Part shown: in pieces, positions 1-64,000 of the stretch | How positions within the stretch are numbered: the stretch's first letter is position 1 | Layout of the letters: the number at the start of each line of letters is the position of its first letter | NCBI GenBank assembly: GCA_963838925.1 | Contig: CAWISW010000003.1 | Span: forward strand, 1-64,000 | Length of the DNA: 64,000 bases | Direction: 5' to 3' | Origin: an uncultured Nitrososphaerota archaeon | GTDB taxonomy: Archaea > Thermoproteota > Nitrososphaeria > Nitrososphaerales > Gagatemarchaeaceae | Translations under genes and position numbers: made by a program | The notes under the pieces: generated by a model | What the model was told of the DNA's origin: nothing | The model's database searches: none | The model's input: only the letters and a program-made list of their open reading frames with translations

Positions 1-112
1 ATAGGACGGATGCTGACCGACGCAGGCTTTGCGCCGTCTGACGCGCCTTCTCTTCTCATTCCAACGGGAGGAGCGGTTTGCTTTTAACGGCGGGTGACAC
101 ACTTCGGAAGGT

Positions 113-1036
113 ATGCCAAAATTGCAGGACTGGCCTCCCAAGTGCGTAATTTGTGGAAGGCCGGGCACGGCCTACGAGACCTGGACGAGTAGGAAGAGGC
201 GCCACGACCAGGTCAAGTTCGCCCACCACGTCAAGGTGGACGGCAAATGGCGGGTCGAGTGGTGCTACGTCCCGAAGAGCTTCATTCTCAACTCGAAGAA
301 CAAGCTGAAGGAGAGAGACGGCCGGAGGCGACGGAACCTGGAGGAAATCGTGGGCCGCCTCCTTACCGCAGGGAGCGGTGGCGCCCGGGTGTGGGACATC
401 CAGCCAGAAGATGTCTCGAGGAGGACGGCAATCAGATACATGAACGAACTCAGGAAGAGGCAGGCCGTTGACCGCTTTGTGGATGAGCAGCTTCCGGCGC
501 CGGTCTTCGCCTACAGGCTCGCAGAATGGGCTGCCTCGTATGCTCAGATAAGAGGACCTAAGGGGATAATGGGCTCTGAGGGAAGGCGGTATGAGCGGCT
601 CTACTACGAGACGCTGATTCTGAAACTCATCCACGAGGATTCGAAACGTATGACGAACGCCAACAGCCTGAAGTGGGCTCTTTACAGAGACCCTCACCGG
701 CTCAATCCTGGCCCCGTCTGCATGCTCACGGAAAGGCAGCTCTACGAGTATCTTCTCGAGCTGATCAAGAACCAGCTAATCATCCCGCTTGGTGAGCGAG
801 GCCGAGTCCTCGAGACCATATCCAACTGGAAAGGGCTCCGCTTCTTCTTCGAAGACCTAGAGAACGGGAATGATACCTGGTTTATCTTGTCCAACAAGGT
901 TCTGGTCTGGCTTGGGCCTGAGGCTCACGCGAGCAGGGAGTTTCCTCTTTACTACAGGAACCTTAGCGGCAGGGTGCACTTGTGGGTTGAGTGTTGCCTT
1001 CCTAGCCCTGAGGTTCGAGCAAGGCGTGGTGCATAA
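113..1036 (+). CDS. Hypothetical protein with N-terminal Zn-binding-like motif, possibly mobile-element derived
   Basis: 307-aa ORF; CVICG...H...WCY pattern at the N-terminus; lies in the accessory block. Confidence 0.55.
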   Translation: MPKLQDWPPKCVICGRPGTAYETWTSRKRRHDQVKFAHHVKVDGKWRVEWCYVPKSFILNSKNKLKERDGRRRRNLEEIVGRLLTAGSGGARVWDIQPEDVSRRTAIRYMNELRKRQAVDRFVDEQLPAPVFAYRLAEWAASYAQIRGPKGIMGSEGRRYERLYYETLILKLIHEDSKRMTNANSLKWALYRDPHRLNPGPVCMLTERQLYEYLLELIKNQLIIPLGERGRVLETISNWKGLRFFFEDLENGNDTWFILSNKVLVWLGPEAHASREFPLYYRNLSGRVHLWVECCLPSPEVRARRGA

Positions 1037-1069
1037 GTGCAATGTCACTCTAGCGACTCGATTCTTGAT

Positions 1070-1711
1070 ATGAGAATCGCTTTCATCGTGGACATCCACG
1101 ACAACCCGAAGACGATGGACTGGCTGGCGGAGGCAGTAAAGCAATACGATATGGTGGCCGTCGGCGGAGACATCGGTGAGCTGGGCCTGCTCTACAAGAT
1201 CGTCGATTTCGCCGTGGGGAAGCAGGTCTTCATAGTCTTGGGCAATCACGACTACCCGATCGAAGAGATGTTCGCCGCGAGGAGCGTGCTTCACGGAACC
1301 TCCCAGAAGGTCGGGGCTCTCACAATAGGAGGGATCGGCGGCTCGCTCCCCGTCTATGGCGGACCTCTCGAGCTCGACGAGACGGAGCTCCTTATCCTGG
1401 CGAGGAATTTGGGACCGGTGGACATATTGGTTGCTCATCAGCCTCCAATCGATACCAACTGCGACATCGTCTACGATGGTTTGAGCGAGCTTGGAGCGAA
1501 GCACATAGGGTCAGTGGCGATCAGAAAATACATCGAAGAGACGCAGCCGCTGCTCGCGCTTGTGGGGCACATCCACGAGAGCCAGGGCGTCGACACGATA
1601 GGAAGGACGGTCATCGTCAATCCCGGCCCGTTCATGACGGGCAACTACGCGGAAGTCGAGTTTGAGAAGGGGAAGGTGCCGAAGGTCGAGCTCGAGAAAA
1701 CCCGAAGCTGA
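1070..1711 (+). CDS. Metallophosphoesterase (calcineurin-like, Icc-related)
   Basis: DIHDN, GGD, GNHD, HQPP and GHIHE motifs; start set at ATG 1070 (MRIAFIVD). Confidence 0.9.
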   Translation: MRIAFIVDIHDNPKTMDWLAEAVKQYDMVAVGGDIGELGLLYKIVDFAVGKQVFIVLGNHDYPIEEMFAARSVLHGTSQKVGALTIGGIGGSLPVYGGPLELDETELLILARNLGPVDILVAHQPPIDTNCDIVYDGLSELGAKHIGSVAIRKYIEETQPLLALVGHIHESQGVDTIGRTVIVNPGPFMTGNYAEVEFEKGKVPKVELEKTRS

Positions 1712-1744
1712 GGAAGTGGCAAGAGTAAACAAAAGTGACGCATC

Positions 1745-2212
1745 TTAAGTTGCGCTTTTCTTCTTGCTACCGTCGCTGCCTAAGAGTTCCAGAGTCTTGC
1801 TTACGAAGGTCTCAGCGTACTTGACAAGATTTTGAGCCTGACTCGGCGAAATTACGCTCGGGGTGTCGTAGACCGCATCATTCCTGCGCTTTCTTGCCTT
1901 TTCGAACGCCTGGAGAACCTCTGGCTGAAACTTCGCAGAGTAGACCGCTTGCACGAACTCTATCACCGCGACATGATGCTCTTGGCCTTTCGGCCTGTAT
2001 CCCTTCGAGAACATGAGTGCCACACCGGCCTGGAGCATCGCGTTGTAAGCCACATTGTGAGCCACCCCCCATTCTTCTATTCCTAGGATTTTCTTCGCCG
2101 AAGCGAGGTCGTTCTTCGCGATCTCGACTTGATTCCTTATCTGATTCGGATCAGATTGGAACTTTTCAACTCGTCCTTTGCGCAATAGCTCGCTTAAATC
2201 CACTTTCTTCAC
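1745..2212 (-). CDS. HEPN domain protein (putative toxin of MNT-HEPN pair)
   Basis: AYNAML, HHVAV and RKRRNDAVY motifs; overlaps the 3' end of the upstream MNT gene. Confidence 0.85.
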   Translation of the reverse strand: MKKVDLSELLRKGRVEKFQSDPNQIRNQVEIAKNDLASAKKILGIEEWGVAHNVAYNAMLQAGVALMFSKGYRPKGQEHHVAVIEFVQAVYSAKFQPEVLQAFEKARKRRNDAVYDTPSVISPSQAQNLVKYAETFVSKTLELLGSDGSKKKSAT

Positions 2213-3191
2213 CTACTATCATGATTACGGGCGTTTTTGATATTTCTCGTAACAGCGGAATTTGATTCCGGGCCTTCTCGGCAAACTCGCTCTCGGTCCA
2301 AAGATTGTAGTTTACCTCGCGTCCCGTCTTCCTCTCAACCTCACTGACTGCCTTCAAGAGCGCGTCTTCGTCCATGTCGGCGACGACGAGCAGGTCGACA
2401 TCACTTCCCTCGTTCTCCGTCCCTTTGGCAAAGGAGCCGTAGATGAGGGCATACTTGACCCGTTCAGATCGCAGCCTGCTCGCGAACAACTCGTCCAAGA
2501 ATTCGTACTTCAGGAATATCCTCTTCAGCTCGTCATATATCACGCTCTCTCTGTTGATCTCGTACAACCTGAGGTTACCCTGGATACTCCTCTTCACCAA
2601 GGCCAGACTCAACAAGAGCGCGCACTCCTTCACCACTCCTGAGGGAGAAACCCCGATTTTCCGCGCGATGTCGTTGAGATGGAACTTTGAGTTGGGATTA
2701 AGAAACAGCAACTTGAGGATCAGGATCTGGGTTCGCGATCTGAACAGCCTCTCAAGCGGGCTCTTCAAGAAGACTGTCTCGCGCGACTTCGGCCTCGCGC
2801 GGAGAATTGCCATCTGAACCGAAGTCAATCCTTCACCGCGTTCGGGCTTCACAGCCTCCATTACGCCGCCATTGACCAGCAGCAGCCCGATGCCGAGGTT
2901 CCTGCAGGCGGTTACGATTTCCTGGCTTCCTCTCTCCTTCGGCACTGCGAGGTAGGCAAGGTTTGTCGCGTGCTTGTAGTGAAGCGTTTGTTCAAGCCCT
3001 AGCTTCAGGTCGCCAAGGTTTCCTTTGACCTCAACCGCCGCGATTTCCTTGTCCTTGATTGCGACAATATCCGCTATCCTCCCCCTTAGCTTCACTTCCC
3101 GTGAGACCTTCCACCCTCTGCTTTCGAAATACTCGGCCACTTTTGACACAATCGCAACTTCTGCGACCAAAGTCAAAGCCCTATTTCTCAT
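2166..3191 (-). CDS. PD-(D/E)XK nuclease-like + winged HTH + minimal nucleotidyltransferase (MNT) fusion
   Basis: N-terminal REVK..ADIVA...AVEVK; central FHLNDIARKIGVSPSGV HTH; C-terminal YGSFAKG-x5-SDVDLLVV. Confidence 0.85.
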   Translation of the reverse strand: MRNRALTLVAEVAIVSKVAEYFESRGWKVSREVKLRGRIADIVAIKDKEIAAVEVKGNLGDLKLGLEQTLHYKHATNLAYLAVPKERGSQEIVTACRNLGIGLLLVNGGVMEAVKPERGEGLTSVQMAILRARPKSRETVFLKSPLERLFRSRTQILILKLLFLNPNSKFHLNDIARKIGVSPSGVVKECALLLSLALVKRSIQGNLRLYEINRESVIYDELKRIFLKYEFLDELFASRLRSERVKYALIYGSFAKGTENEGSDVDLLVVADMDEDALLKAVSEVERKTGREVNYNLWTESEFAEKARNQIPLLREISKTPVIMIVGEESGFKRAIAQRTS

Positions 3192-3265
3192 TTGAGAACA
3201 ATCATTCTCTAAATAGAAATGCAGGTATTAATAAAGCTAGCCCAACCAAGCCACATTCGTCTAGC

Positions 3266-3718
3266 TCAAGGAAGATCGGTTCGGTGAGTCGGCTGCTTCA
3301 CCGTCACCAGAGGAATCCATGATACCGCGACGACTCTTTCAAGTCTTTCGTTCCACTCTGCCTCCTCGCACGCTTCCAGCGAGGTTCCTAGCACCGTAGC
3401 GTCGACGTACCACCCCGGAAAAAATCGCCTTCGAAATCCGGGAAATGCTCTATCTCGGACTAACTGATTTGTCCTTATGATCTTTCTCGGGAACCTCAAG
3501 GCAACGAGTCCCATGTCTATCGCCCAGTTGAGCGCAGCATCTTCCGTCTCCCACAGATACAGCCGGTCAGGGAACTTTTGTGAGTAATATGGCATATCGT
3601 AGTCCGTCTCGAACCCGTGCTTACGCGGAGTCGTGAGGCCATTTTGCGCGATGAGGCCCAGTCTGTCGAATATAGCGGCATGATAGAGAAAATTGTGGAG
3701 CCGTTTCTGGTCGCTCAA
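3266..3718 (-). CDS. Putative ADP-ribosyltransferase-fold protein
   Basis: LYHAA..RL..IAQNGL..P followed by RLYLWETEDAALNWA resembles the H-type ART (Tpt1/DarT-like) pattern; TTG start at 3718 is inferred. Confidence 0.5.
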   Translation of the reverse strand: MSDQKRLHNFLYHAAIFDRLGLIAQNGLTTPRKHGFETDYDMPYYSQKFPDRLYLWETEDAALNWAIDMGLVALRFPRKIIRTNQLVRDRAFPGFRRRFFPGWYVDATVLGTSLEACEEAEWNERLERVVAVSWIPLVTVKQPTHRTDLP

Positions 3719-3776
3719 ATCATTGCAGGCATTTGGTCTAGGCAGGTTTATAAGAATACCCTGGTATGGTCGGGGT

Positions 3777-4010
3777 ATGATAAAGACGACCATCTCGGTG
3801 ACTCCAGAGCTTTACTCGGCCCTGACCCGGGCTGCGCTCGACAGCGGTACCAACGTATCCAGAGAGATTGAGACTCACCTCAGAGAGAGCACCTTCATCC
3901 AGAAGTACATCCAGGAAGTGCGCGGAGAGCCCAACGAGGGCGCTCATCTGCTCAACCCCAAGGCGCTGCGCCCGAAGTCTAAGGTCGCCGCGGCAACAGT
4001 TTCCTCTTAG
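3777..4010 (+). CDS. Ribbon-helix-helix DNA-binding protein
   Basis: MIKTTISVTPELYSALTRAALDSGTNVSREIE RHH pattern; TTTATAA box and ATACC-CT-GGTAT palindrome (3756-3767) upstream. Confidence 0.7.
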   Translation: MIKTTISVTPELYSALTRAALDSGTNVSREIETHLRESTFIQKYIQEVRGEPNEGAHLLNPKALRPKSKVAAATVSS

Positions 4011-4182
4011 GCGTAAGCAAACCCCACTCGGGATCCATGTAAGACGCCCCCATCTCCTCGTACCCCAACACGTCATCGTAATACCCTATGATGTGCTGCA
4101 GAGCCTCCATCCGAATCTCGCTAATGCCCGAGCTGTGGAGCGACGCCGCGCTATCCGCTGATTCAATATCTTGGATCAAGCT

Positions 4183-4449
4183 TCATCGCTTCAGCATCTC
4201 TGCAACAGCCTTTCTAGTGCCAGCCTTGGCCCACTCTATCTCCTCTTTCACCTGCTTCCTGCTCTTTGTCTGCTTCTGAAGCTTCGAGGTTATCGCCTTG
4301 AGCTCGCCTATTCGTTCTTCGCTGTAAAGCGTCCGTTTGATAGCAAATCGAATGAACTCGCTCTTCGACGCGTACTCTCCAGCTTCGACGAGCATCTCTA
4401 TCCTCTCAGAGTCCTTGTCAGGAAGGTTCAGGAGCAGCTTGCTTCCCAT
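4183..4449 (-). CDS. CopG/RHH family antitoxin-like regulator
   Basis: LNLP...IEMLVEAGEYASKSEFIRFAIK is a typical RHH signature. Confidence 0.85.
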   Translation of the reverse strand: MGSKLLLNLPDKDSERIEMLVEAGEYASKSEFIRFAIKRTLYSEERIGELKAITSKLQKQTKSRKQVKEEIEWAKAGTRKAVAEMLKR

Positions 4450-4469
4450 TCTTTCACCTATATGTGATG

Positions 4470-4486
4470 TATATGCACTGCATATA
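4470..4486. promoter_or_regulatory. Perfect palindrome TATATGCA-C-TGCATATA, putative RHH auto-operator
   Basis: 8-1-8 inverted repeat about 20 nt upstream of the RHH start codon. Confidence 0.55.
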
Positions 4487-4564
4487 TTTATTCCTTCATG
4501 AGTTCTCTAGGGTGTTGTTGCATCTTCGGGTGATTTCTGACTCTCTTGCATTCGGGTGATAGAA

Positions 4565-4780
4565 TCAACCGAGTGATATGCTGTAGCCCTGATAGTACAC
4601 CATTGTGTTTCCTCCGTAGCCGAACAGCCAATAAGTTACTGACCCGTAATGATTTAGGCACGTACAGAATCCGGATGTGCAGGGACGATAAACAGGAAAA
4701 CAGGTCGGTTCTACAGGAGCAAGGAAAAGGAATGCTCCGATAGCTACAACGGCAATTAGCAGTACAGCAGCCTTCTTCAT
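4565..4780 (-). CDS. Small Cys-containing membrane/secreted protein
   Basis: 71 aa from ATG 4780 (MKKAAVLLIAVVAIGAFLFLAP...), four Cys, GGAG upstream. Confidence 0.6.
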   Translation of the reverse strand: MKKAAVLLIAVVAIGAFLFLAPVEPTCFPVYRPCTSGFCTCLNHYGSVTYWLFGYGGNTMVYYQGYSISLG

Positions 4781-4914
4781 ATGGACTCCGTCCAATGCCT
4801 GATGACTCCCTTTGAGACCCGTTCTGCATGATTCGTCCGTCCAGTCAGAAAGGCACCAGAACCCAGCTCGGGCCCGGGTTTCAACGTGGCCGGCATCGTA
4901 TCCCGCCTGCTCTT

Positions 4915-5600
4915 CTAAACCCCGGGCTGAGGGATCTCCGCCATGCGCAGGACCGCCTCGCCGCTCTCCTCCTGGTCGAGGCTTTGCAGCAGCTGCAGCA
5001 GCAGCTTCCCGACCGCCGTCAGCTCGTAGATCCTCACGCGGCCGTACGCCGCCTGCTCGTGGACGAACCCGTACTTGTTCAGCATCACCACGTGCCTGTC
5101 GACGGCCTTCCAGTCCAGCCCGAGCTCCTGTGCGAGCTGGAACCTGTCCTTGGGTATCAGCAGCGAGTTGAGGAGCTTCACCCTCGTCTTCCCGCCCCTC
5201 ATCCTCACGAAGAGCTCGAAGACCTCGGAGTCGAAGCCCAGAGCCTCCCACCTCGACTTCATCCTGCCCCTCCAGATCCACAGCCCGCCGACGAAGACCC
5301 AGCTGCCGGGGGCGAGAGCGAAGGAACGGTTCCCGAAGAACTGGAGGATCAGTGCCGGGATCGAAGGCGAATGCCCCCCCACTGTCGAGTAGGAGAAGCC
5401 GTTGCAGAGGACAGCCCTGCGGCGTCGCTGAATGTGGCGCTGGAGTTGGAGGCTGCGGGCACGCCCGACGTGGTCGAGAGTGTGTTCTGGACGCTCGGGC
5501 TTGGTGGTGAAAGGAGCTGCGCTCCGGCGAACGCCGTGCTCACAATCGCGAAGCCCAGCGCCACTGCGAAGAGAACTGCGAACCTGGACAACCTCGTCAA
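4915..5600 (-). CDS. Probable membrane-tethered ArsR-like winged-HTH regulator (frameshift at ~5374-5410)
   Basis: 5600-5349 frame: N-terminal TM plus Ser/Thr-rich linker. 5382-4915 frame: hydrophobic GSWVFVGGLWIWRGR, then GGKTRVKLL...QLAQELGLDWKAVDRHVVML wHTH. A C7 run lies at 5374-5380. A stand-alone wHTH from ATG 5262 is an alternative. Confidence 0.7.
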
Positions 5601-5616
5601 AAAACTCCTTTTTGTG

Positions 5617-5656
5617 ATAAATACTTTTGTCCGATTGTGTGGACGAAGCCTTTTAT
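5617..5656. promoter_or_regulatory. Back-to-back divergent promoters, each with GGAC-N6-TATA element
   Basis: Minus strand ATCGGAC-AAAAGT-ATTTAT (5635-5617); plus strand GTGGAC-GAAGCC-TTTTAT (5639-5656). Confidence 0.65.
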
Positions 5657-5688
5657 CGCGAAAACTACCCGCTCATCGGTGACGCCTG

Positions 5689-6316
5689 ATGAGGAGGGTC
5701 GTCGGCTATCTTGTCATCTCGATACTCGTCGCCCTGCTGATAACTGGCACTACGTTCTTCGGTTGGAGAATTCGTGATGGCATCGGTTTCCGGCGGGGCT
5801 GGCGGGAGCGCAAGCGCCACTGTCTCGGGCTTTCCGATTCCCTACGCGACGTTCTTCCCCTGCTGCAGCGGCAGCGGCGGTCCTGGCGGCTCCATCTTCT
5901 TGAACAACACTTACTACTATCACCCGCTGAGCTTTGTCGCGGACTTCACGATCTGGCTCGCGATATCGCTGGCGGTCGTCTTCACGCTCACTCTCACAAC
6001 ATTGGTGCTGGCTGCGACCGCGGGGCTTGGCGTGACTCTCCTCACGTTGCTGTTGCCTCCTTTGTCAACAGTAGCGCCAACACCTGCCCTTGAGACCGCG
6101 GTCCTTAGACCGATGGGCTTTCCTTACGATTATCTGACCTACTACGTCACTGGGCTTGGCGGGGTCACAAATTCAGGCTATGAGTTCGCGCTTTCGCCAG
6201 CCCTAGCAGATTATGCGCTGTGGACTGCGTTGACAGCCGCTCTCATTGGAGTAATGGTCACGATACTGCGAGGGAGGCACGTCAAACCAGCCAATTCTAA
6301 CCTGCGGCCATCGTAG
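5689..6316 (+). CDS. Multi-pass membrane protein (frameshift at ~5760-5775)
   Basis: TM-rich 5689 and 5774 frames join; internal repeat GFP.PY/GFPYDY ... ADFTIW/ADYALW. Confidence 0.65.
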
Positions 6317-6362
6317 ACCCAATCTCGACGGGTGGAAGATACCGGTTACAGGACTACGCCGC

Positions 6363-6382
6363 GTTCGGACAAATCTATTTAT
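6363..6382 (+). promoter_or_regulatory. GTTCGGAC-N6-TATA element
   Basis: GTTCGGAC-AAATCT-ATTTAT upstream of the beta-propeller gene. Confidence 0.7.
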
Positions 6383-6435
6383 GATGAAAATTGCTTTCTA
6401 GATTCAATCATCTGGTGCGATAGTAGACGAGGTTT

Positions 6436-8230
6436 ATTACAAACAGAACTCTTTCAATCACGCTTGCAATCTCTGCTCTAGTCATCGTCGGAGCCGCGGC
6501 GGCAGTCAGCTCCCTTATGTCGTCGAACCCCATAGGTTCCGCCCAGCAGTCCTCGTCCGCATCAACGAACAGCATCACTCCTCCACAATGTTCGGCACCC
6601 TGCGCAGTCTGGACAAGAGCCGGGGGAAGCAACCCCGAATATGTCGCAATATCTCCAGACGATTCCTTTGTAGTAGCCGCTGTAGCAATCGCCAATGGCT
6701 CGGAGATCTACGCTCTCGACGACCACGGCAACACGCTCTGGAGCCACGACCTGGATCACCAGATTTCATCCATCGCCATATCTTCCAACGGCATGTACGT
6801 CGCCGCAGGCGGGTGGCAGATCGAGCCTGGGCCAGCAGGCATCTACGCTAACGGCGAAGTCTACCTCTTCAGCAGCGGCGGGAAGCTGCTGTGGAGCATG
6901 AATGCCGGGAGCAGCAACCCTGTGTTCAAGGTCGCCATCTCTGCCGACGGGTCGAAGCTCGCGGTGGACGGAGAAGAGAGCATGATGTACCTGAGCGGGG
7001 CGGACGGAAGCACGATCTGGTCGTACCACACCGGAGGAAACACCGTCGGCATGGGCATGTCTCTTGACGGAAGCCTGGTCGTCGCGTCGATGGGGCCAAT
7101 AGTGGCGTTCAACGGCCAGGGGGCAATGCTCTGGAGCCATCCCGCGCAAGACCTCGCTGTAAGCGTGAACAGCGTGGCCATCTCCTCCGACGGGTCGCGA
7201 CGTCTGGGTCGGATCGGCGGTGAGCGGGACCAACGGCACCCTGTACCTCTTCAACAGACAGGGAAGCCTCATCTGGCAGCATCAGATATTCAGCCCCGCC
7301 CTATCGATACAGACCGCCGCAAACACGACCGCTTTCATCTCGACGAACTTTGGCGCTCTGGTCTATGGAGCGGACGGCTCTCTATTGAAGAATGTGACCA
7401 GCTCCGCGGCTGCTGCGATTACCGGAGCGTGCAACCCCCTCCCAAGCTTCTGGTACTGGAGTACGAACGAAGATCCGGTGGCTTTCCTCGACACCCATGG
7501 GAACATCGTCTCGAGCTACAACCCCGGTGGCTTTACTGTCAACGCCGCATTGTCTTCCGACGGGAGTTACGCGGCGGTTGTCAGTACCATAGGATTGAGC
7601 TCAAACTACTCGCTCGCATTCGTGTACCTTGGGCAACCTAACCAAAACTGTCTTCAAACGACGACAACATTGTCGTCATCCACCGGCATTGCAACAGCGT
7701 CCGTCTCGAACTCGTCCGACGGGCTCAGCCTCAACCTCCAGGTCCTGCCCGGTGGCAACGGGACCTTCACGGTAACGGCATACGAGTCCAACCTCCTCAG
7801 CTCCGTGAACAACGTCACCGAGGCGAACCAGTGGAAGTATCCCGCCGACCTTCTGAACCCCGCCAACAACTGCGCTCCCACCAACGATCCAGTCGGGTTT
7901 GCAATCTTCCAAGGATACTACGGCATGAGCAACTACACTTCGGGGAAAGCCCTGCCCCTCTACAACACCAACGTCGAGTTCCACTGCACCGAGAACATCT
8001 ACGCGAATGACTACCTGTTCCAACCCCTGAGTGACAGCATCTCGGTCTACAACCATGGTCAGTTCGAAACGAATGGCACCGCCTCCCTCTCGCTCTTGAC
8101 AGGTGGCTATTGGACTGGAGGGGCGGGCACGGCAGTCGCAGCCTCATTCAGCGAGTTCCGTGGCGTCTACACCGTGCTAGCGGCCGACGAGTGGGGAAAC
8201 GTGCTCCTGCTCCACTTCACGGTGGATTGA
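6436..8230 (+). CDS. Membrane-anchored WD40/PQQ-like beta-propeller surface protein (frameshift at ~7200)
   Basis: Repeated VAIS.DG and G..LW motifs in the 6517 and 7220 frames; in-frame TM upstream of ATG 6517 suggests an ATT start at 6436 after GAGGT. Confidence 0.75.
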
Positions 8231-8239
8231 TGGGCGCTT

Positions 8240-8990
8240 ATGGAAAACCAGGATCCCCGGAGTCATGTCAGGCTCGTGGCGTCCATAGTCCTCTTAGTTG
8301 TGATAGGAGCCAGCCTTATCGGCGCCGCCTACCTGCGGACGAACCCGGCCGCGGTGAGTACGAGTACCATAACGACAACGAAACTGTCCACAACAGTAAC
8401 CAAGTCGATCACAGTGACAGCGCCTTCCAACTCCACCACATCCCTGCTCTCCCACAGCAACTACGACGACGGTAGTTGATTATGGCTGCGGCATCTCAAG
8501 TGCTTCTTCGAGAGTCTCAGCTCTTGTCCTCGTCAATACGAGCAGTGCCAGCAACGTCAACGTCGATGTGGGGGTCAGCCCGACGCTTCCGCTCACCGCT
8601 TCCGCCTGCTCGTACACCTACACGAACACCACCACACCGGTTGCCTGCGGCGTGATGTGCGGCGGCGGGATAGGGTATACCTACTCTCTTGACTATGTCT
8701 GGAAGCTGAATTTCTCCCTGAGTTCGCCCGATAGCCTTGGGAGCTACAACCTCACAATCACCTCGGGAAGCGGAATGGGCGGTCTCTTTCCCAAACAGGG
8801 CAATCAGATATACCTGAACTCGCAGCAAATGACCTCTTGGTATTCGAATCCGCCCTGCTACGGTGGAGAGGGGATAGAAGCCGACTGTATGGCATCTAAC
8901 GCCACGTCGATGGCGATCGAGCTGCCGACCCCGGTCGAAAGCGGCACCTATCAGCTCGTGGTCAGTTCGGGCGTGTACCTGGTCCCATAA
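8240..8990 (+). CDS. Membrane-anchored secreted Cys/Ser/Thr-rich protein (frameshift at ~8470)
   Basis: N-terminal TM plus Thr-rich linker (8240 frame) continuing into the 8568 frame. Confidence 0.6.
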
Positions 8991-9029
8991 GAGGAACGAA
9001 AATTGAGCCGTCACGTGAACAGCGATCCC

Positions 9030-9049
9030 GCTCGGACAAAACTATTTAC
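9030..9049 (+). promoter_or_regulatory. GCTCGGAC-N6-TATA element
   Basis: GCTCGGAC-AAAACT-ATTTAC upstream of the 9101 gene. Confidence 0.65.
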
Positions 9050-9100
9050 TCTTCTGACGGAGGTTTCGTTCATCTTGCTCAAGGCCGACAATGCGAATGT

Positions 9101-10591
9101 GTGATGGATATGAGGACAAGTCGAAGCGTGCTCGCGTTCGTGGTTGCAGTGCTGATCGTTATCGCAGCGTACGTCGCAATCTCGATGTCTGCGCCGCAAT
9201 CGCCGTCCTTGCCACAGACGACCCAGTCGACCACGCCCTCGTCCAGCGTCACGAGCGTTAGTGCTACTCGCTCGCCAGGCCCCAGCGGCCCCTTCATGAA
9301 TTTGTCTCAGGTGTACGTTGACCTCGGCTATCCAAACGTGACATACTCACAGTCCTCTCCATATCTCCCGAGCAGACCGAATGTCACGCTGGAATACCAG
9401 ACAAAGGACGTGAATTACCAGCTCGGCGTTCTCCAGACCCCCGTCATCAATCTCACTAGAGCTCTAGAGTCTGTCAGCGATTCCGGAGCTCTGCTCAACG
9501 GCACCAACAACTCGAGCTCCGGTTTCGCCCTTGTTTCTGCAGATTTCGAGCCTGGTCAAGTCGTGAATTCGGCTCTCGAAGCCCCACCGACATGGGATCT
9601 CTCTTTCGCCCGAGTCTACGATGGCTACTGGGTCTTCGGCGAATACGGAGTCGGTGACTCCTCTGCGTTCGTGAGCGTGGATGCGTTGAACGGCACCGTC
9701 ATCAAGACATCGGTCGAGCCTGCTGCAGACACACCCGCCCCCGCGTCGGGGACGAAGTTCGACCTGAATGTCAACGAGTCCCAGGCGCTCCAGGTCATCC
9801 GCGGAATCACTCCAACGCAAGGCGTACCGCAAGACTTGACCCGAAATGGGACGGTGAGCCTGATCCAACCGATGATCGTGCTCTTCGGGCCTTCGTCCAA
9901 GAATGAGGCGTTCCAGACACCCCTTGATCCTTCTCTCTCAGGCCAGGAAAGACTCTGCTGGGTGGTCGAGATGTCCTCGCCGACACCTGGAGCCGGATAC
10001 CAAGGGAGATTTGCCGTCGATGCGGAGACAGGAACGCTGGACTCGGAATGGGCTCAGGCCTTGTACCCCTCGACTGCTGAATACTACATCACCGGCTCCG
10101 CCGTTCTTCCTTCGTCATCTTCGCCTTCACCCAACAACCTGACGATGTCCCAGGAGACCTTTCAAATCAACGGGAGCGTGGTTGGGCGACCCGGTTTGGT
10201 ACCAGTCGTCGTTCCGAACGTCCTGATAATGAAACCTGGGTCCTCGGCGATGGTCGGCCTCAACTTCACTTCGACGTTCGCAGTCGAAAATGTGACTGTA
10301 TCGCCCCAGTCCTTTTCCAACCCGCTGCCTGGGTTCCAGAACCTTTCTTCTGATGGCCTTCCAGCGGGAGTCTCTGCCCAATTCCTCACAGCAAGCGTGG
10401 TCGTCCCGGCGAACGGGAATGGAATAGCCACGATTTCAATCTCGGCCAACGAAAGCGCACCTTCAGGGACGTACCTGTTAAAGCTGAACGCGGCCTGGTC
10501 GAACATCGCTGGAGGCCAGAGCTCTGTGGCTTTCCTTCTGACCATCTGGGATGGTACGGGCCAGTGGCCACCGCCCCCGACCGTAAACTAG
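9101..10591 (+). CDS. Membrane-anchored secreted protein with two PepSY-like segments and a C-terminal Ig-like domain
   Basis: N-terminal TM; FVSVDALNGTVI and FAVDAETGTL motifs; ISANESAPSGTYLLKL. Confidence 0.7.
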   Translation: MMDMRTSRSVLAFVVAVLIVIAAYVAISMSAPQSPSLPQTTQSTTPSSSVTSVSATRSPGPSGPFMNLSQVYVDLGYPNVTYSQSSPYLPSRPNVTLEYQTKDVNYQLGVLQTPVINLTRALESVSDSGALLNGTNNSSSGFALVSADFEPGQVVNSALEAPPTWDLSFARVYDGYWVFGEYGVGDSSAFVSVDALNGTVIKTSVEPAADTPAPASGTKFDLNVNESQALQVIRGITPTQGVPQDLTRNGTVSLIQPMIVLFGPSSKNEAFQTPLDPSLSGQERLCWVVEMSSPTPGAGYQGRFAVDAETGTLDSEWAQALYPSTAEYYITGSAVLPSSSSPSPNNLTMSQETFQINGSVVGRPGLVPVVVPNVLIMKPGSSAMVGLNFTSTFAVENVTVSPQSFSNPLPGFQNLSSDGLPAGVSAQFLTASVVVPANGNGIATISISANESAPSGTYLLKLNAAWSNIAGGQSSVAFLLTIWDGTGQWPPPPTVN

Positions 10592-10642
10592 ATGCAAAAC
10601 CTACAACCCTTAACAATCTCAGCAAGCGCCCACAATGAGGCC

Positions 10643-11274
10643 GTGCAGCTATCGAAGAACGTGAGCAGGGGGCTCACCTACGTCCTCATCGTCGTCGTCA
10701 TCGTGGTCGGGGCGCAGCTCCTCGTGGGGAGCGCGCTCGGGTCCTCCCCTGTCTATGTGGTCGTGAGCAAGAGCATGGTCCCAACGCTCCAGATAGGCGA
10801 CCTCGTCATAACCCAGAACGTGCCGTTCAGCAGCATCCACGTCGGGCAGGTGATAGTCTACGTGAAGCCCGACTCGCTCGGCGCGTGCAATGGCGAGACG
10901 ATAGTGCACAGGGTCGTGTCGGGGTCACTGCTCAGGGGCTGATCACCCAGGGAGATGACAGGGTGACCAACCCGCAACCCGACCCTTGGAGCCCGATCCC
11001 GGCGAACTGCGTCAAGGGTGTAGTCGTCCTGGCAGTCCCCTACCTGGGGCTCGTCTCGATGCTCATACCCTACCCGTGGAACTACGTCCTCGTCGGGCTG
11101 ATCCTGCTCTTCGTCTTCCTTACGGAACTGCGCCCGTCAGGGAAAGAAGGTGAGAAGGTCGAGGGCAAGGGTGGCGGAACGGCCTTCTTTGACTGCATCC
11201 GGACCTTGAGTTCTGCGAGAGTAGCCAAGCCACTGAATTCTAACATGCGGAGTCACGTTCGGACAAAACCTTAA
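10643..11274 (+). CDS. Signal peptidase I (S26B/Sec11 type; frameshift at ~10925-10940)
   Basis: VVVSKSMVPTLQIGDLVI (catalytic Ser), IVHRVV (His), ITQGDD..TN..PDPW. Confidence 0.88.
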
Positions 11275-11276
11275 TA
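11211..11276 (+). repeat. ~60-bp inter-gene repeat copy A, ending in the GTTCGGAC-N6-TATA element
   Basis: 50/60 ungapped identity (counted by hand) to 12720-12779; partial copy at 6281-6308. Confidence 0.8.
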
Positions 11277-11307
11277 CAAAATTCAGGACTTTACGACGCG
11301 AATTTGG

Positions 11308-12702
11308 TTGAAGACTGGGCCCGAACCACGCACACGTCATATGAGAGCGTACGTCTTCGTGCTCATCGTTCTCATCGCCTTTGGCGCGGTGGGCGGCCTG
11401 GTCTTCCTATCACACCGTAGCGGCCCCCCTGTCAGCAGCCCAGGACCCTACGGAACGGGCGGATACCCTGGCGTCTCCCCGCTTCCTGCGGGAGTCGTGG
11501 GGAGCGTCCCTGAGATACGAGTCAACTATGGCAACGGCGTATTCTCAGGCGAGCAAGGGCCGTACTGCTGGGCGGGAAACGCGGCCACGAACCAGGTCAC
11601 GACTGCTGCAGGGGGCAGGTGCGTCTCCTCCGCACCCCCCACGAATTCGACCGGTCTGCCGACCATCGCCGTTTACCCCAACGCTCGCTTCTCGTTCGGC
11701 TTCACTTACCAGCAGCATCCGGAGAGCGTGGAGGCGTCAATCTTTCAGTCAGGATCCATGGAGGTGGTAATGACAAACTCATCTGCCATCAACGGGTTCT
11801 CCCTGGGCTCGCTCCCGGCAGGGAACTACATCATGGGCGTCAACGCGTCCTTCGGTCGCTCCTACACGTCTGAATACTATGGGATCAAGCCGATAGAGTC
11901 GGCGAACTACAGCGAGGGGAGCATCGCCATATTGAATCGCGGGGAATCAGATGAAATGAAGTCGATTACCCAACCCGCGGGAAACGCAGGCTCGGTAGGC
12001 GGCATGACCGTCAGTTTCCCGGGCCTCATGATCTACCACCTTACTCTTTCGTCGGCCAACATGGTCGAGGACGTGAACCTGAGTGCAATCAGCGTGATCA
12101 CCGGGGACTGGGTTAGGTTCATCCCGTCGTATCTCCCTGAGGTGGGCCCGAGCGGCACGGATGCTGACATGCTCGTGGCCGGCGCTTTCGAGCTTTCGTC
12201 CCCCGGCAACGACGCCAACGTCTCCATGATAATCCAGGCGACGACAAGCGGCGGCAGCTTCGGGGAGGTTGCCCTGCCGATGCAGGGTCAGGACAGCTTC
12301 GTCGTCTTGCACACCCTCGCCACCGGTCAGGAGTTTCAGGGGGGCGGGATCTCGGCGACGCCAGGCCAGACGAACTTCGGCACCGAGTCGATCATCTACG
12401 ATCCCGCGAGCGGGGGTTCCAATCAGTCCCTTCCCGTCGCGGTGTCGATCGCAGGGTTCTTCGGCGTGAACGGCTCGGTCCTGCCCCAGCCCCCTTGGCT
12501 GAAGTTCTCCGTGCCGGGGTCTTCGACGAACCTGTCCATGACGCCCTACGACCCGCTCTACTTCGCGCTCGACATGACCGCGACGAGCGCCGCGCCGCTG
12601 GGGTCTTACACCCTCGTCGTCGACGTTGAAGTCGGGACCGGGAGCCTCACGCTCTTCATACCGGTCGAGGTAAACCCGCCTGTGTATTCAGCCGCTGGCT
12701 GA
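11308..12702 (+). CDS. Membrane-anchored secreted protein, paralog of 59813-61300
   Basis: N-terminal TM; shares GEQGPYCWAGNA, GLPTIAVYPNA and GDWVRF.PS.LPEVGP with the 59813 gene. Confidence 0.8.
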   Translation: MKTGPEPRTRHMRAYVFVLIVLIAFGAVGGLVFLSHRSGPPVSSPGPYGTGGYPGVSPLPAGVVGSVPEIRVNYGNGVFSGEQGPYCWAGNAATNQVTTAAGGRCVSSAPPTNSTGLPTIAVYPNARFSFGFTYQQHPESVEASIFQSGSMEVVMTNSSAINGFSLGSLPAGNYIMGVNASFGRSYTSEYYGIKPIESANYSEGSIAILNRGESDEMKSITQPAGNAGSVGGMTVSFPGLMIYHLTLSSANMVEDVNLSAISVITGDWVRFIPSYLPEVGPSGTDADMLVAGAFELSSPGNDANVSMIIQATTSGGSFGEVALPMQGQDSFVVLHTLATGQEFQGGGISATPGQTNFGTESIIYDPASGGSNQSLPVAVSIAGFFGVNGSVLPQPPWLKFSVPGSSTNLSMTPYDPLYFALDMTATSAAPLGSYTLVVDVEVGTGSLTLFIPVEVNPPVYSAAG

Positions 12703-12719
12703 CTTGCCAGAGCGAGGGA

Positions 12720-12785
12720 TTCTGCGACAGTGGCCAAGCCGCCCAATTCCAACGTACGGCGTCACGTTCGGACAAAACTATTAAT
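12720..12785 (+). repeat. ~60-bp inter-gene repeat copy B, ending in GTTCGGAC-AAAACT-ATTAAT
   Basis: Matches copy A at 11211; contains imperfect inverted repeat TCC-AACGT..ACGTT-C-GGA. Confidence 0.8.
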
Positions 12786-12819
12786 CGTGAACACCCCGTT
12801 TTGACACTCGTGTAGGAGG

Positions 12820-13137
12820 ATGAATAGGAAGACTCTGCTGGGAATAACGTTCCTAGTTGCCATCATAGGTGCAATGCTCGTCATCTTCGGTGCCGTCTAT
12901 ACGGTACTGCCCTGCACCACCGACAGCGTGCTTTATGGCTATCCGATCTGGAGTCCGCCTTCATTTAGCGGGATTCAAGGCTGCGGCAACCTTACAACTC
13001 CAGTGGGCCTTCCAAACGGCATTTCAGTCAACTACACGTTGAACTACATAGGCATCGCAATCCTTCTCACAACCATAGCAATGCCCCTCGCATCATGGAG
13101 TTCGAAACAGAGTATTCGTACGGGGGGTCTCGAATGA
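12820..13137 (+). CDS. Small two-TM membrane protein with a Cys pair in the loop
   Basis: 105 aa, two hydrophobic helices, GGAGG directly upstream. Confidence 0.7.
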   Translation: MNRKTLLGITFLVAIIGAMLVIFGAVYTVLPCTTDSVLYGYPIWSPPSFSGIQGCGNLTTPVGLPNGISVNYTLNYIGIAILLTTIAMPLASWSSKQSIRTGGLE

Positions 13138-13200
13138 TTAGGCACGCGGCAAACAGCCAGTCGATATCGAGCAATCCTTCAAAGAAAGTGATGAACCACA

Positions 13201-13494
13201 GTGAAGTCGCGCAAACATGAGATAATCGTCTGGGGTTGGAAGGAGTCTGTCCCAATAGCCAGGATAGTGGCCGCTATCAATAGGCTAGAGACACAAGTCG
13301 ATCTCTACGAGATAGTCGATAAGACCTCAGATGCCTTTGCGATCATCCTTGTGCGTCACAGCATTCTCAAATCAAAGGAGAAGAAAAGGGCAGAGGTTCT
13401 TGCGCTAGTGAAGAGGAGATTCCCAACTGCGACTGATGTAAGACTGCATAAGGGAGACGATTGGAACGGCGTCACTAACCAAGTCAGCAGTTGA
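13201..13494 (+). CDS. Hypothetical protein
   Basis: 97-aa ORF in a lower-GC segment. Confidence 0.45.
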   Translation: MKSRKHEIIVWGWKESVPIARIVAAINRLETQVDLYEIVDKTSDAFAIILVRHSILKSKEKKRAEVLALVKRRFPTATDVRLHKGDDWNGVTNQVSS

Positions 13495-13590
13495 GGCCGA
13501 AAGGCGTGAAGCCGAGCGCCTCCTCTTCGTCTTGGCCATGCCCTCTGGGGCGCAATCCCCTATTAACGCTGGGGCTCGAACGCGGGTAGA

Positions 13591-13608
13591 GCGGGCCCGA
13601 CGGGATTC
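13591..13608 (-). mobile_element. att-like core resembling a tRNA 3' end (probably tRNA-Arg)
   Basis: Minus strand GAATCCCGTCGGGCCCGC = T-loop end + T-stem + acceptor CGGGCCC + G discriminator, overlapping the integrase stop codon. Confidence 0.6.
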
Positions 13609-14902
13609 ATACGGGAAGCTTGAGAATCGCTCTGTCATCAGGGAGGGAAGCGACGTACTCCCACCCTTGCTTGATGTATTGCTCTACCTCCCCCGCATGG
13701 ATGACCTTCTGCCTTGATCCGTTGTTGGCCATGGCTCCAAGCAGCTTCTCCCTCACCATCTTCTGAAAGTCCTCGTCCTTGATGCCCGACAGGTCAAGCT
13801 TGTCGACGTCCTGCTGGCTGTAGCCGGCGACCTGCATCAGGATCTCCCTCCTGAAGGACTGCTTGATCTCCTCCTGGCTCATCCCCCGCTTCCGCAGCAT
13901 TATCGTGACCGCTTCCATCCCCTTGAGATAGAACTCCCTCATCTGGTCTTCCGTGTATCGCCTGTACGCGGAGTCGAGGAAGAGCTTGTGCCCCATCAGC
14001 GCCTCGGCTATGTCCCTTCCCAACGGCTGCAGCATCTGCGTGAAGAAGAACTTCCTCAGGCAGTGGATGTGGATGGTAGCCCTCCCTTGGTCGTCCTTCT
14101 CCCCCAGTCCAGAGTTCTTCAGCGCCAACGAGAAGATGTGGTCCGCGTTCCAGTAGGACATCGGGAGGTTACCGGTCTTGTGCTCCTGTCCACGGGTTGA
14201 CGTCGGGAAGATGTAGTCGCCGGGATTGTTGATCCGGTCGAGTAGGAATTCCTTCAAGAACGTGACCGCCTCGTCGCTGATGAAGCAGTACCTCGGCTGT
14301 CTGTCCTTTGTCACCTCTGCCCTAAGGTGTATCGTCGCTGGGCTCTTGGACAGATCGATGTCCTTCACTCTGAGAGTAAGGAACTCTCCCACTCTCATCC
14401 CGCTCGATGCAAGCATCGTGACAAGGGCCTTTCCGCGGGCATCGGTGTGCGTGAGAACGCTCCTGAGCTCTTCCTGCGTCGGGACCCTGTCGACGGTGAC
14501 CGCGTGATACCTGGGGAGGTCGACCTTCACCCTCATCTTGGCGTTGTCCAGCTCGAAGTCATTTATGGCGAGGAACTTCTTCACGGCCGAGAGCCGGTTC
14601 CTGAGGGAGTTTGGCGCGAACTTGTCCTTGAGCATCCAAGCCACGTATCCGTCGATGACCTTGTAGACGTCGTTCTTTCTCATGTAGGCCAGGGCGTCGT
14701 TAGGCAGCATCTCGAGGTAGCTGCAAAAGTCCATCATCCCTCCTGTAGAGTTCTCGACGCTCTTCTTGGAGCCGCGCCTCCCCACCTTCTCCAGGTAGGT
14801 CTTGAGCTGAACGACTGCCTCGCCCCGATGATCTCTCCTCCACTCGTACGCCTTCCTGTTTAGGACCTTCATGCAGGTCGGGAGGTTGGTCCCAACCCGC
14901 AT
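13607..14902 (-). CDS. Tyrosine recombinase/integrase
   Basis: SGMRVGE (R), TKD (K), HIHCLRKFF (HxxR), LMGH and AY (Y) catalytic motifs. Confidence 0.93.
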   Translation of the reverse strand: MRVGTNLPTCMKVLNRKAYEWRRDHRGEAVVQLKTYLEKVGRRGSKKSVENSTGGMMDFCSYLEMLPNDALAYMRKNDVYKVIDGYVAWMLKDKFAPNSLRNRLSAVKKFLAINDFELDNAKMRVKVDLPRYHAVTVDRVPTQEELRSVLTHTDARGKALVTMLASSGMRVGEFLTLRVKDIDLSKSPATIHLRAEVTKDRQPRYCFISDEAVTFLKEFLLDRINNPGDYIFPTSTRGQEHKTGNLPMSYWNADHIFSLALKNSGLGEKDDQGRATIHIHCLRKFFFTQMLQPLGRDIAEALMGHKLFLDSAYRRYTEDQMREFYLKGMEAVTIMLRKRGMSQEEIKQSFRREILMQVAGYSQQDVDKLDLSGIKDEDFQKMVREKLLGAMANNGSRQKVIHAGEVEQYIKQGWEYVASLPDDRAILKLPV

Positions 14903-14930
14903 TTAAGCCTTGACAGGTAGCAGTTAACTG

Positions 14931-16401
14931 CTAGATGTCGAAGTAGAGGTAGAACTCGTACGGGTGAGGCCTCGCGGAGACGGCCTTTGCGTTTGCCGAG
15001 CCCAGCTCGATGATCATCTCGACCATGTCCTTCGAGAAGATCCCGTCGAGGAAGCTCGAGTCGCTCTTCAGGCTGTCCAGGGACTCGAAGAGGCTCGTGG
15101 GCAGCTCCTTCACCCCATAGGACCTCTTCTTCTCTGGCGTGAGCTTGTAGATGTCCTCGTTGATCGGGCTACCTGGGTCCATCTTCTTCTTGATGCCGTC
15201 GAGGCCCGCCCCCATTATCGCCGAGAAGGCGAGGTATGGGTTGGCAGAGGGGTCGGGCGTCCTGAACTCGGCCCTCTTCCTCTTCTCCTCGTTGGCGCCC
15301 TTGTGGTAGACCGGGATTCTCACGTTCGCGGAGCGGTTAGCCTTGCTCCACGCGATGTAGATCGGGGCCTCGTATCCTGGGACGAGCCTGCGGTAGGAGT
15401 TGGTGGTCGGGTTGGTTATCGCAGTGAGAGCGCGGCTGTGCGCCATCAGGCCGCCGACGTAATATCTGCCGATCTGGCTAAGCTCAGCGTAGCTGTCGCC
15501 GGAGTCGTAGAACGCGTTCTTCGAGCCCTTCCAGAGGCTCGAGGAGACGTGCATGCCCGAGGCGTTGTCGCCGAAGATGGGCTTGGGCATGATCGTTGCG
15601 TATCAGGCCCCTCTTCGCCGCGATGTTCTTGATCACGAACTTGTAGCTGAGGCAGCTGTCGGCCATCGGGACGAGTGTGTCCCTGTACATGTCGATCTCG
15701 CACTGCCCTGCGGTCGCGACCTCGTGGTGGTGGGCGTCGTTGACGACCCCGAAGTTCTCGTCGAGAAGGTAGGCGACCTCGCTCCTATAGTCCTGGAGCG
15801 TGTCCTGCGGCGGCGCCGGGTAGTAGCCCTCCTTCCACCTTATGGGAAGGTTGGTGCCTCTCGACTCGACCGCGCTCTCTACCGAGGTGATCTTGTATCC
15901 GACGTCGAACGGGTTGGCGACGCTCCAGGTCGCGCTGTCGAAGACGAAGAACTCGATTTCAGGGCCCCAGTACGAGTCGGTGAAACCGGCTGCCCGCATC
16001 CTCTCCTCCGCCTTTTGGGCGATGTACCTTGGGTCCCTCGAGAACCTCCCCTTGCCGAAGCCCCACTGGATGTCGCAGATGAGCCGCCCCGTCGGGTACC
16101 TCTCGTCGCCCCACGGAATCAGGGCGTAGGTCGACGGGTCGGGGACGAGGAGCATGTCCGACTCGTAGATCTCGGCGAAGCCCTTGATCGAGGAGCCGTC
16201 GAGCTTGGCGACGCCAATCTCGAATATGTCCTCGTCGAGCATGTTTAGCGGGATGGAGACGTGCTGGATGCGGCCGGGCACGTCCATGAACTGAAGATCG
16301 ACATACTTCACGTTCTTTGCTTTGATCTCAGCCATTACTTGCTTGGAAGTCCTCTTCCTAGGGACTAGACCTTTCGGAGTATGGTCAAACGGCATTGCCA
16401 T
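14931..16401 (-). CDS. glnA: Glutamine synthetase type I (frameshift at ~15600)
   Basis: DGSSIKGF, HHHEVATAGQCEI, MPKPIFGDNASGMH, NSYRRLVPGYEAP, NRSANVRIP. Confidence 0.95.
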
Positions 16402-16464
16402 CGGGTCGGACTCGAATGTGATATAAATCTTGCCTTCTCACGTTTGCGCTTGTTTACATATCCG

Positions 16465-16479
16465 TGATAAAACTTATCA
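16465..16479. promoter_or_regulatory. Palindrome TGATAA-AAC-TTATCA, putative Lrp/AsnC operator
   Basis: Perfect 6-3-6 inverted repeat in the divergent glnA/lrp intergenic region. Confidence 0.55.
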
Positions 16480-16511
16480 AATGGCTAATATATGGGCGGA
16501 TGGGGTAGCAA

Positions 16512-16967
16512 ATGCAATTGGACAACCTCGACAAAATCATCCTCAAAGAGCTAATGACGGACGCGAGACAGTCCTTCAGGGACCTGTCGAAGAAGGCCCA
16601 CGCATCCGTGGTCACGGTGGCCCAGCGGGTCAGGAAGATGGAGAAGGCGGGCGTGATCAAGGGCTACTCCGCCCAGGTGAGCTCGGAGGAGCTCGGGTAC
16701 GAGATAACCACAGTGATGGAGGTGACAGTGTCCAAGGGGAAGGTGCTCGAGGTGGAGAAGGACATCGCGAAGCTCTCGCACGTATGCGCGGTCTACGACG
16801 TGACGGGCGAGGAGGACAGCATAGTCATCTCGAAGTTCAAGAGCAGGGAGGAGCTCAGCAACTTCGCCAAGGAGGTGCTCGCCCTGCCCCACGTCGAGAG
16901 GACCAACACGCACGTCGTCCTCAACACGACGAAGGAAGACTTCCGCAGCCCGTTCATCCTCGACTGA
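16512..16967 (+). CDS. Lrp/AsnC family transcriptional regulator
   Basis: LDNLDKIILKEL..DARQSF..L HTH; VYDVTGEED RAM domain. Confidence 0.93.
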   Translation: MQLDNLDKIILKELMTDARQSFRDLSKKAHASVVTVAQRVRKMEKAGVIKGYSAQVSSEELGYEITTVMEVTVSKGKVLEVEKDIAKLSHVCAVYDVTGEEDSIVISKFKSREELSNFAKEVLALPHVERTNTHVVLNTTKEDFRSPFILD

Positions 16968-17021
16968 CGCAGAGTCCAGCCCTCACAATTCATATACCCG
17001 CCCCGTCACGAAAAGCGTGAC

Positions 17022-17357
17022 TTGCAGAGAGAGAACCCGGACCTTCCTGCGTACAAAATCGTGGTCGACGACGTGACCGGGGGGGAGATTGCGAACATCA
17101 TCCGGGGATACATCGCAGTCAATGGCGAGAAGATTCGCTTCAAGGGGATCGCGTACGGGCGGTACGGCGGCCAGAACGTGGCACCGCGGCTCTCCCCGGT
17201 CTCGAAGAAGAGGGTGAAAGCCGTCTTCGGGGACATCGGCAAGTTCGAGGAGGACCTTCAGCAAAAGCTGGTCAGGGGAGACTTCGAGATAGACCAGGCG
17301 GCCGCGGAGGCCTCGAAGAAGAAGGAAGAGCTCGAGCACCGCCACACGCACTCGTGA
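17022..17357 (+). CDS. Conserved hypothetical protein
   Basis: 111-aa ORF with host-like codon usage. Confidence 0.6.
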   Translation: MQRENPDLPAYKIVVDDVTGGEIANIIRGYIAVNGEKIRFKGIAYGRYGGQNVAPRLSPVSKKRVKAVFGDIGKFEEDLQQKLVRGDFEIDQAAAEASKKKEELEHRHTHS

Positions 17358-17413
17358 AAGTAGTGATTTTTCATGCCACAGCCTGGGCGTTTGCGAAGGG
17401 GCCGCGCTGACCC

Positions 17414-18358
17414 ATGAACCTCATCGTGGGCGGGACGGGATTCATAGGGGGCCACCTCGCCGAGTACTTCTTCCAGGAGGGGGAGATCTCCAAGGGGGTC
17501 TTCCGCAAGGGCTCGCACCTCCGTATCCTGGACCAGTGCGGGATACAAATCCTCGAGGCCGACCTCATGGACAAGGAGTCCCTCCACGAGGCGCTCGAGA
17601 TGGTGAACGTGGTATACAACCTAGCTTCCCCGACGCCGGACCACGAGGGGCAGGGAGACTACCTCGAGGTCAACACGAAGGGCCTGCGCAACCTCCTGGA
17701 GGAGGCGGAGGAGCACGGGGTGAACGACTTCGTCCACCTGAGCACGCTCGACGTCTTCGGTTTCAAGAAGAAGAAGGTCGGCGACGGCGAGCAGGCGGTC
17801 GGCGCAGCCTCTCTGACTCACCCCTACCAAAAGGCCAAGCTCCAAGCGGAGGCGGAGATCCAGGAGTTCTCGAAGAAGGGCGGCGAGATGAGGCTCAAGG
17901 TCGTGAGGGCTGCGAAGGCGACTGGTCCTCGCGACACAACGCTCGCTCTGCCCTTGCTGAAGATGATGGAGAGCGGCAGCGTCGTCCTTCCATCGGGGAG
18001 CGACTCGCCGATGTCGTTCACGCACCCGAGGGACGTGGCGAAGGCCCTCTTCAAGGTCGCCACCGCGGGCGAGGGCGGGAAGACGTACCAGGTCAAGTCC
18101 TTCGACGCGACGGCAGAGGAGCTCGCCAAGGGCGTCATTGACGCCTGCGGGAGGAAGGCTCAGGTCAAGCGTGAGGGGCTCTTCGCGAAGACGGGCTTGC
18201 CTCCGTATGCCGCCAGTCAGGTGAGGGCGGGGCTTCTCCTCGAGAAGCAGGGCTCCTGGGGCGCGATCTCGTACTCGCCCGAATACGACCTCAAGCGAAC
18301 CTGCGCAGAGATTGCCGAGTGGCACGGGAAAGAGCCGTGGCTGACCGAAGCGACATAG
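17414..18358 (+). CDS. NAD-dependent epimerase/dehydratase family protein
   Basis: GGTGFIGG Rossmann motif; YQKAK catalytic YxxxK. Confidence 0.9.
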
Positions 18359-19035
18359 GCCCGATACTCCGCGAGATCGCGAGGATGGTCCGCGAGAGCA
18401 AGGACCCAAGGGCGACCGCCCTGGCCGAGCTCAAGGAGACGGAGGAGGGCGACCCCTTCAGGATACTCATCGGCACGATACTCTCTCAGAGGACCCGCGA
18501 CGAGAGGACCAGCCTGGCCACTGACAGGCTCTTCAGGCGCTTCAAGAGCCCGAAGGCGCTCGCCGGGGCCAAGGAGAGCGAGGTTAGGGAGCTCATCAGG
18601 CCGGTGGGCTTCTACAACACGAAGGCGAAGAGCATCATCAAGGTCGCCAAGAAGCTCGTCCAGGAGTTCGGAGGGAAGGTCCCCTCCGACATGGACGCGC
18701 TGCTGTCGCTGCCTTCGGTGGGCCGGAAGACAGCGAATTGCGTGCTGGTCTACGGCTTCGACACGCCCGCGATCCCGGTGGACACTCACGTGCACCGGAT
18801 CTCGAACAGGCTGGGGCTCGTAGAGACCAAGACCCCGGAAGAGACCGAGGCTGAGCTCGTGAAGGGCGTTCCGAGGCGCTATTGGCTGAAGCTCAACGAC
18901 CTCTTCGTCCGGTTCGGGCAGACCACGTGCAGGCCCGTCGGGCCGAGGTGCGGAGAGTGCGCCCTTCGGGCGAAGTGCAAGTACTACAGAGAGGTCGTCA
19001 GGCCGAGGGAGCTCATGCTCGCGCGCGCCCGCTAG
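18319..19035 (+). CDS. nth: Endonuclease III (HhH-GPD DNA glycosylase)
   Basis: [20 protein letters not shown]-x6-C-x2-C-x5-C FeS motif. Confidence 0.95.
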
Positions 19036-19558
19036 AGGACTCGTTCTGGTACCTGCCGCTGTAGAGTTCCTTCGCGGGCGACTCGTTCCTGATGAAGACG
19101 AGCTGGATCAAGGCCTCATCCTTGTGGACCCTTGCGTCGAGCGGCGTGAAGATCGTCTGGGTGGGCTCGCCCGAGTAGCCGCTGTCGAAGACCGCGCTCT
19201 CGAGCTTGATGATCCCCAGCCGGTTGACAGTCGAGCGGGGGAAGGCGAAGCCGGTGCAGTCCGCCGGGACGGTCACCTTGGGGAACCTGAGCTCGTAGAG
19301 GTTCCCCTTGAGGAAGTCGTAGAAGCCCTCCTTGTCCGGGGTGACGAGCTCCTTAACGTCGACCACCTTTGGCTTCCGCCCCTTGCGCCCCCGGGCCGCT
19401 GAGGGGGCGATGTAGCCCCGCTCGTCGCCGTGCAGGTAGATCTTGAAGCCCCGAGGGACGAGCTTGACCTCCTTCGGCGAGAGGTCGACGCCGTTCGGGT
19501 TGACCTTCTTGTAGGAGGAGCACGACTTTGCGACGTCCCTGCCGCTCAGGACTGACAC
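19013..19558 (-). CDS. Trimeric dUTPase/dCTP deaminase family protein
   Basis: [34 protein letters not shown]; GTG start at 19558 is inferred. Confidence 0.85.
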
Positions 19559-19602
19559 AGCGTCGGCCACGGTTCGGGCCGCGGATAAAAGCGAATCCCC
19601 GG

Positions 19603-19767
19603 TCAGGTCTTCTTGGACCAGATGAGCGACTTGCACTTGTGGCAGACGATCCCGTCGAAGACAACCCCCTTCTTGTCGCGGACGGGCTCGACGCTCATCA
19701 TTGTCCCGCCGCAAGACATGCACTTCGTCTCGGAGGGCTCCTGTGAGACCTTCGACCAATCCATCAT
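19603..19767 (-). CDS. Small Zn-ribbon protein
   Basis: CMSC ... CHKC in 54 aa. Confidence 0.65.
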   Translation of the reverse strand: MMDWSKVSQEPSETKCMSCGGTMMSVEPVRDKKGVVFDGIVCHKCKSLIWSKKT

Positions 19768-19889
19768 AAAGTAGGTGAAGTAAATGAGGGCCGATGAGTC
19801 CTCTATCTCCATTGCAGGCTCGAACGGATTCCCTAGAGGGAAATCCTAGGGTTTAAACCCCACTTTCTTGGTTCGCCTGTCGCGCCAAC

Positions 19890-21113
19890 ATGGAGACACT
19901 ATTTGCGAGGTCGGTAGAAGACGCGGCGAGGCTCCTCAAGCTGACCGAGGACGACTACAGGCTCTTCGAGAGGGTCGAGGCCGCCTGCGACGAACTCGTC
20001 CTCCCCGAGTTCGAGAAATACGTCGAGAGGAAGTTCAACGACAAGATACCCGAGATAGTCAAGAAGCACCGCCTCATGGGGATCCCGATCTCGAAGAAGT
20101 ACGGCGGCGAGGGGGCGAGGCCTCTCGTGCACGCGCTCACGCTCGAGAGGTTCGGGCAGCTCGGGCTGGGAGTCATCACGTACGTGGACGTCCACCAGGC
20201 CCTCGGCAGCCTTACAGTCCAAGAGTGGGGGAACGACGAGCAGAAGCAGAGGTACCTCACCAAGGCCGCTACGGGGGAGGTTGTCTTCGCGTACGCGCTC
20301 ACGGAGCCCGAGGCAGGCAGCGACCCCTCTGCGCTGAAGACCACCTTCAAGAAGGACGGCGCGAACTACTACATCAGCGGGTCGAAGTACCTGATATCGA
20401 ACGGGTCGGTGGCCAACAAGCTGATCGTCTTCGCGCTCCCCGAGGGACAGCAGAAGGGCGTTACGGCGTTCCTAGTCGACAAGGACGCGGCAGGCTTCTC
20501 CGTCGAGATGAGGATGGAGGAGAAGATGGGGCTCTTCACCTCGGACACGTCGCTTCTCTCGCTCGACAACGTGAAGGTCGCGAAGGAGGACGTCCTGGGG
20601 GAGGAGGGGAAGGGCCTCTCGGTGGCATACGCGGCGCTGCTCAACGGGAGGATGGGGATAGCGTCCGGATGCCTCGGAGTGATGGAGGACTGCATCAACC
20701 AGGTCAAGGAGCGGGTGACCTCGAGGACGCAGTTCGGCAAGCCGATCGGGAAGCACCAGCTCATCCAGAGGCACATCGCCACGATGGTGGCGAACCTCGA
20801 GTCGTCGCGCTGGCTCGTCTACCAGGTCGCCCTGAAGAAGGAAGAATACGACAACAACAGGGGCAACCTCGAGATGAGGACCGAGGTGGACAGGGCCAGC
20901 GCCGTCGCCAAGTACGTCTCCTCGAGGGCCGCCTACAACACCGCTGACGCTGCCGTCCAGTGCTTCGGGGGCTTCGGGTACTCCATCCTCTCGCCGGTGA
21001 CCAAGCACCTGCTAGACACTCGGGTCGCGAGGATCTACGAGGGGACTGACGAGATAATGGAGCTCAAGATCGCCTCGACGGTCCTAGGAAGAGAGTTCGA
21101 GGCCTACAAGTAG
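19890..21113 (+). CDS. Acyl-CoA dehydrogenase
   Basis: ALTEPEAGSD, GSKYLISNG, RTQFGKPI, FGGFGY, IYEGTDEI. Confidence 0.95.
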   Translation: METLFARSVEDAARLLKLTEDDYRLFERVEAACDELVLPEFEKYVERKFNDKIPEIVKKHRLMGIPISKKYGGEGARPLVHALTLERFGQLGLGVITYVDVHQALGSLTVQEWGNDEQKQRYLTKAATGEVVFAYALTEPEAGSDPSALKTTFKKDGANYYISGSKYLISNGSVANKLIVFALPEGQQKGVTAFLVDKDAAGFSVEMRMEEKMGLFTSDTSLLSLDNVKVAKEDVLGEEGKGLSVAYAALLNGRMGIASGCLGVMEDCINQVKERVTSRTQFGKPIGKHQLIQRHIATMVANLESSRWLVYQVALKKEEYDNNRGNLEMRTEVDRASAVAKYVSSRAAYNTADAAVQCFGGFGYSILSPVTKHLLDTRVARIYEGTDEIMELKIASTVLGREFEAYK

Positions 21114-21128
21114 ATCTGCTCAGTCGCC

Positions 21129-22682
21129 CTAATCCATGTAGTCGAGGAGAGTGGCAGGCTTGGTTGGCTTGCTCTTCTCGGTCCTCTTCGCGCCGCGGTT
21201 TGGCGAGACGATGCTCTTCATGAACTTCTCCCTCCGAAGGCTGCTGTAGAAGTATGCCTCGTCCACCGTCCCTTCGGCGAGGAGGACGATGACCTTGCCG
21301 CGCATCGTCCGGCCAGTCCGACCCTTCCTCTGTATCGCCCTGATCTCAGAGGGGACGGCCTCGTAGAAGACGACGAGGTCGACGTCGGGGACGTGGAGGC
21401 CCTCCTCGCCGATGCTGCTGCTCACGAGGACCTTGAACTCGCCCTCGGTGAACTTCTCTAGGACGTCAGTCTGCCTCTTCTGGTCCATCCCCTCGCTGTC
21501 GGTCTTGTTCGCCTGCCCCACGAACCTCTGAGCGCGGACCCCGTCCTTGGCCAGCGTCTCGACGATCGACTCGATTGTGTCACGGTACTGGGTGAAGATG
21601 ATTATCTTGGAGGCGGCCTTTCCGGCGAACTGCGACTTCACTATCGACCTTACCTCGGTGAGCTTGGGGTACTCGATGCCTTTGATGCGATTGGCCTCGT
21701 CCTCGAGCATGACCCACCTAGGGTCCTTCAGGAGGGCGGTCGCCGACTTGCCCTGCTCCGGCTTCTCCCGCATGCGCTTGAGATACTTCAGGAGGACGTC
21801 CACACCCTGCGTCTCTGCGAGCTCTATCGCGTGAAGGATCATGATCGACTGCGCCTGGTTGATCAGGGCGCCGTAGAGGTAGCCTTTGTTCCCGCCGCCC
21901 GTCCTGAGCCTCGCCGCTATTGTCGCCCTCGCTTGGAGGAGCATCTTCTTCGAGAGCCGGGTCCGCGGGAGGAACCCCGACTCCATTAGCTTGCTGACCT
22001 TCTCGTTGTAGATGTCACGAAGGATGCTGAGGAGCTGGCCGTACTCCTGCGGGAGAGCGACCTTCCTGCCCACGAACTCTGTCTCCTCCACGTAGCCCTT
22101 GACGTCCTCGTCCTCCTCGCTGCGAGCCTCCACGTGCTCGATGAAGAGGCTCTGGGTGATCTCGTTGATCTTCTCCCTCGAGCCGCCGGGCGAGGCCGTC
22201 AGGCCCAGGATGAGCGGCGTCCAGGCGGTCTCCTTGTAGACCTTCGCGACCTCGGTGTAGGAATAGTCCTTGACTGAGCGGTGGGCCTCGTCGAAGACCA
22301 GCAAGACTACGTCGTTGAGCTCAATCCGGCCTTGGCGCAGGTCGTTCCTGACGGTCTGGGGCGTCGCGAAGATGTATTTCGACCTCCTCCAAAGATAGCT
22401 GCGCTCCTCGGGGGGGTTCTCACCAGTAAGGAGAGTGATGTCCTTCGACTGGAGGGAGAGGATCTCCTTGAAGGAGTTGTAGTGCTGCAGGACGAGGGGC
22501 TTGGTAGGTGCTAGGATGACGACCTTTCCGTTAGGGAACTTTTCGAGCCTGATCTTCGCGACGAGCAGCGCAATCAGGGTCTTCCCCAGCCCAGTGGGAA
22601 GTACGACGAGCGTGTTTGCCTGCGAGGCGGCCTCGGCTATCTTCTGCTGGTACTCTCGGGGCTGGAGGGAATTTGGGAGCAT
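21129..22682 (-). CDS. Hef/FANCM-Mph1-type SF2 helicase (no C-terminal nuclease domain)
   Basis: LPTGLGKT, FDEAHR, LTASPG, IGEEGLHVP, QRKGRTGR. Confidence 0.92.
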   Translation of the reverse strand: MLPNSLQPREYQQKIAEAASQANTLVVLPTGLGKTLIALLVAKIRLEKFPNGKVVILAPTKPLVLQHYNSFKEILSLQSKDITLLTGENPPEERSYLWRRSKYIFATPQTVRNDLRQGRIELNDVVLLVFDEAHRSVKDYSYTEVAKVYKETAWTPLILGLTASPGGSREKINEITQSLFIEHVEARSEEDEDVKGYVEETEFVGRKVALPQEYGQLLSILRDIYNEKVSKLMESGFLPRTRLSKKMLLQARATIAARLRTGGGNKGYLYGALINQAQSIMILHAIELAETQGVDVLLKYLKRMREKPEQGKSATALLKDPRWVMLEDEANRIKGIEYPKLTEVRSIVKSQFAGKAASKIIIFTQYRDTIESIVETLAKDGVRAQRFVGQANKTDSEGMDQKRQTDVLEKFTEGEFKVLVSSSIGEEGLHVPDVDLVVFYEAVPSEIRAIQRKGRTGRTMRGKVIVLLAEGTVDEAYFYSSLRREKFMKSIVSPNRGAKRTEKSKPTKPATLLDYMD

Positions 22683-22786
22683 GAAGATGGCATGGACATC
22701 GCTTCGAGATTAATAGAAAAGGATTTGTCGGCTCCGCGAAGAAATACGCACATATAATCAACGGTATAGCCTCTGCTCAAGCAAAC

Positions 22787-23746
22787 TTGGACAAGATTCG
22801 GGTCGAAGCCCCGGCGTCCTCGGCAAACCTTGGCCCCGGCTTCGACGTCTTCGCACTCGCCCTAGACAGCCCCAAGGATACGGTCAGGCTGCGAATCGGG
22901 AGCCGACCGGGGGGGCGGGGTCCATTGGTGCGGATGGCGAAGGTCACCGGGCTTCAAGTGCCGGGATCAGCGGCCGAGAACGGGGCCTGCGTGGTCTGCT
23001 CCGCGATGGCCAAGGAGCTTGAAGTGAAGAAGGAGATTATCGTTGAGCTTGACAAGCGAGTCCCAATAGGTCTCGGGATGGGAAGCAGCGGGGCCTCGGC
23101 GGCCGCGGCTGCTGTGGGGATGAACGAGCTGCTGGGCCTAGGCCTCAGCTCTGACGAGCTGATCTTCTACGCGGGCAAGGGCGAGGGGGCAACTTCTGGA
23201 TTCCCGCACTATGACAACGTGGCCGCCTCAGTCCTCGGGGGCTTCGTTGTTGTGAGGGGAGGTGCCGGCGCGAAGCCGAACGCTGTCAAGTTCGAGCCGC
23301 CAGCTGGCCTTGCTGTCTGCGTCGCCACCCCCGTGGTGAGCCTGCCCAGCAGAAAGACCGAGTACGCGCGGTCCCTCCTACCGGCTTCCGTCCCACTCGA
23401 GACGCTAGTCGCAAACGTCGCGAACGCGAGCCTGATGGTCTCCGGATTCGCCAAGAAAGATATCAAGCTGATAGGGAAGGGGATGACGGACAAAGCGGTT
23501 GAGCAGGCGAGGAAGCAGATGATTCCCGGTTACGACTCGGTCAGGTCCAGAGCAATCGCCGCGGGGGCGGAGGGGGTATGCATCAGCGGTGCCGGCCCCT
23601 CGATGCTCGCGATAGTCGACAAGAGGCGGACTCAGCCCAAGAAGGTCCTTGATTCTATGATCGCAGCCTTCGGGGAGGAAGGAGTAAAGTCGAGCGGGTA
23701 CGTCACGCGCGTCGGAAGGGGAGCGAGAGTTGTCAAAAGTAGCTAA
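22787..23746 (+). CDS. thrB: Homoserine kinase
   Basis: PASSANLGPGFD, GLGMGSSGAS, HYDNVA, ISGAGPS. Confidence 0.95.
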   Translation: MDKIRVEAPASSANLGPGFDVFALALDSPKDTVRLRIGSRPGGRGPLVRMAKVTGLQVPGSAAENGACVVCSAMAKELEVKKEIIVELDKRVPIGLGMGSSGASAAAAAVGMNELLGLGLSSDELIFYAGKGEGATSGFPHYDNVAASVLGGFVVVRGGAGAKPNAVKFEPPAGLAVCVATPVVSLPSRKTEYARSLLPASVPLETLVANVANASLMVSGFAKKDIKLIGKGMTDKAVEQARKQMIPGYDSVRSRAIAAGAEGVCISGAGPSMLAIVDKRRTQPKKVLDSMIAAFGEEGVKSSGYVTRVGRGARVVKSS

Positions 23747-24956
23747 GGGCTGGACTCAGAGGTGCGTCGGGTGCGGCGCGACCTATGGCGAGGACGTGAG
23801 GAGCTACGAGTGCAGCCGCTGCTCGAACCTCCTGGAGCTGGTCAAGGAAGGGCCGGTCTCGAAGAGCGGGCTCTACGGGGAGACGGGGCAGCCAGGAATT
23901 TGGAGATACAGGAAGGCGCTCCCTCTGGAGCCAGATGTGAAGGCGGTCTCCCTCTGGGAGGGCTACACCCCTTTGGTTCTCGTGAGCAGGGTCGCAGCGA
24001 AGGTCGGGCTCAAGAACCTCTACGTCAAGAACGAGGGGCAGAACCCCTCTGGCTCCTTCAAGGACAGGGGCATGACCGTTGCGGTCACTCGGGCGGTCCA
24101 GGGAGGGTCCAAGCTCCTGATTTGCGCCTCGACGGGTAACACAGCCGCCTCCATGGCGGCCTACGCGGCGAGGGCGGGCGTCACGGCGATGGTGACAGTG
24201 CCAGCGGGGAAGGTCGCGTCTGGGAAGCTCGCCCAGGTTTACGCCTACGGCGCCAAGATCATCCGGGTCGAGGGGGACTTCGACGCCGCGCTTTCAATCA
24301 CTCTGAAGGTCGCCGCAGAGATAAAGGAGCTCTCCGTGATGAACTCGGTCAACCCCTACAGGATAGAGGGGCAGAAGACCAACGCGTACGAGATCTACGA
24401 GCAGCTCGGCCACAAAGTGCCGGACTATGTCGTACTGCCTGTGGGGAACGCGGGCAACATCAGCGCGATTTGGAAGGGGTTCAAGGAGCTCAAGGAGTGG
24501 GGGATCTCGAGCTCGCTGCCCCGGATGGTGGGGGTCCAGGCCGCGGGGGCCCAGCCCCTAGTCGAGGCGTTCGAGCACGGCCGCGACTCCGTGAAGGCCG
24601 TCCAGCCGAAGACGATCGCGTCTGCCATAAACATCGGGAACCCTGCGTCATGGAAGAAGGCCCTCGCAGCCCTCAGGGAGTCGAACGGCATCGCGCTAGC
24701 GGTCGCGGACGAGGAGACCATCGCGGCGAGGATGGACCTGGCCTCGAGCGAGGGGATATTCGTGGAGCCCGCGAGCGCGGTCCCGCTTGCGGCGCTGAGG
24801 AAGCTGATAGGCAGGATCGAGAAGGACGCGACGGTGGTCTGCATCTGCACCGGGAACGGGCTGAAGGACCAGGAGAGCGTGAAGGTCCAGCTCGATTCGA
24901 CTCCTTTGGTGGCGAACCCCGACCAGATGGTCAGCCTGCTGGCAAAGACTGCCTAG
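23730..24956 (+). CDS. thrC: Threonine synthase
   Basis: NPSGSFKDRG PLP lysine, ASTGNT, PVGNAGN, TGNGLKD; overlaps thrB. Confidence 0.95.
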   Translation: MSKVAKGWTQRCVGCGATYGEDVRSYECSRCSNLLELVKEGPVSKSGLYGETGQPGIWRYRKALPLEPDVKAVSLWEGYTPLVLVSRVAAKVGLKNLYVKNEGQNPSGSFKDRGMTVAVTRAVQGGSKLLICASTGNTAASMAAYAARAGVTAMVTVPAGKVASGKLAQVYAYGAKIIRVEGDFDAALSITLKVAAEIKELSVMNSVNPYRIEGQKTNAYEIYEQLGHKVPDYVVLPVGNAGNISAIWKGFKELKEWGISSSLPRMVGVQAAGAQPLVEAFEHGRDSVKAVQPKTIASAINIGNPASWKKALAALRESNGIALAVADEETIAARMDLASSEGIFVEPASAVPLAALRKLIGRIEKDATVVCICTGNGLKDQESVKVQLDSTPLVANPDQMVSLLAKTA

Positions 24957-25100
24957 GCCGACGCCTGTCCGAGGCTCTGCAGGAACTCCGACACGTCCTC
25001 TGTGAACCTCTTGTTCTCCCAGAGGAAGAAGATGTGGCCTCCCTTGGACTCGATGAGGTTCGAGCCCTTGATTCCGGAGTGCAACTCCTCCACGAGCCCC
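24953..25100 (-). pseudogene. C-terminal remnant resembling an alpha/beta hydrolase
   Basis: EELHSGIKGSNLIESKGGHIFFLWENKRFTEDVSEFL resembles the catalytic-His C-terminal segment; no start codon or N-terminal part. Confidence 0.45.
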
Positions 25101-25101
25101 C

Positions 25102-25935
25102 TCAGGCATTGCCAGCCTTGTGGTGTCGCGAGGCGAGCCTGATCACGTTGGTCGTGTTCTTGCTGGGGCCCACGTCGATGGTGTCGTTCGTCGTTATCCG
25201 CAGGCCCTTCCTCGACTTTGTGACGCCGAAGAGGTGCGCGTCCGCGTCGCGCATAAGCAGGATCCTGAAGCTCGAGCCCCAAGGGACGGTGTAGCGGAGA
25301 GGATGCAGGCTGGTCTCGTCCCTCGAGGTGTACGTGGGGGCGATGTGGCAGACGCCCACTTCGCCCTTCCCTATCACGGTGAACTTCTCGGGCTCGAGCT
25401 TGTCGCCGCGGTCGAGCTTGTCGAGGTAGGAGTAGTATCCGGTCGCCCCCGCCGAGGTCGTGATTACTATGCCATTGGAGACGGCCGCGTCGGTGAAGTC
25501 CAAACCCTCGCCGCGGACGTTGACCGTGTAGCGGATGCAGTTGCTGTCCGCTCCCTTCTCGAGCGAGACGTCGGTGAAGATCTCTCCCCTGAACTCGCCG
25601 GCGTTGATCGAGACCTCGAGCCGCCTGTTCTTCACGACGGTGTGCCTGCCCGCCTTGACCTCGCGGAGCGCCGCCTCCAACCCGGTGAGGTAGACCTCTG
25701 CGAGGCGGGCCTTCGAGTCCGTCGGCCTCCGAGACTTGGTCCCCACGAAGAGCAGTGGTATCGCGAGCTGCCTGCCCTGATAGCTGAAGAGCCCGTCGCC
25801 CCCCACCACCACGCCGAAGTCGGGGTTGGACGTGGAGTACTCTATCCCCGACTTCTTCAGGACGGAGACGACCTCGGCCTCGCTGACCTTGGGCCTCTCA
25901 GTGTCTACCAGGACGGTCGCTTTCAAGGCGCTCAC
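25102..25935 (-). CDS. NAD kinase-like protein (divergent)
   Basis: VVVGGDG motif; [14 protein letters not shown] matches the DG...TP.GST.Y motif, but NE is replaced by TD. Confidence 0.75.
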
Positions 25936-28031
25936 GAGACTCCCCCTCCAGGCATGGCGTCTAACTGCTTCTTCAAAGCCGCTACGTCGGTGACGGGGGC
26001 CCTGCAGGCGAAGTTCTCGCAGACGTAGACCGTGGGCATCCCCTTGATGCTGGCCTTGCCCTCGATGAGCTGCGCCAGTGCCGGGTCGCCGTCCGCCAAG
26101 GCCAGGACCTTGGTCGGGAGGTAGCGCGTCTGGATCTCCCTGACCATCGCGTTGAGCTCCTCCGGCTCCCAGCCCTTCGTGACGACGACCTCCTTCGAGC
26201 CGAAGGAGAAGTCGACGGCGGCGAGCATGTCGAGGTAGCCGGTGGGCGCCGACTCCATCGAGTCTGCGAAGAGCTTCATGGTGGTCTCCGCCATCTCCCG
26301 AAAGTCCTGGTTGCCCGTGAACTCAGCGAGTCGGAGGAGGTCGAGGGCGGCCACCGAGTTTCCGGACGGCGTCGGCCCGTCGTAGCCCTCCTTGATCGCC
26401 ACGATCTCACCCCCTGGCGGCTTCAAGAAGAATCCTCCCGCCTCGGCGTCCCAGAGGAGGGCGACCATCTCCTCCGCCAGCATGATTGCTGCGGAGATCC
26501 ACCGCTTGTCGAAGGACGCTTCGTAGAGGTCGAGGAGGCCAGCGATCAGGTAGGAGTAGTCCTCCAGGTTTCCCGGTATCGCCACGTCCCCGTCCCTGTA
26601 TCTCCTGTAGAGCACCGGGCTCGCGCCTTTCTTGACGAGCGTGGAGAGGACGAACTCGGCGCTCCTCGTCGCAGCAGCGAGGTACCTCCCGTCCTGGAGC
26701 GCCTGGTATGCGCACGCGAACCCCGATATGGCGAGCCCGTTCCAGGACGCGAGTATCTTGTCGTCGACCCTGGGGCGGTTCCTATCCCTCCTGGCCTTGA
26801 GCAGCGCCTTCCTTCCCCTCTCGAGCGCCTCCTCGAACTGCTCCACGGTGAGCCTGAGCTTCGCCGCTCCCTTCTCGGTGCTCGCGGTGACGTTGAGTAT
26901 CGACCTGCTCCCCTCGAAGTTCCCCTCGGGCGTGACGCCGTAGTATTCGCAGAAGACCGCGCCGTCCTCCTTCCCGACGAGCTTGGAGACCTCGGCGGGA
27001 GTCCACGTGTAATAGTAGCCCTCGCCCTCGGGGGTGTCGGCATCCTGCGCAGAGTAGAAGCCGCCCTCCGGAGACGTCATCTCCTCCATGATCCAGTCGA
27101 GGGTGTCCCTCGCGGTCGCGGAGTACCTCAGCATGCGCGTCGCCCTGAAGGCGTCCGCGTACACCTTGGCGAGGAGTGCGTTGTCGTAGAGCATCTTCTC
27201 GAAGTGGGGGACGAGCCAGTATCTGTCGGTCGAGTACCTGTGGAAGCCCCCTGCTAGGTGGTCGTGGATGCCCCCGTCCGCCATCGAGTCGAGCGTCTTC
27301 AGGACGGGGTTGAGCGCGGAGCCCTTGCCCGTCCTGGCGTTGTAGCGCAACAGAAAGCCGAGGTAGCTCGGGAGCGGGAACTTTGGCGGGCGGCCGAACC
27401 CCCCGAACTGCGAGTCGTGCAGAGAGACGATGACGGCGTAGGCGTTGTCCAGCAGGAGCTTCGAGAGCGTCCCCTCGCCCTTGAGCGCGTAGCCGTCGCT
27501 AATCGCCTTCGTGATCTCCTCCGAGCTCTGGACGACCTCCTGCCGCTTGTTCTTCCAGGTGTCCGCGATGAAGTTCAGGACATCGGGGAAGCCGGGGAGG
27601 CCGTGCCTGGGGACGGGAGGGAAGTACGTCCCCCCGTAGAAGGGCTTAAGGTCGGGCGTGAGGAAGACGGAGAGGGGCCATCCTCCTTGCCCCGTCAGCG
27701 AAGTTACGGCTTTCATGTAAATCTCGTCGAGGTCGGGCCTCTCTTCTCTGTCCACCTTAATCGAAACGAATTTTTCGTTCATGATGGCCGCGGTCTTCGC
27801 GTCCTCGAAGGACTCGTGAGCCATGCAATGACACCAGTGACATGTCGAGTAGCCTATGCTAAGGAAGATTGGCTTGTTCTCGGCCTTGGCTTTGGTGAAC
27901 GCTTCCTCTCCCCAAGAATACCAATTAACGGGGTTGAACGCATGCTCAAGCAGATAGGGACTCTTTTCATTTATGAGCCGGTTGGGCTTGCCTGCCCCTT
28001 GCATATTCGGTTTGGTTTCTTCGGAACCCAC
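25932..28031 (-). CDS. Thioredoxin domain-containing protein YyaL/DUF255
   Basis: [39 protein letters not shown]. Confidence 0.93.
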
Positions 28032-28034
28032 GAT

Positions 28035-28604
28035 TTAAGGCTGAGCGTGGGGGTTTCGCGCTTGGCTTGAAGGCCGCTGCCCTGCCGGATAGTACTTGCG
28101 CAGCTCCCCGACGCGGCCCATCCATTCTGGCACGGACTTGCCGTCGAGCTGAGCCTCCAAACGATCGAGGAAGGCGTGCATCCCGGGCGCGAAGCCGATC
28201 GCCGTCCCCCGGGTCAGCCGGCGGAAGGTGAACGTCATTAGCGTCTCGAGCCCGTCTCGGGTAAGCTCCCACCGGACTATCGAGTCCTCCCCCGAGGGGA
28301 GCTCGGGGCGAGGCGCGACCTTCCACTCGTGCTCGAAGAGGCGGGGCGGGTCCCACGACAGTATGCGGCCGGTGACGTGGAGCTGCGAGGGCCCGCTCAC
28401 GAAGTCTATCGACCCGTCCCTCCCACCGGAGATGGTTGCGCGCGTCATGTACCAACCCCGAAGCTCCTCCGGGTCGGTGATGGCCGACCAGACCTCCTCG
28501 GGGGGATGCCCTATGCGGCGGGAGAAGGTGATCGTGGCGTAGCCGCCGTCGAAGGTGAGGGTCCCGGGCGGCGGCGTGACTTTCTCGGAGTTCGACATCC
28601 TCAC
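28035..28604 (-). CDS. SRPBCC (AHSA1/START-like) domain protein
   Basis: HPPEEVWSAITDPEEL.GW, WDPPRLFEHEW; coupled to an ArsR gene. Confidence 0.88.
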   Translation of the reverse strand: MRMSNSEKVTPPPGTLTFDGGYATITFSRRIGHPPEEVWSAITDPEELRGWYMTRATISGGRDGSIDFVSGPSQLHVTGRILSWDPPRLFEHEWKVAPRPELPSGEDSIVRWELTRDGLETLMTFTFRRLTRGTAIGFAPGMHAFLDRLEAQLDGKSVPEWMGRVGELRKYYPAGQRPSSQARNPHAQP

Positions 28605-28948
28605 TCTTCTCCTTTGGATGTTGCGCGCTTCTTTTCGAGGTGGCTCTCTAGCGAGTCGAGGCGGTCAGACCAGAAAGGACGGTATATTGACACCCACCGG
28701 TCGAGCTCTCGGAGCCTTTCCGGACGGAGCGCGTAGATCCGCTGCTGCGCCCGCGGGTGCACCTCCACGAGGCGAGCCTCTCGCAGGACTCTCAGGTGCC
28801 TCGAGACGGCGGGCTGGGTCAGCTGGGGGAACGCCTCCACGAGCTCTCCGGCGGAGCGATCCCTACTGGCGAGGAGGACGAGTATCCGGCGCCTCGTAGG
28901 CTCGGCGACCGCTGAGAAGACGTCCGTGGGCCTACCCTCGCCGGCCAT
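28601..28948 (-). CDS. ArsR/SmtB family transcriptional regulator
   Basis: FSAVAEPTRRRIL, TQPAVSRHLRVLREA. Confidence 0.92.
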   Translation of the reverse strand: MAGEGRPTDVFSAVAEPTRRRILVLLASRDRSAGELVEAFPQLTQPAVSRHLRVLREARLVEVHPRAQQRIYALRPERLRELDRWVSIYRPFWSDRLDSLESHLEKKRATSKGEE

Positions 28949-28954
28949 CCTCGG

Positions 28955-29392
28955 TCACTTTTTCCAATCTGAGCTTGGCATCGCCTTTGGCTGCGTTATG
29001 CCGAAGGGGTTTCCGTCGGGATCGGTGAAAGCCGCGGCTATCGCCCAAGGGTATTCGACTGGCTCGGACCTGAACCTCACGCCGCGCGCCTTGAGCTCAG
29101 CGTATGCCTTGCGGCAGTCCTTGACCTGGAAGTTCCAAGATGTCCCGTTGCCGGCACTCGAATGGCTGGGCGGTACGCCCTCGGTCCTCGACCCGGCCTG
29201 CCACAGCGATATCTCGATGTCCTGGCCCTTGGGTGCGACGGTAACCCACCTGGGAGCTCCCGGCGGAGCCATGTCCGCTCGTTTCTCCAGTCCCAGGGTC
29301 TTCGTGTAAAAGTCGAGGGCTGCCTCTTGGTTCTTCACAACGACAGTGACAAGGGTCAACTTCTCGAGCATCGGCGGCTTCTGGGAGTCCAT
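28955..29392 (-). CDS. VOC/glyoxalase family protein
   Basis: ALDFYTKTLG ... FTDPDGN. Confidence 0.9.
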   Translation of the reverse strand: MDSQKPPMLEKLTLVTVVVKNQEAALDFYTKTLGLEKRADMAPPGAPRWVTVAPKGQDIEISLWQAGSRTEGVPPSHSSAGNGTSWNFQVKDCRKAYAELKARGVRFRSEPVEYPWAIAAAFTDPDGNPFGITQPKAMPSSDWKK

Positions 29393-29438
29393 GGCGCGTG
29401 CATAATTCAGTAGTTATATAAGGCTTGGCGCATATAGC

Positions 29439-31155
29439 CTAAGGGCCCTTCGTAGAGCTCGCCATCCGCGAGCTGAGGCTCCTCGAGCGGAGGACCCATA
29501 TCAGCACGTTCGCAATCGCGGCCAGGGCTGCGGTGACCACGAGGATAATCTCGAAGGTCAGGAAGGTGCTGAAGTTGAGCGTGACGCTAGCCGCGAGGCC
29601 GTCGGTGAGCCCGACCTGGGCGGTCTGCGTGTTGCCAGCCTGCGACGCGGTCACGGTGTAGGATCCCGTCGGGAGAAGGAAGGAGGACGTCTGGTTGGTC
29701 CCGACGAGGCCGCTCGTGATGCTCACGCCCTTCGGTCCGGTCACCTCGAGGGTGGTCGGCGCCATCTGGTCGCTGAGCACGTGAACAGTCAGCATCGCTA
29801 GGTTGACCCTCTCAGTCTGAGTCGCGTAGCTGCTCGTCAGTATCAGCGTGCCGGCTTCGAGGCCCTGCCCCCCGCTGATGTCGAGGGAGTAGTCCAGCCG
29901 GACGGGGTACTGGGTCGCGAGGACGAAGAGGGAGTTGCCCACCTGGCTCGTCTGAAGGATCCCGCTCTCTGGCGAGGCGTTCACCTTGACGTCGTTCAAG
30001 GACTGGTTCCAAGGGGCGGCGACGAAGTTCACGCTGGACACGTTCGCCCTGACCGGGTACGCGACGACGCCCTCGACCCCGAACGTCCGATACATGACGT
30101 ACAGGCTCCTAGGCCAGTTGGACTGGCCGTTGGTCAGGCTCGCCGCGTAGGAGACGCTCGGCGACTGGACGGGCTGCGGCTGGCAGGCGTTTGAGAGCGA
30201 GATCCACGACGTGGAGTTGACCACCAGGACGCTGCTCTGGATCGTTTCAAGGCTGGTGGAGTTCTGGAAGTACGCCCTCATCTCGTACCTGCCCTCCCGG
30301 ATCGGCATGTTCAGCGTGAGCGGGGCCGTGGTGCTCCCGGTGGCGACAATCGCGATTGGCTGCGACGTCGCTGTCATCAGGTCGCTGACGACGAGACTGT
30401 TGGTTGTGGTGACGTCCAGCGCGTAGGGGTGGTAGAGCTCGAACCAGAAGGAGAAGGACTCGTTGACCTGGCCGGAGGTCGAGATCCCCACGGGGTTCCC
30501 TGGCGGTCATGCTCAGGGTGCCCACGTCGTGCATGTCGGTCGGGAGGCTCAGGCTGACGCCTGCGCTCGTCGCGTTGCCCGCCGCGCAGACCTGCTGGTC
30601 GTAGGAGTCTCCGAGGTTGGCCTGTGTGGATATAGAGAGGTTCCCTCCGCTGAGGGCGTAGGCGAGCGGTCCGAGCGAGACGGGATGGTCCGCCAGGTTC
30701 ACAAAGTGGACGGGGATCACGGCTGCCCCTTGCACGCTGCCGATCGTGATGTTCCAGACGCCGTCTATGTCCTTGGAAGTGAAGGTGTAGAGCGGCGTGA
30801 TGACCTGGGGGTCGAGCAGCTTGACGACGACCACGTCTGAAGGGCCGGAGGAGGAGGCCTTGGCCGAGGTCACGCCGAGCGGGATCGAGTAGTTGTAGCC
30901 AGAGACCGCCCATATCGTGTCTCCGACGGTATAGACGGGGACGCCGTTCGCGACCGGGGAGAGGCTCGAGGGTGAGAAGCCCAGCGAGAGGGAGACGGAT
31001 GCTAGCGATGCCGAGGAAGAGCTCGTGAGGGTCGCTCCAGAAGCAGCGACGAGGCCGGACTGGAGCGGCAAAATGGTGAGGAGCAGCCCCAGCAGAGAAA
31101 GCAGCGCCGCAGTCTTTGTCCTACTGGCGCATGTATGCCCAAAGGAGGGCGACAA
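29439..31155 (-). CDS. Secreted protein with a C-terminal TM anchor (frameshift at ~30490-30510)
   Basis: Signal-like N-terminus in the 30247 frame, C-terminal TM in the 29439 frame; last gene of the MoxR operon. Confidence 0.7.
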
Positions 31156-31882
31156 TGATGATTCCTGGGACCGTGAAGGATAAAAGGGTATTCGGGAGGA
31201 TTGATACGGTAGCGTAGACCCACCCCGCCGACGCGGCCGCCGCCAGCAGCGGGAGGACGAAGGTCACCTTCGGCGGGACCATGCTCGTGGCGGTCGGGAT
31301 GGTCGTGTAGACCAGCAGGGAGCAGTACATGGCCACCGAGGGGACGAGGATGAAGAGGGTGGAGAGGTCAGGTATGGTCCCCGCGCCCACGTCGAACTTG
31401 GCGGCGCCGATCAGAAAGTCGAAGAAGTTCGCGAAGGTGAAGCTGCCGGAGAACGCCAGCATGGTGCTCGCCGCGAATGTGAGGAAGCCGAATTCGAGGG
31501 TCAGCGAGACGAGCACTGCGATGAGGCTCCGGTTCTGCGTCATCTGGGTGACCCCGGTGAAGATCAGGTACGGCGGGAGGACCGTGAAGAGGGCGGCGAT
31601 CCACGTCGAGAAGATCGTGTGCGCAAGCTGGCTGTAGACGGCGCTCGGCGAGATGAGGTAGAGCACTATGAGGCCCATCACCACGAAGGTCTCGAAGGAG
31701 AGCAGGACGAGCAGCACTTCTATCCTGGCAGGCTTCGTCCCGAAGTAGGCCACTATTCCCGCGATCCTCACCACCTGGGTGATGATGATGACCGACTCCA
31801 GCAGGCCGATGGTGGACGCGTTGAGGTGCTGCATGAAGAGGACAGTCGAGAGGGCGTAGACGAAGAACAGCGAGACGCCCAC
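31121..31882 (-). CDS. Polytopic membrane protein
   Basis: About 7 hydrophobic helices; start uncertain (frame open back to 31921). Confidence 0.75.
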   Translation of the reverse strand: MGVSLFFVYALSTVLFMQHLNASTIGLLESVIIITQVVRIAGIVAYFGTKPARIEVLLVLLSFETFVVMGLIVLYLISPSAVYSQLAHTIFSTWIAALFTVLPPYLIFTGVTQMTQNRSLIAVLVSLTLEFGFLTFAASTMLAFSGSFTFANFFDFLIGAAKFDVGAGTIPDLSTLFILVPSVAMYCSLLVYTTIPTATSMVPPKVTFVLPLLAAAASAGWVYATVSILPNTLLSFTVPGIIIVALLWAYMRQ

Positions 31883-31921
31883 CGCGGCGCTGCAGACCAG
31901 GAGGACCTTGTTCGTCCTTCT

Positions 31922-33066
31922 CTACCTCTCCAGCATCTTCCTGATCAGCGGGAAGAGGTTCTCGTTCCCCGTCCAGATCACCGCCCTGTCGGTGAAGGCC
32001 GCGGACGGCGAGGCGTCCTCGTAGATGAGCAGCAGGGGCTTCTCGGCGATCACCGCGGCCATCTTCTCGTCCTCGAGCTCCCTGAGGCCGGTGACCACGA
32101 AGTCGGAGTTGCTCACGACCTCCTCGATCTCCCTCGATGACGAGGCCACCGAGCAGGACATGACGGCGTCGGCCATCTCGCTGATGTCCCTGGCCCTGAT
32201 GTGGGTCATTCCGAGGAGGCGCTCCTCCTCGCTCTTCCCGCTCACGTGGGTCGAGTGGTAGTGGATCGTGACGCTGGCGCCCATCTCGAAGACCTCCTTC
32301 CCGACCTGCCCCAGCGCTTCGCAGAGCATGTCTACCCACGCGGCCCGCTCGTCGCCCCTCTCAGCGAACTGAACCACGCCCACCCTGACGACGTCCCTCA
32401 CGCTCGCCTCCCTCACCCTCGCCATGAGCGTCTCGTCGGCGGACTTCGCAACGCGCTTCCAGATGATGTCCTTCGTGTCCATCCCGGTGCTGTACTCGTC
32501 GAGCCCGTAGAGCTCCTGCCCTGGCCCTGGGTAGCCTGTCGGCTGCTCCCCGAACCCGAAGACAGTCAACCTGCGCGGGATCACGGGCGTGACAAGCGAG
32601 AGGGGGAGGGTGTCGAGGACGAAGTCGCTGTAGACGACCTGGTCGAGCCTCTTGAGGAGCTTCAGCGGGTCGGTGAGCGATATCCCGACCTTGACGCCCT
32701 CCGACCTCCCCGCGTACTTGCCGAGGAACGTGAGCCTCATCCTCCCCTCTCCGAGGGGCTCGATCTTCATCAGCTGGCCCGTCTCTATCTTGAAGGTGGT
32801 GGGTATCGAGCCTATCCAGTCGGTCCCCCTGGACTCGACGGCCAGCGTGGTCTCGTACTCCTCGCCCTTGAAACGTCCTGACGTGCCCGCTCTCCATGGA
32901 GATGCTGACGCCGCCCTTGATCGCGAACTCGAAGATGAGGATGGAGATGACCCCCATCATTGCGAGGGAGATCCCGAGCGACCTGCATGAGCCTGATGTT
33001 GAGCAGGTCGGCTGCGACTAGGATGAGGACCGTGGCTATGAGGTAGTCTCTTCCGCGCGTGGTTAG
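31922..33066 (-). CDS. DUF58-like MoxR partner protein (two frameshifts)
   Basis: ELYGLDEYSTGMDTKDIIWKRVAK...LMAR is a DUF58-like motif; N-terminal TMs at 32880-33060 in other frames. Confidence 0.7.
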
Positions 33067-34014
33067 CGTGGGGGCTCCACTCTGTCAAGTATGGCCGTGA
33101 GTATCGCTTCGGGGTTCCGCGAGACCCCCTTCAGGGCCGCCGCGCGGTCGATCGCGAGCCGGTGGGTGAGGACGTCGTTGGCGATGGACTTTATGTCGTC
33201 GGGCGTGACGTACTTCCTGCCCGCGAGGAGCGCCTTGGCGCGCGCGCAGTGGACGAGCTGCACCATCGCCCTGGGGCTCGCTCCGAGCACCAGCGACCCC
33301 TCGTTCCTCGTCGCCTCCGCGACCCTCGCGAGGTAGGCGAGGACCTCGTCGGAAACCTTCACCTCGTCGACCTGCCTCACAAGCGCGTCCAGCTCGCCCG
33401 CGGTGAGGACGGTCTTGACCTCGTTGATGTCGATGGCTCGAGAGGTTCCTCTTCAGGATGCCTGCCTCGACCTCCTTGCTCGGATACTTGAAGCTGACCT
33501 TGACCATGAACCTGTCGAGCTGCCCCTCGGGCAGCGGGTAGACGCCCTCGAACTCCAGCGGGTTCTGCGTCGCGATGACCATGAACGGGAACGGGAGCTT
33601 CTCGGTGTGCCCCTCGACGGTGACCTGCAGCTCCTGCATCGACTCGAGCAGGGCGCTCTGGACCTTCGGCGGGGCGCGGTTTATCTCGTCTGCGAGGAGG
33701 ATGTTGGTGAATATCGGGCCCCGCCTGAACTCGAACTCCCTGTCCTTCATGTTGAAGACGAATCCGCCGACGATGTCTAGCGGGAGGATGTCCGGGGTGA
33801 ACTGGACACGCTTGAACTGCAGGCCCAGGCACTTTGAGAACGCGTTCGCGAGCAGGGTCTTCGAGACGCCAGGGACGCCCTCGAGCAGGACGTGCCCCCT
33901 CGCGAGGAGGCACATGAGGAGGAGGTCGACCTCCTTCTCCCGTCCGACGACTAGCTTCCCGACCTCGGCTACCACCTTGTCCCTTATCTCAGCGCCCAAG
34001 GCTCGCGCCTCCAC
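33063..34014 (-). CDS. moxR: MoxR family AAA+ ATPase (frameshift at ~33440)
   Basis: GVPGVSKT, QFTPDILP, DEINRAPPKVQSALLE, ATQNP, GASPRA. Confidence 0.92.
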
Positions 34015-34369
34015 TCTTCCCGGTTATCCCTCCGAGCATGTTCGCGACCTTGACGACCTCGCGGAAGTCGAGGTCTGGGAGGGGAGAGCCGCCGTATCGA
34101 TACTCTTCGTAGCTCCTCAGCGCCGCACCCATCCCTTCGGTCTTGACGCCTGAAGACTGCAGGCGCGCGATGGCCTCCTCCCAGGTGAAGCCTGCAGGGA
34201 GGTCGGGGACGGCCTCCTTGAGGGCCATCTCGAGGCCGTTGAAGGCGTCGGCGAGGTTCGCGGCGCTGACCTTGTGCCTCCTGCGCCTGAGCGCCATGAG
34301 GACGAGCGGCGCGTAGAGCGCGATGTTGAGCGCCAGGAGTGCTCCCAAGATGAGCTGGTTGCTTACCAT
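33989..34369 (-). CDS. Small membrane protein (DUF4129-like) of the MoxR operon
   Basis: N-terminal TM; YEEYRYG motif. Confidence 0.6.
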   Translation of the reverse strand: MVSNQLILGALLALNIALYAPLVLMALRRRRHKVSAANLADAFNGLEMALKEAVPDLPAGFTWEEAIARLQSSGVKTEGMGAALRSYEEYRYGGSPLPDLDFREVVKVANMLGGITGKSGGASLGR

Positions 34370-34452
34370 TAGAGCGTCTTCAGGTTTGGAGCGGTGGCTT
34401 AAGAACTTGCAATACCTTCGCTTGAAACGTTTTTAGTCCCCGGCGCGCGCTT

Positions 34453-35258
34453 TTGAAGACGAGGAGAGGGGTTTTGCGCGCGGCCAAGACGTCCAAGCTA
34501 GTCAGCGCTCTGGCCATCCTGGGCCTCATCCTGGTCTCGCTGTTCTCCGTCCTGGTGCTCGACTCCTCGTCGCTCGTGAACCCCGTGATACCGCTCCAGC
34601 CCGGCAACCCCAACGGGACCCCGGGGCTCACCGGGGTCCTGGTGGTGCAGCTTCACGCCAACCAGAACGAGACCGACAAGCTGTCCAACCCCACGGGGCT
34701 GCTGTTGGCGCTCGCCCAGTGGCCGGTGACCGTCACGCAGGCGACCAACTCGAGCAACCCCGCCACGTACGCCATGATCACTGACAACAGGGGCGGCTCG
34801 CTTCAGGAGCTGCCCCAGGGGGGTACGTCGTTAGCTTCAAGGTCGAGTCCCTGAACGTCAAGATCCCTGTCCAGGTCTCCGTCGGAAACGAGACCAAGGT
34901 CCAGGTCAGGGTCTACGGGTCGGCGTACTCCCTGCTCTACAGCGAGGCGTCGGGCGTCCTTCCGACGGGTGGCACCGCCCAGTCCGACGTGTTCGTCAGG
35001 GTCAACTCTTCGTCCCCCGTCGCCAACGCGAGCGAGCCGATAGTTCTCAAGGTGCACCAGGGGGCGTCGTCAGGGTACCTCGTCAACGCGACCGTGATCT
35101 CGGGACAGCCTCCCTCGCAGGGGACGCAGTGGCTGGAGCTTGGGAGCTCTGCAGCGCTCGACCCGGTCAACGCGACCTCCATCGTCCTCACGACCTGGAC
35201 CTACTCGACGTTCATAACCGTGGGGCCCACCGGGATCTCGGTCTCGGCCGACGACTGA
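34453..35258 (+). CDS. Membrane-anchored secreted protein (frameshift at G7 run ~34820)
   Basis: N-terminal TM in the 34453 frame continues into the 34989 frame. Confidence 0.65.
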
Positions 35259-35264
35259 GCGCCC

Positions 35265-35711
35265 CTATCTCTTTCTGCTCTTCCTCTTGGCGGGAGCGGA
35301 CTCTTGGTCCTTCTCTGCGAGGTACGCCTTGAGCGGCTCCCAGTAGGCGCTCATCCAGCCGCCGGTGTAGTCCGCGACCTGCTCGGCGGGGACCTTCGAG
35401 TGGACCATCTTCAGCTCCGTGCCTCCCTTCTTCGGGGTGAGCGTGAACTCAAGCCTTGAGACCGGGTATCCTGTCGGCCACTCGGTGGTCTTCCACTCCT
35501 GGACGATCTTCTTCCCCTTGACCAGCTCGAGGTTCTTCCCGGTAATGTAGCCGTCCCACGCCGTGAAGCTGGCGCCGACCTTGGCGCTCGTGGTGGCCGG
35601 CGAGCCCGTGAAGACGGCGTGCTTGCGCGGGTCGAGCAGGGCGTCGTAGATCTCGTCGGGTGAGGCCTTGAAGAAGACTGTCTGCTCGATGGTCCCGAAT
35701 TTCAATGGCAA
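35265..35711 (-). CDS. SRPBCC/AHSA1-like domain protein
   Basis: ASPDEIYDALLD, KKIVQEW, GWMSAYWEPLK. Confidence 0.9.
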   Translation of the reverse strand: MPLKFGTIEQTVFFKASPDEIYDALLDPRKHAVFTGSPATTSAKVGASFTAWDGYITGKNLELVKGKKIVQEWKTTEWPTGYPVSRLEFTLTPKKGGTELKMVHSKVPAEQVADYTGGWMSAYWEPLKAYLAEKDQESAPAKRKSRKR

Positions 35712-35889
35712 TGGTCTGTCGTGTGGGCGCCGCAGTCTTTGGATTTATGCCTAGCGAGGCCCGCGAGAGTGACCTCGGAATCCGCATGAAGTTCGCCCTT
35801 TAGAATTATTTGAAATGCTGTGGGCGCTTATTAGAAAAATCCAGCTTGGACGCCGATTGTCGCCGGGAAACAGGCAGCAGCTGCACTAC

Positions 35890-36846
35890 ATGCACGAGGC
35901 CGGGGACGGGGGCCAGAAGGAGCGGTTCGTGTACTTCTGCTCCGAGTGCTCGTGCATCCTCAACGTGTGCGCGGCGCTCGAGCCCGTGGGCGACACGGTC
36001 GAGTCGCTGGGCAACCGCTGCCCGGGGTGCGGCTCCGCCCTCGAGGCGCGCGTGTCCTGCAGGTCGACCCGCATCCCGGAGGCGTGGTCGGAGATATCGC
36101 GCTCGGCCTACTCCACGCGCGAGAGGGCGGGGGCGATGGCCGCGCTCCCCACCGCCGCGTCCCTCCGCGGCTTCGCGTTCAACTTCGCGCCTCTCGACGC
36201 GCTGGTCGCGCACTACATCGACCCCGCCTGGTCGGTCGCCTTCACGGGGCGCTGCGCGAACGCGGTCGCGGAGTTCATCTGCTTCAGGGCGCAGCTCCCG
36301 AAGGAGGCGGGGGGCTCTGACTCGAGCGTCGTGCTGATCGACGGCGGGAACCGCTCCGACCTCTACCTCTTCTCGTCCTACGCCAAGCTCTACGGGGTCG
36401 CGCCGAAAAAGGCGCTGAGGCGGGTGGTGACGAGCAGGGCGTTCACGATGTACCAGATGGCGAACCTGGTGTCGAGGGAACTCGGGAGGGTGGTCGACGA
36501 GTACGGGGCGAAGGTCGTCGTGCTCTCCGACGTCCTGGGCCTGCTCAACGAGGAGTCGGGGCTCCGCGAGGACGAGGCGAGGAGGCTCGCGGGCGCGGTC
36601 CGGAGGGGGCTGGACGACGTGAGGAGGGAGAAGAAGGTCCTCACGTTCATGACGCTCGTCGCGAGGACGCCCTACGACCGGGTGGTCACCGACCACGCCG
36701 ACGTCCTGGTGGGGCTCGAGGGGTCGGGCGCGTCCATCGAGGGGACGCTGCTGAAGCACCCGTTCGGGAAGCCCTCCTCGCGGCGGTTCACTCTTCGCGA
36801 CCTCCTCTTCCACAACCGCCCCGGCAGGAAGGCGGGAGGCCGCTAG
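35890..36846 (+). CDS. Degenerate RadA/Rad51-like ATPase-fold protein with N-terminal Zn ribbon (PolB2 operon)
   Basis: CSEC...CPGC; AQLPKEAGG, VVLIDGGNRSDLY, SRAFTMYQ; no intact Walker A (GKT). Confidence 0.8.
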   Translation: MHEAGDGGQKERFVYFCSECSCILNVCAALEPVGDTVESLGNRCPGCGSALEARVSCRSTRIPEAWSEISRSAYSTRERAGAMAALPTAASLRGFAFNFAPLDALVAHYIDPAWSVAFTGRCANAVAEFICFRAQLPKEAGGSDSSVVLIDGGNRSDLYLFSSYAKLYGVAPKKALRRVVTSRAFTMYQMANLVSRELGRVVDEYGAKVVVLSDVLGLLNEESGLREDEARRLAGAVRRGLDDVRREKKVLTFMTLVARTPYDRVVTDHADVLVGLEGSGASIEGTLLKHPFGKPSSRRFTLRDLLFHNRPGRKAGGR

Positions 36847-36848
36847 CA

Positions 36849-37085
36849 ATGGGAAGGACGCTCCCCTCGTTCAGAATCGCGGAGGCCCAGGAGACCGAGG
36901 AGTGGAGGCACTTCAGGAGGTCGCTCCCCAAGGGGAAGAGGGCGGCCTTCGACGAGATGCTCAACGCCGCGAGGCTGTACGCCTCCGCGTCCTCCGCGGC
37001 CGTGAGGACCTCGAGGTTCGAGGGGATGGCGATGGCGATCGCCTTCCACCACTTCAAGGCGCTCGCGGGGGTGCGCGACAAGTGA
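36849..37085 (+). CDS. Small helical PolB2-associated protein (arCOG07300-like)
   Basis: MGRTLPSFR...W..FRRSL...R.AFDEM pattern; position in the operon. Confidence 0.8.
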   Translation: MGRTLPSFRIAEAQETEEWRHFRRSLPKGKRAAFDEMLNAARLYASASSAAVRTSRFEGMAMAIAFHHFKALAGVRDK

Positions 37086-37336
37086 GCTTGTCGGACCGGG
37101 AGATAATGGATGAGCTCGAGAGCTGGAAGGGGTTCGGGGACGCGCTCAAGGCGGAGGACAGGGAGCTCTTCACGGAGATGCTGAGGGAGTGCTACGAGTA
37201 CGTCCCGTCCATGCACGCGAAGGACTCGCCGTTCTCCGCCGAGGCCCTGCTCATGAGCATCCTCTTCGTGCAGCACAAGAGGATCGCACGCCTCACCAAG
37301 GAGATAGGGGAGCTCAGGGAGAAGAAGGCGGTGTAG
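37082..37336 (+). CDS. Second small PolB2-associated protein (paralog of the preceding gene)
   Basis: WKGFGDALKAEDRELF.EM...EALLMSIL; GTG start overlaps the previous stop. Confidence 0.75.
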   Translation: MSLSDREIMDELESWKGFGDALKAEDRELFTEMLRECYEYVPSMHAKDSPFSAEALLMSILFVQHKRIARLTKEIGELREKKAV

Positions 37337-37339
37337 CGG

Positions 37340-40300
37340 TTGCGGGGCTGGATACTCGACCTCTACACCGAGAGCCCCGGGAAGATGGTGGTGTGGCTGA
37401 AGCTCGAGGGCGGCGAGACCAGGAGGCTCGTCGACAGGTGGGCGCCCTCGATCTTCGTGGCCTCCGACAGCAGGCGAGACCTGGCCGACCTCGAGAAGGG
37501 GAAGGGGCGGGAGTTCTCCTGGTCGAGGCGCGTCATGAAGCTCGAGAGGGCAACCGACACGCGCGAGAGCGAGGTCCTCGAGCTGGTCGTGGACGACGCG
37601 AAGAAGCTCGCGCCACTCGCCGAGAGCGTCGAGCGCTCGAGGCCCTTCGGGACGTACAGGCTCTACAACGTGGACGTGCCCCCCGAGCAGCTGTACCTCT
37701 ACGAGAACGACCTGTTCCCCCTCGCCTACTGCGAGGTCTCGGAGACCCCCGACGGGCTGTGCTGGGAGCTCCACGACGACATATGGTCGTGCCAGTACTC
37801 GGTCCCTGAGCTCCGCTCGGTCGACATCGAGGTGGCCGTCAGAAAGTCAGGGAAGATGGCCAAGGTCTCCGACCCCATAGAGTCGATCAGCCTGAAGGGC
37901 GGGGACGGCTCCGTCTCGAGGATAGGCGGCGGGTCGGAGCGCGACAAGATCCTCGCCCTCGTCGAGGAGGTCAGGAGGCTCGACCCCGACCTGGTGTTCA
38001 CCAGCGACGGCGACTCGTTCGTCCTGCCCTACCTCGCCTCGAGGGCCGCGGCCAACGGGGTCGCCCAGCGGCTCGTCATCGACAGGGACGGGACGGTCCT
38101 GGAGGCCCCGGCGAAGAAGGGGTCGTCATACTTCAGCTACGGCAAGATCCTGTTCAAGCCCTCGGCGATGAAGCTCCGCGGGAGAATTCACCTCGACAAG
38201 ACCAGCTCCTTCGTCCACAGGGAAACCGGACTTGAGGGGTTTTACGAAGTGAGTAGGGTGTGCAGGCTCCCACTCCACATAGCCAGTAGAGCGAGCATAG
38301 GCAAGGCTCTCTCGAGCCTCCAGTTCTACCACGCGACCAAGGACGGGATCCTCATACCTTGGAAGCCCACCATGGCCGAGAGCTTCAAGAGCAGAGCAGA
38401 GCTTCTCGTCGCGGACCGCGGGGGGTTCATCTTCGAGCCGGAGCTCGGAGTGCATGAGGGGATTGGGGAACTAGATTTCTCCAGTCTATTCCCCAACATC
38501 ATGAGCAAGAAGAACATCTCGCCAGAGACCGTGAGATGTAAGTGCTGCCCCGACTCCACGAACAGAATCCCCGAGCTCGACTGGAATGTCTGCGAGAGGC
38601 GCCCAGAGGGAATAGTCCCCAAAGCGGTCAAGATCATCGTGGAGAAGACGGATGAAATACAAGAGGCTGGAGCAGGTCACCGAGGGCGAGGAGCGGGCAC
38701 GCTACCAGGCTCGGAGAGATGCCCTCAAATGGGTTGGGGTCGCATGCCTTCCTAAGGAATCCCCGGTCTTCATCAGACGAGATGGCATTGACAGATTCTC
38801 AAGGATTGGGGATTTCATAGACGGTCTTGTGGGCGACAGAGCAGGCGTTGTAGAATGTCCGCCTGGAATCTATGTGGCGGGAATGGGTGACGACTACAAG
38901 GCCAAGTTCTGCAAGGTTGCTCGCCTCATCAAGAAGCCGAACAATCGGAAGCTTCTGTCTTTTGTGATGGAAGATGGGCGGAAAATCGTCGCCACGCCCG
39001 ACCATCCGTTCTTTATCCTCAGCGGAGGAGAGATGGAGGTAAAGACGGCGGAGAAATTGCAAGTCGGCGAACTCGTGCCCGTGGCAAAGAAGATTCCACC
39101 GGCCAACGAAATCCAGCAGATTGACCTCATCGAGAAACTGGAAAATTTGCTCACTCCCACGGAGAAACAACTTTGGAGAGTTTCAGGAGAGCAGCTCAAG
39201 GCATCAATCAAAGCAAAGCGCCAAACGCTCGTTGATGCGGCGATTCCCGAAGGATATTCTTACCAAACTGTGGTAACTTGGTGCAAGAGCGGAATCATTC
39301 CTTTGAGGTTTCTTAGCTTGCTCGATATAGCGCCCGAGATTCATCGAGAGCTACGGATAGGATCAGGAAGAAGAAAGGGCGGAAGAGTTGCATGGCTGCC
39401 CGCTGTTCTAGAGGTCGATGGTAGGCTCGGATTTTTCCTAGGCGTGTTCGTAGCGGATGGAAGCGCCACAAACAACGTGGTAAGGCTGGACATAGCACTT
39501 TCTGAGCCCGAGCTACTGGAGACCACAAGAAAGCTTGTGGAATCAGTTTTCAAAATCTCGCCTCATGTTTACAAAGAGAAGAAGGCTCAGATGAATGTAG
39601 TCCAGATAAACAGTGCGAGCTTGGTCAAGGTTCTGGAAAAAGTCTTCGGCCTACCTGGCTCTGCAGACAGAGGCAAACTCAAGGTTCCTGACATCATCTT
39701 CAACTGCCCAGCGCAGACAGCACACAGGTTCATGGCAGGGTTGGTCGCTGGCGATGGGAACGCTGCCAAACGACGCAAGTTCGTCAGCATCGCGACAAAA
39801 TCAAAGAACCTCCAGAATCAAATCTGCGTCCTGGCGGCTAGGTTGGGGTTGGCTTTTCGAATGGGTACAAACCGCGAGGGGACTCAGCCTCTGTACACAG
39901 TCAATTTTGTGGGACCGCAGACACTTGAAAGGATCGGGGATTGGGAGTACTCGAAAGAGGGACAGCGAGATAGAATCCGGTCTTGGTCTGAAGAGATTCA
40001 GACAGGGACTTGCACTCACGCAAGATACGAGAGACTCCCTATAGAGGAATCCGGACTGTTCACTCTCGCGAGGGCTACCAGAACCTCATCTGAACCGCAT
40101 GCGAGAATTGGATTCCGACAATGCCCAGTTCAGGTCGAAAGGAAAATTTCTCGTATTCTTTCAAGAGAGCTGAGCGACAATCAGATGAGGCAGACTATGA
40201 GGATAGAGAGGCTCGTCGGTAGCGATTTCGGATTCGTCAGGATAACGAGGATTGAGGAGCTGGATTCGTGCCCCGAATACGTCTATTGCTTCCAGCTGGC

Positions 40301-41223
40301 AGAAGACGAGGTACCCGGGTTCCTTACCGGGGAAGGTTTGATCTTCACGCACAATTGTTTCGGCTATCTCGGTCACGCCAACGCGAAGTTCGGGCGCATC
40401 GACGCGCACATCGGGGTCTGCGCCTGGGACAGGAAGGTGCTCATCGACGCGGCGAGGGTCGCGGAGAGGCGGGGCTTCAAGGTGATGCACGGCATCGTCG
40501 ACTCCCTCTGGCTTAGGAAGGTCGGCGCGGGCGAGGACGACTTTGAGAGGCTCCGGAGGGAGATAGAGGCGGAGACGAAGTTCGCCATCGCATTCGAGGG
40601 GATCTACAAGTGGATCGCGTTCCTCCCATCGAAGGTGGACGCCGGGGTCCCGGTGCTCAACGCAGTACTTCGGCGCGTACAGGGACGGGAGGCTCAAGGT
40701 CCGCGGAATAGAGGCGAGGCGGCACGACACGCCTGCGTTCTTCTCAAAGTGCCAGCTGGAGATCCTCGAGCTGCTCGCCAGGGCCGACACTGTCGAGGAG
40801 GCGAGGGCGATGGTCGACGGGTGCGTGGGCGTCTTCCTCAAGCACGCGAGGTCGCTCCTCGAGCACCGCGCGCCCATAGCGGGGCTCGTCTTCACGAGGA
40901 ACCTCTCGAGGAAGCCCGGGGAGTACGCGAACAGGTCGCTGACGTCATCGGTCGCTGACCAGCTGGTCAGGGAGGGCGTGGAGTTGCACGCGGGGGAGGC
41001 GGTGCAGTACGTCATCACGGACTATCAGTCCAAGTCCCCGGGAAGGAGGGCGGTGGCGCTCGACCTGGTGGACGAGGATACGGCCTACGACGCGAAGAGG
41101 TACGTGGAGCTCCTCGCTGAGGCGTGCTCGACGGTCCTGAGGCCGTTCAGGGAGGAGTGCGGCGAAGAATGGCTGGTGCGGGAGGTAGAGCGGCGGATCA
41201 TGCATTCCGAGTCCCTGGCGTGA
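37340..41223 (+). CDS. polB2: Family B DNA polymerase, PolB2 group, intein-containing (frameshifts at ~38648 and ~40661)
   Basis: DRGGFIFEP, motif A LDFSSLFPNIM, motif B KWVGVA/CFGYLG, motif C HGIVDSLW, LKVRGIEARRHDTP. Confidence 0.9.
38745..40355 (+). mobile_element. Intein (537 aa) with LAGLIDADG homing endonuclease
   Basis: Begins CLPKES, block B ATPDHPF, FLGVFVADG and FMAGLVAGDG, ends THN followed by Cys; visibly lower GC than the exteins. Confidence 0.93.
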
Positions 41224-41776
41224 GACTCCCCTGCGAACGGCCCACCTGGGTTCGCGCCGGGACGACGTACAGGTGCACGTTCTCGCGGGTCTCCACGGGC
41301 TTCCAGTCCGGGAACTGGTGCTCGACGGAGACCACCAGCGCCCCAGGAGGCATCTCCCTTCCCGCCTTCTCTTGGAGCTTCCTCATGATGAGCGGGGAGA
41401 GGAAGACGAACACCTTTCTCGACTCGCTCAGGTCGACGTCCAGCAGGTTCCTCCTGAGGACGGTGACGCTCGCGGACAGACCCTGTCTCCTAGAGCTCCA
41501 AATGGAGATCGCCCTGCGCAACGGGTCGATCTCGGCCCCGACGGCGCGGACGTGGTATTCTTTCGCGAAGAAGATGAGCGCTCTCCCGAAGCCTGACCCG
41601 AGGTCGTAGACCGTGTCGCCCTCCTTCAACTGGAGCAGGGCCGCGGCGGCCCGAAGTTGCCTCCTCGAGGTCGGGCCGTACCCTGCGCCCCAGAGCAGGC
41701 TGAAGAGGAAGAGGTAGACCATGAAGGCAGCGAACGCCCACAACACCCAAGCCACCACGAGATTGATGGCGACCAC
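41198..41776 (-). CDS. Class I SAM-dependent methyltransferase (N-terminal TM)
   Basis: YDLGSGFGR, GAEIDP. Confidence 0.87.
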   Translation of the reverse strand: MVAINLVVAWVLWAFAAFMVYLFLFSLLWGAGYGPTSRRQLRAAAALLQLKEGDTVYDLGSGFGRALIFFAKEYHVRAVGAEIDPLRRAISIWSSRRQGLSASVTVLRRNLLDVDLSESRKVFVFLSPLIMRKLQEKAGREMPPGALVVSVEHQFPDWKPVETRENVHLYVVPARTQVGRSQGSLTPGTRNA

Positions 41777-41857
41777 GCTTGAAGGAGGGCGCCCCGTGTA
41801 TAAGGGCTCGGAGCGCCTCCTGAATTCTTAATACGATTCGGCTCGCGAGTCTCACGA

Positions 41858-42250
41858 ATGGGGAGCCAGAGCGCTTTCGGTCCGGGCTTCCAGGCTGCGA
41901 ACTCCAGGCTGTACAGGCTGGAGTACGCGGCTGCGACGCTCGCCATCCTGGCGTACTTGATCTTCAGGTGGCTCCACCTCGGAGGCCTCGACTGGCCGGC
42001 CACGGTGTTCTGGATTGTCTTTCCAGACCTGGCGGCCTTCTTACCGATAGGCCTGTCCTCGAAGAGGAGGGAGTGGCCGCCATGGGGGAGCTACGTCTAC
42101 AACGCGTTCCACAACGCGCTGGTGTGGGGATTCGTGTTCGGTGCGCTCTGGCTGGTCATGGGCGCCCCGTACTGGCCAATCCTCGGGTGGCTGGGTCACA
42201 TCGCCGCGGACAGGGCGTTGGGCTACGGCCTGCGCTCGGCCAGGCGGTGA
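41858..42250 (+). CDS. DUF4260-like membrane protein
   Basis: RLEY, PDLA, YNAFH, HIAADRALGYGL. Confidence 0.75.
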   Translation: MGSQSAFGPGFQAANSRLYRLEYAAATLAILAYLIFRWLHLGGLDWPATVFWIVFPDLAAFLPIGLSSKRREWPPWGSYVYNAFHNALVWGFVFGALWLVMGAPYWPILGWLGHIAADRALGYGLRSARR

Positions 42251-42256
42251 ACCTCA

Positions 42257-42742
42257 TCAGGCGCTCGGGGTCGGGACCACGTACAGGTAGATCGAGTGCG
42301 GCTTCTTCCAGCCCGCCGGTACGACCTCTATCTCCTTCGTGGCCTTCCAGTCCGGGATTGGATAGTCGAAGTTCACCACCCTGACGCCCGGCCTGAGCTC
42401 CTTGTTGAACTTCGGTGTGAGGAGGTTCAGGGTGTAGCTCGAGAGGTAGGTGCAGAGGACGTCGACCTTGCGCAGGCTCACCTTCTTGAAGTTCCTGCAG
42501 GTGATCTTGGCCCTGTCGGAGAGGCCCAGCTCGCGGATCTTTTGGCGGGACGCCTTCACGAGGCGCTTCCGGGTCTCCACGCCTACCGCCTTTGCATGGA
42601 AGTCCCTCGCGGCCACTATCACTATCCTGGCGTCGCCGGAGCCCAGGTCGAAGACGGACTCGCCCGGCTTCACGGACGCGAAGGAGAGCATGGTCGGGAT
42701 GATGTCCTCCGGGGTAGGGACGTGCGGCTCGGTGTAGTTCAA
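42257..42742 (-). CDS. Class I SAM-dependent methyltransferase
   Basis: HVPTP, FDLGSGDARIV, ELRPGVRVV. Confidence 0.88.
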   Translation of the reverse strand: MNYTEPHVPTPEDIIPTMLSFASVKPGESVFDLGSGDARIVIVAARDFHAKAVGVETRKRLVKASRQKIRELGLSDRAKITCRNFKKVSLRKVDVLCTYLSSYTLNLLTPKFNKELRPGVRVVNFDYPIPDWKATKEIEVVPAGWKKPHSIYLYVVPTPSA

Positions 42743-42930
42743 ACGGCCCTACCGATTCCGTGGATTAGATAAGCATCAGGGCGGGAATCGCGTGTCCGTC
42801 CTCAATCCGCTGAAGTCCTTGTAGCGACCGGTCGCCGCTTGCATAACGCTTAAACGGAAACAAGCCCCATTGCATGCGAAGCGGCTTGCTGTTGCTTTGA
42901 GGATTCAGGAGCGAATGAGCTGACGACAAG

Positions 42931-43299
42931 ATGGAGACCACGAGCCTAGAAACAAAGGTGAACCGCATATTCGATTTCGACAAGAGCATATGGTGCGTCG
43001 TGCTGCTCTCCTCCGACGGGAAGTCGCTGGCAAATTTCTGCAAGGCCGGGGTGGCTCCTCTGGAGCCCCAAGACGAGACCGAGACGGTCTACATGAGGGC
43101 GACGATTGCCATGAACATGAGCTCTCCGATGGACAAATACCACGGACGAATCAGGACCGCCATCATTGTCAAGGAGAAGGTCGTGATGATCTGCTTCAGT
43201 CTCTCGCAGAAGATCATGCTGATATCGGCCACGCCGGAGTTCCAGCTTAGGGACGTCGAAGCGCTTGGGCAGCTGATCGACCAACTGGGTATGGGCTGA
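42931..43299 (+). CDS. Roadblock/profilin-like fold hypothetical protein
   Basis: 122 aa; DKSIW.VVLL..DG and beta-rich C-terminus. Confidence 0.5.
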   Translation: METTSLETKVNRIFDFDKSIWCVVLLSSDGKSLANFCKAGVAPLEPQDETETVYMRATIAMNMSSPMDKYHGRIRTAIIVKEKVVMICFSLSQKIMLISATPEFQLRDVEALGQLIDQLGMG

Positions 43300-43330
43300 A
43301 CGTATAGCCAGCCTCCGCTGCCTGATTGGA

Positions 43331-43418
43331 TGGTGCGGGAGGTGGGATTCGAACCCACGAACCCCTAAGGGATTGGAACCTCAATCCAACGCCGTTGGCC
43401 ATGCTGGGCGACTCCCGC
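43331..43418 (-). tRNA. tRNA-Leu(GAG), CCA encoded, no intron
   Basis: GCGGGAG acceptor, TTGGA-TTGAGGT-TCCAA anticodon arm, long variable arm, GTTCGAATC, ACCA. Confidence 0.95.
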
Positions 43419-43474
43419 GCGAGGTCGACTTGCTTTTGCAGCCTCTAAAATGCTTTCGAGAGCGCGGGTCGGCT

Positions 43475-43876
43475 CTACGCCGAGACTGCCTCTAGCCCGC
43501 ACTCGTGGTCCTCGTCGGAGGTGGCTCCGCTCACGCCGATGGCGCCGATTATCTCGTCCCCCTTCTTTGCGAGCACCCCGCCGGGAAGGAGCACGATCCT
43601 GTTCCCGCTGACCTGAGTGAGGCCGAGCCCCGCGGCAGGCCTGTCCTTCATCCGCTCGGCCATCTCTTTCGAATGCATCTTGAAGGCTATCGACGTGAAT
43701 GCCTTCCCCCTCGCGATGTCGGGCGAGATGATGTTCGCGCCGTCCATCCTCGCGAGCGCGACGGGGTTCCCTCCGGCGTCCACGACGCAGACGGACACCC
43801 TCACTCCGAGCTGCGTCGCCTTCGCGCACGCTTTCTTGATCCACGTCTCGGCCTGCTCCAGGGTTAGGTTCGCCAT
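43475..43876 (-). CDS. GlcG/HbpS family heme-binding protein
   Basis: VVDAGG, RMDGA, IARGKAFT, GAIGVSG. Confidence 0.9.
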   Translation of the reverse strand: MANLTLEQAETWIKKACAKATQLGVRVSVCVVDAGGNPVALARMDGANIISPDIARGKAFTSIAFKMHSKEMAERMKDRPAAGLGLTQVSGNRIVLLPGGVLAKKGDEIIGAIGVSGATSDEDHECGLEAVSA

Positions 43877-43937
43877 GTCTCTCGCAGGCCTTCCCTTGGC
43901 GGCCGCGATTATATAGTGATGAGGAGAAAACGCGGAC

Positions 43938-44911
43938 GTGTCGAGAACCCGGGTCGTCACGGATGCCGGCGTCTATGAGGCGGACGCGGACTGGGCGAGG
44001 ATCCCCGACGGCTGGTCCTTTCGCGAGGTCGCAGGCGTGGCAACCGACTCGCGCTCGCGCGTCTACGTCTTCAGCAGGAGCGAGCACCCGATGATGGTGT
44101 TCGACAGGGAGGGCGGGTTCATCTCCTCGTGGGGGGAGGGCGTCTTCACCAAGGCCCACAACGTCCGCGTCTCGCCCGACGGCTTCGTCTTCTGCTCCGA
44201 CCTCCTCGACCACACCGTCCGCAAGTTCACTCCAGGGGGGAGCTACTGATGACCCTGGGGACCGCCAACGTGCCGTCGGACACGGGAGGGGACGGGAAGA
44301 GCTCCAAGATCAAGAGGTCGGCAGGCCCCTTCAACGGGCCCACCGACGTCGCGTTCGGGCCTAACGGCGAGCTGTTCGTCACGGACGGCTACGCGAACGC
44401 GCGCGTCCACAGGTTCTCGGCGGACGGCGAGCTCATCGGCTCCTGGGGGGCGCCCGGGGGCAAGCCCGGGGAGTTCAGCCTCCCGCACGGCGCCCTCATA
44501 CAGGGCGGGAAGACCCTCTACGTCGCCGACCGGGAGAACAACAGGGTGCAGGTCTTCGACCTCAAGGGGAAGTTCGTCTCCCAGTGGACGGACTTCGCCG
44601 GCCCAACGGGGATCTCTGCGTGCTCGGACGGGAGCCTCGTCGTCAGCGAGTTCGGCTACGACCCGGCGATTCCCACGCGGTACTCGGTCCCCGCGCACGG
44701 CAGGAGGATACTGCCAAGAGTGACCGTGCGCTCGCCGGACGGAGAGCTCCTGGCCAAGATCGAGGGGGAGGACAAGTGCGCGCAGGGGAGCTTCTTCGCG
44801 CCCCACTCGGTGTGCGTCGACCGGAACGGGGACATCTACGTCGGCGAGGTCCCGATCACCCGGCGCGCTCCTGGTCCTTGCCACACGCTACAGAAGCTGG
44901 TCAGGCAGTAG
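43938..44911 (+). CDS. NHL-repeat protein, peptidyl-alpha-hydroxyglycine alpha-amidating lyase-like (frameshift at G run ~44240)
   Basis: FNGPTDVA, DGYANARVH, FSLPHG, YVADRENNRVQVF. Confidence 0.88.
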
Positions 44912-44949
44912 CGGATAGACGCTTTTATTTCACGTGAAGTTCCTGTTGC

Positions 44950-45588
44950 GTGAGTGCTCTTTTCGAGTCTGAAAGGGTCTCAGAACTTGTAGGCGCGATA
45001 CTCGGAGACGGAAACATCTACGACAAACGGCCGGACTATGTCGAGATGTGTGGCAATCCGAGGAACGACCTGGCATACTATGAGAACGTCTTGCTTCCAA
45101 TCGTGAGGGAGGAGCTGGGAAGAAATCCAAAGCTCTTCTTGAGAGACGGAGGACTGCGCTTCAGGATTAACCAAAAGTCCTTCGTAGAGTGGCTCAAGGA
45201 TATTGGTCTCCCGGCGGGCGAAGCAAAAGGGTCCGCCGCGATTCCAGACTTCATAGTCTCCCGCGGAAAGTTCCTCGTCCGATGTGTAAGGGGCATCTAC
45301 GACACCGACGGTAGCGTGTACTTTGACAGGCGGTCGGCCTATCTCAGGCCGTATCCCCGAACCGAATTGCAGATGACCAACGAAGCACTCTTAGACCAAT
45401 TAGACAAGATTCTAAGCCAAATGGACATCAAGCACTCGTTCGTAAGACGCAGTGCGTCATTGTCGCTTGAGACGGCTGGCTTGGAGTCTCTGCGCGGTTT
45501 CTTGCAGAAAATAGGCTTCTCCAATAAGTATCATGTCAGAAGGATTGGAAGCGAGTATCCTGAATTAGTTGGGCTCAACTGCGATTAA
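44950..45588 (+). CDS. Free-standing LAGLIDADG endonuclease
   Basis: ELVGAILGDG and CVRGIYDTDGS motifs; no intein splicing residues; lower GC. Confidence 0.85.
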   Translation: MSALFESERVSELVGAILGDGNIYDKRPDYVEMCGNPRNDLAYYENVLLPIVREELGRNPKLFLRDGGLRFRINQKSFVEWLKDIGLPAGEAKGSAAIPDFIVSRGKFLVRCVRGIYDTDGSVYFDRRSAYLRPYPRTELQMTNEALLDQLDKILSQMDIKHSFVRRSASLSLETAGLESLRGFLQKIGFSNKYHVRRIGSEYPELVGLNCD

Positions 45589-45631
45589 AGTTTCAGTCTT
45601 TAAAAGTGTCAATTAAGGTAGGTCGAGCCGT

Positions 45632-45726
45632 GCCGGCGTAGCTCAGCCTGGTAGAGCGAACCACCTAATCGTGGGCTCAAGTCTCTCGTAAGGACTAGGT
45701 CCCGTGTTCAAATCGCGGCGCCGGCT
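45632..45726 (+). tRNA. tRNA-Thr(CGT) with a 21-nt intron at position 27/28 (45660-45680)
   Basis: GCCGGCG/CGCCGGC acceptor; AGTCT-CTCGTAA-GGACT after splicing; BHB-like junction GAGC/GCTC with GA|A and AA|G cut sites. Confidence 0.92.
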
Positions 45727-45731
45727 TTTTC

Positions 45732-46493
45732 TCATATCTTAGAATCCGCTCTAGACTTTATCGACTTGAGTTTGACATAGACGTTATCCTCTTCCAAGAC
45801 TGCATTCCGAATCGAACTTGGATCCCGGCCTTGCAGAATCATTCGTTTCACTTTCAAATCCAACCAACTAGGCCATTTTCGCGGGAATACTCGAGCATTA
45901 GCTAACTTACGAAGAAGTTTACCTCTGTGAGTATCCACAAATGGACTGAAAATCCAGAGAGTGTTTGCGATGGCAACCGTGATGCTAATCCCGCAACTTC
46001 CACGATGCCAGTATTCCCTGGGGTTCGCATTTAGGGATGTAAGAAGATCCTTGATCAGGCGGACATTTGGTTCGCTAGTTATCGTGACTGTCTTGTTCCT
46101 GATGTTGACTGACCCATCGGAGTCGGCTAGGCCTCGAAGAAACCAAAGCCGGTTCTCGGGTGACGCGAGAAGAAGCCAGTTCATTTTCACAGGATGATGG
46201 GAGGTGACTTCGGTCTCTGCGAGCCCGAGACAGGAGACGTGGAACCAGAGGAATACTTCGGAAAAATATGAGTTCCACTTGAATGCTCCGTGCGGTTCTG
46301 TTTCGTTTGGAAGTGCATCTACAATCCTGCTCCATGGTACTCCTAGTTGAGTGATGCAATCCATTACGGAATTTCCAAGCGCGAGATTCTCCTCATGCCC
46401 TCGACATAGTTGAAGCTGGAATCTGGCCCACTGGTGCCGAGTGGAAAATGTCTTTCCTGCATCGCCTACCATCCACCCCAGAAAGTAATACAT
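45732..46493 (-). CDS. Free-standing LAGLIDADG endonuclease (frame open upstream to ~46727)
   Basis: YFLGWMVGDA and WFLRGLADSDGS motifs; lower GC; stop codon immediately after the tRNA 3' end. Confidence 0.82.
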   Translation of the reverse strand: MYYFLGWMVGDAGKTFSTRHQWARFQLQLCRGHEENLALGNSVMDCITQLGVPWSRIVDALPNETEPHGAFKWNSYFSEVFLWFHVSCLGLAETEVTSHHPVKMNWLLLASPENRLWFLRGLADSDGSVNIRNKTVTITSEPNVRLIKDLLTSLNANPREYWHRGSCGISITVAIANTLWIFSPFVDTHRGKLLRKLANARVFPRKWPSWLDLKVKRMILQGRDPSSIRNAVLEEDNVYVKLKSIKSRADSKI

Positions 46494-46849
46494 GAGTTGA
46501 AGGAATCGGTCCTTATGTTTAGCGTCGCCTAGATGGGCCAGCCTTATCCGAAGAACCCCATTCTCAAACTCTGCGGGGGACCTAATCGGGGCAAAACTGA
46601 GATTGACTGAAGCCCATTTTTTAGTGACCGAAGCGGAGCCCGGTTTCCTCGAGAGAAACCACCTCTCCCTCTCACCTGCAATAAGATGAAGTTGACTTGG
46701 GATGAATGTGATTGGAGAGTGAGACCCTCAAATGCAATAAGAAGTTGTCTGGGAATCTAAGCGCCCACGCTGACCGATTATCCGCATAGTTCTTCTTTCT
46801 CGATCGAGAAAGAGAGGGCTCAAATCCCTCCGTCGGCTCCTACCTCTTC

Positions 46850-47548
46850 TCACGAAGGGCCCATGCTGATGTAGGGCGCCATCGAGCGGAGGACCTTCCC
46901 CTCGGCCTTGCGCAAGTGCTCCTCGTAGGTGGTCCTCGGCAGCCTGAGCTTGCTGGCCATCTCCTCGGTGGTCACCTTCTTGGGGACCTGGTAGTAGCCG
47001 TTCTCGAGCGCGAAGACGAGCGCCTGCGCCTGCTTCTTCGTTAGCCCGCCGAAGAGCGCGCTCGTTGAGACCAGCATCGTGTCCTTGACCGCGCCCGACC
47101 TGATTGCCCGGCGGGAGATGACCTCGACCTTGCAGTACCCGCCGAGCGTCGCGAAGACGTTGCGCGCGTCCTTCTCGCTGAACGAAATCATCCTGTAGTA
47201 CTCCCAGCCACCCTTGTAGACGCAGGGCTGTAGCTCGAGGCAGTTGTTCTTCTCGAAGACCGGGGTCACGGGCGCCGGTATGCTGTCGCACCCGCAGTGG
47301 TGGATGACGACCTGGAGGTTGCGGACGCTGTTCGACCTGCGGAGGGGCTTGACCTTCATCGCCCTCCAGACCGAATCGATGTCGTCTTGATACCGGTCGA
47401 AGCTCTCTACCCCGCCTCCCTTGGAGATCTCGAGCACGTCGGTGTCCGAGTTGCACCACGAAGACATGACGAGCTCGGGGTGCTGCTTCGAGAGGTCGTT
47501 AAGCGGGCAGTCATGCTGGAGCCTGAAAGCGGTCTCGTAGAGCGTCAT
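46850..47548 (-). CDS. Bacterio-opsin activator-type (HTH_10) transcriptional regulator
   Basis: LTKKQ..AL..A...GYYQVPK...EHLRKAE.K C-terminal HTH; ATG start at 47548. Confidence 0.9.
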   Translation of the reverse strand: MTLYETAFRLQHDCPLNDLSKQHPELVMSSWCNSDTDVLEISKGGGVESFDRYQDDIDSVWRAMKVKPLRRSNSVRNLQVVIHHCGCDSIPAPVTPVFEKNNCLELQPCVYKGGWEYYRMISFSEKDARNVFATLGGYCKVEVISRRAIRSGAVKDTMLVSTSALFGGLTKKQAQALVFALENGYYQVPKKVTTEEMASKLRLPRTTYEEHLRKAEGKVLRSMAPYISMGPS

Positions 47549-47582
47549 ATCGCTGGAACAGAGGCGGGCCGGGTATAAGTGC

Positions 47583-47651
47583 GGTGCCGTCGCACGACGG
47601 CTCTCCCGAGGAGGCCAAGGCGGCTCGGAAGTCCCGTCGTAAGCCGGCACC
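47583..47651. promoter_or_regulatory. Pair of oppositely oriented operator-like sites in a divergent promoter
   Basis: GGTGCCGTCGCACGACGGC (47583-47601) and CCGTCGTAAGCCGGCACC (47634-47651); each ends GGCACC just before an AT-rich box. Confidence 0.55.
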
Positions 47652-47681
47652 AAGGATAAGCCGTCTGGAGACCCTGCGTCC

Positions 47682-48068
47682 TTGGCGGACGCAAAATTGG
47701 AAACGGTCAACGGCAAACTGCAACTCGTGATAAGCAGCAAGAAGGTCCTCGTACGCGTGGAGCGGGTCGAGGACTCGTTCATGACGTGGGACGGGCAGGT
47801 GCGAGTCAACAGGAGAAGGGTGAAGGTCTACGACTACGTATTCGACGACAGCCAGGCGAGGGCCCTGAAGGAGGCCCGCGAACTGGCGAGCAAGTCAGGC
47901 ATGGAGCTCGTGGTGACCGACCTCACCCGGCGGAGCGCCCTAGAGCGCTTCTTTCGGTCCGGGCTGAACATGATCCGCGCGCAAGCGCGCGTGAGGACGG
48001 TCACCGCCGAGAAAGGCACTGGGCCTCGAAGTTCCGACAGTCTCAGGCCGCAGGCCTGCCGGCCTTGA
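47682..48068 (+). CDS. Hypothetical protein
   Basis: 128-aa ORF with host-like codon usage, divergent from the HTH_10 regulator. Confidence 0.6.
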   Translation: MADAKLETVNGKLQLVISSKKVLVRVERVEDSFMTWDGQVRVNRRRVKVYDYVFDDSQARALKEARELASKSGMELVVTDLTRRSALERFFRSGLNMIRAQARVRTVTAEKGTGPRSSDSLRPQACRP

Positions 48069-48501
48069 AGTCGGCCTCGAGCGCCTTCTTGTAGATCTTC
48101 CAGTGCTTGATCCCGTCTGCCTCCCACTCGTCCTTGTCCTCGACCTCCCTCTTGCTGTCGTACGTCACCACGAACTTCATGTCGAGCCTGGACTTGTTCT
48201 TGCCCAGTGGTTTCACCTTGTAGTCGCCCACCTCCCTCCCGTCTCCGCAGGTGTCAAGGTGCCACGACTTTGGACGGTTGAGCCACACCGCCCTGACTCC
48301 CTCAAAGGTGTCCTTGCCCTCTTTGTAGGTGACGCGCCAGACGACGCGCTGCGGGCTCTTCTCGAGGATCTTCCTGGTGGTCTTGGACCCTGTGTACTTG
48401 TTGTCGTCCTCCCGGAAGTCCGTGCACCATGAGAAGACGTAGTCCACTGGGGCGTTGACGTCTATTGATAGCTTGTATTTCTGATTGATTGGCCTGGCCA
48501 T
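48043..48501 (-). CDS. SRPBCC-like protein
   Basis: IDVNAPVDYVFSWCTDF; ATG start at 48501. Confidence 0.65.
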   Translation of the reverse strand: MARPINQKYKLSIDVNAPVDYVFSWCTDFREDDNKYTGSKTTRKILEKSPQRVVWRVTYKEGKDTFEGVRAVWLNRPKSWHLDTCGDGREVGDYKVKPLGKNKSRLDMKFVVTYDSKREVEDKDEWEADGIKHWKIYKKALEADFKAGRPAA

Positions 48502-48594
48502 GTCCTGAATCCAAGCACAGCTTCGAAGTGTTCGAGTTAAGTGTTTCCGGCGCACCGAAAACTTAAGTGAGCATCGAGTCTGAGCCGGAGTCGT

Positions 48595-48731
48595 GCCAAG
48601 GTAGCTCAGCCTGTCCCTACGGGGGCTATGGAGAGTGCCGCAAGGCCTCTAACACTCGGCTGAAGACCGAGAACAACCGTCACAAGGATTGTTGTCGGGA
48701 TCTGTCGTCGGTTCAAATCCGACTCTTGGCA
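48595..48731 (+). tRNA. tRNA-Phe(GAA) with three non-canonical introns (48614-48629, 48636-48652, 48672-48701)
   Basis: Removing three BHB-like-bounded segments gives GCCAAGGTAGCTCAGCCTGGGAGAGCACTCGGCTGAAGACCGAGCTGTCGTCGGTTCAAATCCGACTCTTGGCA, a complete cloverleaf. Confidence 0.9.
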
Positions 48732-48737
48732 CTTTAA

Positions 48738-49150
48738 TCAACGAGCACCCACGCTCGAATCTATGCTCTGACCCGGGACTAGTCGTACGTCTTCACCGTC
48801 GCCCACTCCGCCGAGCTCCCTGGCAATCATTCCTGACATGAAAACGACCGTCGCCTCGACGAACGCGGGGACCACGTGGATCGAGACGAGCGAGTCGCCG
48901 GTCACAGGATAGAGGACGGCCGCGATCCAGGCTATCATCGGCGGAAAGTCGACGTAGCCCAGCGAGAGGTGCTGGGTCCCGCTCACGATGTAGTACAGCT
49001 CGTCGCGGAAGTACCCGTAGTTCCCCGCGAAGACCATGTGGACGGCGAAGTCCGCCATGCCGAGATACGCGAGGAGCGCCGTCGTGCTGGAGCGACGTCT
49101 TCGAGAGGAGGTCTGAGCCAGGCTCCTTGCTGGATCGAGCCGCTCTTGGC
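48738..49150 (-). pseudogene. Truncated glycosyltransferase family 39/83 (PMT/ArnT-like) N-terminal fragment
   Basis: GYFRDELYY...HLSLGYVDFPPMIAW; similarity ends after ARELGG, just downstream of tRNA-Phe. Confidence 0.7.
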
Positions 49151-49250
49151 TTTCATTGGCTCCTTCCGGATTTATCGAAATGAGGATATTATCTTTGTGA
49201 AGACGAGGTCGCACCGCGGCGCCTAGATACAAGAAGGAGCGATGGGAGAC

Positions 49251-49412
49251 CTATCCCTTCGCTCTGTTGCTTTCTCGCTGCTCAGCCTTGCGGCGGCGGT
49301 TGAGCTCGGCGATCTTTTCCTTGTATTCCTTCTTCTTCTTCTTGTTTCCTTGGGTGCGCGCCTGGTCGTAAAGCCTTCTCAGTTCGGCTTCCTCGGCGTC
49401 GCCATCTGACAT
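49251..49412 (-). CDS. Small charged hypothetical protein (53 aa)
   Basis: MSDGDAEEAELRRLYDQAR...; below the ORF-track length cut-off; AT-rich box upstream. Confidence 0.4.
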   Translation of the reverse strand: MSDGDAEEAELRRLYDQARTQGNKKKKKEYKEKIAELNRRRKAEQRESNRAKG

Positions 49413-49600
49413 CTGGGGAGATGTTGTCGCTTGATGTAATTATGTCTTTCAGGGGCGTGCGACAGCTTGACGCCAAGAGGTTCCCCTGCGTAGAGGCGCG
49501 GGTCTCTCGGTTTTGGGCCCTTCGCCGCCTGAGAACGCACAAACGGCGGTCAATCCTTGCTTAAATACTATATATAGGGCCGAAGTTTCACGTCTGCGCA

Positions 49601-50158
49601 ATGCCTCAAACCAAGGCTATCATTAGCATCGAGAATGTTGTCGCTTCCGCTTCCATAAACCAGAAGGTCGACCTGAACCTGATCACGAAGAACTTCGTGG
49701 ACGTTGAGTACCACCCCGACCAATTCCCAGGGCTTGTCTTCAGGCTGAAGAACCCGAAGACCGCCACGCTGATCTTCAGTTCGGGGAAGATGGTCTGCAC
49801 GGGCGCCAAGTCTGAGGACCAGTCGAGGAAGGCCGTGCAGGAGGTCGTCAGGAGGCTGAAGAAGGGCGGCATCCCGATTAAGAACGAGGCAGAGATCGTG
49901 ATCCAGAACATGGTGGCGTCGGCGAACCTCGGGGGGAAGGTCCACCTAGAGGAAGCTGCGAGGCAGCTGCCAAAGTCGATGTACGAGCCTGAGCAGTTCC
50001 CCGGCCTCATCCACAGGATGCCCGACCCCAAGACCGTGATACTCCTCTTTGCCTCGGGGAAGCTCGTCTGCACGGGAGCCAAGAGGGAGGCAGACGTCTA
50101 CAGGTCCGTTAACAACCTCCACGTGATGCTCGAAGAGAAGCATCTCATGGTCTACTGA
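49601..50158 (+). CDS. tbp: TATA-box-binding protein
   Basis: Two repeats IENVVAS / Y.P.QFPGL / LIFSSGKMVCTGAK. Confidence 0.97.
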   Translation: MPQTKAIISIENVVASASINQKVDLNLITKNFVDVEYHPDQFPGLVFRLKNPKTATLIFSSGKMVCTGAKSEDQSRKAVQEVVRRLKKGGIPIKNEAEIVIQNMVASANLGGKVHLEEAARQLPKSMYEPEQFPGLIHRMPDPKTVILLFASGKLVCTGAKREADVYRSVNNLHVMLEEKHLMVY

Positions 50159-50198
50159 GCTGTACCGAGCCCTTCCACTCTTTCGGCAGTCGGTCACA

Positions 50199-50732
50199 TC
50201 AAGGGTAGGGGCCGGCCTTGTCTGCGCCGACCGCCATGTTGACAGGAGTGCCCGCTGCCATCCCTGCGGCACCCCACCTCCTCCTGGCCCTGGAAATGTA
50301 GACCATCTGCGCGACGGTGAGGACAATCCAGAGTATGAGGAGGCCGACTACAGCTAGGCTCACATATCCGCTCCTCACTACGAGAATGTTCGACAAGGCG
50401 AGGACGACGACTGAAAGGCCGATGACCATCCTGATCATCCTAATCGCGAACATTCTGCCGCCAAATCCCCAGCCGCCTGTCCCTCCCCCGCGTCCGGCCG
50501 CCCTCTGCTGCTGGACCTGCTGAAGCTTGGCCTCGTCAAGATAGTACTTGCCCCCTACTTCGACGAAGATCCCTGACGCCCCGAGGCGCCTCTTCATCGC
50601 TTCCTCGAACCTCGGCCCCAGCCCGAGCTCTTGGGCCGTCAGGGCCTTCTCAGGGCTCGTCGCCCCCCTCTCCTTGAACTTGGCGACAATCTCCTGGATT
50701 ACGCGCCTGCCTCCACCGGGCGGCCTGAACAT
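50199..50732 (-). CDS. Membrane protein with N-terminal wHTH-like domain and two C-terminal TMs
   Basis: GATSPEKALTAQELGL...GIFVEVGGKYYLDE, Gly linker, two hydrophobic helices. Confidence 0.65.
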   Translation of the reverse strand: MFRPPGGGRRVIQEIVAKFKERGATSPEKALTAQELGLGPRFEEAMKRRLGASGIFVEVGGKYYLDEAKLQQVQQQRAAGRGGGTGGWGFGGRMFAIRMIRMVIGLSVVVLALSNILVVRSGYVSLAVVGLLILWIVLTVAQMVYISRARRRWGAAGMAAGTPVNMAVGADKAGPYP

Positions 50733-50756
50733 GGGCTCTGGAAATGCCGAGTGAGA

Positions 50757-50773
50757 ATTAATGTTTGTCCTAC
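50757..50773 (-). promoter_or_regulatory. Degenerate GGAC-TATA element
   Basis: Minus strand GTAGGAC-AAAC-ATTAAT, 25 nt before ATG 50732; overlaps the tpiA stop. Confidence 0.4.
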
Positions 50774-51459
50774 GATGCTTCCACGAGCTCGTTCAGGATC
50801 TTCTCGGGGTCCTTGGACTTTGTGAAGGCGGAGGAGACTCCCCACCCGTCCGCCCCCAGCTCTAGCGCCTTCCTGACGTCGCCCGCGTTGCTGATTCCTG
50901 CCCCGACGAGGCGCCTCACCCTGGGCGTGACCTTGCTCACAAAGTCGGTTATCTGGGAGGGCTTGGCGGTGGAGACGGATATGCCCGTGCCGACCAGCTC
51001 CGGCGGCTCGTACGCTATCATCTCCGGGCCTAAGGCAGCGATCTTCATGCTCTCCTCGATGCTGTCGGCGAAGCAGAGGCTCATGAGCCCGTGCGCCTTC
51101 GCTGCCTTGATCCTCTTCCCGACCTCGTCGATGGACAGCCTTCGTTCGGAGTGGTTGAGGAGGGTCCCCACCGCCCCGGCCTCCTTGACGGCGAGCGGAG
51201 AGATCGAGCCCGTGAACTTCCCTATCCCGTCGTCGATGTGCTGGGCGAAGACGGGCGTGTAGGCCGACGACTCGCCTGCTATCCTGTAGATGTCGGTGAA
51301 CTGCGGCGAGATGATTATCCTCTTTCCGTGCTTCATGGCGACGCTCCGGCAGATGCGCCCGAGCCTGACGGCTCGGGCGCCGGTCGCCTCCTCGTAGGTC
51401 TTGAAGTTGATTATGATTATCGGGAGGTGCTCGAGGAGGGAGTTGCGGACGTCGCTCAA
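50770..51459 (-). CDS. tpiA: Triosephosphate isomerase (archaeal type)
   Basis: INFKTY, AQHID, LLNHSE, YEPPELVGTG, GAGIS. Confidence 0.95.
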   Translation of the reverse strand: MSDVRNSLLEHLPIIIINFKTYEEATGARAVRLGRICRSVAMKHGKRIIISPQFTDIYRIAGESSAYTPVFAQHIDDGIGKFTGSISPLAVKEAGAVGTLLNHSERRLSIDEVGKRIKAAKAHGLMSLCFADSIEESMKIAALGPEMIAYEPPELVGTGISVSTAKPSQITDFVSKVTPRVRRLVGAGISNAGDVRKALELGADGWGVSSAFTKSKDPEKILNELVEAS

Positions 51460-51520
51460 GGCAGGTTCGGAGCTTGCCCTGCTGGCGGGCCGCTAAATCC
51501 GTTTCCAGAGCCGTTCCGAA

Positions 51521-52108
51521 CTAGGGGGCCGGCGAACCGACCACGGTCATGTAGACGACGTTCGAGGTCGCCGTCGTGCCATCGGAGAAGGTGATGATCG
51601 CGTAGACATCGTGCTGGCACGGTTGCGGGTTGGGGCACGCGGTCAGGACTGTCTCCCCAGCGTTCCCAAAGCCAAGCACGTAGGTGCGCCCCGTGGAGGT
51701 GACGTTCCATGGGTTGGCGTCCTGAGGGTTCCCGTCGAAGACGGTCTTGATCATGGTCGGGGTGAGCGAGTTGGGTACGGTCACCTGGACGTTGATGGGC
51801 TGCCCGTAGGTGTAGTAGAGGGTGTTGCCGAGATGCCCGTCCGCGCACGTGACCCCCGCCGCCACGTCGCCCGTCGTCCCCACCAGCACGGGGCCGGAGA
51901 CGATCGTGATCGTTTGGCTCGAGCTGCTCCCGGCGCACGTCTGGGTCGTGGTGGTGGTCGTCGTGGAGGTGGCGGACGTGGTGTGGGTCGAGGTCGTGGT
52001 CGTGGAGCCGCCGAGGCTGACCACTAGGACGGCTGCGACGACTATCACGAAGACTACGACGACAGCAATCCAGATGATCGGCCTTCTGCCCGGTGCGGGC
52101 TTCGCCAT
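51521..52108 (-). CDS. Membrane-anchored secreted Thr-rich, Cys-containing protein
   Basis: N-terminal TM, poly-Thr linker, four Cys. Confidence 0.75.
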   Translation of the reverse strand: MAKPAPGRRPIIWIAVVVVFVIVVAAVLVVSLGGSTTTTSTHTTSATSTTTTTTTQTCAGSSSSQTITIVSGPVLVGTTGDVAAGVTCADGHLGNTLYYTYGQPINVQVTVPNSLTPTMIKTVFDGNPQDANPWNVTSTGRTYVLGFGNAGETVLTACPNPQPCQHDVYAIITFSDGTTATSNVVYMTVVGSPAP

Positions 52109-52138
52109 CGAGCTTCGACTGGTCAGAGCCGCGTCGAT

Positions 52139-52158
52139 TTATTTAATTCTATCCGAAC
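52139..52158 (-). promoter_or_regulatory. GTTCGGAT-N6-TATA-like element
   Basis: Minus strand GTTCGGAT-AGAATT-AAATAA, 31 nt before ATG 52108. Confidence 0.5.
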
Positions 52159-52179
52159 TCGCCCGAAGGGACCTCCGGC

Positions 52180-52437
52180 TCACTTGCCGGGGTTCTGCTC
52201 GACGACCCTCGCGACGACGTACGTCCTGACCAGGGTCGTGCCCGCGGAGAGCATCACGAAGCCGATGACAGCGGAGAGCAGCGCGGCTACCACCGCCTGG
52301 CCGCCCGAGGGGGAGATCAGGGTGACCGAGGCGAGGAAGAAGTAGATGGATATCGCTATCAGCGCGATGCCGACCCACAGCGAGACCGCCGCGAACCTCC
52401 TCTGGGTGCTCCCGCTCGCTCCGCTCGTCGCCATCAA
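52180..52437 (-). CDS. Small two-TM membrane protein
   Basis: Two hydrophobic helices. Confidence 0.65.
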   Translation of the reverse strand: MMATSGASGSTQRRFAAVSLWVGIALIAISIYFFLASVTLISPSGGQAVVAALLSAVIGFVMLSAGTTLVRTYVVARVVEQNPGK

Positions 52438-52497
52438 GCATCGTCCTCGGCTGTCACTTTGAGGCGGTCCAGCATATAAAAACAGGGCGCGGCCATT

Positions 52498-53547
52498 TCA
52501 ACCCCAAAGAAGCTTGATCAGGTCGCGGAGGTAGTCCTGCGACTGGGCGAAGAGTATGTCGACCCTGACTATCGCGCTCTGTATGGTTGTCTGGATGAGG
52601 ACCTCGAGCGGCGTCGGGGAGGGGGTCTGCAGGTTGAAGATCGCGAGGAGGTCGCGAGAGAACTGCCCCCTGGGCAGGAACAACGCGAGGGCGGCTATGA
52701 GCCCGGCGCAGTAAGCGACCGTCAGGAATCCCCACGCCCTGCCCCCCGACGGCTTGTAGCGCGCGATCCTCCGGACCGTCTTCGTGGTCGGCTCTATCTC
52801 CCCCAGGAGCTCCATCTTCGCGTCGGCTGCGTTCAGCGTGAAGTGGAGGATCACCGGCTCGAGGAACTCGCGCATGATCCAGATCGCCGCGCCGGCGACG
52901 AAGAGCGTGGTCATTACGAGGCCGATGCGCGTCTGCAGGTACAGAGACGCCAGCCCGGAGAGCGGCGGGGGGAGGCGCGCCGCCTGGACCCCGAGGTCTC
53001 CGACGACGGTCTCGACGACGACCACCAGCGCGAGGGCCGCGGCGAGGGGGACGACCGAGTCGAGGGCCACCCCGAGGATGTTGTAGCCCAGGGGGCCTGA
53101 GGACTTGACGTCGGGGCGCCTCCCGGAGAGGAGCTTCACGCCCCTGCCGTAGGTGAAGCCCGCCAGGGCGAGGAAGGCGGCGGCGATCACGAGGACTACG
53201 GCGTCGCCCAGGTTGAGCGGTATCCCCAGGAACGAGATCGAGCTAGCGACGCTCGCAGCCACGAAGAAAGATGCGATGAGGAGGGTCACGAGGAGCGACG
53301 GGCGGAAGGAGAAGACGGCGTAGAGAGAGGCGAGCAGGAGGGCCCAGGGGAGGACCTGCGCCGCAAGCGACGCCGCGCCGCTCGAGGCGGCCTGGACGAG
53401 GAGGTCTCCGGGGGTCGATGACACGGCTATCGAGAATACCAGCTCGGCGACGATGGCCGGCAGGACGAGGGCGTAGTAGACGAGCGCGCCCCTCGTCGAG
53501 TACCTCGAGAGGAGGGACGGCTGCTCCGGCTCCGCGTCGGGCGCCAC
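52498..53547 (-). CDS. Polytopic membrane protein (MoxR operon 2)
   Basis: Multiple TM helices; coupled to the DUF58 gene. Confidence 0.75.
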   Translation of the reverse strand: MAPDAEPEQPSLLSRYSTRGALVYYALVLPAIVAELVFSIAVSSTPGDLLVQAASSGAASLAAQVLPWALLLASLYAVFSFRPSLLVTLLIASFFVAASVASSISFLGIPLNLGDAVVLVIAAAFLALAGFTYGRGVKLLSGRRPDVKSSGPLGYNILGVALDSVVPLAAALALVVVVETVVGDLGVQAARLPPPLSGLASLYLQTRIGLVMTTLFVAGAAIWIMREFLEPVILHFTLNAADAKMELLGEIEPTTKTVRRIARYKPSGGRAWGFLTVAYCAGLIAALALFLPRGQFSRDLLAIFNLQTPSPTPLEVLIQTTIQSAIVRVDILFAQSQDYLRDLIKLLWG

Positions 53548-53549
53548 GG

Positions 53550-54887
53550 CTATGAGCCTCCCTTCCTTCGCAGCTCCTCGACCTGCAGGACGAGCTTGGC
53601 GAAGAGGTCGTCGGGGCCGACGTCCACGACCGGGATGCCCAGGGCGAGCGCCTGCTTCAGGAGCTTCTTCCTCGTCCTGAGCTCGTGGGACGTCCGGATG
53701 GAGTAGACGGTCCTGTCGAGCCCCTTCAGGCCGTGGGCCTCGAAGAGCCTGGTGTACGGCGACACGACGATTACCTCGTGGTTGATCTCGAGGAGCTGCT
53801 TCAGGGGCTGGAGGTCACGCTCAAGGTCGAGGTCGGTGATCACGAAGAAGAGGGTCTTGCCCTTCACGCCTCCCAGCGCGAGGCACCTGCTCACCGCGCT
53901 CCTGAGGGCGTCCGCCGGGGACGCCTTGGGGCTGAGGCCTCCCAGCGCCCCGAGCAGGCGGTAGGCCTGCACCTCCCCCCTGGCGAGCGGGAGGACGGCC
54001 GCAGGCTTGTCCCCCTGGATTATCGTGAGCCCTATGAAGTCTCCCCGCTTGGAGAGGTAGCTGACCAGGGAGGCGACCGCCCTTGCGGCGTAGTCCAGCT
54101 TCGTCCTCCCCGCCTCCCCGTAGGCCATGCTCTCCGTGGAGTCTAGGATCACCATCACGTTGAGCTGGGTCTCGGCGTTCAGCTCCCTCACCATGAGGCG
54201 GTTGGTCTTCGCGGTGGCGTGCCACTCTATCCGCTTGTAGGGGTCGCCGGGCTCGTAGCGCCTGATGTCCGCGAACTCGAGGCCCTCGCCCTTCCTCCTC
54301 GAGGTGAGGCTCCCCCCGTACGTCGACATCGCGACCGCGGTCAGGACCCCCTTCGTGAGCTCCCTCCCGGCTGGAGTCACCTCGACGGTGCTCGGGACGG
54401 CCTCAGCGACGCTCCTCTCGTAGAAGAAGAGCCCGGCCATGTCCCTCGTGACGACGCGGAGCGGTCCGAACGCGTTGGAGCCTATCGAGGTGGGCTTGAC
54501 TCGGTAGCGCACCTCGGCGTAGCCCTTCGCGGGGACGTTCACCACGCCGGCGTTCGCGCCTGACTTTATCCTGAAGAAGGGAGGGTACGTGTCCAGGAGC
54601 TCGAGCGGGAGCCTGACGAAGGTCTTGTTGACGAACGAGAGCTCGACCTCGAGCTGCGCGCCCTCGTTGACCCGCGGGGGGAACTTCCGCGTTATCTCGA
54701 GCGTGTCGAGCGCCTTGACCTTGAGCTGGAGGAGGAGCTTCGAGGCGTAGTAGAAGAGGAAGAGGCCCACCCCGGCGTAGAGGAGGAAGGACTGCGACTC
54801 GAGCGCTCCGACTATCCCGAGCGCGATGAGGACGGCGGAGAGCAGCAGGAGCGTGTTACCCCTCGGCGTCCTCCGGAAGACGGTCAA
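53550..54887 (-). CDS. DUF58 domain protein (vWA-like)
   Basis: GLEFADIRRYEPGDPYKRIEWHATAK, LDSTESM. Confidence 0.92.
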   Translation of the reverse strand: MTVFRRTPRGNTLLLLSAVLIALGIVGALESQSFLLYAGVGLFLFYYASKLLLQLKVKALDTLEITRKFPPRVNEGAQLEVELSFVNKTFVRLPLELLDTYPPFFRIKSGANAGVVNVPAKGYAEVRYRVKPTSIGSNAFGPLRVVTRDMAGLFFYERSVAEAVPSTVEVTPAGRELTKGVLTAVAMSTYGGSLTSRRKGEGLEFADIRRYEPGDPYKRIEWHATAKTNRLMVRELNAETQLNVMVILDSTESMAYGEAGRTKLDYAARAVASLVSYLSKRGDFIGLTIIQGDKPAAVLPLARGEVQAYRLLGALGGLSPKASPADALRSAVSRCLALGGVKGKTLFFVITDLDLERDLQPLKQLLEINHEVIVVSPYTRLFEAHGLKGLDRTVYSIRTSHELRTRKKLLKQALALGIPVVDVGPDDLFAKLVLQVEELRRKGGS

Positions 54888-54890
54888 TCG

Positions 54891-55838
54891 CTACGGGACC
54901 TTCGTCGACTGGAGCACCTGGCCGACGACGGTGGATTGCGTCACGCCGTCGAGGATGGCCTCCTGCCTGAGTACCAGCCTGTGCGAGAGGACGTAGGGGG
55001 CGACCCTCTTCACGTCGTCTGGGATGAGGTATCCCCTCCCCTCCACGAGGGCGATGCCCGCGGACCCCACCTGGAGCGAGGTCGCGGCCCTGGGTGACCC
55101 GCCCAGCCTGACGGCGGGGTGCGCCCTCGTCGCCTCCACGATGTCGGCGATGTACCCGCGGATGGACTCGTCGATGTTCACGCCCCAGACCGCGGAGGGT
55201 ATGAGGCCCTGGAGCGACTTCTCGTCCGCGACTGGCTTGACCTTGGTCTCCATTATGCCCCTCAGGTTCTTGAGCATCAGCATAGTCTCCGCCCTGGATG
55301 GGTAGCCTATCTCCACCCTCATCAGGAACCTGTCGATCTGCGCTTCGGGCAGGGGGTACGTCCCCTCGAACTCGATCGGGTTCTGGGTCGCGAGGACGAT
55401 GAAGGGGGCGGGAAGGGGCATTGTCGTCCCCTCGATCGTGACCTGCCGCTCCTGCATCGCCTCTAGGAGGGCCGACTGCGTCTTGGGGGAGGCGCGGTTG
55501 ATCTCGTCGGCGAGGATTATGTTCCCGAAGATGGGCCCCTTCCTGATCTTAAAGTCGGACACCTTCTGGTCGAAGACGTAGGTCCCGATTATGTCCGATG
55601 GGAGGAGGTCGGGGGTGAACTGGAGGCGGTCGAACTGGAGGCCGAGCGAGCTCGCGAGCGCCTTGGCCATGCTCGTCTTCGCGACCCCGGGGACGCCCTC
55701 GAGGAGGACGTGGCCCCCGGCGAAGAGGCACGCCTCGATGAGCTTGAGCTCCTGCGTCTTTCCCACGATTACCTTGGAGACCTCCGCGAGGATCCTGTCG
55801 GAGAGGTCCTTGACCTGGGCGGCCTGGCTCATCGTCAT
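54891..55838 (-). CDS. moxR: MoxR family AAA+ ATPase
   Basis: GVPGVAKT, QFTPDLLPSD, DEINRASPKTQSALLE, PLPEAQIDRF. Confidence 0.95.
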   Translation of the reverse strand: MTMSQAAQVKDLSDRILAEVSKVIVGKTQELKLIEACLFAGGHVLLEGVPGVAKTSMAKALASSLGLQFDRLQFTPDLLPSDIIGTYVFDQKVSDFKIRKGPIFGNIILADEINRASPKTQSALLEAMQERQVTIEGTTMPLPAPFIVLATQNPIEFEGTYPLPEAQIDRFLMRVEIGYPSRAETMLMLKNLRGIMETKVKPVADEKSLQGLIPSAVWGVNIDESIRGYIADIVEATRAHPAVRLGGSPRAATSLQVGSAGIALVEGRGYLIPDDVKRVAPYVLSHRLVLRQEAILDGVTQSTVVGQVLQSTKVP

Positions 55839-55873
55839 CTAGGTGACGCTCCACCATCGAGGCCCGTCCGCAA

Positions 55874-57352
55874 TTAAGCTCTCACCCTCTCCCTCATGAG
55901 CTGCTCCATCCTCTGGCCGGACGGCTCCTCGTCGCCGGCGATGGTGATCCCGAGCCGGTTGAGGAAGGCCTCGGCGTCGGCGGTGGTCCTCGCCGTGAGG
56001 GCGCGCCATCGGAGGACGGGCGGGAAGAGGAACCTCCTGTCGCCCGAGGCGTAGTGGCGGAGCCTCGACAGCGAGAGGAAGAGCTTCTTCGCGCGCTTGG
56101 CGTCGTCGGCGCCTATCCTTTGGGCGAGGGCGCTCTCCGTGACCGTCGAGATGCCCGCCCCGAACTCGCCTGCGACTATCGAGTCGAGGACGTCGTAGAG
56201 CTGGGCGAGCGTCGCGACGTAGCCGGCCTTGGAGCGAGTCGCCTGGAGGAAGTCGGCCCTCGCCCTGGACTGGGCGACGATGGTCCGCTCCACGTTGGGG
56301 ACGGGCTGGTCGTCCTTGCCCTTCTTCTCGGGGGCGAACCACCTGGTGACTGCCCCGTAGACCGAGATGAGCAGGATCAGCGCGACGAGGGCGCTGGCGA
56401 CGCCGTCGGAGATGTGGAGGCCGAAGCCCCCGAGGAACCCGCTCACCTGCGACGGGAAGCTCGCGTAGTAGCTGTTGAGCCCCGAGAGCGACTGCTCGAT
56501 GCTGTAGGCCACGAGGGGCCCGATAGGGAGGCCCGCCTCGAACTTCGGGGGCTTGGCCCCGACGTACTGCGAGTTGTCTAGGAGTATCGTCACGCCCTTC
56601 CCCGGGTCGACGTAGCTCAGCATCGCCGCCACGAAGGCCCTCTCGTTGATGCCCGCCTGGGGCTGGGTGTAGTTGAACAGGAAGTTGGTGAAGGGCGCCG
56701 AGTCGGAGATCAGGAGCGCCTGGGCGCCAGCCGGTGAGCTTCCGGCCGCGACGACCGTCCTTGTGCCGACGCTCGGATCCCCGAGGTCTGAGGAGAGCGC
56801 AGAGGTCGAGGCCGCGGAGTGGAGCGGAGATGAAGATGAGAGCATGATCGGCGAGGCGATGTCGATCACCCCCTGGGTGCTGGTGGAGCCGAGCGAAAGG
56901 TCGACCGCGAAGACCCGCTTGTCCACGAAGGTCGAGGTAGGGTCGACGACCGGGTGCCCCGAGACCTGTGCCCCGAACGCGCCTAGCACTGCCGAGTTGG
57001 TGGTGTTCCCTTCCGCTATCAGCGAGGAGATCTTTCCGCTGTCGAATCCCCCCTTCACGGCCGAGACCTCGATGTTGCTCATGGCGAGGTCGGGGCCGAC
57101 CAGGAGGTAGACCAGCTTCTGCTGCCCGAGGAGGCTCGTCACGACGTCGTTCGTGGTGTTCGCCACCGTGACCTGGTAACCTGCCTGGTGGAGGTAGGAG
57201 ACGAACATCGAGGTCCCGGACGCGGAGGTGTCGGTAGGGCCCGTCCCCCCGTCGCCCCCGGGGGATGCGGAGAAGCCGATGGTGGAGGGCGAGTAGATCA
57301 CGGCGACGAGCGCCACCACGCCGAGTATCGAGAGGAACTGGCGGAGCTTCAT
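55874..57352 (-). CDS. DUF4350-like membrane-anchored protein
   Basis: Starts MKLRQFL at ATG 57352; N- and C-terminal TMs; ISDSAPFTN; position in the MoxR operon. Confidence 0.7.
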   Translation of the reverse strand: MKLRQFLSILGVVALVAVIYSPSTIGFSASPGGDGGTGPTDTSASGTSMFVSYLHQAGYQVTVANTTNDVVTSLLGQQKLVYLLVGPDLAMSNIEVSAVKGGFDSGKISSLIAEGNTTNSAVLGAFGAQVSGHPVVDPTSTFVDKRVFAVDLSLGSTSTQGVIDIASPIMLSSSSPLHSAASTSALSSDLGDPSVGTRTVVAAGSSPAGAQALLISDSAPFTNFLFNYTQPQAGINERAFVAAMLSYVDPGKGVTILLDNSQYVGAKPPKFEAGLPIGPLVAYSIEQSLSGLNSYYASFPSQVSGFLGGFGLHISDGVASALVALILLISVYGAVTRWFAPEKKGKDDQPVPNVERTIVAQSRARADFLQATRSKAGYVATLAQLYDVLDSIVAGEFGAGISTVTESALAQRIGADDAKRAKKLFLSLSRLRHYASGDRRFLFPPVLRWRALTARTTADAEAFLNRLGITIAGDEEPSGQRMEQLMRERVRA

Positions 57353-58467
57353 CGGTCCACCTTCTCGATGGCCATGAAGGAGGACGCGGCCATGTAGGCG
57401 TCGGACGCCTCCACCTCCTCGCCCGAGAACTTCGCCTTCTCGTAGAGGGAGGATATCGTGCCGACGGCCGCCGCCTCGGGCCTCCCCTCGCACTTCGAGG
57501 TGAACTCTCGGTGGGTGTCCGAGTCGAGCTTGGGGACCCCCCTCCGCGCCATGAGCCTGACCGCGCGCCCGAAGTAGAACTCTATCCTCTTCCTCGGGTC
57601 GGAAGGCGCCTCCCCGCCCTCGTCCTTCCCTCCCCTGAACATGGTCATTCCGGGGAGGCTCTGCGAGCCGGCGAGCGTGACGATCCTGCCCCTTGAGAAG
57701 TAGAAGGCGGCCACCGCCGCGACCGCGAGGAGCGGAAGAGCGAAGTCGGCGAGCGGGATGGCCGGGAGACCCGCCGAGGGCGAGCCCACGGAGAAGGATG
57801 GCGCGCCGATGGAGGGGACCGAGAGCCCCGGGACCCCGGAGATCCCGGGGAGCTTGATTGGCGCGCCGCCCGAAAGCCCGCTGCTGCCCACGAAGGCGCT
57901 CTGGCTGAGGAGGCTGGAGTTCTGCAGGAGCTCGCTCGCCATCGTCGCGTTCGCGAACTGCATGAGGCTGGCGAGGCTCTGCATGTCCACGGAGAGCGTC
58001 TGCTTCGACTGGCTCGAGGCGCCGTTCTGGGACCCGGAGCTCTGGCTGAGGAGGCTCGCCAGCGTGTTCGCGTTGACCGACGCGCCGTTGCTCCCGACGG
58101 AGAGGCTCTGGAGGAGTGCGCTGAGCGACTGCGAGGCTCCGCTGCTGGGGTTCGCCGAGAGCCCCTGGAGCTGAGCGAGGGTCGAGGCCGCGCCGTTGTA
58201 GTTCCCGCTGTTCAGCTGCGACTGGAACTCCGAGAGGAGCTGCTGGAGCTGGGTGTCGTTCGTCCCCTGGGAGAGGGTGCTGAGGGCCGAGCCCAGCTGC
58301 TGGGGGCTGACCGTCGGCACCTGGGTGAGCTGCCCCGCGTTCGAGTCGTCGGCTGCGTGGGCGGGCGCCGCCACGACCCCGGCCAGGGCGAGAAGGACGA
58401 GGGCGCCGGCGAGCGATAGGGCGGCCGCCCTGCGCCCAATACCAGCTTCCGCTGATGCTGCTGGCAA
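57349..58467 (-). CDS. DUF4129 domain membrane protein
   Basis: Ser/Gln-rich ectodomain, TM, C-terminal DTHREF...LYEKAKFS. Confidence 0.78.
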   Translation of the reverse strand: MPAASAEAGIGRRAAALSLAGALVLLALAGVVAAPAHAADDSNAGQLTQVPTVSPQQLGSALSTLSQGTNDTQLQQLLSEFQSQLNSGNYNGAASTLAQLQGLSANPSSGASQSLSALLQSLSVGSNGASVNANTLASLLSQSSGSQNGASSQSKQTLSVDMQSLASLMQFANATMASELLQNSSLLSQSAFVGSSGLSGGAPIKLPGISGVPGLSVPSIGAPSFSVGSPSAGLPAIPLADFALPLLAVAAVAAFYFSRGRIVTLAGSQSLPGMTMFRGGKDEGGEAPSDPRKRIEFYFGRAVRLMARRGVPKLDSDTHREFTSKCEGRPEAAAVGTISSLYEKAKFSGEEVEASDAYMAASSFMAIEKVDR

Positions 58468-58546
58468 CGGTCGCCTTGTGCGACCCCCGAATCATTTAAC
58501 CTTGCTAGAGCCCCAATCCATCTCCGCCGAGCGCCGTCGCGGCAGC

Positions 58547-59716
58547 TCAGCCGAGCGCCTGGTCGAGGTCCGCCTGGAGGTCTAGCAGGTCCTCGAGCCC
58601 GAGGGCGAGCCTGAGGAGGTTCTCGCCTATCCCCAGCTCCTTCCTCACCGCGGGGGAGATCGTCTTGGAGGCGCTCGTCAGGGGGTAGTTGAGCAGGGTC
58701 TCGGTCCCGCCGAGGCTGGGGGACGGCTTCACGAGCCGGATCCGCTTGAGGACCTCGATGGCCTCCGCCTTGCCTCCCCTCACCTTGAAGCTCAAGACCC
58801 CGCCGTAGCGGCCTCGCTCGAGGAAGAGCCTGTCCGCTATCTTGTGGTACTCGCTGTCCTTGAGGCCGGGGTAGTAGACCTTCTCGACGTTGGGGTGCTC
58901 GTCGAGGAACTTCGCGAGCGCGAGCGCGTTCTTGCACTGGACGTCGAAGCGCGCCTTCAGCGTCGCGACGCCGCGGAGCGCGAGGAAGGCCTCGAACGGC
59001 CCCATGATCGACCCCAGCCTCCTCCGGAACTCCCAGAGCTCCACTAAGTCGATGGGGTCGTTGAGGGCGATGGCCCCGCCGACGACGTCGTTGTGGCCCG
59101 AGAGGTACTTTGTGACGCTGTGCACCGAGAGCCAGGCGCCCCGGTCGAGCGGGCGGTAGAGGAGGGGCGTGGCGAACGTGTTGTCCACGACGAGCCGCGC
59201 CCCGACCTCCTGGCACCTCTTGGTGATGGCGGGGATGTCGACCACCCTGACTAGGGGGTTGGTTATCGTCTCGACGAGGACGAGGGCGACCCCGGGCTTG
59301 ATCTTCTGGAGGAAGTCCTCGGTGTCGGGCCCTGCGAGGACGGTCTTCACCCCGAACTTCGAGAGGTTGAGCGCGAGGTCCTGCGTCGTCCCGTAGGACT
59401 CCTTTGTTATCACGATGGTGTCGCCGCTGGCGAGCGATGAGAGGTAGACCGCCGCGATGCCGCCCATCCCGCTGCTGAAGGCCAGGGAGTGGTCGGCCCC
59501 CTCCAGCTTCGCGATGACCTTCTCGAAGCCCCTTACCGTCGGGTTCTCCTCCCTCGAGTACTTCTGCTCGAAGCCCCTGTCGCTCTTCCTGGCCTCCCCC
59601 GTCCTGCGGTCGGGGTGCTCGAAGATGGTCGAGAGGTAGAGGGGGACTCGGAAGGCGCCCGTCTCCACGTCGTAGTAGTCGTGGCCGTGGACGCTGTCCG
59701 TGGAGGGCTTCGGCAA
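58547..59716 (-). CDS. metB: Cystathionine gamma-synthase/lyase family PLP enzyme
   Basis: YSREENPT, FSSGMG, VDNTFATP, HSVTKYLSGH, SLGGTETL. Confidence 0.88.
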   Translation of the reverse strand: MPKPSTDSVHGHDYYDVETGAFRVPLYLSTIFEHPDRRTGEARKSDRGFEQKYSREENPTVRGFEKVIAKLEGADHSLAFSSGMGGIAAVYLSSLASGDTIVITKESYGTTQDLALNLSKFGVKTVLAGPDTEDFLQKIKPGVALVLVETITNPLVRVVDIPAITKRCQEVGARLVVDNTFATPLLYRPLDRGAWLSVHSVTKYLSGHNDVVGGAIALNDPIDLVELWEFRRRLGSIMGPFEAFLALRGVATLKARFDVQCKNALALAKFLDEHPNVEKVYYPGLKDSEYHKIADRLFLERGRYGGVLSFKVRGGKAEAIEVLKRIRLVKPSPSLGGTETLLNYPLTSASKTISPAVRKELGIGENLLRLALGLEDLLDLQADLDQALG

Positions 59717-59812
59717 GCTGCTAGCTACCGTCGCGTCCCAGAATCATCGAATTCATAAGCTTGCCGAAGCGCAAAGTCGGATAGGAATAGTGAGGAGCGA
59801 GGGCTCTTCGAA

Positions 59813-61300
59813 TCAGCCGGCGGGGCCGCCCATGGATATCGGGGCACCGACCTCAACAGGTGCGAAGAGCGTCATGCTCGCGCTGCCCACCTGGACCTCG
59901 ATTACCAGCGTGTATCCGCCGAGCGGAGCGGAGGTCGCGGTGTAGTCGCCAATGGCGAACTCGAGCGGCTGGTATGGGGCGATGGACAGGTTGGTCGAGG
60001 ACTGGGGGACAGTGAACTGGAGCCAGGACGGTAGCGGGACTATCGCGCCTCCCGCCTCATACAGGCCCGCGATGGAGACGACGACCGGCAGGGACTGGTT
60101 GGCTGGAGGGCTCGGAGGGTCGTAGATTAGCGACACGCCGCCGAAGTTCGTCTGGTCGGCCGCGGACAGCCCCCAGGTGGGGGTCTCGAAGTCCTGGCCG
60201 GAGGCGAGCGAGTGGAAGACCACGGCCCCGCCGGCGCCCTCCAGCGGCAGCCCCACCTCGCCGACGCTCCCACCGCTCGCGGACGCCTGGATTATCATCG
60301 TGACGTTGCTGATGTCGTTGTTGACGAAGGGCCTGACCGCGCCGGAGAGGAGCATGTCAGCCTCCGTCCCGTTGGGGCCCACCTCTGGGAGGAACGAGGG
60401 GAGGAACCTCACCCAGTCCCCCCTTATCACGCTGATCGAGCTCAGGTTGACGCTGCGGACCACGGTGGGCGAGGTGAGAGTCAGCGGCCACGTCTCGAGG
60501 TCGGGGCCGCTTACGGTCGTCTGGCCCTGCGAGCTAGGTGCAGAGCCACCTGCGGGCTGGGTAAGCGATGTCATCCGGACCGAGGGTGAGCCTATCGATA
60601 TGGAGATGCTTCCCTCGGTAAAATTGACGGACTCTATCTGCTGGATCCCGAAGTAGTCAACCGTGTAGGAGTGGCCCCAGGTCGCGTTGACCTTGAGGAT
60701 GTAGTCGCCGGCAGGGAGGATGCCGAGCGCGAATCCAGAGATTGAGGAGGGGTTTGACGCGACGAGGCTCATCGACCCCGACTGGAAGAGTGAGGCGGCC
60801 AGGGTCAGCCCCGTCATGCTGACGAAGGACGCTCCGCCAAAGCCCACGTAGATGTCCTCGGGGAACTGGAATCCCAGCGTGGCGTTGGGGTAGACTGCAA
60901 TCGTCGGGAGACCGCTCATCTCCGTTGGGGAGGCGGCGGAGTGGCATCCTAAGGCCGCGGTCGTTCCAGCCTGGACGGTCGTCGCGTTCCCGGCCCAGCA
61001 GTAAGGACCTTGCTCGCCCGCGAACGGCATGTTGTCGTACTCCGCCACTATCTCCGGGGCGTTCCCCAGGAGCGAGGGAGGTAGAGGCGGTACGCCACGC
61101 TCGGAGGGCGGCGCCGTCCCGGTCTGGGTCCCCGTCTGGTTTGTCTCAGTAGAATAGGGTCCAGGGGCTGTCGTCTGGGCTGGGGAGGGGTGGTTGGTCA
61201 CGAAGAAGACGCCGCCGGCAACGGTCACCCCGACGAGAATCGTGAGCACGAACAAGGTCGGGCCGGTCAGGCGGGGACGGGGCGGGGGCGCGGTGTCCAA
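59813..61300 (-). CDS. Membrane-anchored secreted protein, paralog of 11308-12702
   Basis: Colinear shared motifs along the whole length. Confidence 0.8.
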   Translation of the reverse strand: MDTAPPPRPRLTGPTLFVLTILVGVTVAGGVFFVTNHPSPAQTTAPGPYSTETNQTGTQTGTAPPSERGVPPLPPSLLGNAPEIVAEYDNMPFAGEQGPYCWAGNATTVQAGTTAALGCHSAASPTEMSGLPTIAVYPNATLGFQFPEDIYVGFGGASFVSMTGLTLAASLFQSGSMSLVASNPSSISGFALGILPAGDYILKVNATWGHSYTVDYFGIQQIESVNFTEGSISISIGSPSVRMTSLTQPAGGSAPSSQGQTTVSGPDLETWPLTLTSPTVVRSVNLSSISVIRGDWVRFLPSFLPEVGPNGTEADMLLSGAVRPFVNNDISNVTMIIQASASGGSVGEVGLPLEGAGGAVVFHSLASGQDFETPTWGLSAADQTNFGGVSLIYDPPSPPANQSLPVVVSIAGLYEAGGAIVPLPSWLQFTVPQSSTNLSIAPYQPLEFAIGDYTATSAPLGGYTLVIEVQVGSASMTLFAPVEVGAPISMGGPAG

Positions 61301-61331
61301 GCAAGCTCATGGGGAAATGAGCCTCCGTTTT

Positions 61332-61351
61332 GTATAAGGGTTTGTCCGAAC
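61332..61351 (-). promoter_or_regulatory. GTTCGGAC-N6-TATA element
   Basis: Minus strand GTTCGGAC-AAACCC-TTATAC, 32 nt before TTG 61300. Confidence 0.7.
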
Positions 61352-61473
61352 GGGACCAGGGCTTCACCGGGTTGGGTGTCTCGAACTGTCCCATCGAGTA
61401 CCTGATGCCCCGGCCCGGACGCGAACTTTGCTCCACAACCTCTAATTGTCTCCTCGCGTTCAAGCGGCAAGTC

Positions 61474-62139
61474 TTGAAGCCTGGGTCAAGGACGGGCATC
61501 TCATCTCGACTCGCACTTCTGGCTTTAGTGATCGTTCTTCTTCTAGCTTCAGCCGTCGGAGCGTACGAGTATGTCATAGCCAACAACCTGCAGAGCGAAA
61601 ACAGGACTCTCAGTTCTGAGGCCTCGAGCTACAGCAGCGATTACAGCGCCCAGCTTTCAGCCTATAGTGCCAACTCGGCTGCTTTGGTTCAGACATTAAT
61701 CTCCCACGTGCTTAATCTTCAGTCGGTAAACGGTCACTTCTTCAACAGAACCAAGGCTCTGGAAGACTATCTCGCCAACGCCACTATGACATGGTCCGGT
61801 ACCATGACAATGTCGGGTACCAATGTCACTGGGGGCATAGGAGATACTGATGTGGGCACTTCTGATATTGGTGGTACGCTCCGCACCTTCTTTGGAGAAG
61901 CCACCAGCCTCTACATTACTATAGATTCCTTCAACGTCACGAATGTCTCAAGCGGTACGGGAGACATCAGAGCCAACCTCTCTTTTGCAGGCTCCACCGC
62001 CATATGGGGAGCTATCAACGGGACCGTGTCCGCGAGTTACCAATTCGTTCACGAGAGTGGTGGCTGGTTGATTTCCAAGGAGGATTGGGATTTCGAGACC
62101 TTCGACGTCCAGTTCGCCCAGGGCATCCTCGGTCTTTGA
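61474..62139 (+). CDS. Membrane-anchored secreted protein with NTF2/SnoaL-like domain
   Basis: N-terminal TM; Y..NATMTWSG ... GWLISKEDWDF; TTG start at 61474 is inferred; lower GC. Confidence 0.6.
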   Translation: MKPGSRTGISSRLALLALVIVLLLASAVGAYEYVIANNLQSENRTLSSEASSYSSDYSAQLSAYSANSAALVQTLISHVLNLQSVNGHFFNRTKALEDYLANATMTWSGTMTMSGTNVTGGIGDTDVGTSDIGGTLRTFFGEATSLYITIDSFNVTNVSSGTGDIRANLSFAGSTAIWGAINGTVSASYQFVHESGGWLISKEDWDFETFDVQFAQGILGL

Positions 62140-62184
62140 TGAGCTACTAGGTTGGCAGCTCTGGGTGGACCGTGTCAGTTACCG

Positions 62185-63624
62185 CTAGTACATCTGGATG
62201 GTGGGGTCGACCTCGTGGCCCCAGGCCTTGATGCCGCCCTTCAGGTTCTTCGCCTTCTTGAAGCCCAGACCGTTGAGGAACCTGACGGCCTGAGCGGACC
62301 TCGAGCCCATGTGGCAGTATACGACGATGGGCCTCGCGGTGTCTAGCTCGTTCACGTGGGCGGCGAGCTGCGCCAGCGGGATGAGCTTGGCGTTGTTCAG
62401 GTGGGCTATCTCGTACTCGAAGGGCTCCCTGACGTCGAGGAGCACGACGTCCCTGCCGCCGTCGATCTCCTTCTTCAGCTCCTTCGGCGTCACCTCGAAC
62501 TCCGCGCCCAGCTCCTCCTCGACTCCGCAGAACGCCTCGTAGTCGATGAGCTTGGTCACCGTCGGGTTGGGGCCGCAGATGGAGCAGTTGGGGTCCTTGC
62601 GGAGCTTGAGCTCCTTGAAGGTCATGTCGAGCGCGTCGAAGAGCATCAGCCTGCCGACGAGCGGCCTCCCCTTGCCCAGTATGATGTCGATCGCCTCCGC
62701 CGCCTGGATGCTCCCCATGATCCCTGGGAGGACCCCGAGCACGCCTCCCTCGGCGCACGAGGGGACGAGGCCGGGCGGCGGTGGCTCCGGGTAGAGGCAG
62801 CGGTAGCAGGGCCCCTCCCTCGCGTAGAAGACCGACGCCTGCCCCTCGAACCTGAATATGCTCGCGTAGACGTTGGGCTTCCCTAGGAGGACGCACGCGT
62901 CGTTCACGAGGTAGCGCGTGGGGAAGTTGTCGGTCCCGTCCATTATGACGTCGTAGGCGCCGAGTATCTCCAGGGCGTTGGAGGAGTCGAGCCTCACCTT
63001 GTGGACCTCAACCTTGATGTTCGGGTTGATCTCGAGGAGCCTCTCTCTCGCGATGTCGGCCTTGCCCTTCCCGATGTCCTGCTCTGTGTAGAGCACCTGG
63101 CGGTGGAGGTTGCTCTTCTCGATGACGTCGAAGTCGACTATCCCTATCCTCCCGACCCCGGCCGCGGCAAGGTAGGTGGCGGAGGGCGTCCCCAGGCCCC
63201 CGGCGCCGATTATCAGGACGCTCGCCGACTTCAGCTTGCTCTGGCCCTCGAGCCCGACCTCCGGCATGATTAGGTGGCGGCTGTAGCGCGCGAACTCGGA
63301 GCTGGAGAACGAGACCTTCGGCCCGGGCTCTTTGTCGGCCGAGGCGTGCGCTCCCCCGGCGACGGCGGGGATGATCATCAGGGTGTCGCCGTCCTTGAGG
63401 GCGGTGCTCTCTCCCTCCTTGTACCTGATGTCCTCCTCGTTGAGGTAGATGTTGATGAAGCTCCTCAGCCTCCCGCTGTCCGAGTAGAGGTGCTTCCTGA
63501 GGTTCGGGAAGGCGGTCACCAGTTCCTTCAGCGCGTCGCTGACGGTCCTGGCGTTGAGCTTGAGCTCGTCCTCGTTGTCGGTGTGCTGCCTCAGCGCGGT
63601 CGGGATGATTACGGTGACGGTCAT
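62185..63624 (-). CDS. moeB: MoaD/ThiS(CysO)-like Ubl + MoeB/E1 adenylyltransferase + rhodanese fusion
   Basis: Ubl ending PAVAGG; RYSRH, GAGGLG, SNLHRQ, CYRC...CSIC; LDVREP, YCHMGSRS. Confidence 0.92.
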   Translation of the reverse strand: MTVTVIIPTALRQHTDNEDELKLNARTVSDALKELVTAFPNLRKHLYSDSGRLRSFINIYLNEEDIRYKEGESTALKDGDTLMIIPAVAGGAHASADKEPGPKVSFSSSEFARYSRHLIMPEVGLEGQSKLKSASVLIIGAGGLGTPSATYLAAAGVGRIGIVDFDVIEKSNLHRQVLYTEQDIGKGKADIARERLLEINPNIKVEVHKVRLDSSNALEILGAYDVIMDGTDNFPTRYLVNDACVLLGKPNVYASIFRFEGQASVFYAREGPCYRCLYPEPPPPGLVPSCAEGGVLGVLPGIMGSIQAAEAIDIILGKGRPLVGRLMLFDALDMTFKELKLRKDPNCSICGPNPTVTKLIDYEAFCGVEEELGAEFEVTPKELKKEIDGGRDVVLLDVREPFEYEIAHLNNAKLIPLAQLAAHVNELDTARPIVVYCHMGSRSAQAVRFLNGLGFKKAKNLKGGIKAWGHEVDPTIQMY

Positions 63625-64000
63625 GCCTTCTGGCTCACTCCGTTGTCTGCGGGCGCGCCGTCGTGTATCTCAATCTTCTCCTCGGCGACGGAACTGCGCT
63701 CCTGGTTGGGGAGCCAAGACCGCGTGTCCCCCGCCTCCCCCTTCGGGACGGAGACCACGACGTAGGAGTAGAACGGGAAGGAGTGCTCGAGGTCGAACTT
63801 CGAGAGGGTCGCGGGGTAGTCGGGGTGAGAGTGGTAGATGCCGGCGATGGCGAGGCCCTTCTTTGCGGCCTCCCTGTCTGCCCTGAAGAGCTCGAGGGGG
63901 TCGATGTGGTACCTGTCGTGCTTGGGCCCCGCGAACGCGTTCCTCATCTTGACCGCATCCACGACATCCTTGCTGCCGGAGCTGGCGATGAGCAGGCCGC
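63621..64000 (-). CDS. JAMM/Mov34 (M67, Mec-like) peptidase, 5' end outside the window
   Basis: YHSHPDYPATLSKFD (HxH-x7-S-x2-D). Confidence 0.9.
   Translation of the reverse strand, partial: GLLIASSGSKDVVDAVKMRNAFAGPKHDRYHIDPLELFRADREAAKKGLAIAGIYHSHPDYPATLSKFDLEHSFPFYSYVVVSVPKGEAGDTRSWLPNQERSSVAEEKIEIHDGAPADNGVSQKA

Follow-up and report, generated by a model that had tools for sequence, protein, structure and literature searches.

Which signal marks the promoters in this locus, and which protein reads it? In this soil archaeon and its relatives, one short DNA signal lies directly before the promoters of many surface-protein genes. The first-pass annotation had reported nine copies in the 64-kb window (the whole stretch of DNA that was analysed), each of which we located in the sequence (Table 1). 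Seven are strong. Six of these carry the exact 9-mer TCGGACAAA (5634(-), 6365, 9032, 11259, 12768 and 61349(-)) and the seventh, 5639(+), is a degenerate second arm (GTGGACGAAGCCTTTTAT) that stands back-to-back with 5634(-). The weak copy at 52155(-) is an uncertain member of the regulon. The ninth, 50773(-) (TAGGACAAACATTAAT), is a poor match that does not belong: its core is changed and its gap to the AT-rich box is shorter. Across the 1.84-Mb genome (G000), searched on both strands, the exact 9-mer occurs 16 times, with six copies inside the window, which makes up 3.5% of the genome. Allowing one mismatch in the window returned 12 matches for 12.4 expected by chance, a search that is uninformative where the exact 9-mer is informative. 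The pattern TCGGACAAANNNWTWW matched 12 times in the genome and its reversed control never. We estimate that the element heads about 14-20 transcription units in G000 and more in some congeners.

Table 1. Element copies and associated genes in the window (scores in bits).
Feature	Position	Strand	Remarks
Extended promoter of wHTH-TM gene, AATCGGAC-AAAAGT-ATTTATCAC	5612..5637	-	One arm of back-to-back pair; distal-arm complementarity 6/9
Degenerate second arm GTGGACGAAGCC-TTTTATC, facing gene 5689	5639..5660	+	
wHTH-TM gene, read as two overlapping ORFs	4915..5600	-	
Membrane protein gene, divergent from wHTH-TM gene	5689..6316	+	Two overlapping frames, 5689-6093 and 5774-6316
Extended promoter GTTCGGAC-AAATCT-ATTTATGATG	6362..6387	+	33.3 bits
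Surface protein: N-terminal helix, S-rich stretch, PQQ-like beta-propeller	6427..8230	+	No ATG/GTG/TTG at expected start; frame shifts near 7200
Two small ORFs without own element: 8240-8479 (N-terminal helix, S/T-rich stretch), 8568-8990	8240..8990	+	Probably co-transcribed with upstream gene
Extended promoter GCTCGGAC-AAAACT-ATTTACTC	9029..9054	+	33.0 bits
Surface protein, 496 aa, N-terminal helix, S/T-rich stretch	9101..10591	+	No Pfam family
Archaeal-type signal peptidase I (S26), two overlapping frames	10592..11274	+	Peptidase_S26 3.9e-6; TIGR02228 2.3e-14, above family cut-off; starts at preceding stop codon, so probably in one operon with 9101..10591
Extended promoter GTTCGGAC-AAAACC-TTAATACAAAA	11256..11281	+	25.5 bits
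Surface protein, 464 aa, N-terminal helix	11308..12702	+	50% identical paralog of 59813-61300 gene
Extended promoter GTTCGGAC-AAAACT-ATTAATCGTGAA	12765..12790	+	35.1 bits, best genus-consensus match
Small membrane protein, 105 aa	12820..13137	+	
Weak copy GTTCGGATAGAATTAAATAA	52136..52158	-	13.9 bits; 47 nt before 195-aa ORF
195-aa protein, N-terminal helix, Thr-rich stretch, after weak copy	51521..52108	-	
Extended promoter GTTCGGAC-AAACCC-TTATACAAAA	61324..61352	-	26.8 bits
Surface protein, 495 aa, N-terminal helix	59813..61300	-	

The whole conserved block spans 26 nt (GT-TCGGAC-AAAA-CT-ATTAAT-CAnAAA), with TCGGAC 8-13 bp upstream of the TATA box and CGGAC 33-83 nt from the start codon. The fixed spacing anticipated by the first-pass annotation holds: a TATA-like box follows 13 of the 16 exact genomic copies, among them all six in the window, at one offset. 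The block could have been the ordinary BRE of the lineage. Its promoters align with the general promoter, sharing the A-rich positions and the TTWAWW box in the same register, but the general consensus (185 aligned promoters from 1026 upstream regions) carries only 0.01-0.06 bits at the CGGAC positions. This comparison supports a lineage-specific addition directly upstream of BRE/TATA, distinct from the general BRE, and the element is best explained as a cis-regulatory half-site, (nCGT)TCGGAC(A), joined at invariant length to an A-rich BRE and TATA box. A first pattern search retrieved the block in 12 of 12 genomes of the genus and a later one in 21 of 22. These searches gave seven matches in the single genome of a sister genus (g11), 0-2 per genome in the other eight genera of the family and 0-1 for the reversed control, which confines the element, at the level of sequence, to one genus plus one sister genus. 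Across 46 unique sites of relatives, information is confined to positions -2 to +23, where it is high, and drops to about 0 on either side. The wHTH-TM promoter is conserved in its G043 ortholog. A 59-nt repeat of 85% identity extends into two of the promoters.

Genes downstream of the element belong to a recognizable class. Each of the 13 fixed-spacing TCGGACAAA sites is followed by an ORF whose product has a basic N-terminus and a transmembrane helix, in most cases with a Ser/Thr-rich stretch after it; an ORF with an N-terminal helix also follows the site at C3:200782. Such helices are present in 38 of 45 downstream ORFs of relatives and after 14 of 18 sites of the variant TCGGACATA, against a background of 392 of the 1809 genes called in G000. 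Using a PWM of the upstream element alone (at least 13 bits, at -100..-20) and crude gene calls made in this analysis, we detected the element before 5 of the 87 genes whose products combine a helix with an S/T-rich stretch. Among other genes that encode an N-terminal helix it precedes 6 of 304, and among all remaining genes 1 of 1415; the first-pass annotation had proposed such a test for enrichment. Its statement that every downstream gene encodes a membrane-anchored or secreted protein is correct for eight of the nine copies, the exception being the 177-aa ORF after 50773(-), which has no N-terminal helix. The envelope regulon that it proposed is better described as a sub-regulon: the element marks a subset of envelope-protein genes, about 11 of 391 with an N-terminal helix, and about 80 of the 87 helix plus S/T-rich genes are without it. 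Only three homologous pairs occur among the 16 downstream proteins of G000; thus, the copies were not inherited with gene duplicates. The products are best explained as N-terminally anchored or secreted proteins, mostly Ser/Thr-rich. The element also heads the gene of the putative regulator itself, and a signal peptidase I gene follows one target.

That putative regulator, the wHTH-TM protein, consists of a first transmembrane helix (TM1), an S/T-rich loop, TM2 (LAPGSWVFVGGLWIWRGR) and a C-terminal ArsR-like winged helix whose recognition helix is DWKAVDRHV. Compared with the intact G043 ortholog, the window copy has a 1-nt gap near 5407 and is out of frame there; a second paralog in G000 (C3:379344-380234(-)) is intact. 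Members of the family share a basic N-terminus before TM1 and the motif WRGRxRSRW after TM2, with a variable loop between the helices. Basic flanks lie on the cytoplasmic side (the positive-inside rule), which predicts a cytoplasmic winged helix. The DNA-binding domain has its best matches among ArsR/SmtB-Phr proteins and PF25213 (the family profile to 2p4w, an ArsR-family regulator, E 0.027; NCBIfam HTH_metalloreg, E about 1e-3; PF25213, the HVO_A0261 N-terminal domain, E 8.5e-4), all below curated cut-offs in our searches; those families lack the two N-terminal helices and S/T-rich loop. Many homologs carry PF25213 as their precomputed Pfam label; the 121 homolog clusters that we found are named 'hypothetical' or generically MarR/HxlR/ArsR.

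As the first-pass annotation had noted for the adjacent gene, the element lies in the family's own promoters: those of both G000 paralogs and 21 of 33 loci from public genomes. We collected 68 distinct loci, 66 of them scorable for palindromes. A 9-N4-9 inverted repeat, at least 7/9 complementary and with an AT-rich box directly after it, was found in 40 of the 66 and not in 26, where a truncated or frameshifted gene or the end of a contig accounts for some cases but not all. Complementarity was at least 8/9 in 19 loci; 100 shuffles per locus never scored as high as the real sequence in 18 of them, and did so once in the other. The half-site varies between recognition-helix classes, both arms changing together: DWK.VDRH pairs with TCGGACAAA, DRQT with TCGGACATA, DYH with TCGGAATAA, DWRAIDYH with TCTGAACAA, DWTTVDYQ with TCTGGAAAA, DW[KR]EVDRE with TCTGGGAAA, DWNVADRN with TCCGACAAA and EWKAVDRH with TGGGACAAA. 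In loci where a first scan found the element, 'DRH' helices accompany TCGGACA (12/12) and 'DYH/DYQ' helices TCGGAAT (9/9); further, 10 of the 12 TCGGAATAA matches that look real are at DYH-type genes. These roughly 8-10 classes are clades that represent few independent changes, and any constraint, irrespective of the reader, would keep orthologous promoters similar. The distal arm is 6 and 8 of 9 complementary at the two own promoters of G000 and 1-3 of 9 at the other 11 sites, with a bimodal distribution in relatives, consistent with two kinds of site: own promoters with a complementary distal arm and targets with a single half-site.

Our best explanation, with a probability of about 0.65, is that the element is read by this family, which would regulate both the targets and its own gene. 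The wHTH-TM protein, as the most likely reader, would be a membrane-bound one-component regulator and a new kind of membrane-anchored DNA-binding protein. The comparative evidence, a palindrome that differs between recognition-helix classes, favours the membrane-tethered regulator suggested by the first-pass annotation. At its own bidirectional promoter, a dimer could occupy two inverted half-sites, 10 bp centre to centre, for autoregulation. The same protein may serve the targets through the one half-site abutting the BRE, where it would touch TFB/TBP and most likely aid their recruitment, activating transcription. The outside loop could couple output to the state of the envelope. The core promoters of element-bearing genes differ little from the general consensus, which would be unusual if they depended on an activator, and the regulation might therefore be of either sign. 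Counting against the wHTH-TM protein as reader, conservation at the targets extends to the TATA box and on to the CAnAAA behind it, more than an upstream activator bound on its own would require. Inverted pairs also serve as promoters in both directions: in G007, the start of a small membrane-protein gene lies 47 nt from the distal arm. Their symmetry might therefore be due in part to the two promoters and not to a dimer.

It is unlikely that the wHTH-TM proteins only autoregulate, via the palindromes, and that another factor reads the single half-sites. One such factor could be the soluble HTH_45 winged-helix protein of C3:383279-383590, encoded head to head with target c383213, and the division of labour would suit both the targets' single half-site and a DYH class almost without a regulon outside its own locus. 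Yet own and target promoters have half-site, CGT prefix and TATA distance in common, the genera rich in the element are the ones that encode DRH-type proteins, and no other regulator gene recurred beside the sites on an unsystematic look.

Quite unlikely, too, is the controller that the first-pass annotation offered as an alternative, a specialised TFB. Such a factor, with or without a TBP paralog, would recognise the entire block as one extended BRE/TATA/downstream element, like alternative sigma factors, with the wHTH-TM gene just a regulon member. Invariant TATA spacing and the conserved TATA variant and CAnAAA would fit such a factor, and TFB genes are plentiful: four in G000 and 2 to about 15 per genome across the order. 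One G000 TFB (C3:299.7-300.3 kb) is on a long branch (0.45 versus a median of 0.068) and another forms a clade with a sister-genus TFB only. However, genera without the element are equally TFB-rich (4-5 in G053, G097 and G025; 3-4 in G034), G000 has a single TBP, and none of the TFBs and TBPs compared in the motif-bearing genus stands out. The C-terminal helix, which by the TFIIB/TFB literature carries the residues that contact the BRE bases, has the sequence GVTEVTIRNRYKGL in every clade except one; the deviating sequence, EVTEVTVRNRCRE, is shared with genera without the element, and the long-branch TFB has SITEVTLRNRYKGL. Neither these helices nor the TFB/TBP counts support a specialised TFB. 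Moreover, in known structures TFB reads roughly 7 bp upstream of TATA, which places TCGGAC beyond its range, and a TFB leaves the change of half-site with the neighbouring wHTH-TM subfamily unexplained.

Very improbable is a strong constitutive promoter module without a dedicated regulator, carried along as gene cassettes duplicated and recombined in variable surface-protein islands. In its favour, copies are almost identical (TCGGACAAAACTATTA, TCGGACATAACTATTA) and clustered in islands, the window island is lower in G+C and contains an integrase gene, the 59-nt repeat reaches into two promoters and the G043 promoter orthologous to 6366 precedes a different gene. Against it, both flanks of the 46 sites are without information, the downstream proteins are mostly unrelated and include none of virus type, the block is retained across species of the genus whose orthologs are about 55-65% identical, and the half-site varies in step with the adjoining regulator gene.

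A wHTH-TM regulator would resemble several known systems. ToxR, CadC and TcpP are bacterial membrane-bound one-component winged-helix activators, in which the outside part senses and the cytoplasmic part binds promoters, often of envelope genes. The analogy to ToxR/CadC drawn by the first-pass annotation extends to this one-component, membrane-tethered design and is functional only; its parallel with ECF signalling fails for lack of a sigma/anti-sigma pair. ToxR-type proteins carry their wHTH, of OmpR type (Trans_reg_C), at the N-terminus and have a single helix plus a folded domain in the periplasm, whereas here the wHTH is ArsR-like and C-terminal, with two helices, a low-complexity loop and no Trans_reg_C match in a Pfam search, and the transcription machinery is TBP/TFB. 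Among archaeal activators, Ptr2, TFB-RF1 and EarA recruit TFB/TBP from sites immediately upstream of the BRE, the site position and likely action that we propose here, yet they are soluble, belong to other families and have few known targets; we know of no recognition-helix/half-site series reported across their paralogs. A further parallel by description is ArnR/ArnR1 of Sulfolobus acidocaldarius, one-component regulators that are bound to the membrane and activate the archaellum promoter (PMC6396743, which also mentions EarA). As proposed here, an archaeal HTH regulator with two membrane-anchoring helices targets promoters of cell-surface structures through inverted-repeat boxes upstream of BRE/TATA (ArnR box, TCGAC-N5-GTCGA), but the ArnR HTH is N-terminal and followed by HAMP and sensor domains, with both helices C-terminal (PMC6396743). 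In the wHTH-TM protein the helices come first, separated by the S/T-rich outside loop, the wHTH is at the C-terminus, and a Pfam search found no HAMP domain. The ArnR-box fragment spans -43 to -84 (PMC6396743), whereas the half-site here abuts the BRE at a fixed distance.

The first-pass annotation had described a promoter element, set ahead of a TATA box and shared by genes for membrane-anchored or secreted proteins, and each copy that it listed is present in the sequence where it had been placed. The element consists of a TCGGAC half-site ahead of an A-rich BRE and a TATA box. One weak copy, 50773(-), is not counted here as a member, with an altered core and spacing and a downstream protein that lacks an N-terminal helix. 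In the complete assembly (genome G000; 1.84 Mb, three contigs, 61% G+C), a search that allowed one mismatch was uninformative (12 matches versus 12.4 expected). The exact 9-mer, TCGGACAAA, was informative: it occurs 16 times on both strands of the genome, including six copies inside the window, and a TATA-like box lies at one fixed offset behind 13 of them; no such box stands at that offset behind C1:289687, C2:276815 and C2:98373. The 13 TATA-linked sites form two groups, each on contig C3, from which the window is taken. A pattern of the element, TCGGACAAANNNWTWW, matched 12 times in G000 and its backwards-read control not once; the fixed offset of the TATA box behind the exact 9-mer and the empty reversed control rule out a chance origin of the element. 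Sites scoring at least 12 bits in a PWM scan numbered 23, all on C3 except C1:256613(-), which lies within a called gene. The genome-wide tally is 13 strong and about seven weaker sites.

Location of the promoter sites and of selected genes in the window and elsewhere on contig C3
Feature	Location	Strand	Match or remark
Site group 1	window 5634(-), 6365, 9032, 11259, 12768, 61349(-)		exact TCGGACAAA + TATA-like box
Site group 2	C3:360313, 363784(-), 368876(-), 378831, 380287(-), 383214(-), 387614(-)		exact TCGGACAAA + TATA-like box
Weaker candidate sites include	C3:634830, 369347, 388603, 359348(-), 200782(-), 52155(-), 709138(-)		PWM scan
PQQ-like beta-propellers	6427-8230 and C3:367080-368792		Pfam
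DUF4349-PKD protein	divergent from second regulator gene		Pfam
Archaeal-type signal peptidase I	10592-11274		starts at stop codon of 9101-10591 gene
Tyrosine integrase gene	window 13607-14902	-	Phage_integrase, 4e-18; ends low-G+C stretch
TBP gene (only one found in G000)	window 49601-50158	+	

For comparison with ordinary promoters, genes were called with a crude codon-usage scorer of our own (1809 genes, 86% coding), and a general promoter alignment was built by expectation-maximisation from 1026 upstream regions with a spacer of at least 60 nt, 185 of which scored above threshold. The general consensus was aaaa-N3-TTWAWWa, with an AT-rich peak approximately 28-37 nt upstream of the start codons. 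The AAAA and TT(T/A)A of the element match this consensus in register and without gaps, and TCGGAC sits 8-13 bp 5' of the TATA box, abutting the normal BRE/TATA core. The positions of CGGAC hold 0.01-0.06 bits in the 185 aligned promoters; thus, TCGGAC is an addition upstream of a normal core. The near absence of information at these positions in the general set and the small number of sites genome-wide also rule out an ordinary BRE of the lineage, found at similar frequency before all gene classes, which the earlier annotation had named as the finding that would count against it.

Behind each of the 13 exact sites, and behind C3:200782, an ORF begins 33-83 nt from CGGAC. The products of these 14 ORFs have a basic N-terminus that leads into a hydrophobic helix, and in most of them the sequence behind the helix is rich in Ser and Thr. 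A simple hydrophobicity criterion assigned an N-terminal helix to 392 of the 1809 called genes, 87 of which also encode a Ser/Thr-rich stretch. An element of at least 13 bits, scored at -100 to -20 with a PWM built only from the upstream element, preceded 5 of the 87 genes with both features, 6 of the 304 other N-terminal-helix genes and 1 of the 1415 remaining genes, in a gene set from which some true targets are missing (6427-8230 and the ORF downstream of C3:363784 are examples). The element therefore marks some envelope genes rather than all. Few target products match any Pfam family. The signal peptidase I gene is probably co-transcribed with the 9101-10591 gene, because its start coincides with the stop codon of that gene. 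The propeller gene at 6427-8230 encodes its N-terminal helix 5' of the first ATG (6517), and no ATG, GTG or TTG follows the stop at 6424 ahead of it (window 6424-6520). The C3:380234 gene, whose N-terminus is similar, starts with TTG at the position where the propeller gene has ACG. A RecA/KaiC-like ATPase gene (Rad51, 1.3e-17) lies within the second promoter cluster of G000, beside a target gene (C3:376492-378743(-)), and is overlapped in the same stretch by a 408-aa gene without a Pfam family. In a relative (L009, G011:C1), a promoter of this class drives a homolog of the dolichyl-phosphate-mannose protein mannosyltransferase PMT_2 (1.2e-9). A link to glycosylation through PMT_2 was rejected, this gene not being a conserved member of the target set and the five PMT_2 matches of G000 lying away from all sites.

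The products of the targets are mostly unrelated, with three pairs joined by BLASTP matches among 16, which rules out for most sites that the promoters were inherited with gene duplicates. The local exceptions are 11260/12769, which have a 59-nt repeat in common, and 6366/380286, whose promoters are alike beyond the conserved block. Recombination does spread promoter cassettes locally. The 59-nt direct repeat (85% identity; window 11211-11269 and 12720-12778, and also 6283-6307) runs into two promoters; its first copy falls in 10885-11274, where the signal peptidase frame has its 3' end, and a related stretch precedes a promoter of the relative G043 (L154 4538-4660). Further, when that locus (G043:C13) is aligned with window 6389-8240, the promoter orthologous to the one at 6366 is followed directly by a homolog of 8240-8337 and the propeller gene is absent; judging from this alignment, genes seem to have been exchanged behind conserved promoters. 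Cassette spread nonetheless leaves unexplained the random flanks of the sites, the unrelated genes behind them and the link of the element to regulator subfamilies.

The element extends across the whole genus, as comparison with relatives confirmed. Among 20 relatives drawn, the pattern was present in 12 of 12 same-genus genomes (1-18 matches each; reversed control, 0 matches in the genus) and in one of eight other families of the order, with two chance-like matches in an AT-rich context. In a family-wide survey of 97 genomes, the pattern occurred in 21 of the 22 genomes of the genus, the exception being a genome of 0.9 Mb with a completeness of 59%. Genus g11, represented by one genome, had seven matches, and the other eight genera had 0-2 per genome (in g18, for example, 5 of 55 genomes). 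Alignment of 46 unique sites outside G000, from the loci retrieved, gave high information content at -2 to +23 only, with values near zero on either side, and a conserved block of GT-TCGGAC-AAAA-CT-ATTAAT-CAnAAA. Of the 46 sites, 45 are followed by an ORF of 60 aa or more; 38 of these ORFs, whose start codons lie 32-71 nt away from the T in TCGGAC, passed the N-terminal-helix criterion. The seven misses were a borderline regulator gene (L004), three probable wrong choices of ORF (L007, L011 and L018), a chance match in another family (L017) and two orthologous helix-less proteins at 82-84 nt (L028 and L030). A variant, TCGGACATAACTATTA, is abundant in six congeners (19 copies in G041, 14 in G010, 10 in G011, 9 in G002, and 6 each in G037 and G001), with no copy in G000, G007 or G044. 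Among 18 unique variant sites in the loci retrieved, 14 lie ahead of an ORF that encodes an N-terminal helix. The variant sites share islands with paralogs of the regulator.

The candidate regulator is encoded in the window by two ORFs, 5349-5600(-) and 4915-5382(-), which jointly specify a first membrane helix (TM1), a Ser-rich stretch, a second helix (TM2, LAPGSWVFVGGLWIWRGR) and a winged helix. The ortholog in G043 is 94% identical and occupies one intact frame; alignment with it places a 1-nt gap near 5407 and so rules out the C7 run near 5387 as the site of the frameshift. An intact paralog in G000 (C3:379344-380234(-)) is 60% identical and also has the element on its promoter. The TM1-loop-TM2-wHTH plan is constant in an alignment of 17 family sequences, with an outside loop of approximately 20 to 200 residues. 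Basic flanks of membrane helices stay cytoplasmic (positive-inside rule), and the wHTH part is predicted to be cytoplasmic because the N-terminus is basic and WRGRxRSRW follows TM2. The DNA-binding domain appears weakly similar to known families. It matched PF25213 alone in a Pfam scan (E 8.5e-4; 19.6 bits versus a cut-off of 35), NCBIfam HTH_metalloreg (E ~1e-3; score 19 versus a cut-off of 55), with weak ArsR-like and Csa3-like matches, and the ArsR-type structure PDB 2p4w (E 0.027). A search of 5.8 billion proteins recovered 121 homolog clusters, which, where named, are "hypothetical" or generically MarR, HxlR or ArsR; many homologs carry a precomputed PF25213 label. A profile search of the genome collection returned 33 loci, all in records of Nitrososphaerota, Nitrososphaerales, Nitrosopumilales, Thaumarchaeota or archaeon MAGs that include "Candidatus Gagatemarchaeum stordalenia"; G000 thus probably falls within the Gagatemarchaeaceae-like Group I.1c Thaumarchaeota. 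Strong matches (E 1e-19 or better in the family survey) were present in 21 of the genus's 22 genomes, the one g11 genome, 1 of 6 in g12, 1 of 3 in g17 and about 14 of 55 in g18; eight other families of the order had no strong match (best E, 5.5e-6 in G015). Small proteins with one N-terminal helix adjoin regulator genes at window 4565-4780(-), where the protein reads MKKAAVLLIAVVAIGAFLFLAP and lies inside a longer ORF (4565-5281), and at G007:C1:1333748-1334029.

The bacterial regulators ToxR and CadC carry an N-terminal OmpR-type wHTH (Pfam Trans_reg_C) followed by one helix; the wHTH part of the regulator gave PF25213 and not Trans_reg_C in the Pfam scan. ArnR of Sulfolobus has an N-terminal HTH, HAMP and sensor domains and two C-terminal helices (PMC6396743). 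The order in the regulator is the reverse (TM1, loop, TM2, wHTH), and Pfam finds no HAMP domain in it. Like ArnR and ToxR/CadC, it would work as a membrane-bound one-component regulator; by architecture, it belongs to neither family. The portions of the literature retrieved for Gagatemarchaeaceae, thaumarchaeal BRE/TATA promoters and the motif strings described neither the element nor the protein family, and the word "promoter" occurs 0 times in the available text of the main Gagatemarchaeaceae genomic paper (PMC10640624), its supplements being outside this count.

The regulator's own promoter carries the element at 21 of the 33 public loci and at both G000 paralogs. There it is present as two inverted copies always separated by 4 nt (as in TTTGTCCGA-ACGT-TCGGACAAA), the half-sites being 10 bp apart centre to centre. 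A 9-N4-9 repeat with an AT-rich box directly behind it was sought in as much as 1100 nt of upstream sequence from 68 distinct family members, of which 66 were scorable. At least seven of nine positions were complementary at 40 of the 66 loci, at least eight at 19 and all nine at 11. In shuffle controls on the 19 loci, the observed value was reached in 0 of 100 shuffles for 18 and in 1 of 100 for the other. There are several distinct perfect palindromes, all with the N4 spacer, and the sites differ between versions of the recognition helix.

Recognition-helix versions of the regulator and the sites at their own promoters
Helix	Sequence	Kind
DWK.VDRH	TCGGACAAA	half-site
DWK[AS]IDRQT	TCGGACATA	half-site or palindrome
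DWKAVDYH	TCGGAATAA	half-site or palindrome
DWKAVNYH	TCGGAACAA	half-site or palindrome
DWRAIDYH	TTGTTCAGA/TCTGAACAA	half-site or palindrome
DWRAVDQH	TCTGACTAA	half-site or palindrome
DWTTVDYH	TCGGGAAAA	half-site or palindrome
DWTTVDYQ	TTTTCCAGA/TCTGGAAAA	half-site or palindrome
DW[KR]EVDRE	TCTGGGAAA	half-site or palindrome
DWNVADRN	TTTGTCGGA/TCCGACAAA	half-site or palindrome
EWKAVDRH	TTTGTCCCA/TGGGACAAA	half-site or palindrome

Among the element-bearing loci of the first scan, regulators with "DRH" in the helix went with TCGGACA (12 of 12) and those with "DYH/DYQ" with TCGGAAT (9 of 9); later loci added cases to each class and no crossover. Real-looking matches to TCGGAATAA lay at promoters of DYH-type genes in 10 of 12 cases, and G000 has neither a DYH-type gene nor a TCGGAATAA match; its intact paralog (C3:379344-380234) is of the DRH type, and G007 has a DYH-type paralog. 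The change from Arg to Tyr in the helix accompanies a change from C:G to A:T at half-site position 6, as would be expected if this residue contacted the base. The symmetry of the inverted pairs could stem in part from two promoters placed back to back: the pairs double as bidirectional promoters, and the distal arm in G007 has a gene for a small membrane protein beginning 47 nt away. One dimer that would serve both directions is favored instead by the spacer, always N4, and by the concerted changes of the arms. Elsewhere in the regulon, at the target promoters, distal arms are random (complementarity at 1-3 of 9 positions in 11 G000 sites), and their complementarity in relatives is bimodal. 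The regulator is the likely reader of the element, because its own promoter carries the element and the half-site differs between regulator subfamilies with the paired arms varying in concert.

The first-pass annotation had proposed either the wHTH protein or a specialised TFB as the controlling factor, and the comparative evidence favors the wHTH-TM protein. No TFB paralog that is restricted to genomes with the element and altered in its BRE-reading helix emerged from a tree built on 21 TFBs of six genomes, which is a weak test; one G000 TFB was unplaced on a long branch and one grouped with the sister genus only. The four TFB genes of G000 have numerous counterparts across the order, equally so in genera without the element, and their BRE-reading C-terminal helix either does not differ between clades or is common to genera without it. 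A specialised TBP is rejected, as G000 has a single TBP gene. Elsewhere, TBP genes number three in G007 and two each in G097 and G025. The near-consensus core and the conserved stretch behind the TATA box make repression, or co-recognition with TFB/TBP, possible.

With a probability that we put at about one in four, the wHTH-TM family, seen so far only in Group I.1c Gagatemarchaeaceae-like Thaumarchaeota, is an archaeal envelope-sensing system in which the loop mimics target stalks, helix and half-site have co-diversified and one regulator/operator pair has been recruited widely. In such a system, the Ser/Thr-rich and probably glycosylated outside loop of the regulator would imitate the stalks of the target proteins and report the state of secretion or glycosylation. 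Orthogonal pairs would read TCGGACA, TCGGAAT, TCTGGAA, TCCGACA, TGGGACA and others, and one genus would have recruited a single pair to dozens of surface-protein promoters. To our knowledge, gene regulation in Thaumarchaeota is almost unexplored, and we know of no cultured member of the non-ammonia-oxidising soil lineages; comparative genomics is therefore the sole access to regulation in them. The analysis provides a concrete, testable regulon, with a 26-nt promoter block, a definite set of genes for surface proteins and a candidate regulator, identified by name, in which the DNA-reading residue is predicted. The series that palindromes and helices form across paralogs suits a specificity swap with soluble domains, for which no cultivation is needed. 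If this regulon holds, its regulator would be the second membrane-bound transcription factor architecture known in archaea, and the system a lead to surface remodelling by abundant soil archaea.

Rfam gave no match in the element and regulator region, its only match in the window being a tRNA at 43334-43418, which confirms the tRNA-Leu at 43331-43418(-); ARAGORN called, without Rfam confirmation, a 95-nt "tRNA-???" with a two-base anticodon at window 45632-45726(+). The first ~14 kb of the window have a G+C content of 0.53-0.59, compared with 0.61-0.68 further on, and window 1-14902 may represent an island or an integrated element cut off by the start of the contig. A provirus or mobile element as source of the promoters was rejected: no target had a virus-type match, and PHROGs searches with 10 island proteins recovered nothing beyond the integrase, a metallophosphoesterase and a single family whose function is unknown. 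A glutamine synthetase beside the integrase gene is read as a pair of overlapping ORFs, 14931-15590 and 15484-16401. Over 16 kb, five or more genes are divided between two overlapping frames (5407; 5689-6316; ~7200; 10885-10942; 15484-15590), which may reflect assembly indels or real decay.

Follow-up and report, generated by a model that had tools for sequence, protein, structure and literature searches.

Two free-standing LAGLIDADG genes as probable homing cassettes beside an intron-containing archaeal tRNA-Thr gene

Comparisons of sequence and predicted structure suggest that the intron-bearing tRNA-Thr(CGT) gene of this archaeon has probably been the homing site of two unrelated, free-standing LAGLIDADG endonuclease cassettes, here called ORF A and ORF B. 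Both lie in one low-GC island of the window (the whole stretch of 64,000 nt that was analysed; its genome is denoted G000), A before and B after the tRNA gene. In the mechanism that we favour, each enzyme would recognise a site of roughly 20 bp overlapping the tRNA gene in cassette-free alleles and cut there, and repair would then copy the cassette from an occupied allele. The cassette would keep the host tRNA working and, having replaced part of the target, would shield its own allele.

How archaea came by non-canonical tRNA introns, split tRNAs and stray fragments of tRNAs is a long-standing question, and integrases of viruses and plasmids are the usual suspects. The locus points to a concrete and abundant alternative agent, i.e. 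several families of free-standing LAGLIDADG genes, each keeping to one tRNA identity. Some of these cassettes bring replacement tRNA pieces and leave the old piece as a scar, and one such scar ends at the intron site. The families may also hold candidate natural enzymes with tRNA-gene specificity, and they suggest a selfish cause of tRNA T-stem variation.

Layout of the locus and the two encoded proteins

The features of the locus are as follows.

44912–44949, + strand: left edge of the island of low GC and probable ORF A promoter, with a TTTTAT-like box near 44923–44929 as its putative element
44950–45588, + strand: ORF A, free-standing single-chain LAGLIDADG homing-endonuclease gene of 212 aa, assigned by PF14528, motifs and fold
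45589–45631, + strand: spacer with a TTTAAAA box (45599–45605) about 27–33 nt before the tRNA, a putative promoter
45632–45659, + strand: tRNA-Thr(CGT) exon 1, positions 1–27
45660–45680, + strand: tRNA intron of 21 nt at position 27/28, relaxed bulge–helix–bulge (HBh′)
45681–45726, + strand: tRNA-Thr(CGT) exon 2, T arm CCGTG/CGCGG
45732–46727, − strand: ORF B, free-standing LAGLIDADG gene, convergent with the tRNA, open frame of 331 codons
46728–46813, strand not assigned: distal remainder of the B insertion on the upstream side of the gene, also of low GC
46814–46837, + strand: 24-nt scar, the displaced native T arm and acceptor 3′ strand of tRNA-Thr(CGT)
46850–47542, − strand: HTH_10/HVO_A0563-type regulator gene, the right-hand host flank

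The island begins directly past the stop codon of an NHL-repeat gene (44909–44911). In 300-nt windows over 44800–46899 its GC content is 0.45–0.56, compared with 0.61–0.70 on either side, and the tRNA gene starts 43 nt past the stop of ORF A and ends 5 nt before that of ORF B. The lower GC and both gaps are as the earlier note had described them from the letters alone. Its statement that the two genes stand outside any intein or intron also holds, since both are bounded by stops in intergenic DNA and neither is inside a host gene or intron. The 21-nt tRNA intron holds no ORF, and this genome has its inteins in separate long frames. We also considered that A or B might lie within a large tRNA intron or a split tRNA; as the tRNA is complete in their absence, we rejected this. 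Intron calls of hundreds of nucleotides by ARAGORN were disregarded as unreliable.

Both proteins match the Pfam family PF14528 (LAGLIDADG_3) above its cut-off of 22.5 bits, ORF A with 24.0 bits (E = 4.7e-5) and ORF B with 26.1 bits (E = 1e-5). Two motifs, each with its acidic residue, had been claimed for both frames and were found in both, ..LGDGNI.. and ..YDTDGS.. in A, and ..VGDAGK.. and ..ADSDGS.. in B. They are conserved among eight members of the A family, where G-D-G is invariant and D/E is kept, and D89 and D204 are invariant among five members of the B family. The AlphaFold2 model of ORF A has a pLDDT of 89.3 and a pTM of 0.88, and its best fold match is I-Tsp061I (2dch; E = 4.7e-12, TM 0.72/0.74), with I-DmoI entries at ranks 10–44. 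Judged from this model, ORF A is predicted to fold as a single-chain LAGLIDADG nuclease nearest to I-Tsp061I and I-DmoI. The model of ORF B (pLDDT 82.2) has the order of secondary structure expected for the double αββαββα fold of LAGLIDADG enzymes. A sequence search of the PDB returned no match to a LAGLIDADG protein and none of significance (a single unrelated hit with E = 0.37 for A, none for B), and NCBIfam lacks a family for A, for B and for two other cassettes, with weak hits to intein-bearing models only.

From its sole canonical start, ORF B covers 45732–46493 (−) and 253 aa, and the frame remains open to 46727. This start (M79, 46493) falls within the first LAGLIDADG helix of the model, so that ORF B may be recently disabled or decaying, or may use an unusual start. 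Homing-endonuclease genes usually decay once fixed.

WhiA structures also appear among the fold matches of A, at ranks 12 and 48, and A-family genes are co-oriented with the tRNA, with a gap of only 15–40 nt in some loci. Both observations would suit domesticated, WhiA-like DNA-binding proteins that regulate or protect the adjoining tRNA genes. We regard this explanation as extremely improbable. The WhiA profile (PF14527) reached 13.5 bits against a cut-off of 23.2, the catalytic acidic residues are kept, and the genes are of low GC and patchy, non-vertical distribution, with many LAGLIDADG copies carrying stops or frameshifts. Close A orthologs were found in 2 of the 22 genomes of the genus (G018, 76% identity; G010, 59%) and close B orthologs in 3 of the 22, those in G012 and G009 at 45–47%. 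Vertical conservation of the WhiA type, which the earlier note had set against its own reading, is thus not what these genomes contain.

Insertion alleles, scars and tRNA preference

In three relatives (G019, G006 and G022) the order NHL-repeat gene, tRNA, regulator occurs without either ORF; G018 has the same order with A alone. A contig from a soil run, belonging to a co-occurring relative, joins 45714 to 46862 and skips 1147 nt, i.e. B is absent, and between these points it carries a native-type T-stem 3′ strand and acceptor end; other contigs of the soil data run from 45630 into the nuclease-free promoter. The search for empty alleles that had been proposed at the outset has thus yielded alleles without A and B as well as one with A alone. 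By this comparison of sequences, A and B are both insertions. The stop of the regulator lies about 10–50 nt from the tRNA end in B-free alleles (10 nt in G018).

The scar at 46814–46837 records what the B insertion displaced. The same sequence serves as the working T arm and acceptor strand in G018, G020, G006 and G022, and the scar has 15 of 24 positions in common with the working copy in the window (45702–45725), in which the whole T stem is recoded; the T arm and acceptor 3′ strand of exon 2 are correspondingly unlike those of the same four alleles. B thus arrived with a foreign T arm and acceptor strand, with a stem recoded yet still pairing, and the native end was left behind as the scar. 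On the other side, the spacer 45589–45631 is unlike the promoter of nuclease-free alleles and like the spacer after A in G018 and L150, and A came with a new stretch between the TATA box and the tRNA +1.

The replacement of a gene end found for B in G000 recurs for the A ortholog of G010. There the ortholog lies on the opposite (3′) side of the tRNA and is convergent with it, and beyond it is a displaced fragment with variable loop, T arm and acceptor, the T arm being of the type that is the working one in G000. At tRNA-Arg(GCG), G021 and G009 have a full tRNA, then a nuclease gene, then a 3′ fragment, and the working T arm of one genome is of the other's scar type. Clear scars beyond convergent cassettes were found in only 3 of 35 loci scanned (T-arm-like hits inside the ORFs of L082 and L086 were left out of the counts), so segment replacement is not the rule. 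Two alleles are less simple. In G020 a remnant of the B 3′ end stands directly past a native-type T arm, and this does not fit a simple reading in which B targets the native T arm. The G018 tRNA, despite its upstream A, is the same as that of G006 and G022 over the first 27 nt, the T arm and the acceptor strand, so any immunity of this allele must lie in the 5′ flank. The G020 insertion past the tRNA is about 940 nt long, of which the first 55 nt or so are the B 3′ end, followed by two overlapping frames; a third LAGLIDADG gene in this place was not supported, the two frames being without a Pfam match.

Direct repeats of tRNA ends are also what integration of a mobile element leaves behind, and tRNA genes are classic integration sites, according to Sugahara et al., who proposed an att-type model for a tRNA-Thr insertion (PMC3293823). 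The scars here are direct repeats of this kind, and the duplicated ends could accordingly be att sites of integrase-type elements or transposons, with the LAGLIDADG genes as passengers or leftovers. We consider this very unlikely. Between tRNA and scar there is only the LAGLIDADG gene (about 1.1 kb); no integrase turned up when A, B and the genes on either side were scanned with Pfam, and 44912–46813 holds no other long frame. The repeats are not identical cores but agree in the 15 of 24 positions given above, so that neither the integrase nor the identical att cores of SSV/pNOB8-type elements were found. Moreover, several unrelated LAGLIDADG families share the same adjacency to tRNAs, and the A lineage keeps to one tRNA identity across distant hosts.

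The preference for tRNA genes extends well beyond this locus. In this genome, 6 of the 10 free-standing LAGLIDADG open frames abut tRNA genes, at five tRNA loci. Of 40 free-standing frames sampled from 22 other genomes of the genus, 27 have a tRNA no more than about 160 nt away. A third LAGLIDADG family, a convergent one, has relatives outside this family of the phylum, and 16 of 29 of their loci are within 300 nt of a tRNA (15 of these 16 convergent with it). By comparison, 3.2% of random intervals fall within 160 nt of a T-arm-plus-acceptor site; related genomes are not independent, so these figures make the enrichment look statistically stronger than it is. In these samples, the LAGLIDADG–tRNA adjacency that the earlier note had proposed to survey is enriched.

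Lineages also keep to particular tRNAs. In the A lineage (36–76% identity), for which a three-member alignment (A2) served in the search for related loci, 9 of the 10 loci stand beside tRNA-Thr(CGT) with differing flanking genes, the tenth (L147) stopping at a contig end, and four of six more distant relatives (27–30%) stand beside tRNA-Gln(CTG). Three of the five close members of the B family are at the 3′ end of a tRNA-Thr gene and one is beside another tRNA. In two other genomes the B ortholog occupies the 3′ end of tRNA-Thr(GGT), a site that is empty in this genome; in G012 the insertion measures 1106 nt from the tRNA-Thr(GGT) 3′ end, where G000 has 111 nt. A 47-codon fragment (L083) was set aside before clustering. 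In the large convergent family, the nearest in-set relative of 23 of 25 tRNA-adjacent members is at the same tRNA type. In G010, L148 and L149 the A ortholog is found on the 3′ side of the tRNA, and one target site would not easily explain both of its positions around the same tRNA. A full-text literature search, which covered few subscription journals, found no description of LAGLIDADG genes beside archaeal tRNA genes.

An explanation of such adjacency without any tRNA specificity of the nucleases is that tRNA flanks are merely tolerant, short and well-insulated intergenic landing places. The many cassettes just outside a tRNA, and the absence of a scar from most convergent loci, are what it would predict. 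Still, it appears very improbable to us, as one lineage recurs at the same tRNA identity in unrelated contexts and on both of its sides, the B family is found at two different tRNA-Thr isoacceptor genes, and some insertions reach into the tRNA and exchange a part of it. Homing to the tRNA gene remains our preferred reading, and the selfish, tRNA-associated behaviour that the earlier note had ascribed to A and B is borne out by presence/absence alleles, by lineages at the same tRNA and by their patchy distribution.

The tRNA intron and its possible origin

The tRNA-Thr(CGT) gene spans 45632–45726 (+). In its raw form ARAGORN reports ‘tRNA-???’ and Rfam misses the tRNA, and excision of 45660–45680 by the bulge–helix–bulge (BHB) rule leaves a tRNA-Thr(cgt) of 74 nt that has the standard cloverleaf. 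The central helix of 4 bp is GAGC/GCUC, which uses the 3′ strand of the D stem, with 3-nt bulges GA|A and AA|G; the inner helix is CCAC/GUGG (4 bp) and no outer helix was seen, i.e. the relaxed HBh′ form. With this central helix, the two bulges and a tRNA restored by excision, the element is an archaeal BHB tRNA intron. Its position, which had been called unusual, is indeed non-canonical, after position 27 and thus within the anticodon stem, on its 5′ strand. The same excision rule restores tRNA-Thr(cgt) in seven of eight other alleles, and the inner helix in G010 shows compensating changes.

The earlier note had further proposed that nuclease and intron spread together, and this did not hold at the locus. 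All nine alleles read have the 27/28 intron, including four without an intact LAGLIDADG gene (the empty G019, G006 and G022, and G020 with its remnant of the B 3′ end only), and the proposed check for a correlation between intron and nuclease showed none among the nine. Conversely, relatives of both nucleases adjoin intron-less tRNAs, three distant A relatives at tRNA-Thr(CGT) and B orthologs at tRNA-Thr(GGT). Simple co-spread therefore fails here, given the intron in nuclease-free alleles and the A relatives beside intron-less tRNA-Thr. Read from the alleles, the 27/28 intron is older than both present insertions and is inherited in the genus with or without a nuclease.

A more elaborate version makes the intron an immunity device. 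An A-type nuclease would cut intron-less tRNA-Thr across 27/28, and nuclease and intron would spread together; the cassette would bring its own 5′ exon and a spacer, which would interrupt the site and be removed by splicing as a BHB intron. Later the nuclease would be lost by recombination between the two copies of the 5′ exon, and the intron would stay. Metagenome locus L150 has the layout that this predicts, with a 27-nt 5′ tRNA-Thr fragment, an A ortholog (56%), an A-type spacer and a complete tRNA-Thr(CGT) with the 27/28 intron. The fragment equals the first 27 nt of the tRNA in the window, and its end is no more than one nucleotide from the intron site; a stretch like GCTTTTAT of 44912–44949 also comes after it. 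A 5′ exon copy directly abutted to the tRNA would rebuild the intron-less target, hence the presumed need for a spacer. Nuclease-free alleles have the native-type promoter, as loss through repeats predicts. A like layout, with a 24/25 intron gained together with an insertion, is reported at tRNA-Thr(GGU) of Caldiarchaeum (PMC3293823).

We nevertheless judge this version to be unlikely, though worth keeping in view. Besides the missing correlation, the three A relatives that lie directly upstream of intron-less tRNA-Thr(CGT) are 36–44% identical to A and have no tRNA fragment elsewhere at their loci, the orthologs on the 3′ side of the tRNA do not suit it, and the full layout was found at one locus only (L150). 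Upstream of A-family genes, 5′ tRNA fragments are limited to L150 and to L040 and L044, which have a degenerate old tRNA copy; none was found upstream of A in G000 and G018, in L035, L037 and L043, or at the tRNA-Asp locus of G000. Rfam alignments, consulted for an intron just past the D arm in the tRNAs downstream of A-family genes, have inserts at varied places.

Apart from such immunity, the intron could plausibly be an old cassette seam that has outlived its nuclease, a view suggested by the sequence of L150. We put forward, tentatively and as something short of an even bet, a wider proposal in which free-standing LAGLIDADG cassettes are a main engine of tRNA gene disruption in Nitrososphaerota, through cutting, rescue with recoded pieces and conversion of the seam spacer into a BHB intron, and so resemble a cleave-and-rescue drive of natural origin. 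T-arm alleles would then turn over, the working arm of one genome being the scar of another, and tRNA fragments would be scattered. A cassette with its own 5′ exon would leave a seam spacer, kept as a non-canonical BHB intron after loss of the nuclease. Seam introns of this type would be the 27/28 intron here and the 24/25 intron in Caldiarchaeum, and the Caldiarchaeum ‘recombinase’ would be a LAGLIDADG nuclease.

Comparison with known systems

The closest structural relatives, I-Tsp061I and I-DmoI, are archaeal, single-chain, two-motif enzymes and match the model of ORF A over its full length. They differ from A and B in being located within BHB introns of rRNA genes, whereas A and B lie outside the tRNA and its intron, and their sequence identity to A is 12–17%. 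In collaborative homing (cyanophage psbA, phage nrdA), a free-standing nuclease acts together with an intron that splits its target, which is the logic of an immunity intron and of the L150 layout. However, the introns of those systems interrupt protein genes and are of the self-splicing group I type, in contrast to a BHB tRNA intron, and co-occurrence of intron and nuclease was not seen among the alleles here.

A free-standing homing endonuclease gene among tRNA genes is known from phage T4, where SegB drives preferential inheritance of the tRNA region (PMC2330249). SegB belongs to the GIY-YIG family and to a phage genome, and the opening of the abstract on it mentions neither a replacement tRNA segment nor a scar. 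The synthetic Cleave-and-Rescue drive combines a nuclease against an essential gene with a recoded, uncuttable copy (PMC6442612). It is engineered, Cas9-based and placed at a distant site, and the resemblance is conceptual only.

For Caldiarchaeum subterraneum, Sugahara et al. describe a 5′ tRNA-Thr fragment, an insertion of 1.87 kb and a working tRNA-Thr with a new 24/25 intron (PMC3293823). The insertion reaches tRNA position 27 and holds an 813-bp ORF on the tRNA strand, directly upstream of the tRNA; it is ORF ‘b’ of clone JFF014_A09 and has seven paralogues, and a paralogue adjoins tRNA-Thr(CGU). The ORF is called a putative DNA recombinase (by SVMProt) and pNOB8-type integration is proposed, with no occurrence of LAGLIDADG in the text (PMC3293823). 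L150 matches the layout and the G000 locus does so partly.

The nearest precedent for B is provided by the mobile ORFs (mORFs) of mitochondria, in Allomyces macrogynus atp6 and in Glomus atp6, atp9, cox2 and nad3, in which a free-standing LAGLIDADG or GIY-YIG ORF sits in a conserved gene together with a foreign, diverged 3′ end, and the native end is displaced and decaying (PMC3630166). By that description, the B cassette with its scar at 46814–46837 has exactly the mORF layout. Here the host is a tRNA gene of an archaeal chromosome, where mORFs occupy protein genes of mitochondria, and compensating pairs in the stem take the part of synonymous codons in recoding. Two loci of the A family (L040 and L044) and L150, with an old tRNA copy or 5′ fragment upstream, have the 5′ mirror image of this layout. 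The principle of a mobile ORF with a replacement gene end would thereby extend from mitochondria to the RNA genes of a cellular chromosome.

Layout of the tRNA-Thr(CGT) locus

The window is the first 64 kb of contig C3 of its genome (G000; assembly of 1.84 Mb, 61% GC). An island of ~1.9 kb lies between an NHL-repeat gene (stop codon at 44909-44911) and an HTH_10-type regulator gene (stop codon at 46850-46852), with a GC of 0.45-0.56 against 0.61-0.70 on both sides, and it contains three features:

44950-45588, + strand: ORF A, 212 aa
45632-45726, + strand: tRNA gene
45732-46493, − strand: ORF B, 253 aa, with the frame open up to 46727

The gaps measured from these coordinates are 43 nt between A and the tRNA and 5 nt between the tRNA and B, just as the earlier note had claimed. 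Its description of both ORFs as two-motif LAGLIDADG genes was borne out as well, each scoring above the Pfam LAGLIDADG_3 threshold with two motifs and the acidic residue present. The AlphaFold2 model of A (pLDDT 89.3, pTM 0.88) was matched over its full length by the archaeal intron-encoded nuclease I-Tsp061I (Foldseek, E 4.7e-12, TM 0.72/0.74), followed by intein nucleases and I-DmoI, and WhiA appeared only at ranks 12 and 48. The 331-codon frame of B was modelled at pLDDT 82.2; residues 51-66 form a confidently predicted helix, and the first LAGLIDADG helix spans 72-89. The canonical start of B is lost in G000, or an unusual one is used, because codon 79, midway along the first LAGLIDADG helix, is the sole ATG, GTG or TTG of the frame, and yet residues ~40-78 can be aligned with orthologs.

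LAGLIDADG genes beside tRNA genes

Adjacency to tRNA genes is a general habit of free-standing LAGLIDADG genes. G000 has 26 PF14528 matches, of which the long frames are inteins, and six of its ten free-standing frames abut tRNA genes, namely those for Cys, Pro, Asp, Gln and Thr, the last with two. Among 40 free-standing frames of <500 codons sampled from other genomes in a genus-wide list, a tRNA was found within ~160 nt of 27 (22 via ARAGORN, 5 more via a T-arm-plus-acceptor scan), with a background of 3.2% for random intervals in G000; as related genomes are not independent, this count describes the pattern and does not test it. BLASTP clustering separated a large family (31 members, 22 with a tRNA downstream on the opposite strand), the A family (11 members, 9 with a tRNA downstream on the same strand) and the B family. 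A phylum-wide sample of 301 genomes contained relatives of a large-family member in 37, concentrated in a few families and often with many copies and stops, and a tRNA-like site lay within 300 nt at 16 of 29 fetched loci, 15 of them convergent.

In G000, the LAGLIDADG neighbours of tRNA-Cys and tRNA-Asp (C1:284362-285169 and C2:55446-56054) are fragmented and interrupted by in-frame TGA or TAA codons, and look like decaying cassettes. Four paralogues of 350-400 aa (C2:97196-98287, C2:217389-218450, C3:558750-559958 and C3:751066-752193) have an N-terminal helix-turn-helix-like region and a LAGLIDADG domain, and only the tRNA-Gln neighbour abuts a tRNA. A B-family branch of 400-440 aa (G000 C1:95472-96785 and relatives) is found at one to three copies per genome across most of the genus, with no nearby tRNA by ARAGORN in the loci fetched. 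The 780-codon frame at 38616-40958 of the window (+ strand), with two LAGLIDADG_3 matches (39423-39644 and 39726-39932), is presumably a host gene with an intein; several more long frames of G000 hold one to four such matches each.

In the large family, the nearest in-set relative sits at the same tRNA type for 23 of 25 tRNA-adjacent members, a pattern that could come from synteny alone. Specificity is better illustrated by the A lineage. Of its 14 metagenome loci, seven have 36-72% and six 27-30% identity; tRNA-Thr(CGT) is found at six of the first seven (L148 to L153; the contig of the seventh, L147, ends 71 nt past the gene), and tRNA-Gln(CTG) adjoins four of the other six. The tRNA-Thr genes of L151-L153 are intron-less and diverge widely from that of the window in sequence and context. 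B-family genes lie at the 3′ end of tRNA-Thr(CGT) in G000 and of tRNA-Thr(GGT) in genomes G012 and G009, and the G012 insertion runs 1106 nt from the last bases of its tRNA, the corresponding G000 stretch being 111 nt. Beside this tRNA-Thr(GGT), a 191-nt stretch with 97% identity between G000 (C3:233026-233216) and G012 (L046 2554-2744) is far better conserved than the DNA around it, and may be a structural RNA.

Insertions and displaced tRNA ends

Regulator orthologs were found in 9 of the 22 other genomes of the genus, adjoined by tRNA-Thr(CGT) in five. The order in G019, G006 and G022 is NHL, tRNA, regulator, with ~50 nt upstream of the tRNA and 10-50 nt downstream; A (76% identity) is present and B absent in G018; G020 lacks A, and its ~940-nt insert after the tRNA opens with the last ~55 nt of the B gene. 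The sequence from TATA box to tRNA +1 is common to the A-bearing G000 and G018, unlike that of nuclease-free alleles. Moreover, two soil runs with the window's exact sequence also hold contigs of a co-occurring relative that resemble empty alleles: one leaves out the 1147 nt between 45714 and 46862 and has a T-stem 3′ strand and acceptor end of native type at the junction, and others pass from 45630 into a nuclease-free promoter. In a third run, from a different study, the tRNA and B are covered at ~92-95% identity and A is not. These comparisons show that A and B are both insertions. In G020 (L069 557-1500), the B 3′ end is followed by ~0.9 kb with an NN gap and two overlapping frames of no known family, which may reflect turnover of inserts at the same site.

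A second T arm and acceptor 3′ strand lie at 46814-46837, just within the far end of the B insertion. This scar is identical to the working T arm and acceptor strand of G018, G020, G006 and G022, and has 15 of 24 positions in common with the working copy of G000, which has a different T stem with pairing kept and a compensated acceptor pair. Since the scar is of the relatives' working type, B came with a foreign tRNA 3′ end and displaced the native one. In G010, an A ortholog (59%) lies 3′ of the tRNA and convergent with it, and farther out lies a displaced piece of tRNA (variable loop, T arm and acceptor), with a T arm of the type working in G000. At tRNA-Arg(GCG) of G021 and G009, a full tRNA is followed by a LAGLIDADG gene and a 3′ fragment, and the type of T arm that forms the scar in G021 is the one in use in G009. 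An insert of ~18 nt interrupts the 5′ strand of the tRNA-Arg anticodon stem in G009 (L093) and is lacking in G021 (L078), both of which have a LAGLIDADG cassette and a 3′ fragment. L139, from another family of the phylum, is likely a further case.

Repeated tRNA ends would also be left if an integrase had placed the cassettes, but this origin is unlikely, because the LAGLIDADG gene is the only one between tRNA and scar and the repeats do not form identical cores. The replacement of tRNA ends by nuclease cassettes has weak points of its own: scars are few (3 of 35 convergent loci), the B remnant of G020 adjoins a native-type T arm, and the A ortholog is found at two different positions relative to the same tRNA.

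The tRNA intron and comparison with known systems

The unspliced gene is missed by ARAGORN and Rfam as it stands. Its D arm is followed by GAGC / GAA / CCAC-loop-GUGG / GCUC / AAG, i.e. a central helix of 4 bp, two bulges of 3 nt and an inner helix of 4 bp, the relaxed HBh′ form of the bulge-helix-bulge, in which the 3′ strand of the D stem is lent to the central helix. A cut behind the second nucleotide of each bulge is predicted to excise 45660-45680 (intron position 27/28), and the remaining 74 nt would form a standard tRNA-Thr(cgt) cloverleaf. Seven of eight other alleles also give tRNA-Thr(cgt) by this rule, the exception being G019, which has a second insert in the T loop; in G010 it gives a perfectly paired anticodon stem, with the inner helix compensating. 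The insert of this nuclease-free G019 allele (L068 1355-1467) has ~20 nt near 59/60, besides the 27/28 intron. The eight bases at the intron's 3′ end (45672-45679, GGGCUCAA) recur in the native-type T stem and loop of the scar (46816-46823), perhaps by chance, perhaps as a relic of how the intron arose. Elsewhere in the window, 48594-48733 (+ strand) is a tRNA with several inserts, having an acceptor and T arm, additional sequence within the D loop and ahead of the T arm, and an anticodon loop read by eye as GAA (Phe); plain ARAGORN and Rfam gave no match there, and a 727-nt ‘tRNA-Glu’ from intron-mode ARAGORN was rejected as a false call that merged it.

The earlier note had proposed that nuclease and intron spread together. 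In simple form this fails at the present locus: the 27/28 intron is in all nine alleles examined (G000, G018, G010, G019, G020, G006, G022, L148 and L150, with L149 repeating the L148 tRNA sequence), four of them without an intact nuclease gene, and the A lineage also stands by intron-less tRNA-Thr. In the metagenome locus L150, a 27-nt fragment exactly matching the first 27 nt of the window's tRNA is followed by an A ortholog (56% identity), an A-type spacer and a complete tRNA-Thr(CGT) with the 27/28 intron, an order suggesting that the old gene was broken within a nucleotide of the intron site. A 5′ exon copy joined directly in such a cassette would rebuild an uninterrupted gene, which a spliced-out spacer would avoid; if the two 5′ exon copies later recombined, the nuclease would be lost, with the native promoter, an exon, the intron and an exon remaining. 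Nuclease-free alleles look like that product, and we infer from this one locus that the intron may be a cassette seam.

The L150 layout matches a Caldiarchaeum tRNA-Thr insertion (Sugahara et al. 2012, PMC3293823), where a 5′ fragment precedes a 1,868-bp insertion reaching tRNA position 27 and including a new intron at 24/25; within this insertion, an 813-bp ORF lies directly upstream on the tRNA's strand, with a paralogue by tRNA-Thr(CGU). In the portion of that paper covered, the ORF is taken as a recombinase, integrase-type integration is proposed and LAGLIDADG is absent. No account of LAGLIDADG genes next to archaeal tRNA genes turned up in a full-text literature search, nor was LAGLIDADG found in the part covered of a survey of thaumarchaeotal integrated elements (PMC6563490). 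Phage T4 SegB is a known free-standing nuclease of a tRNA region (PMC2330249, in the part covered). We favour by analogy a mechanism like that of mitochondrial mobile ORFs, which, in the part of PMC3630166 covered, bring in a foreign end for the gene and push the native end aside; here the targets of the same end replacement would be tRNA genes.
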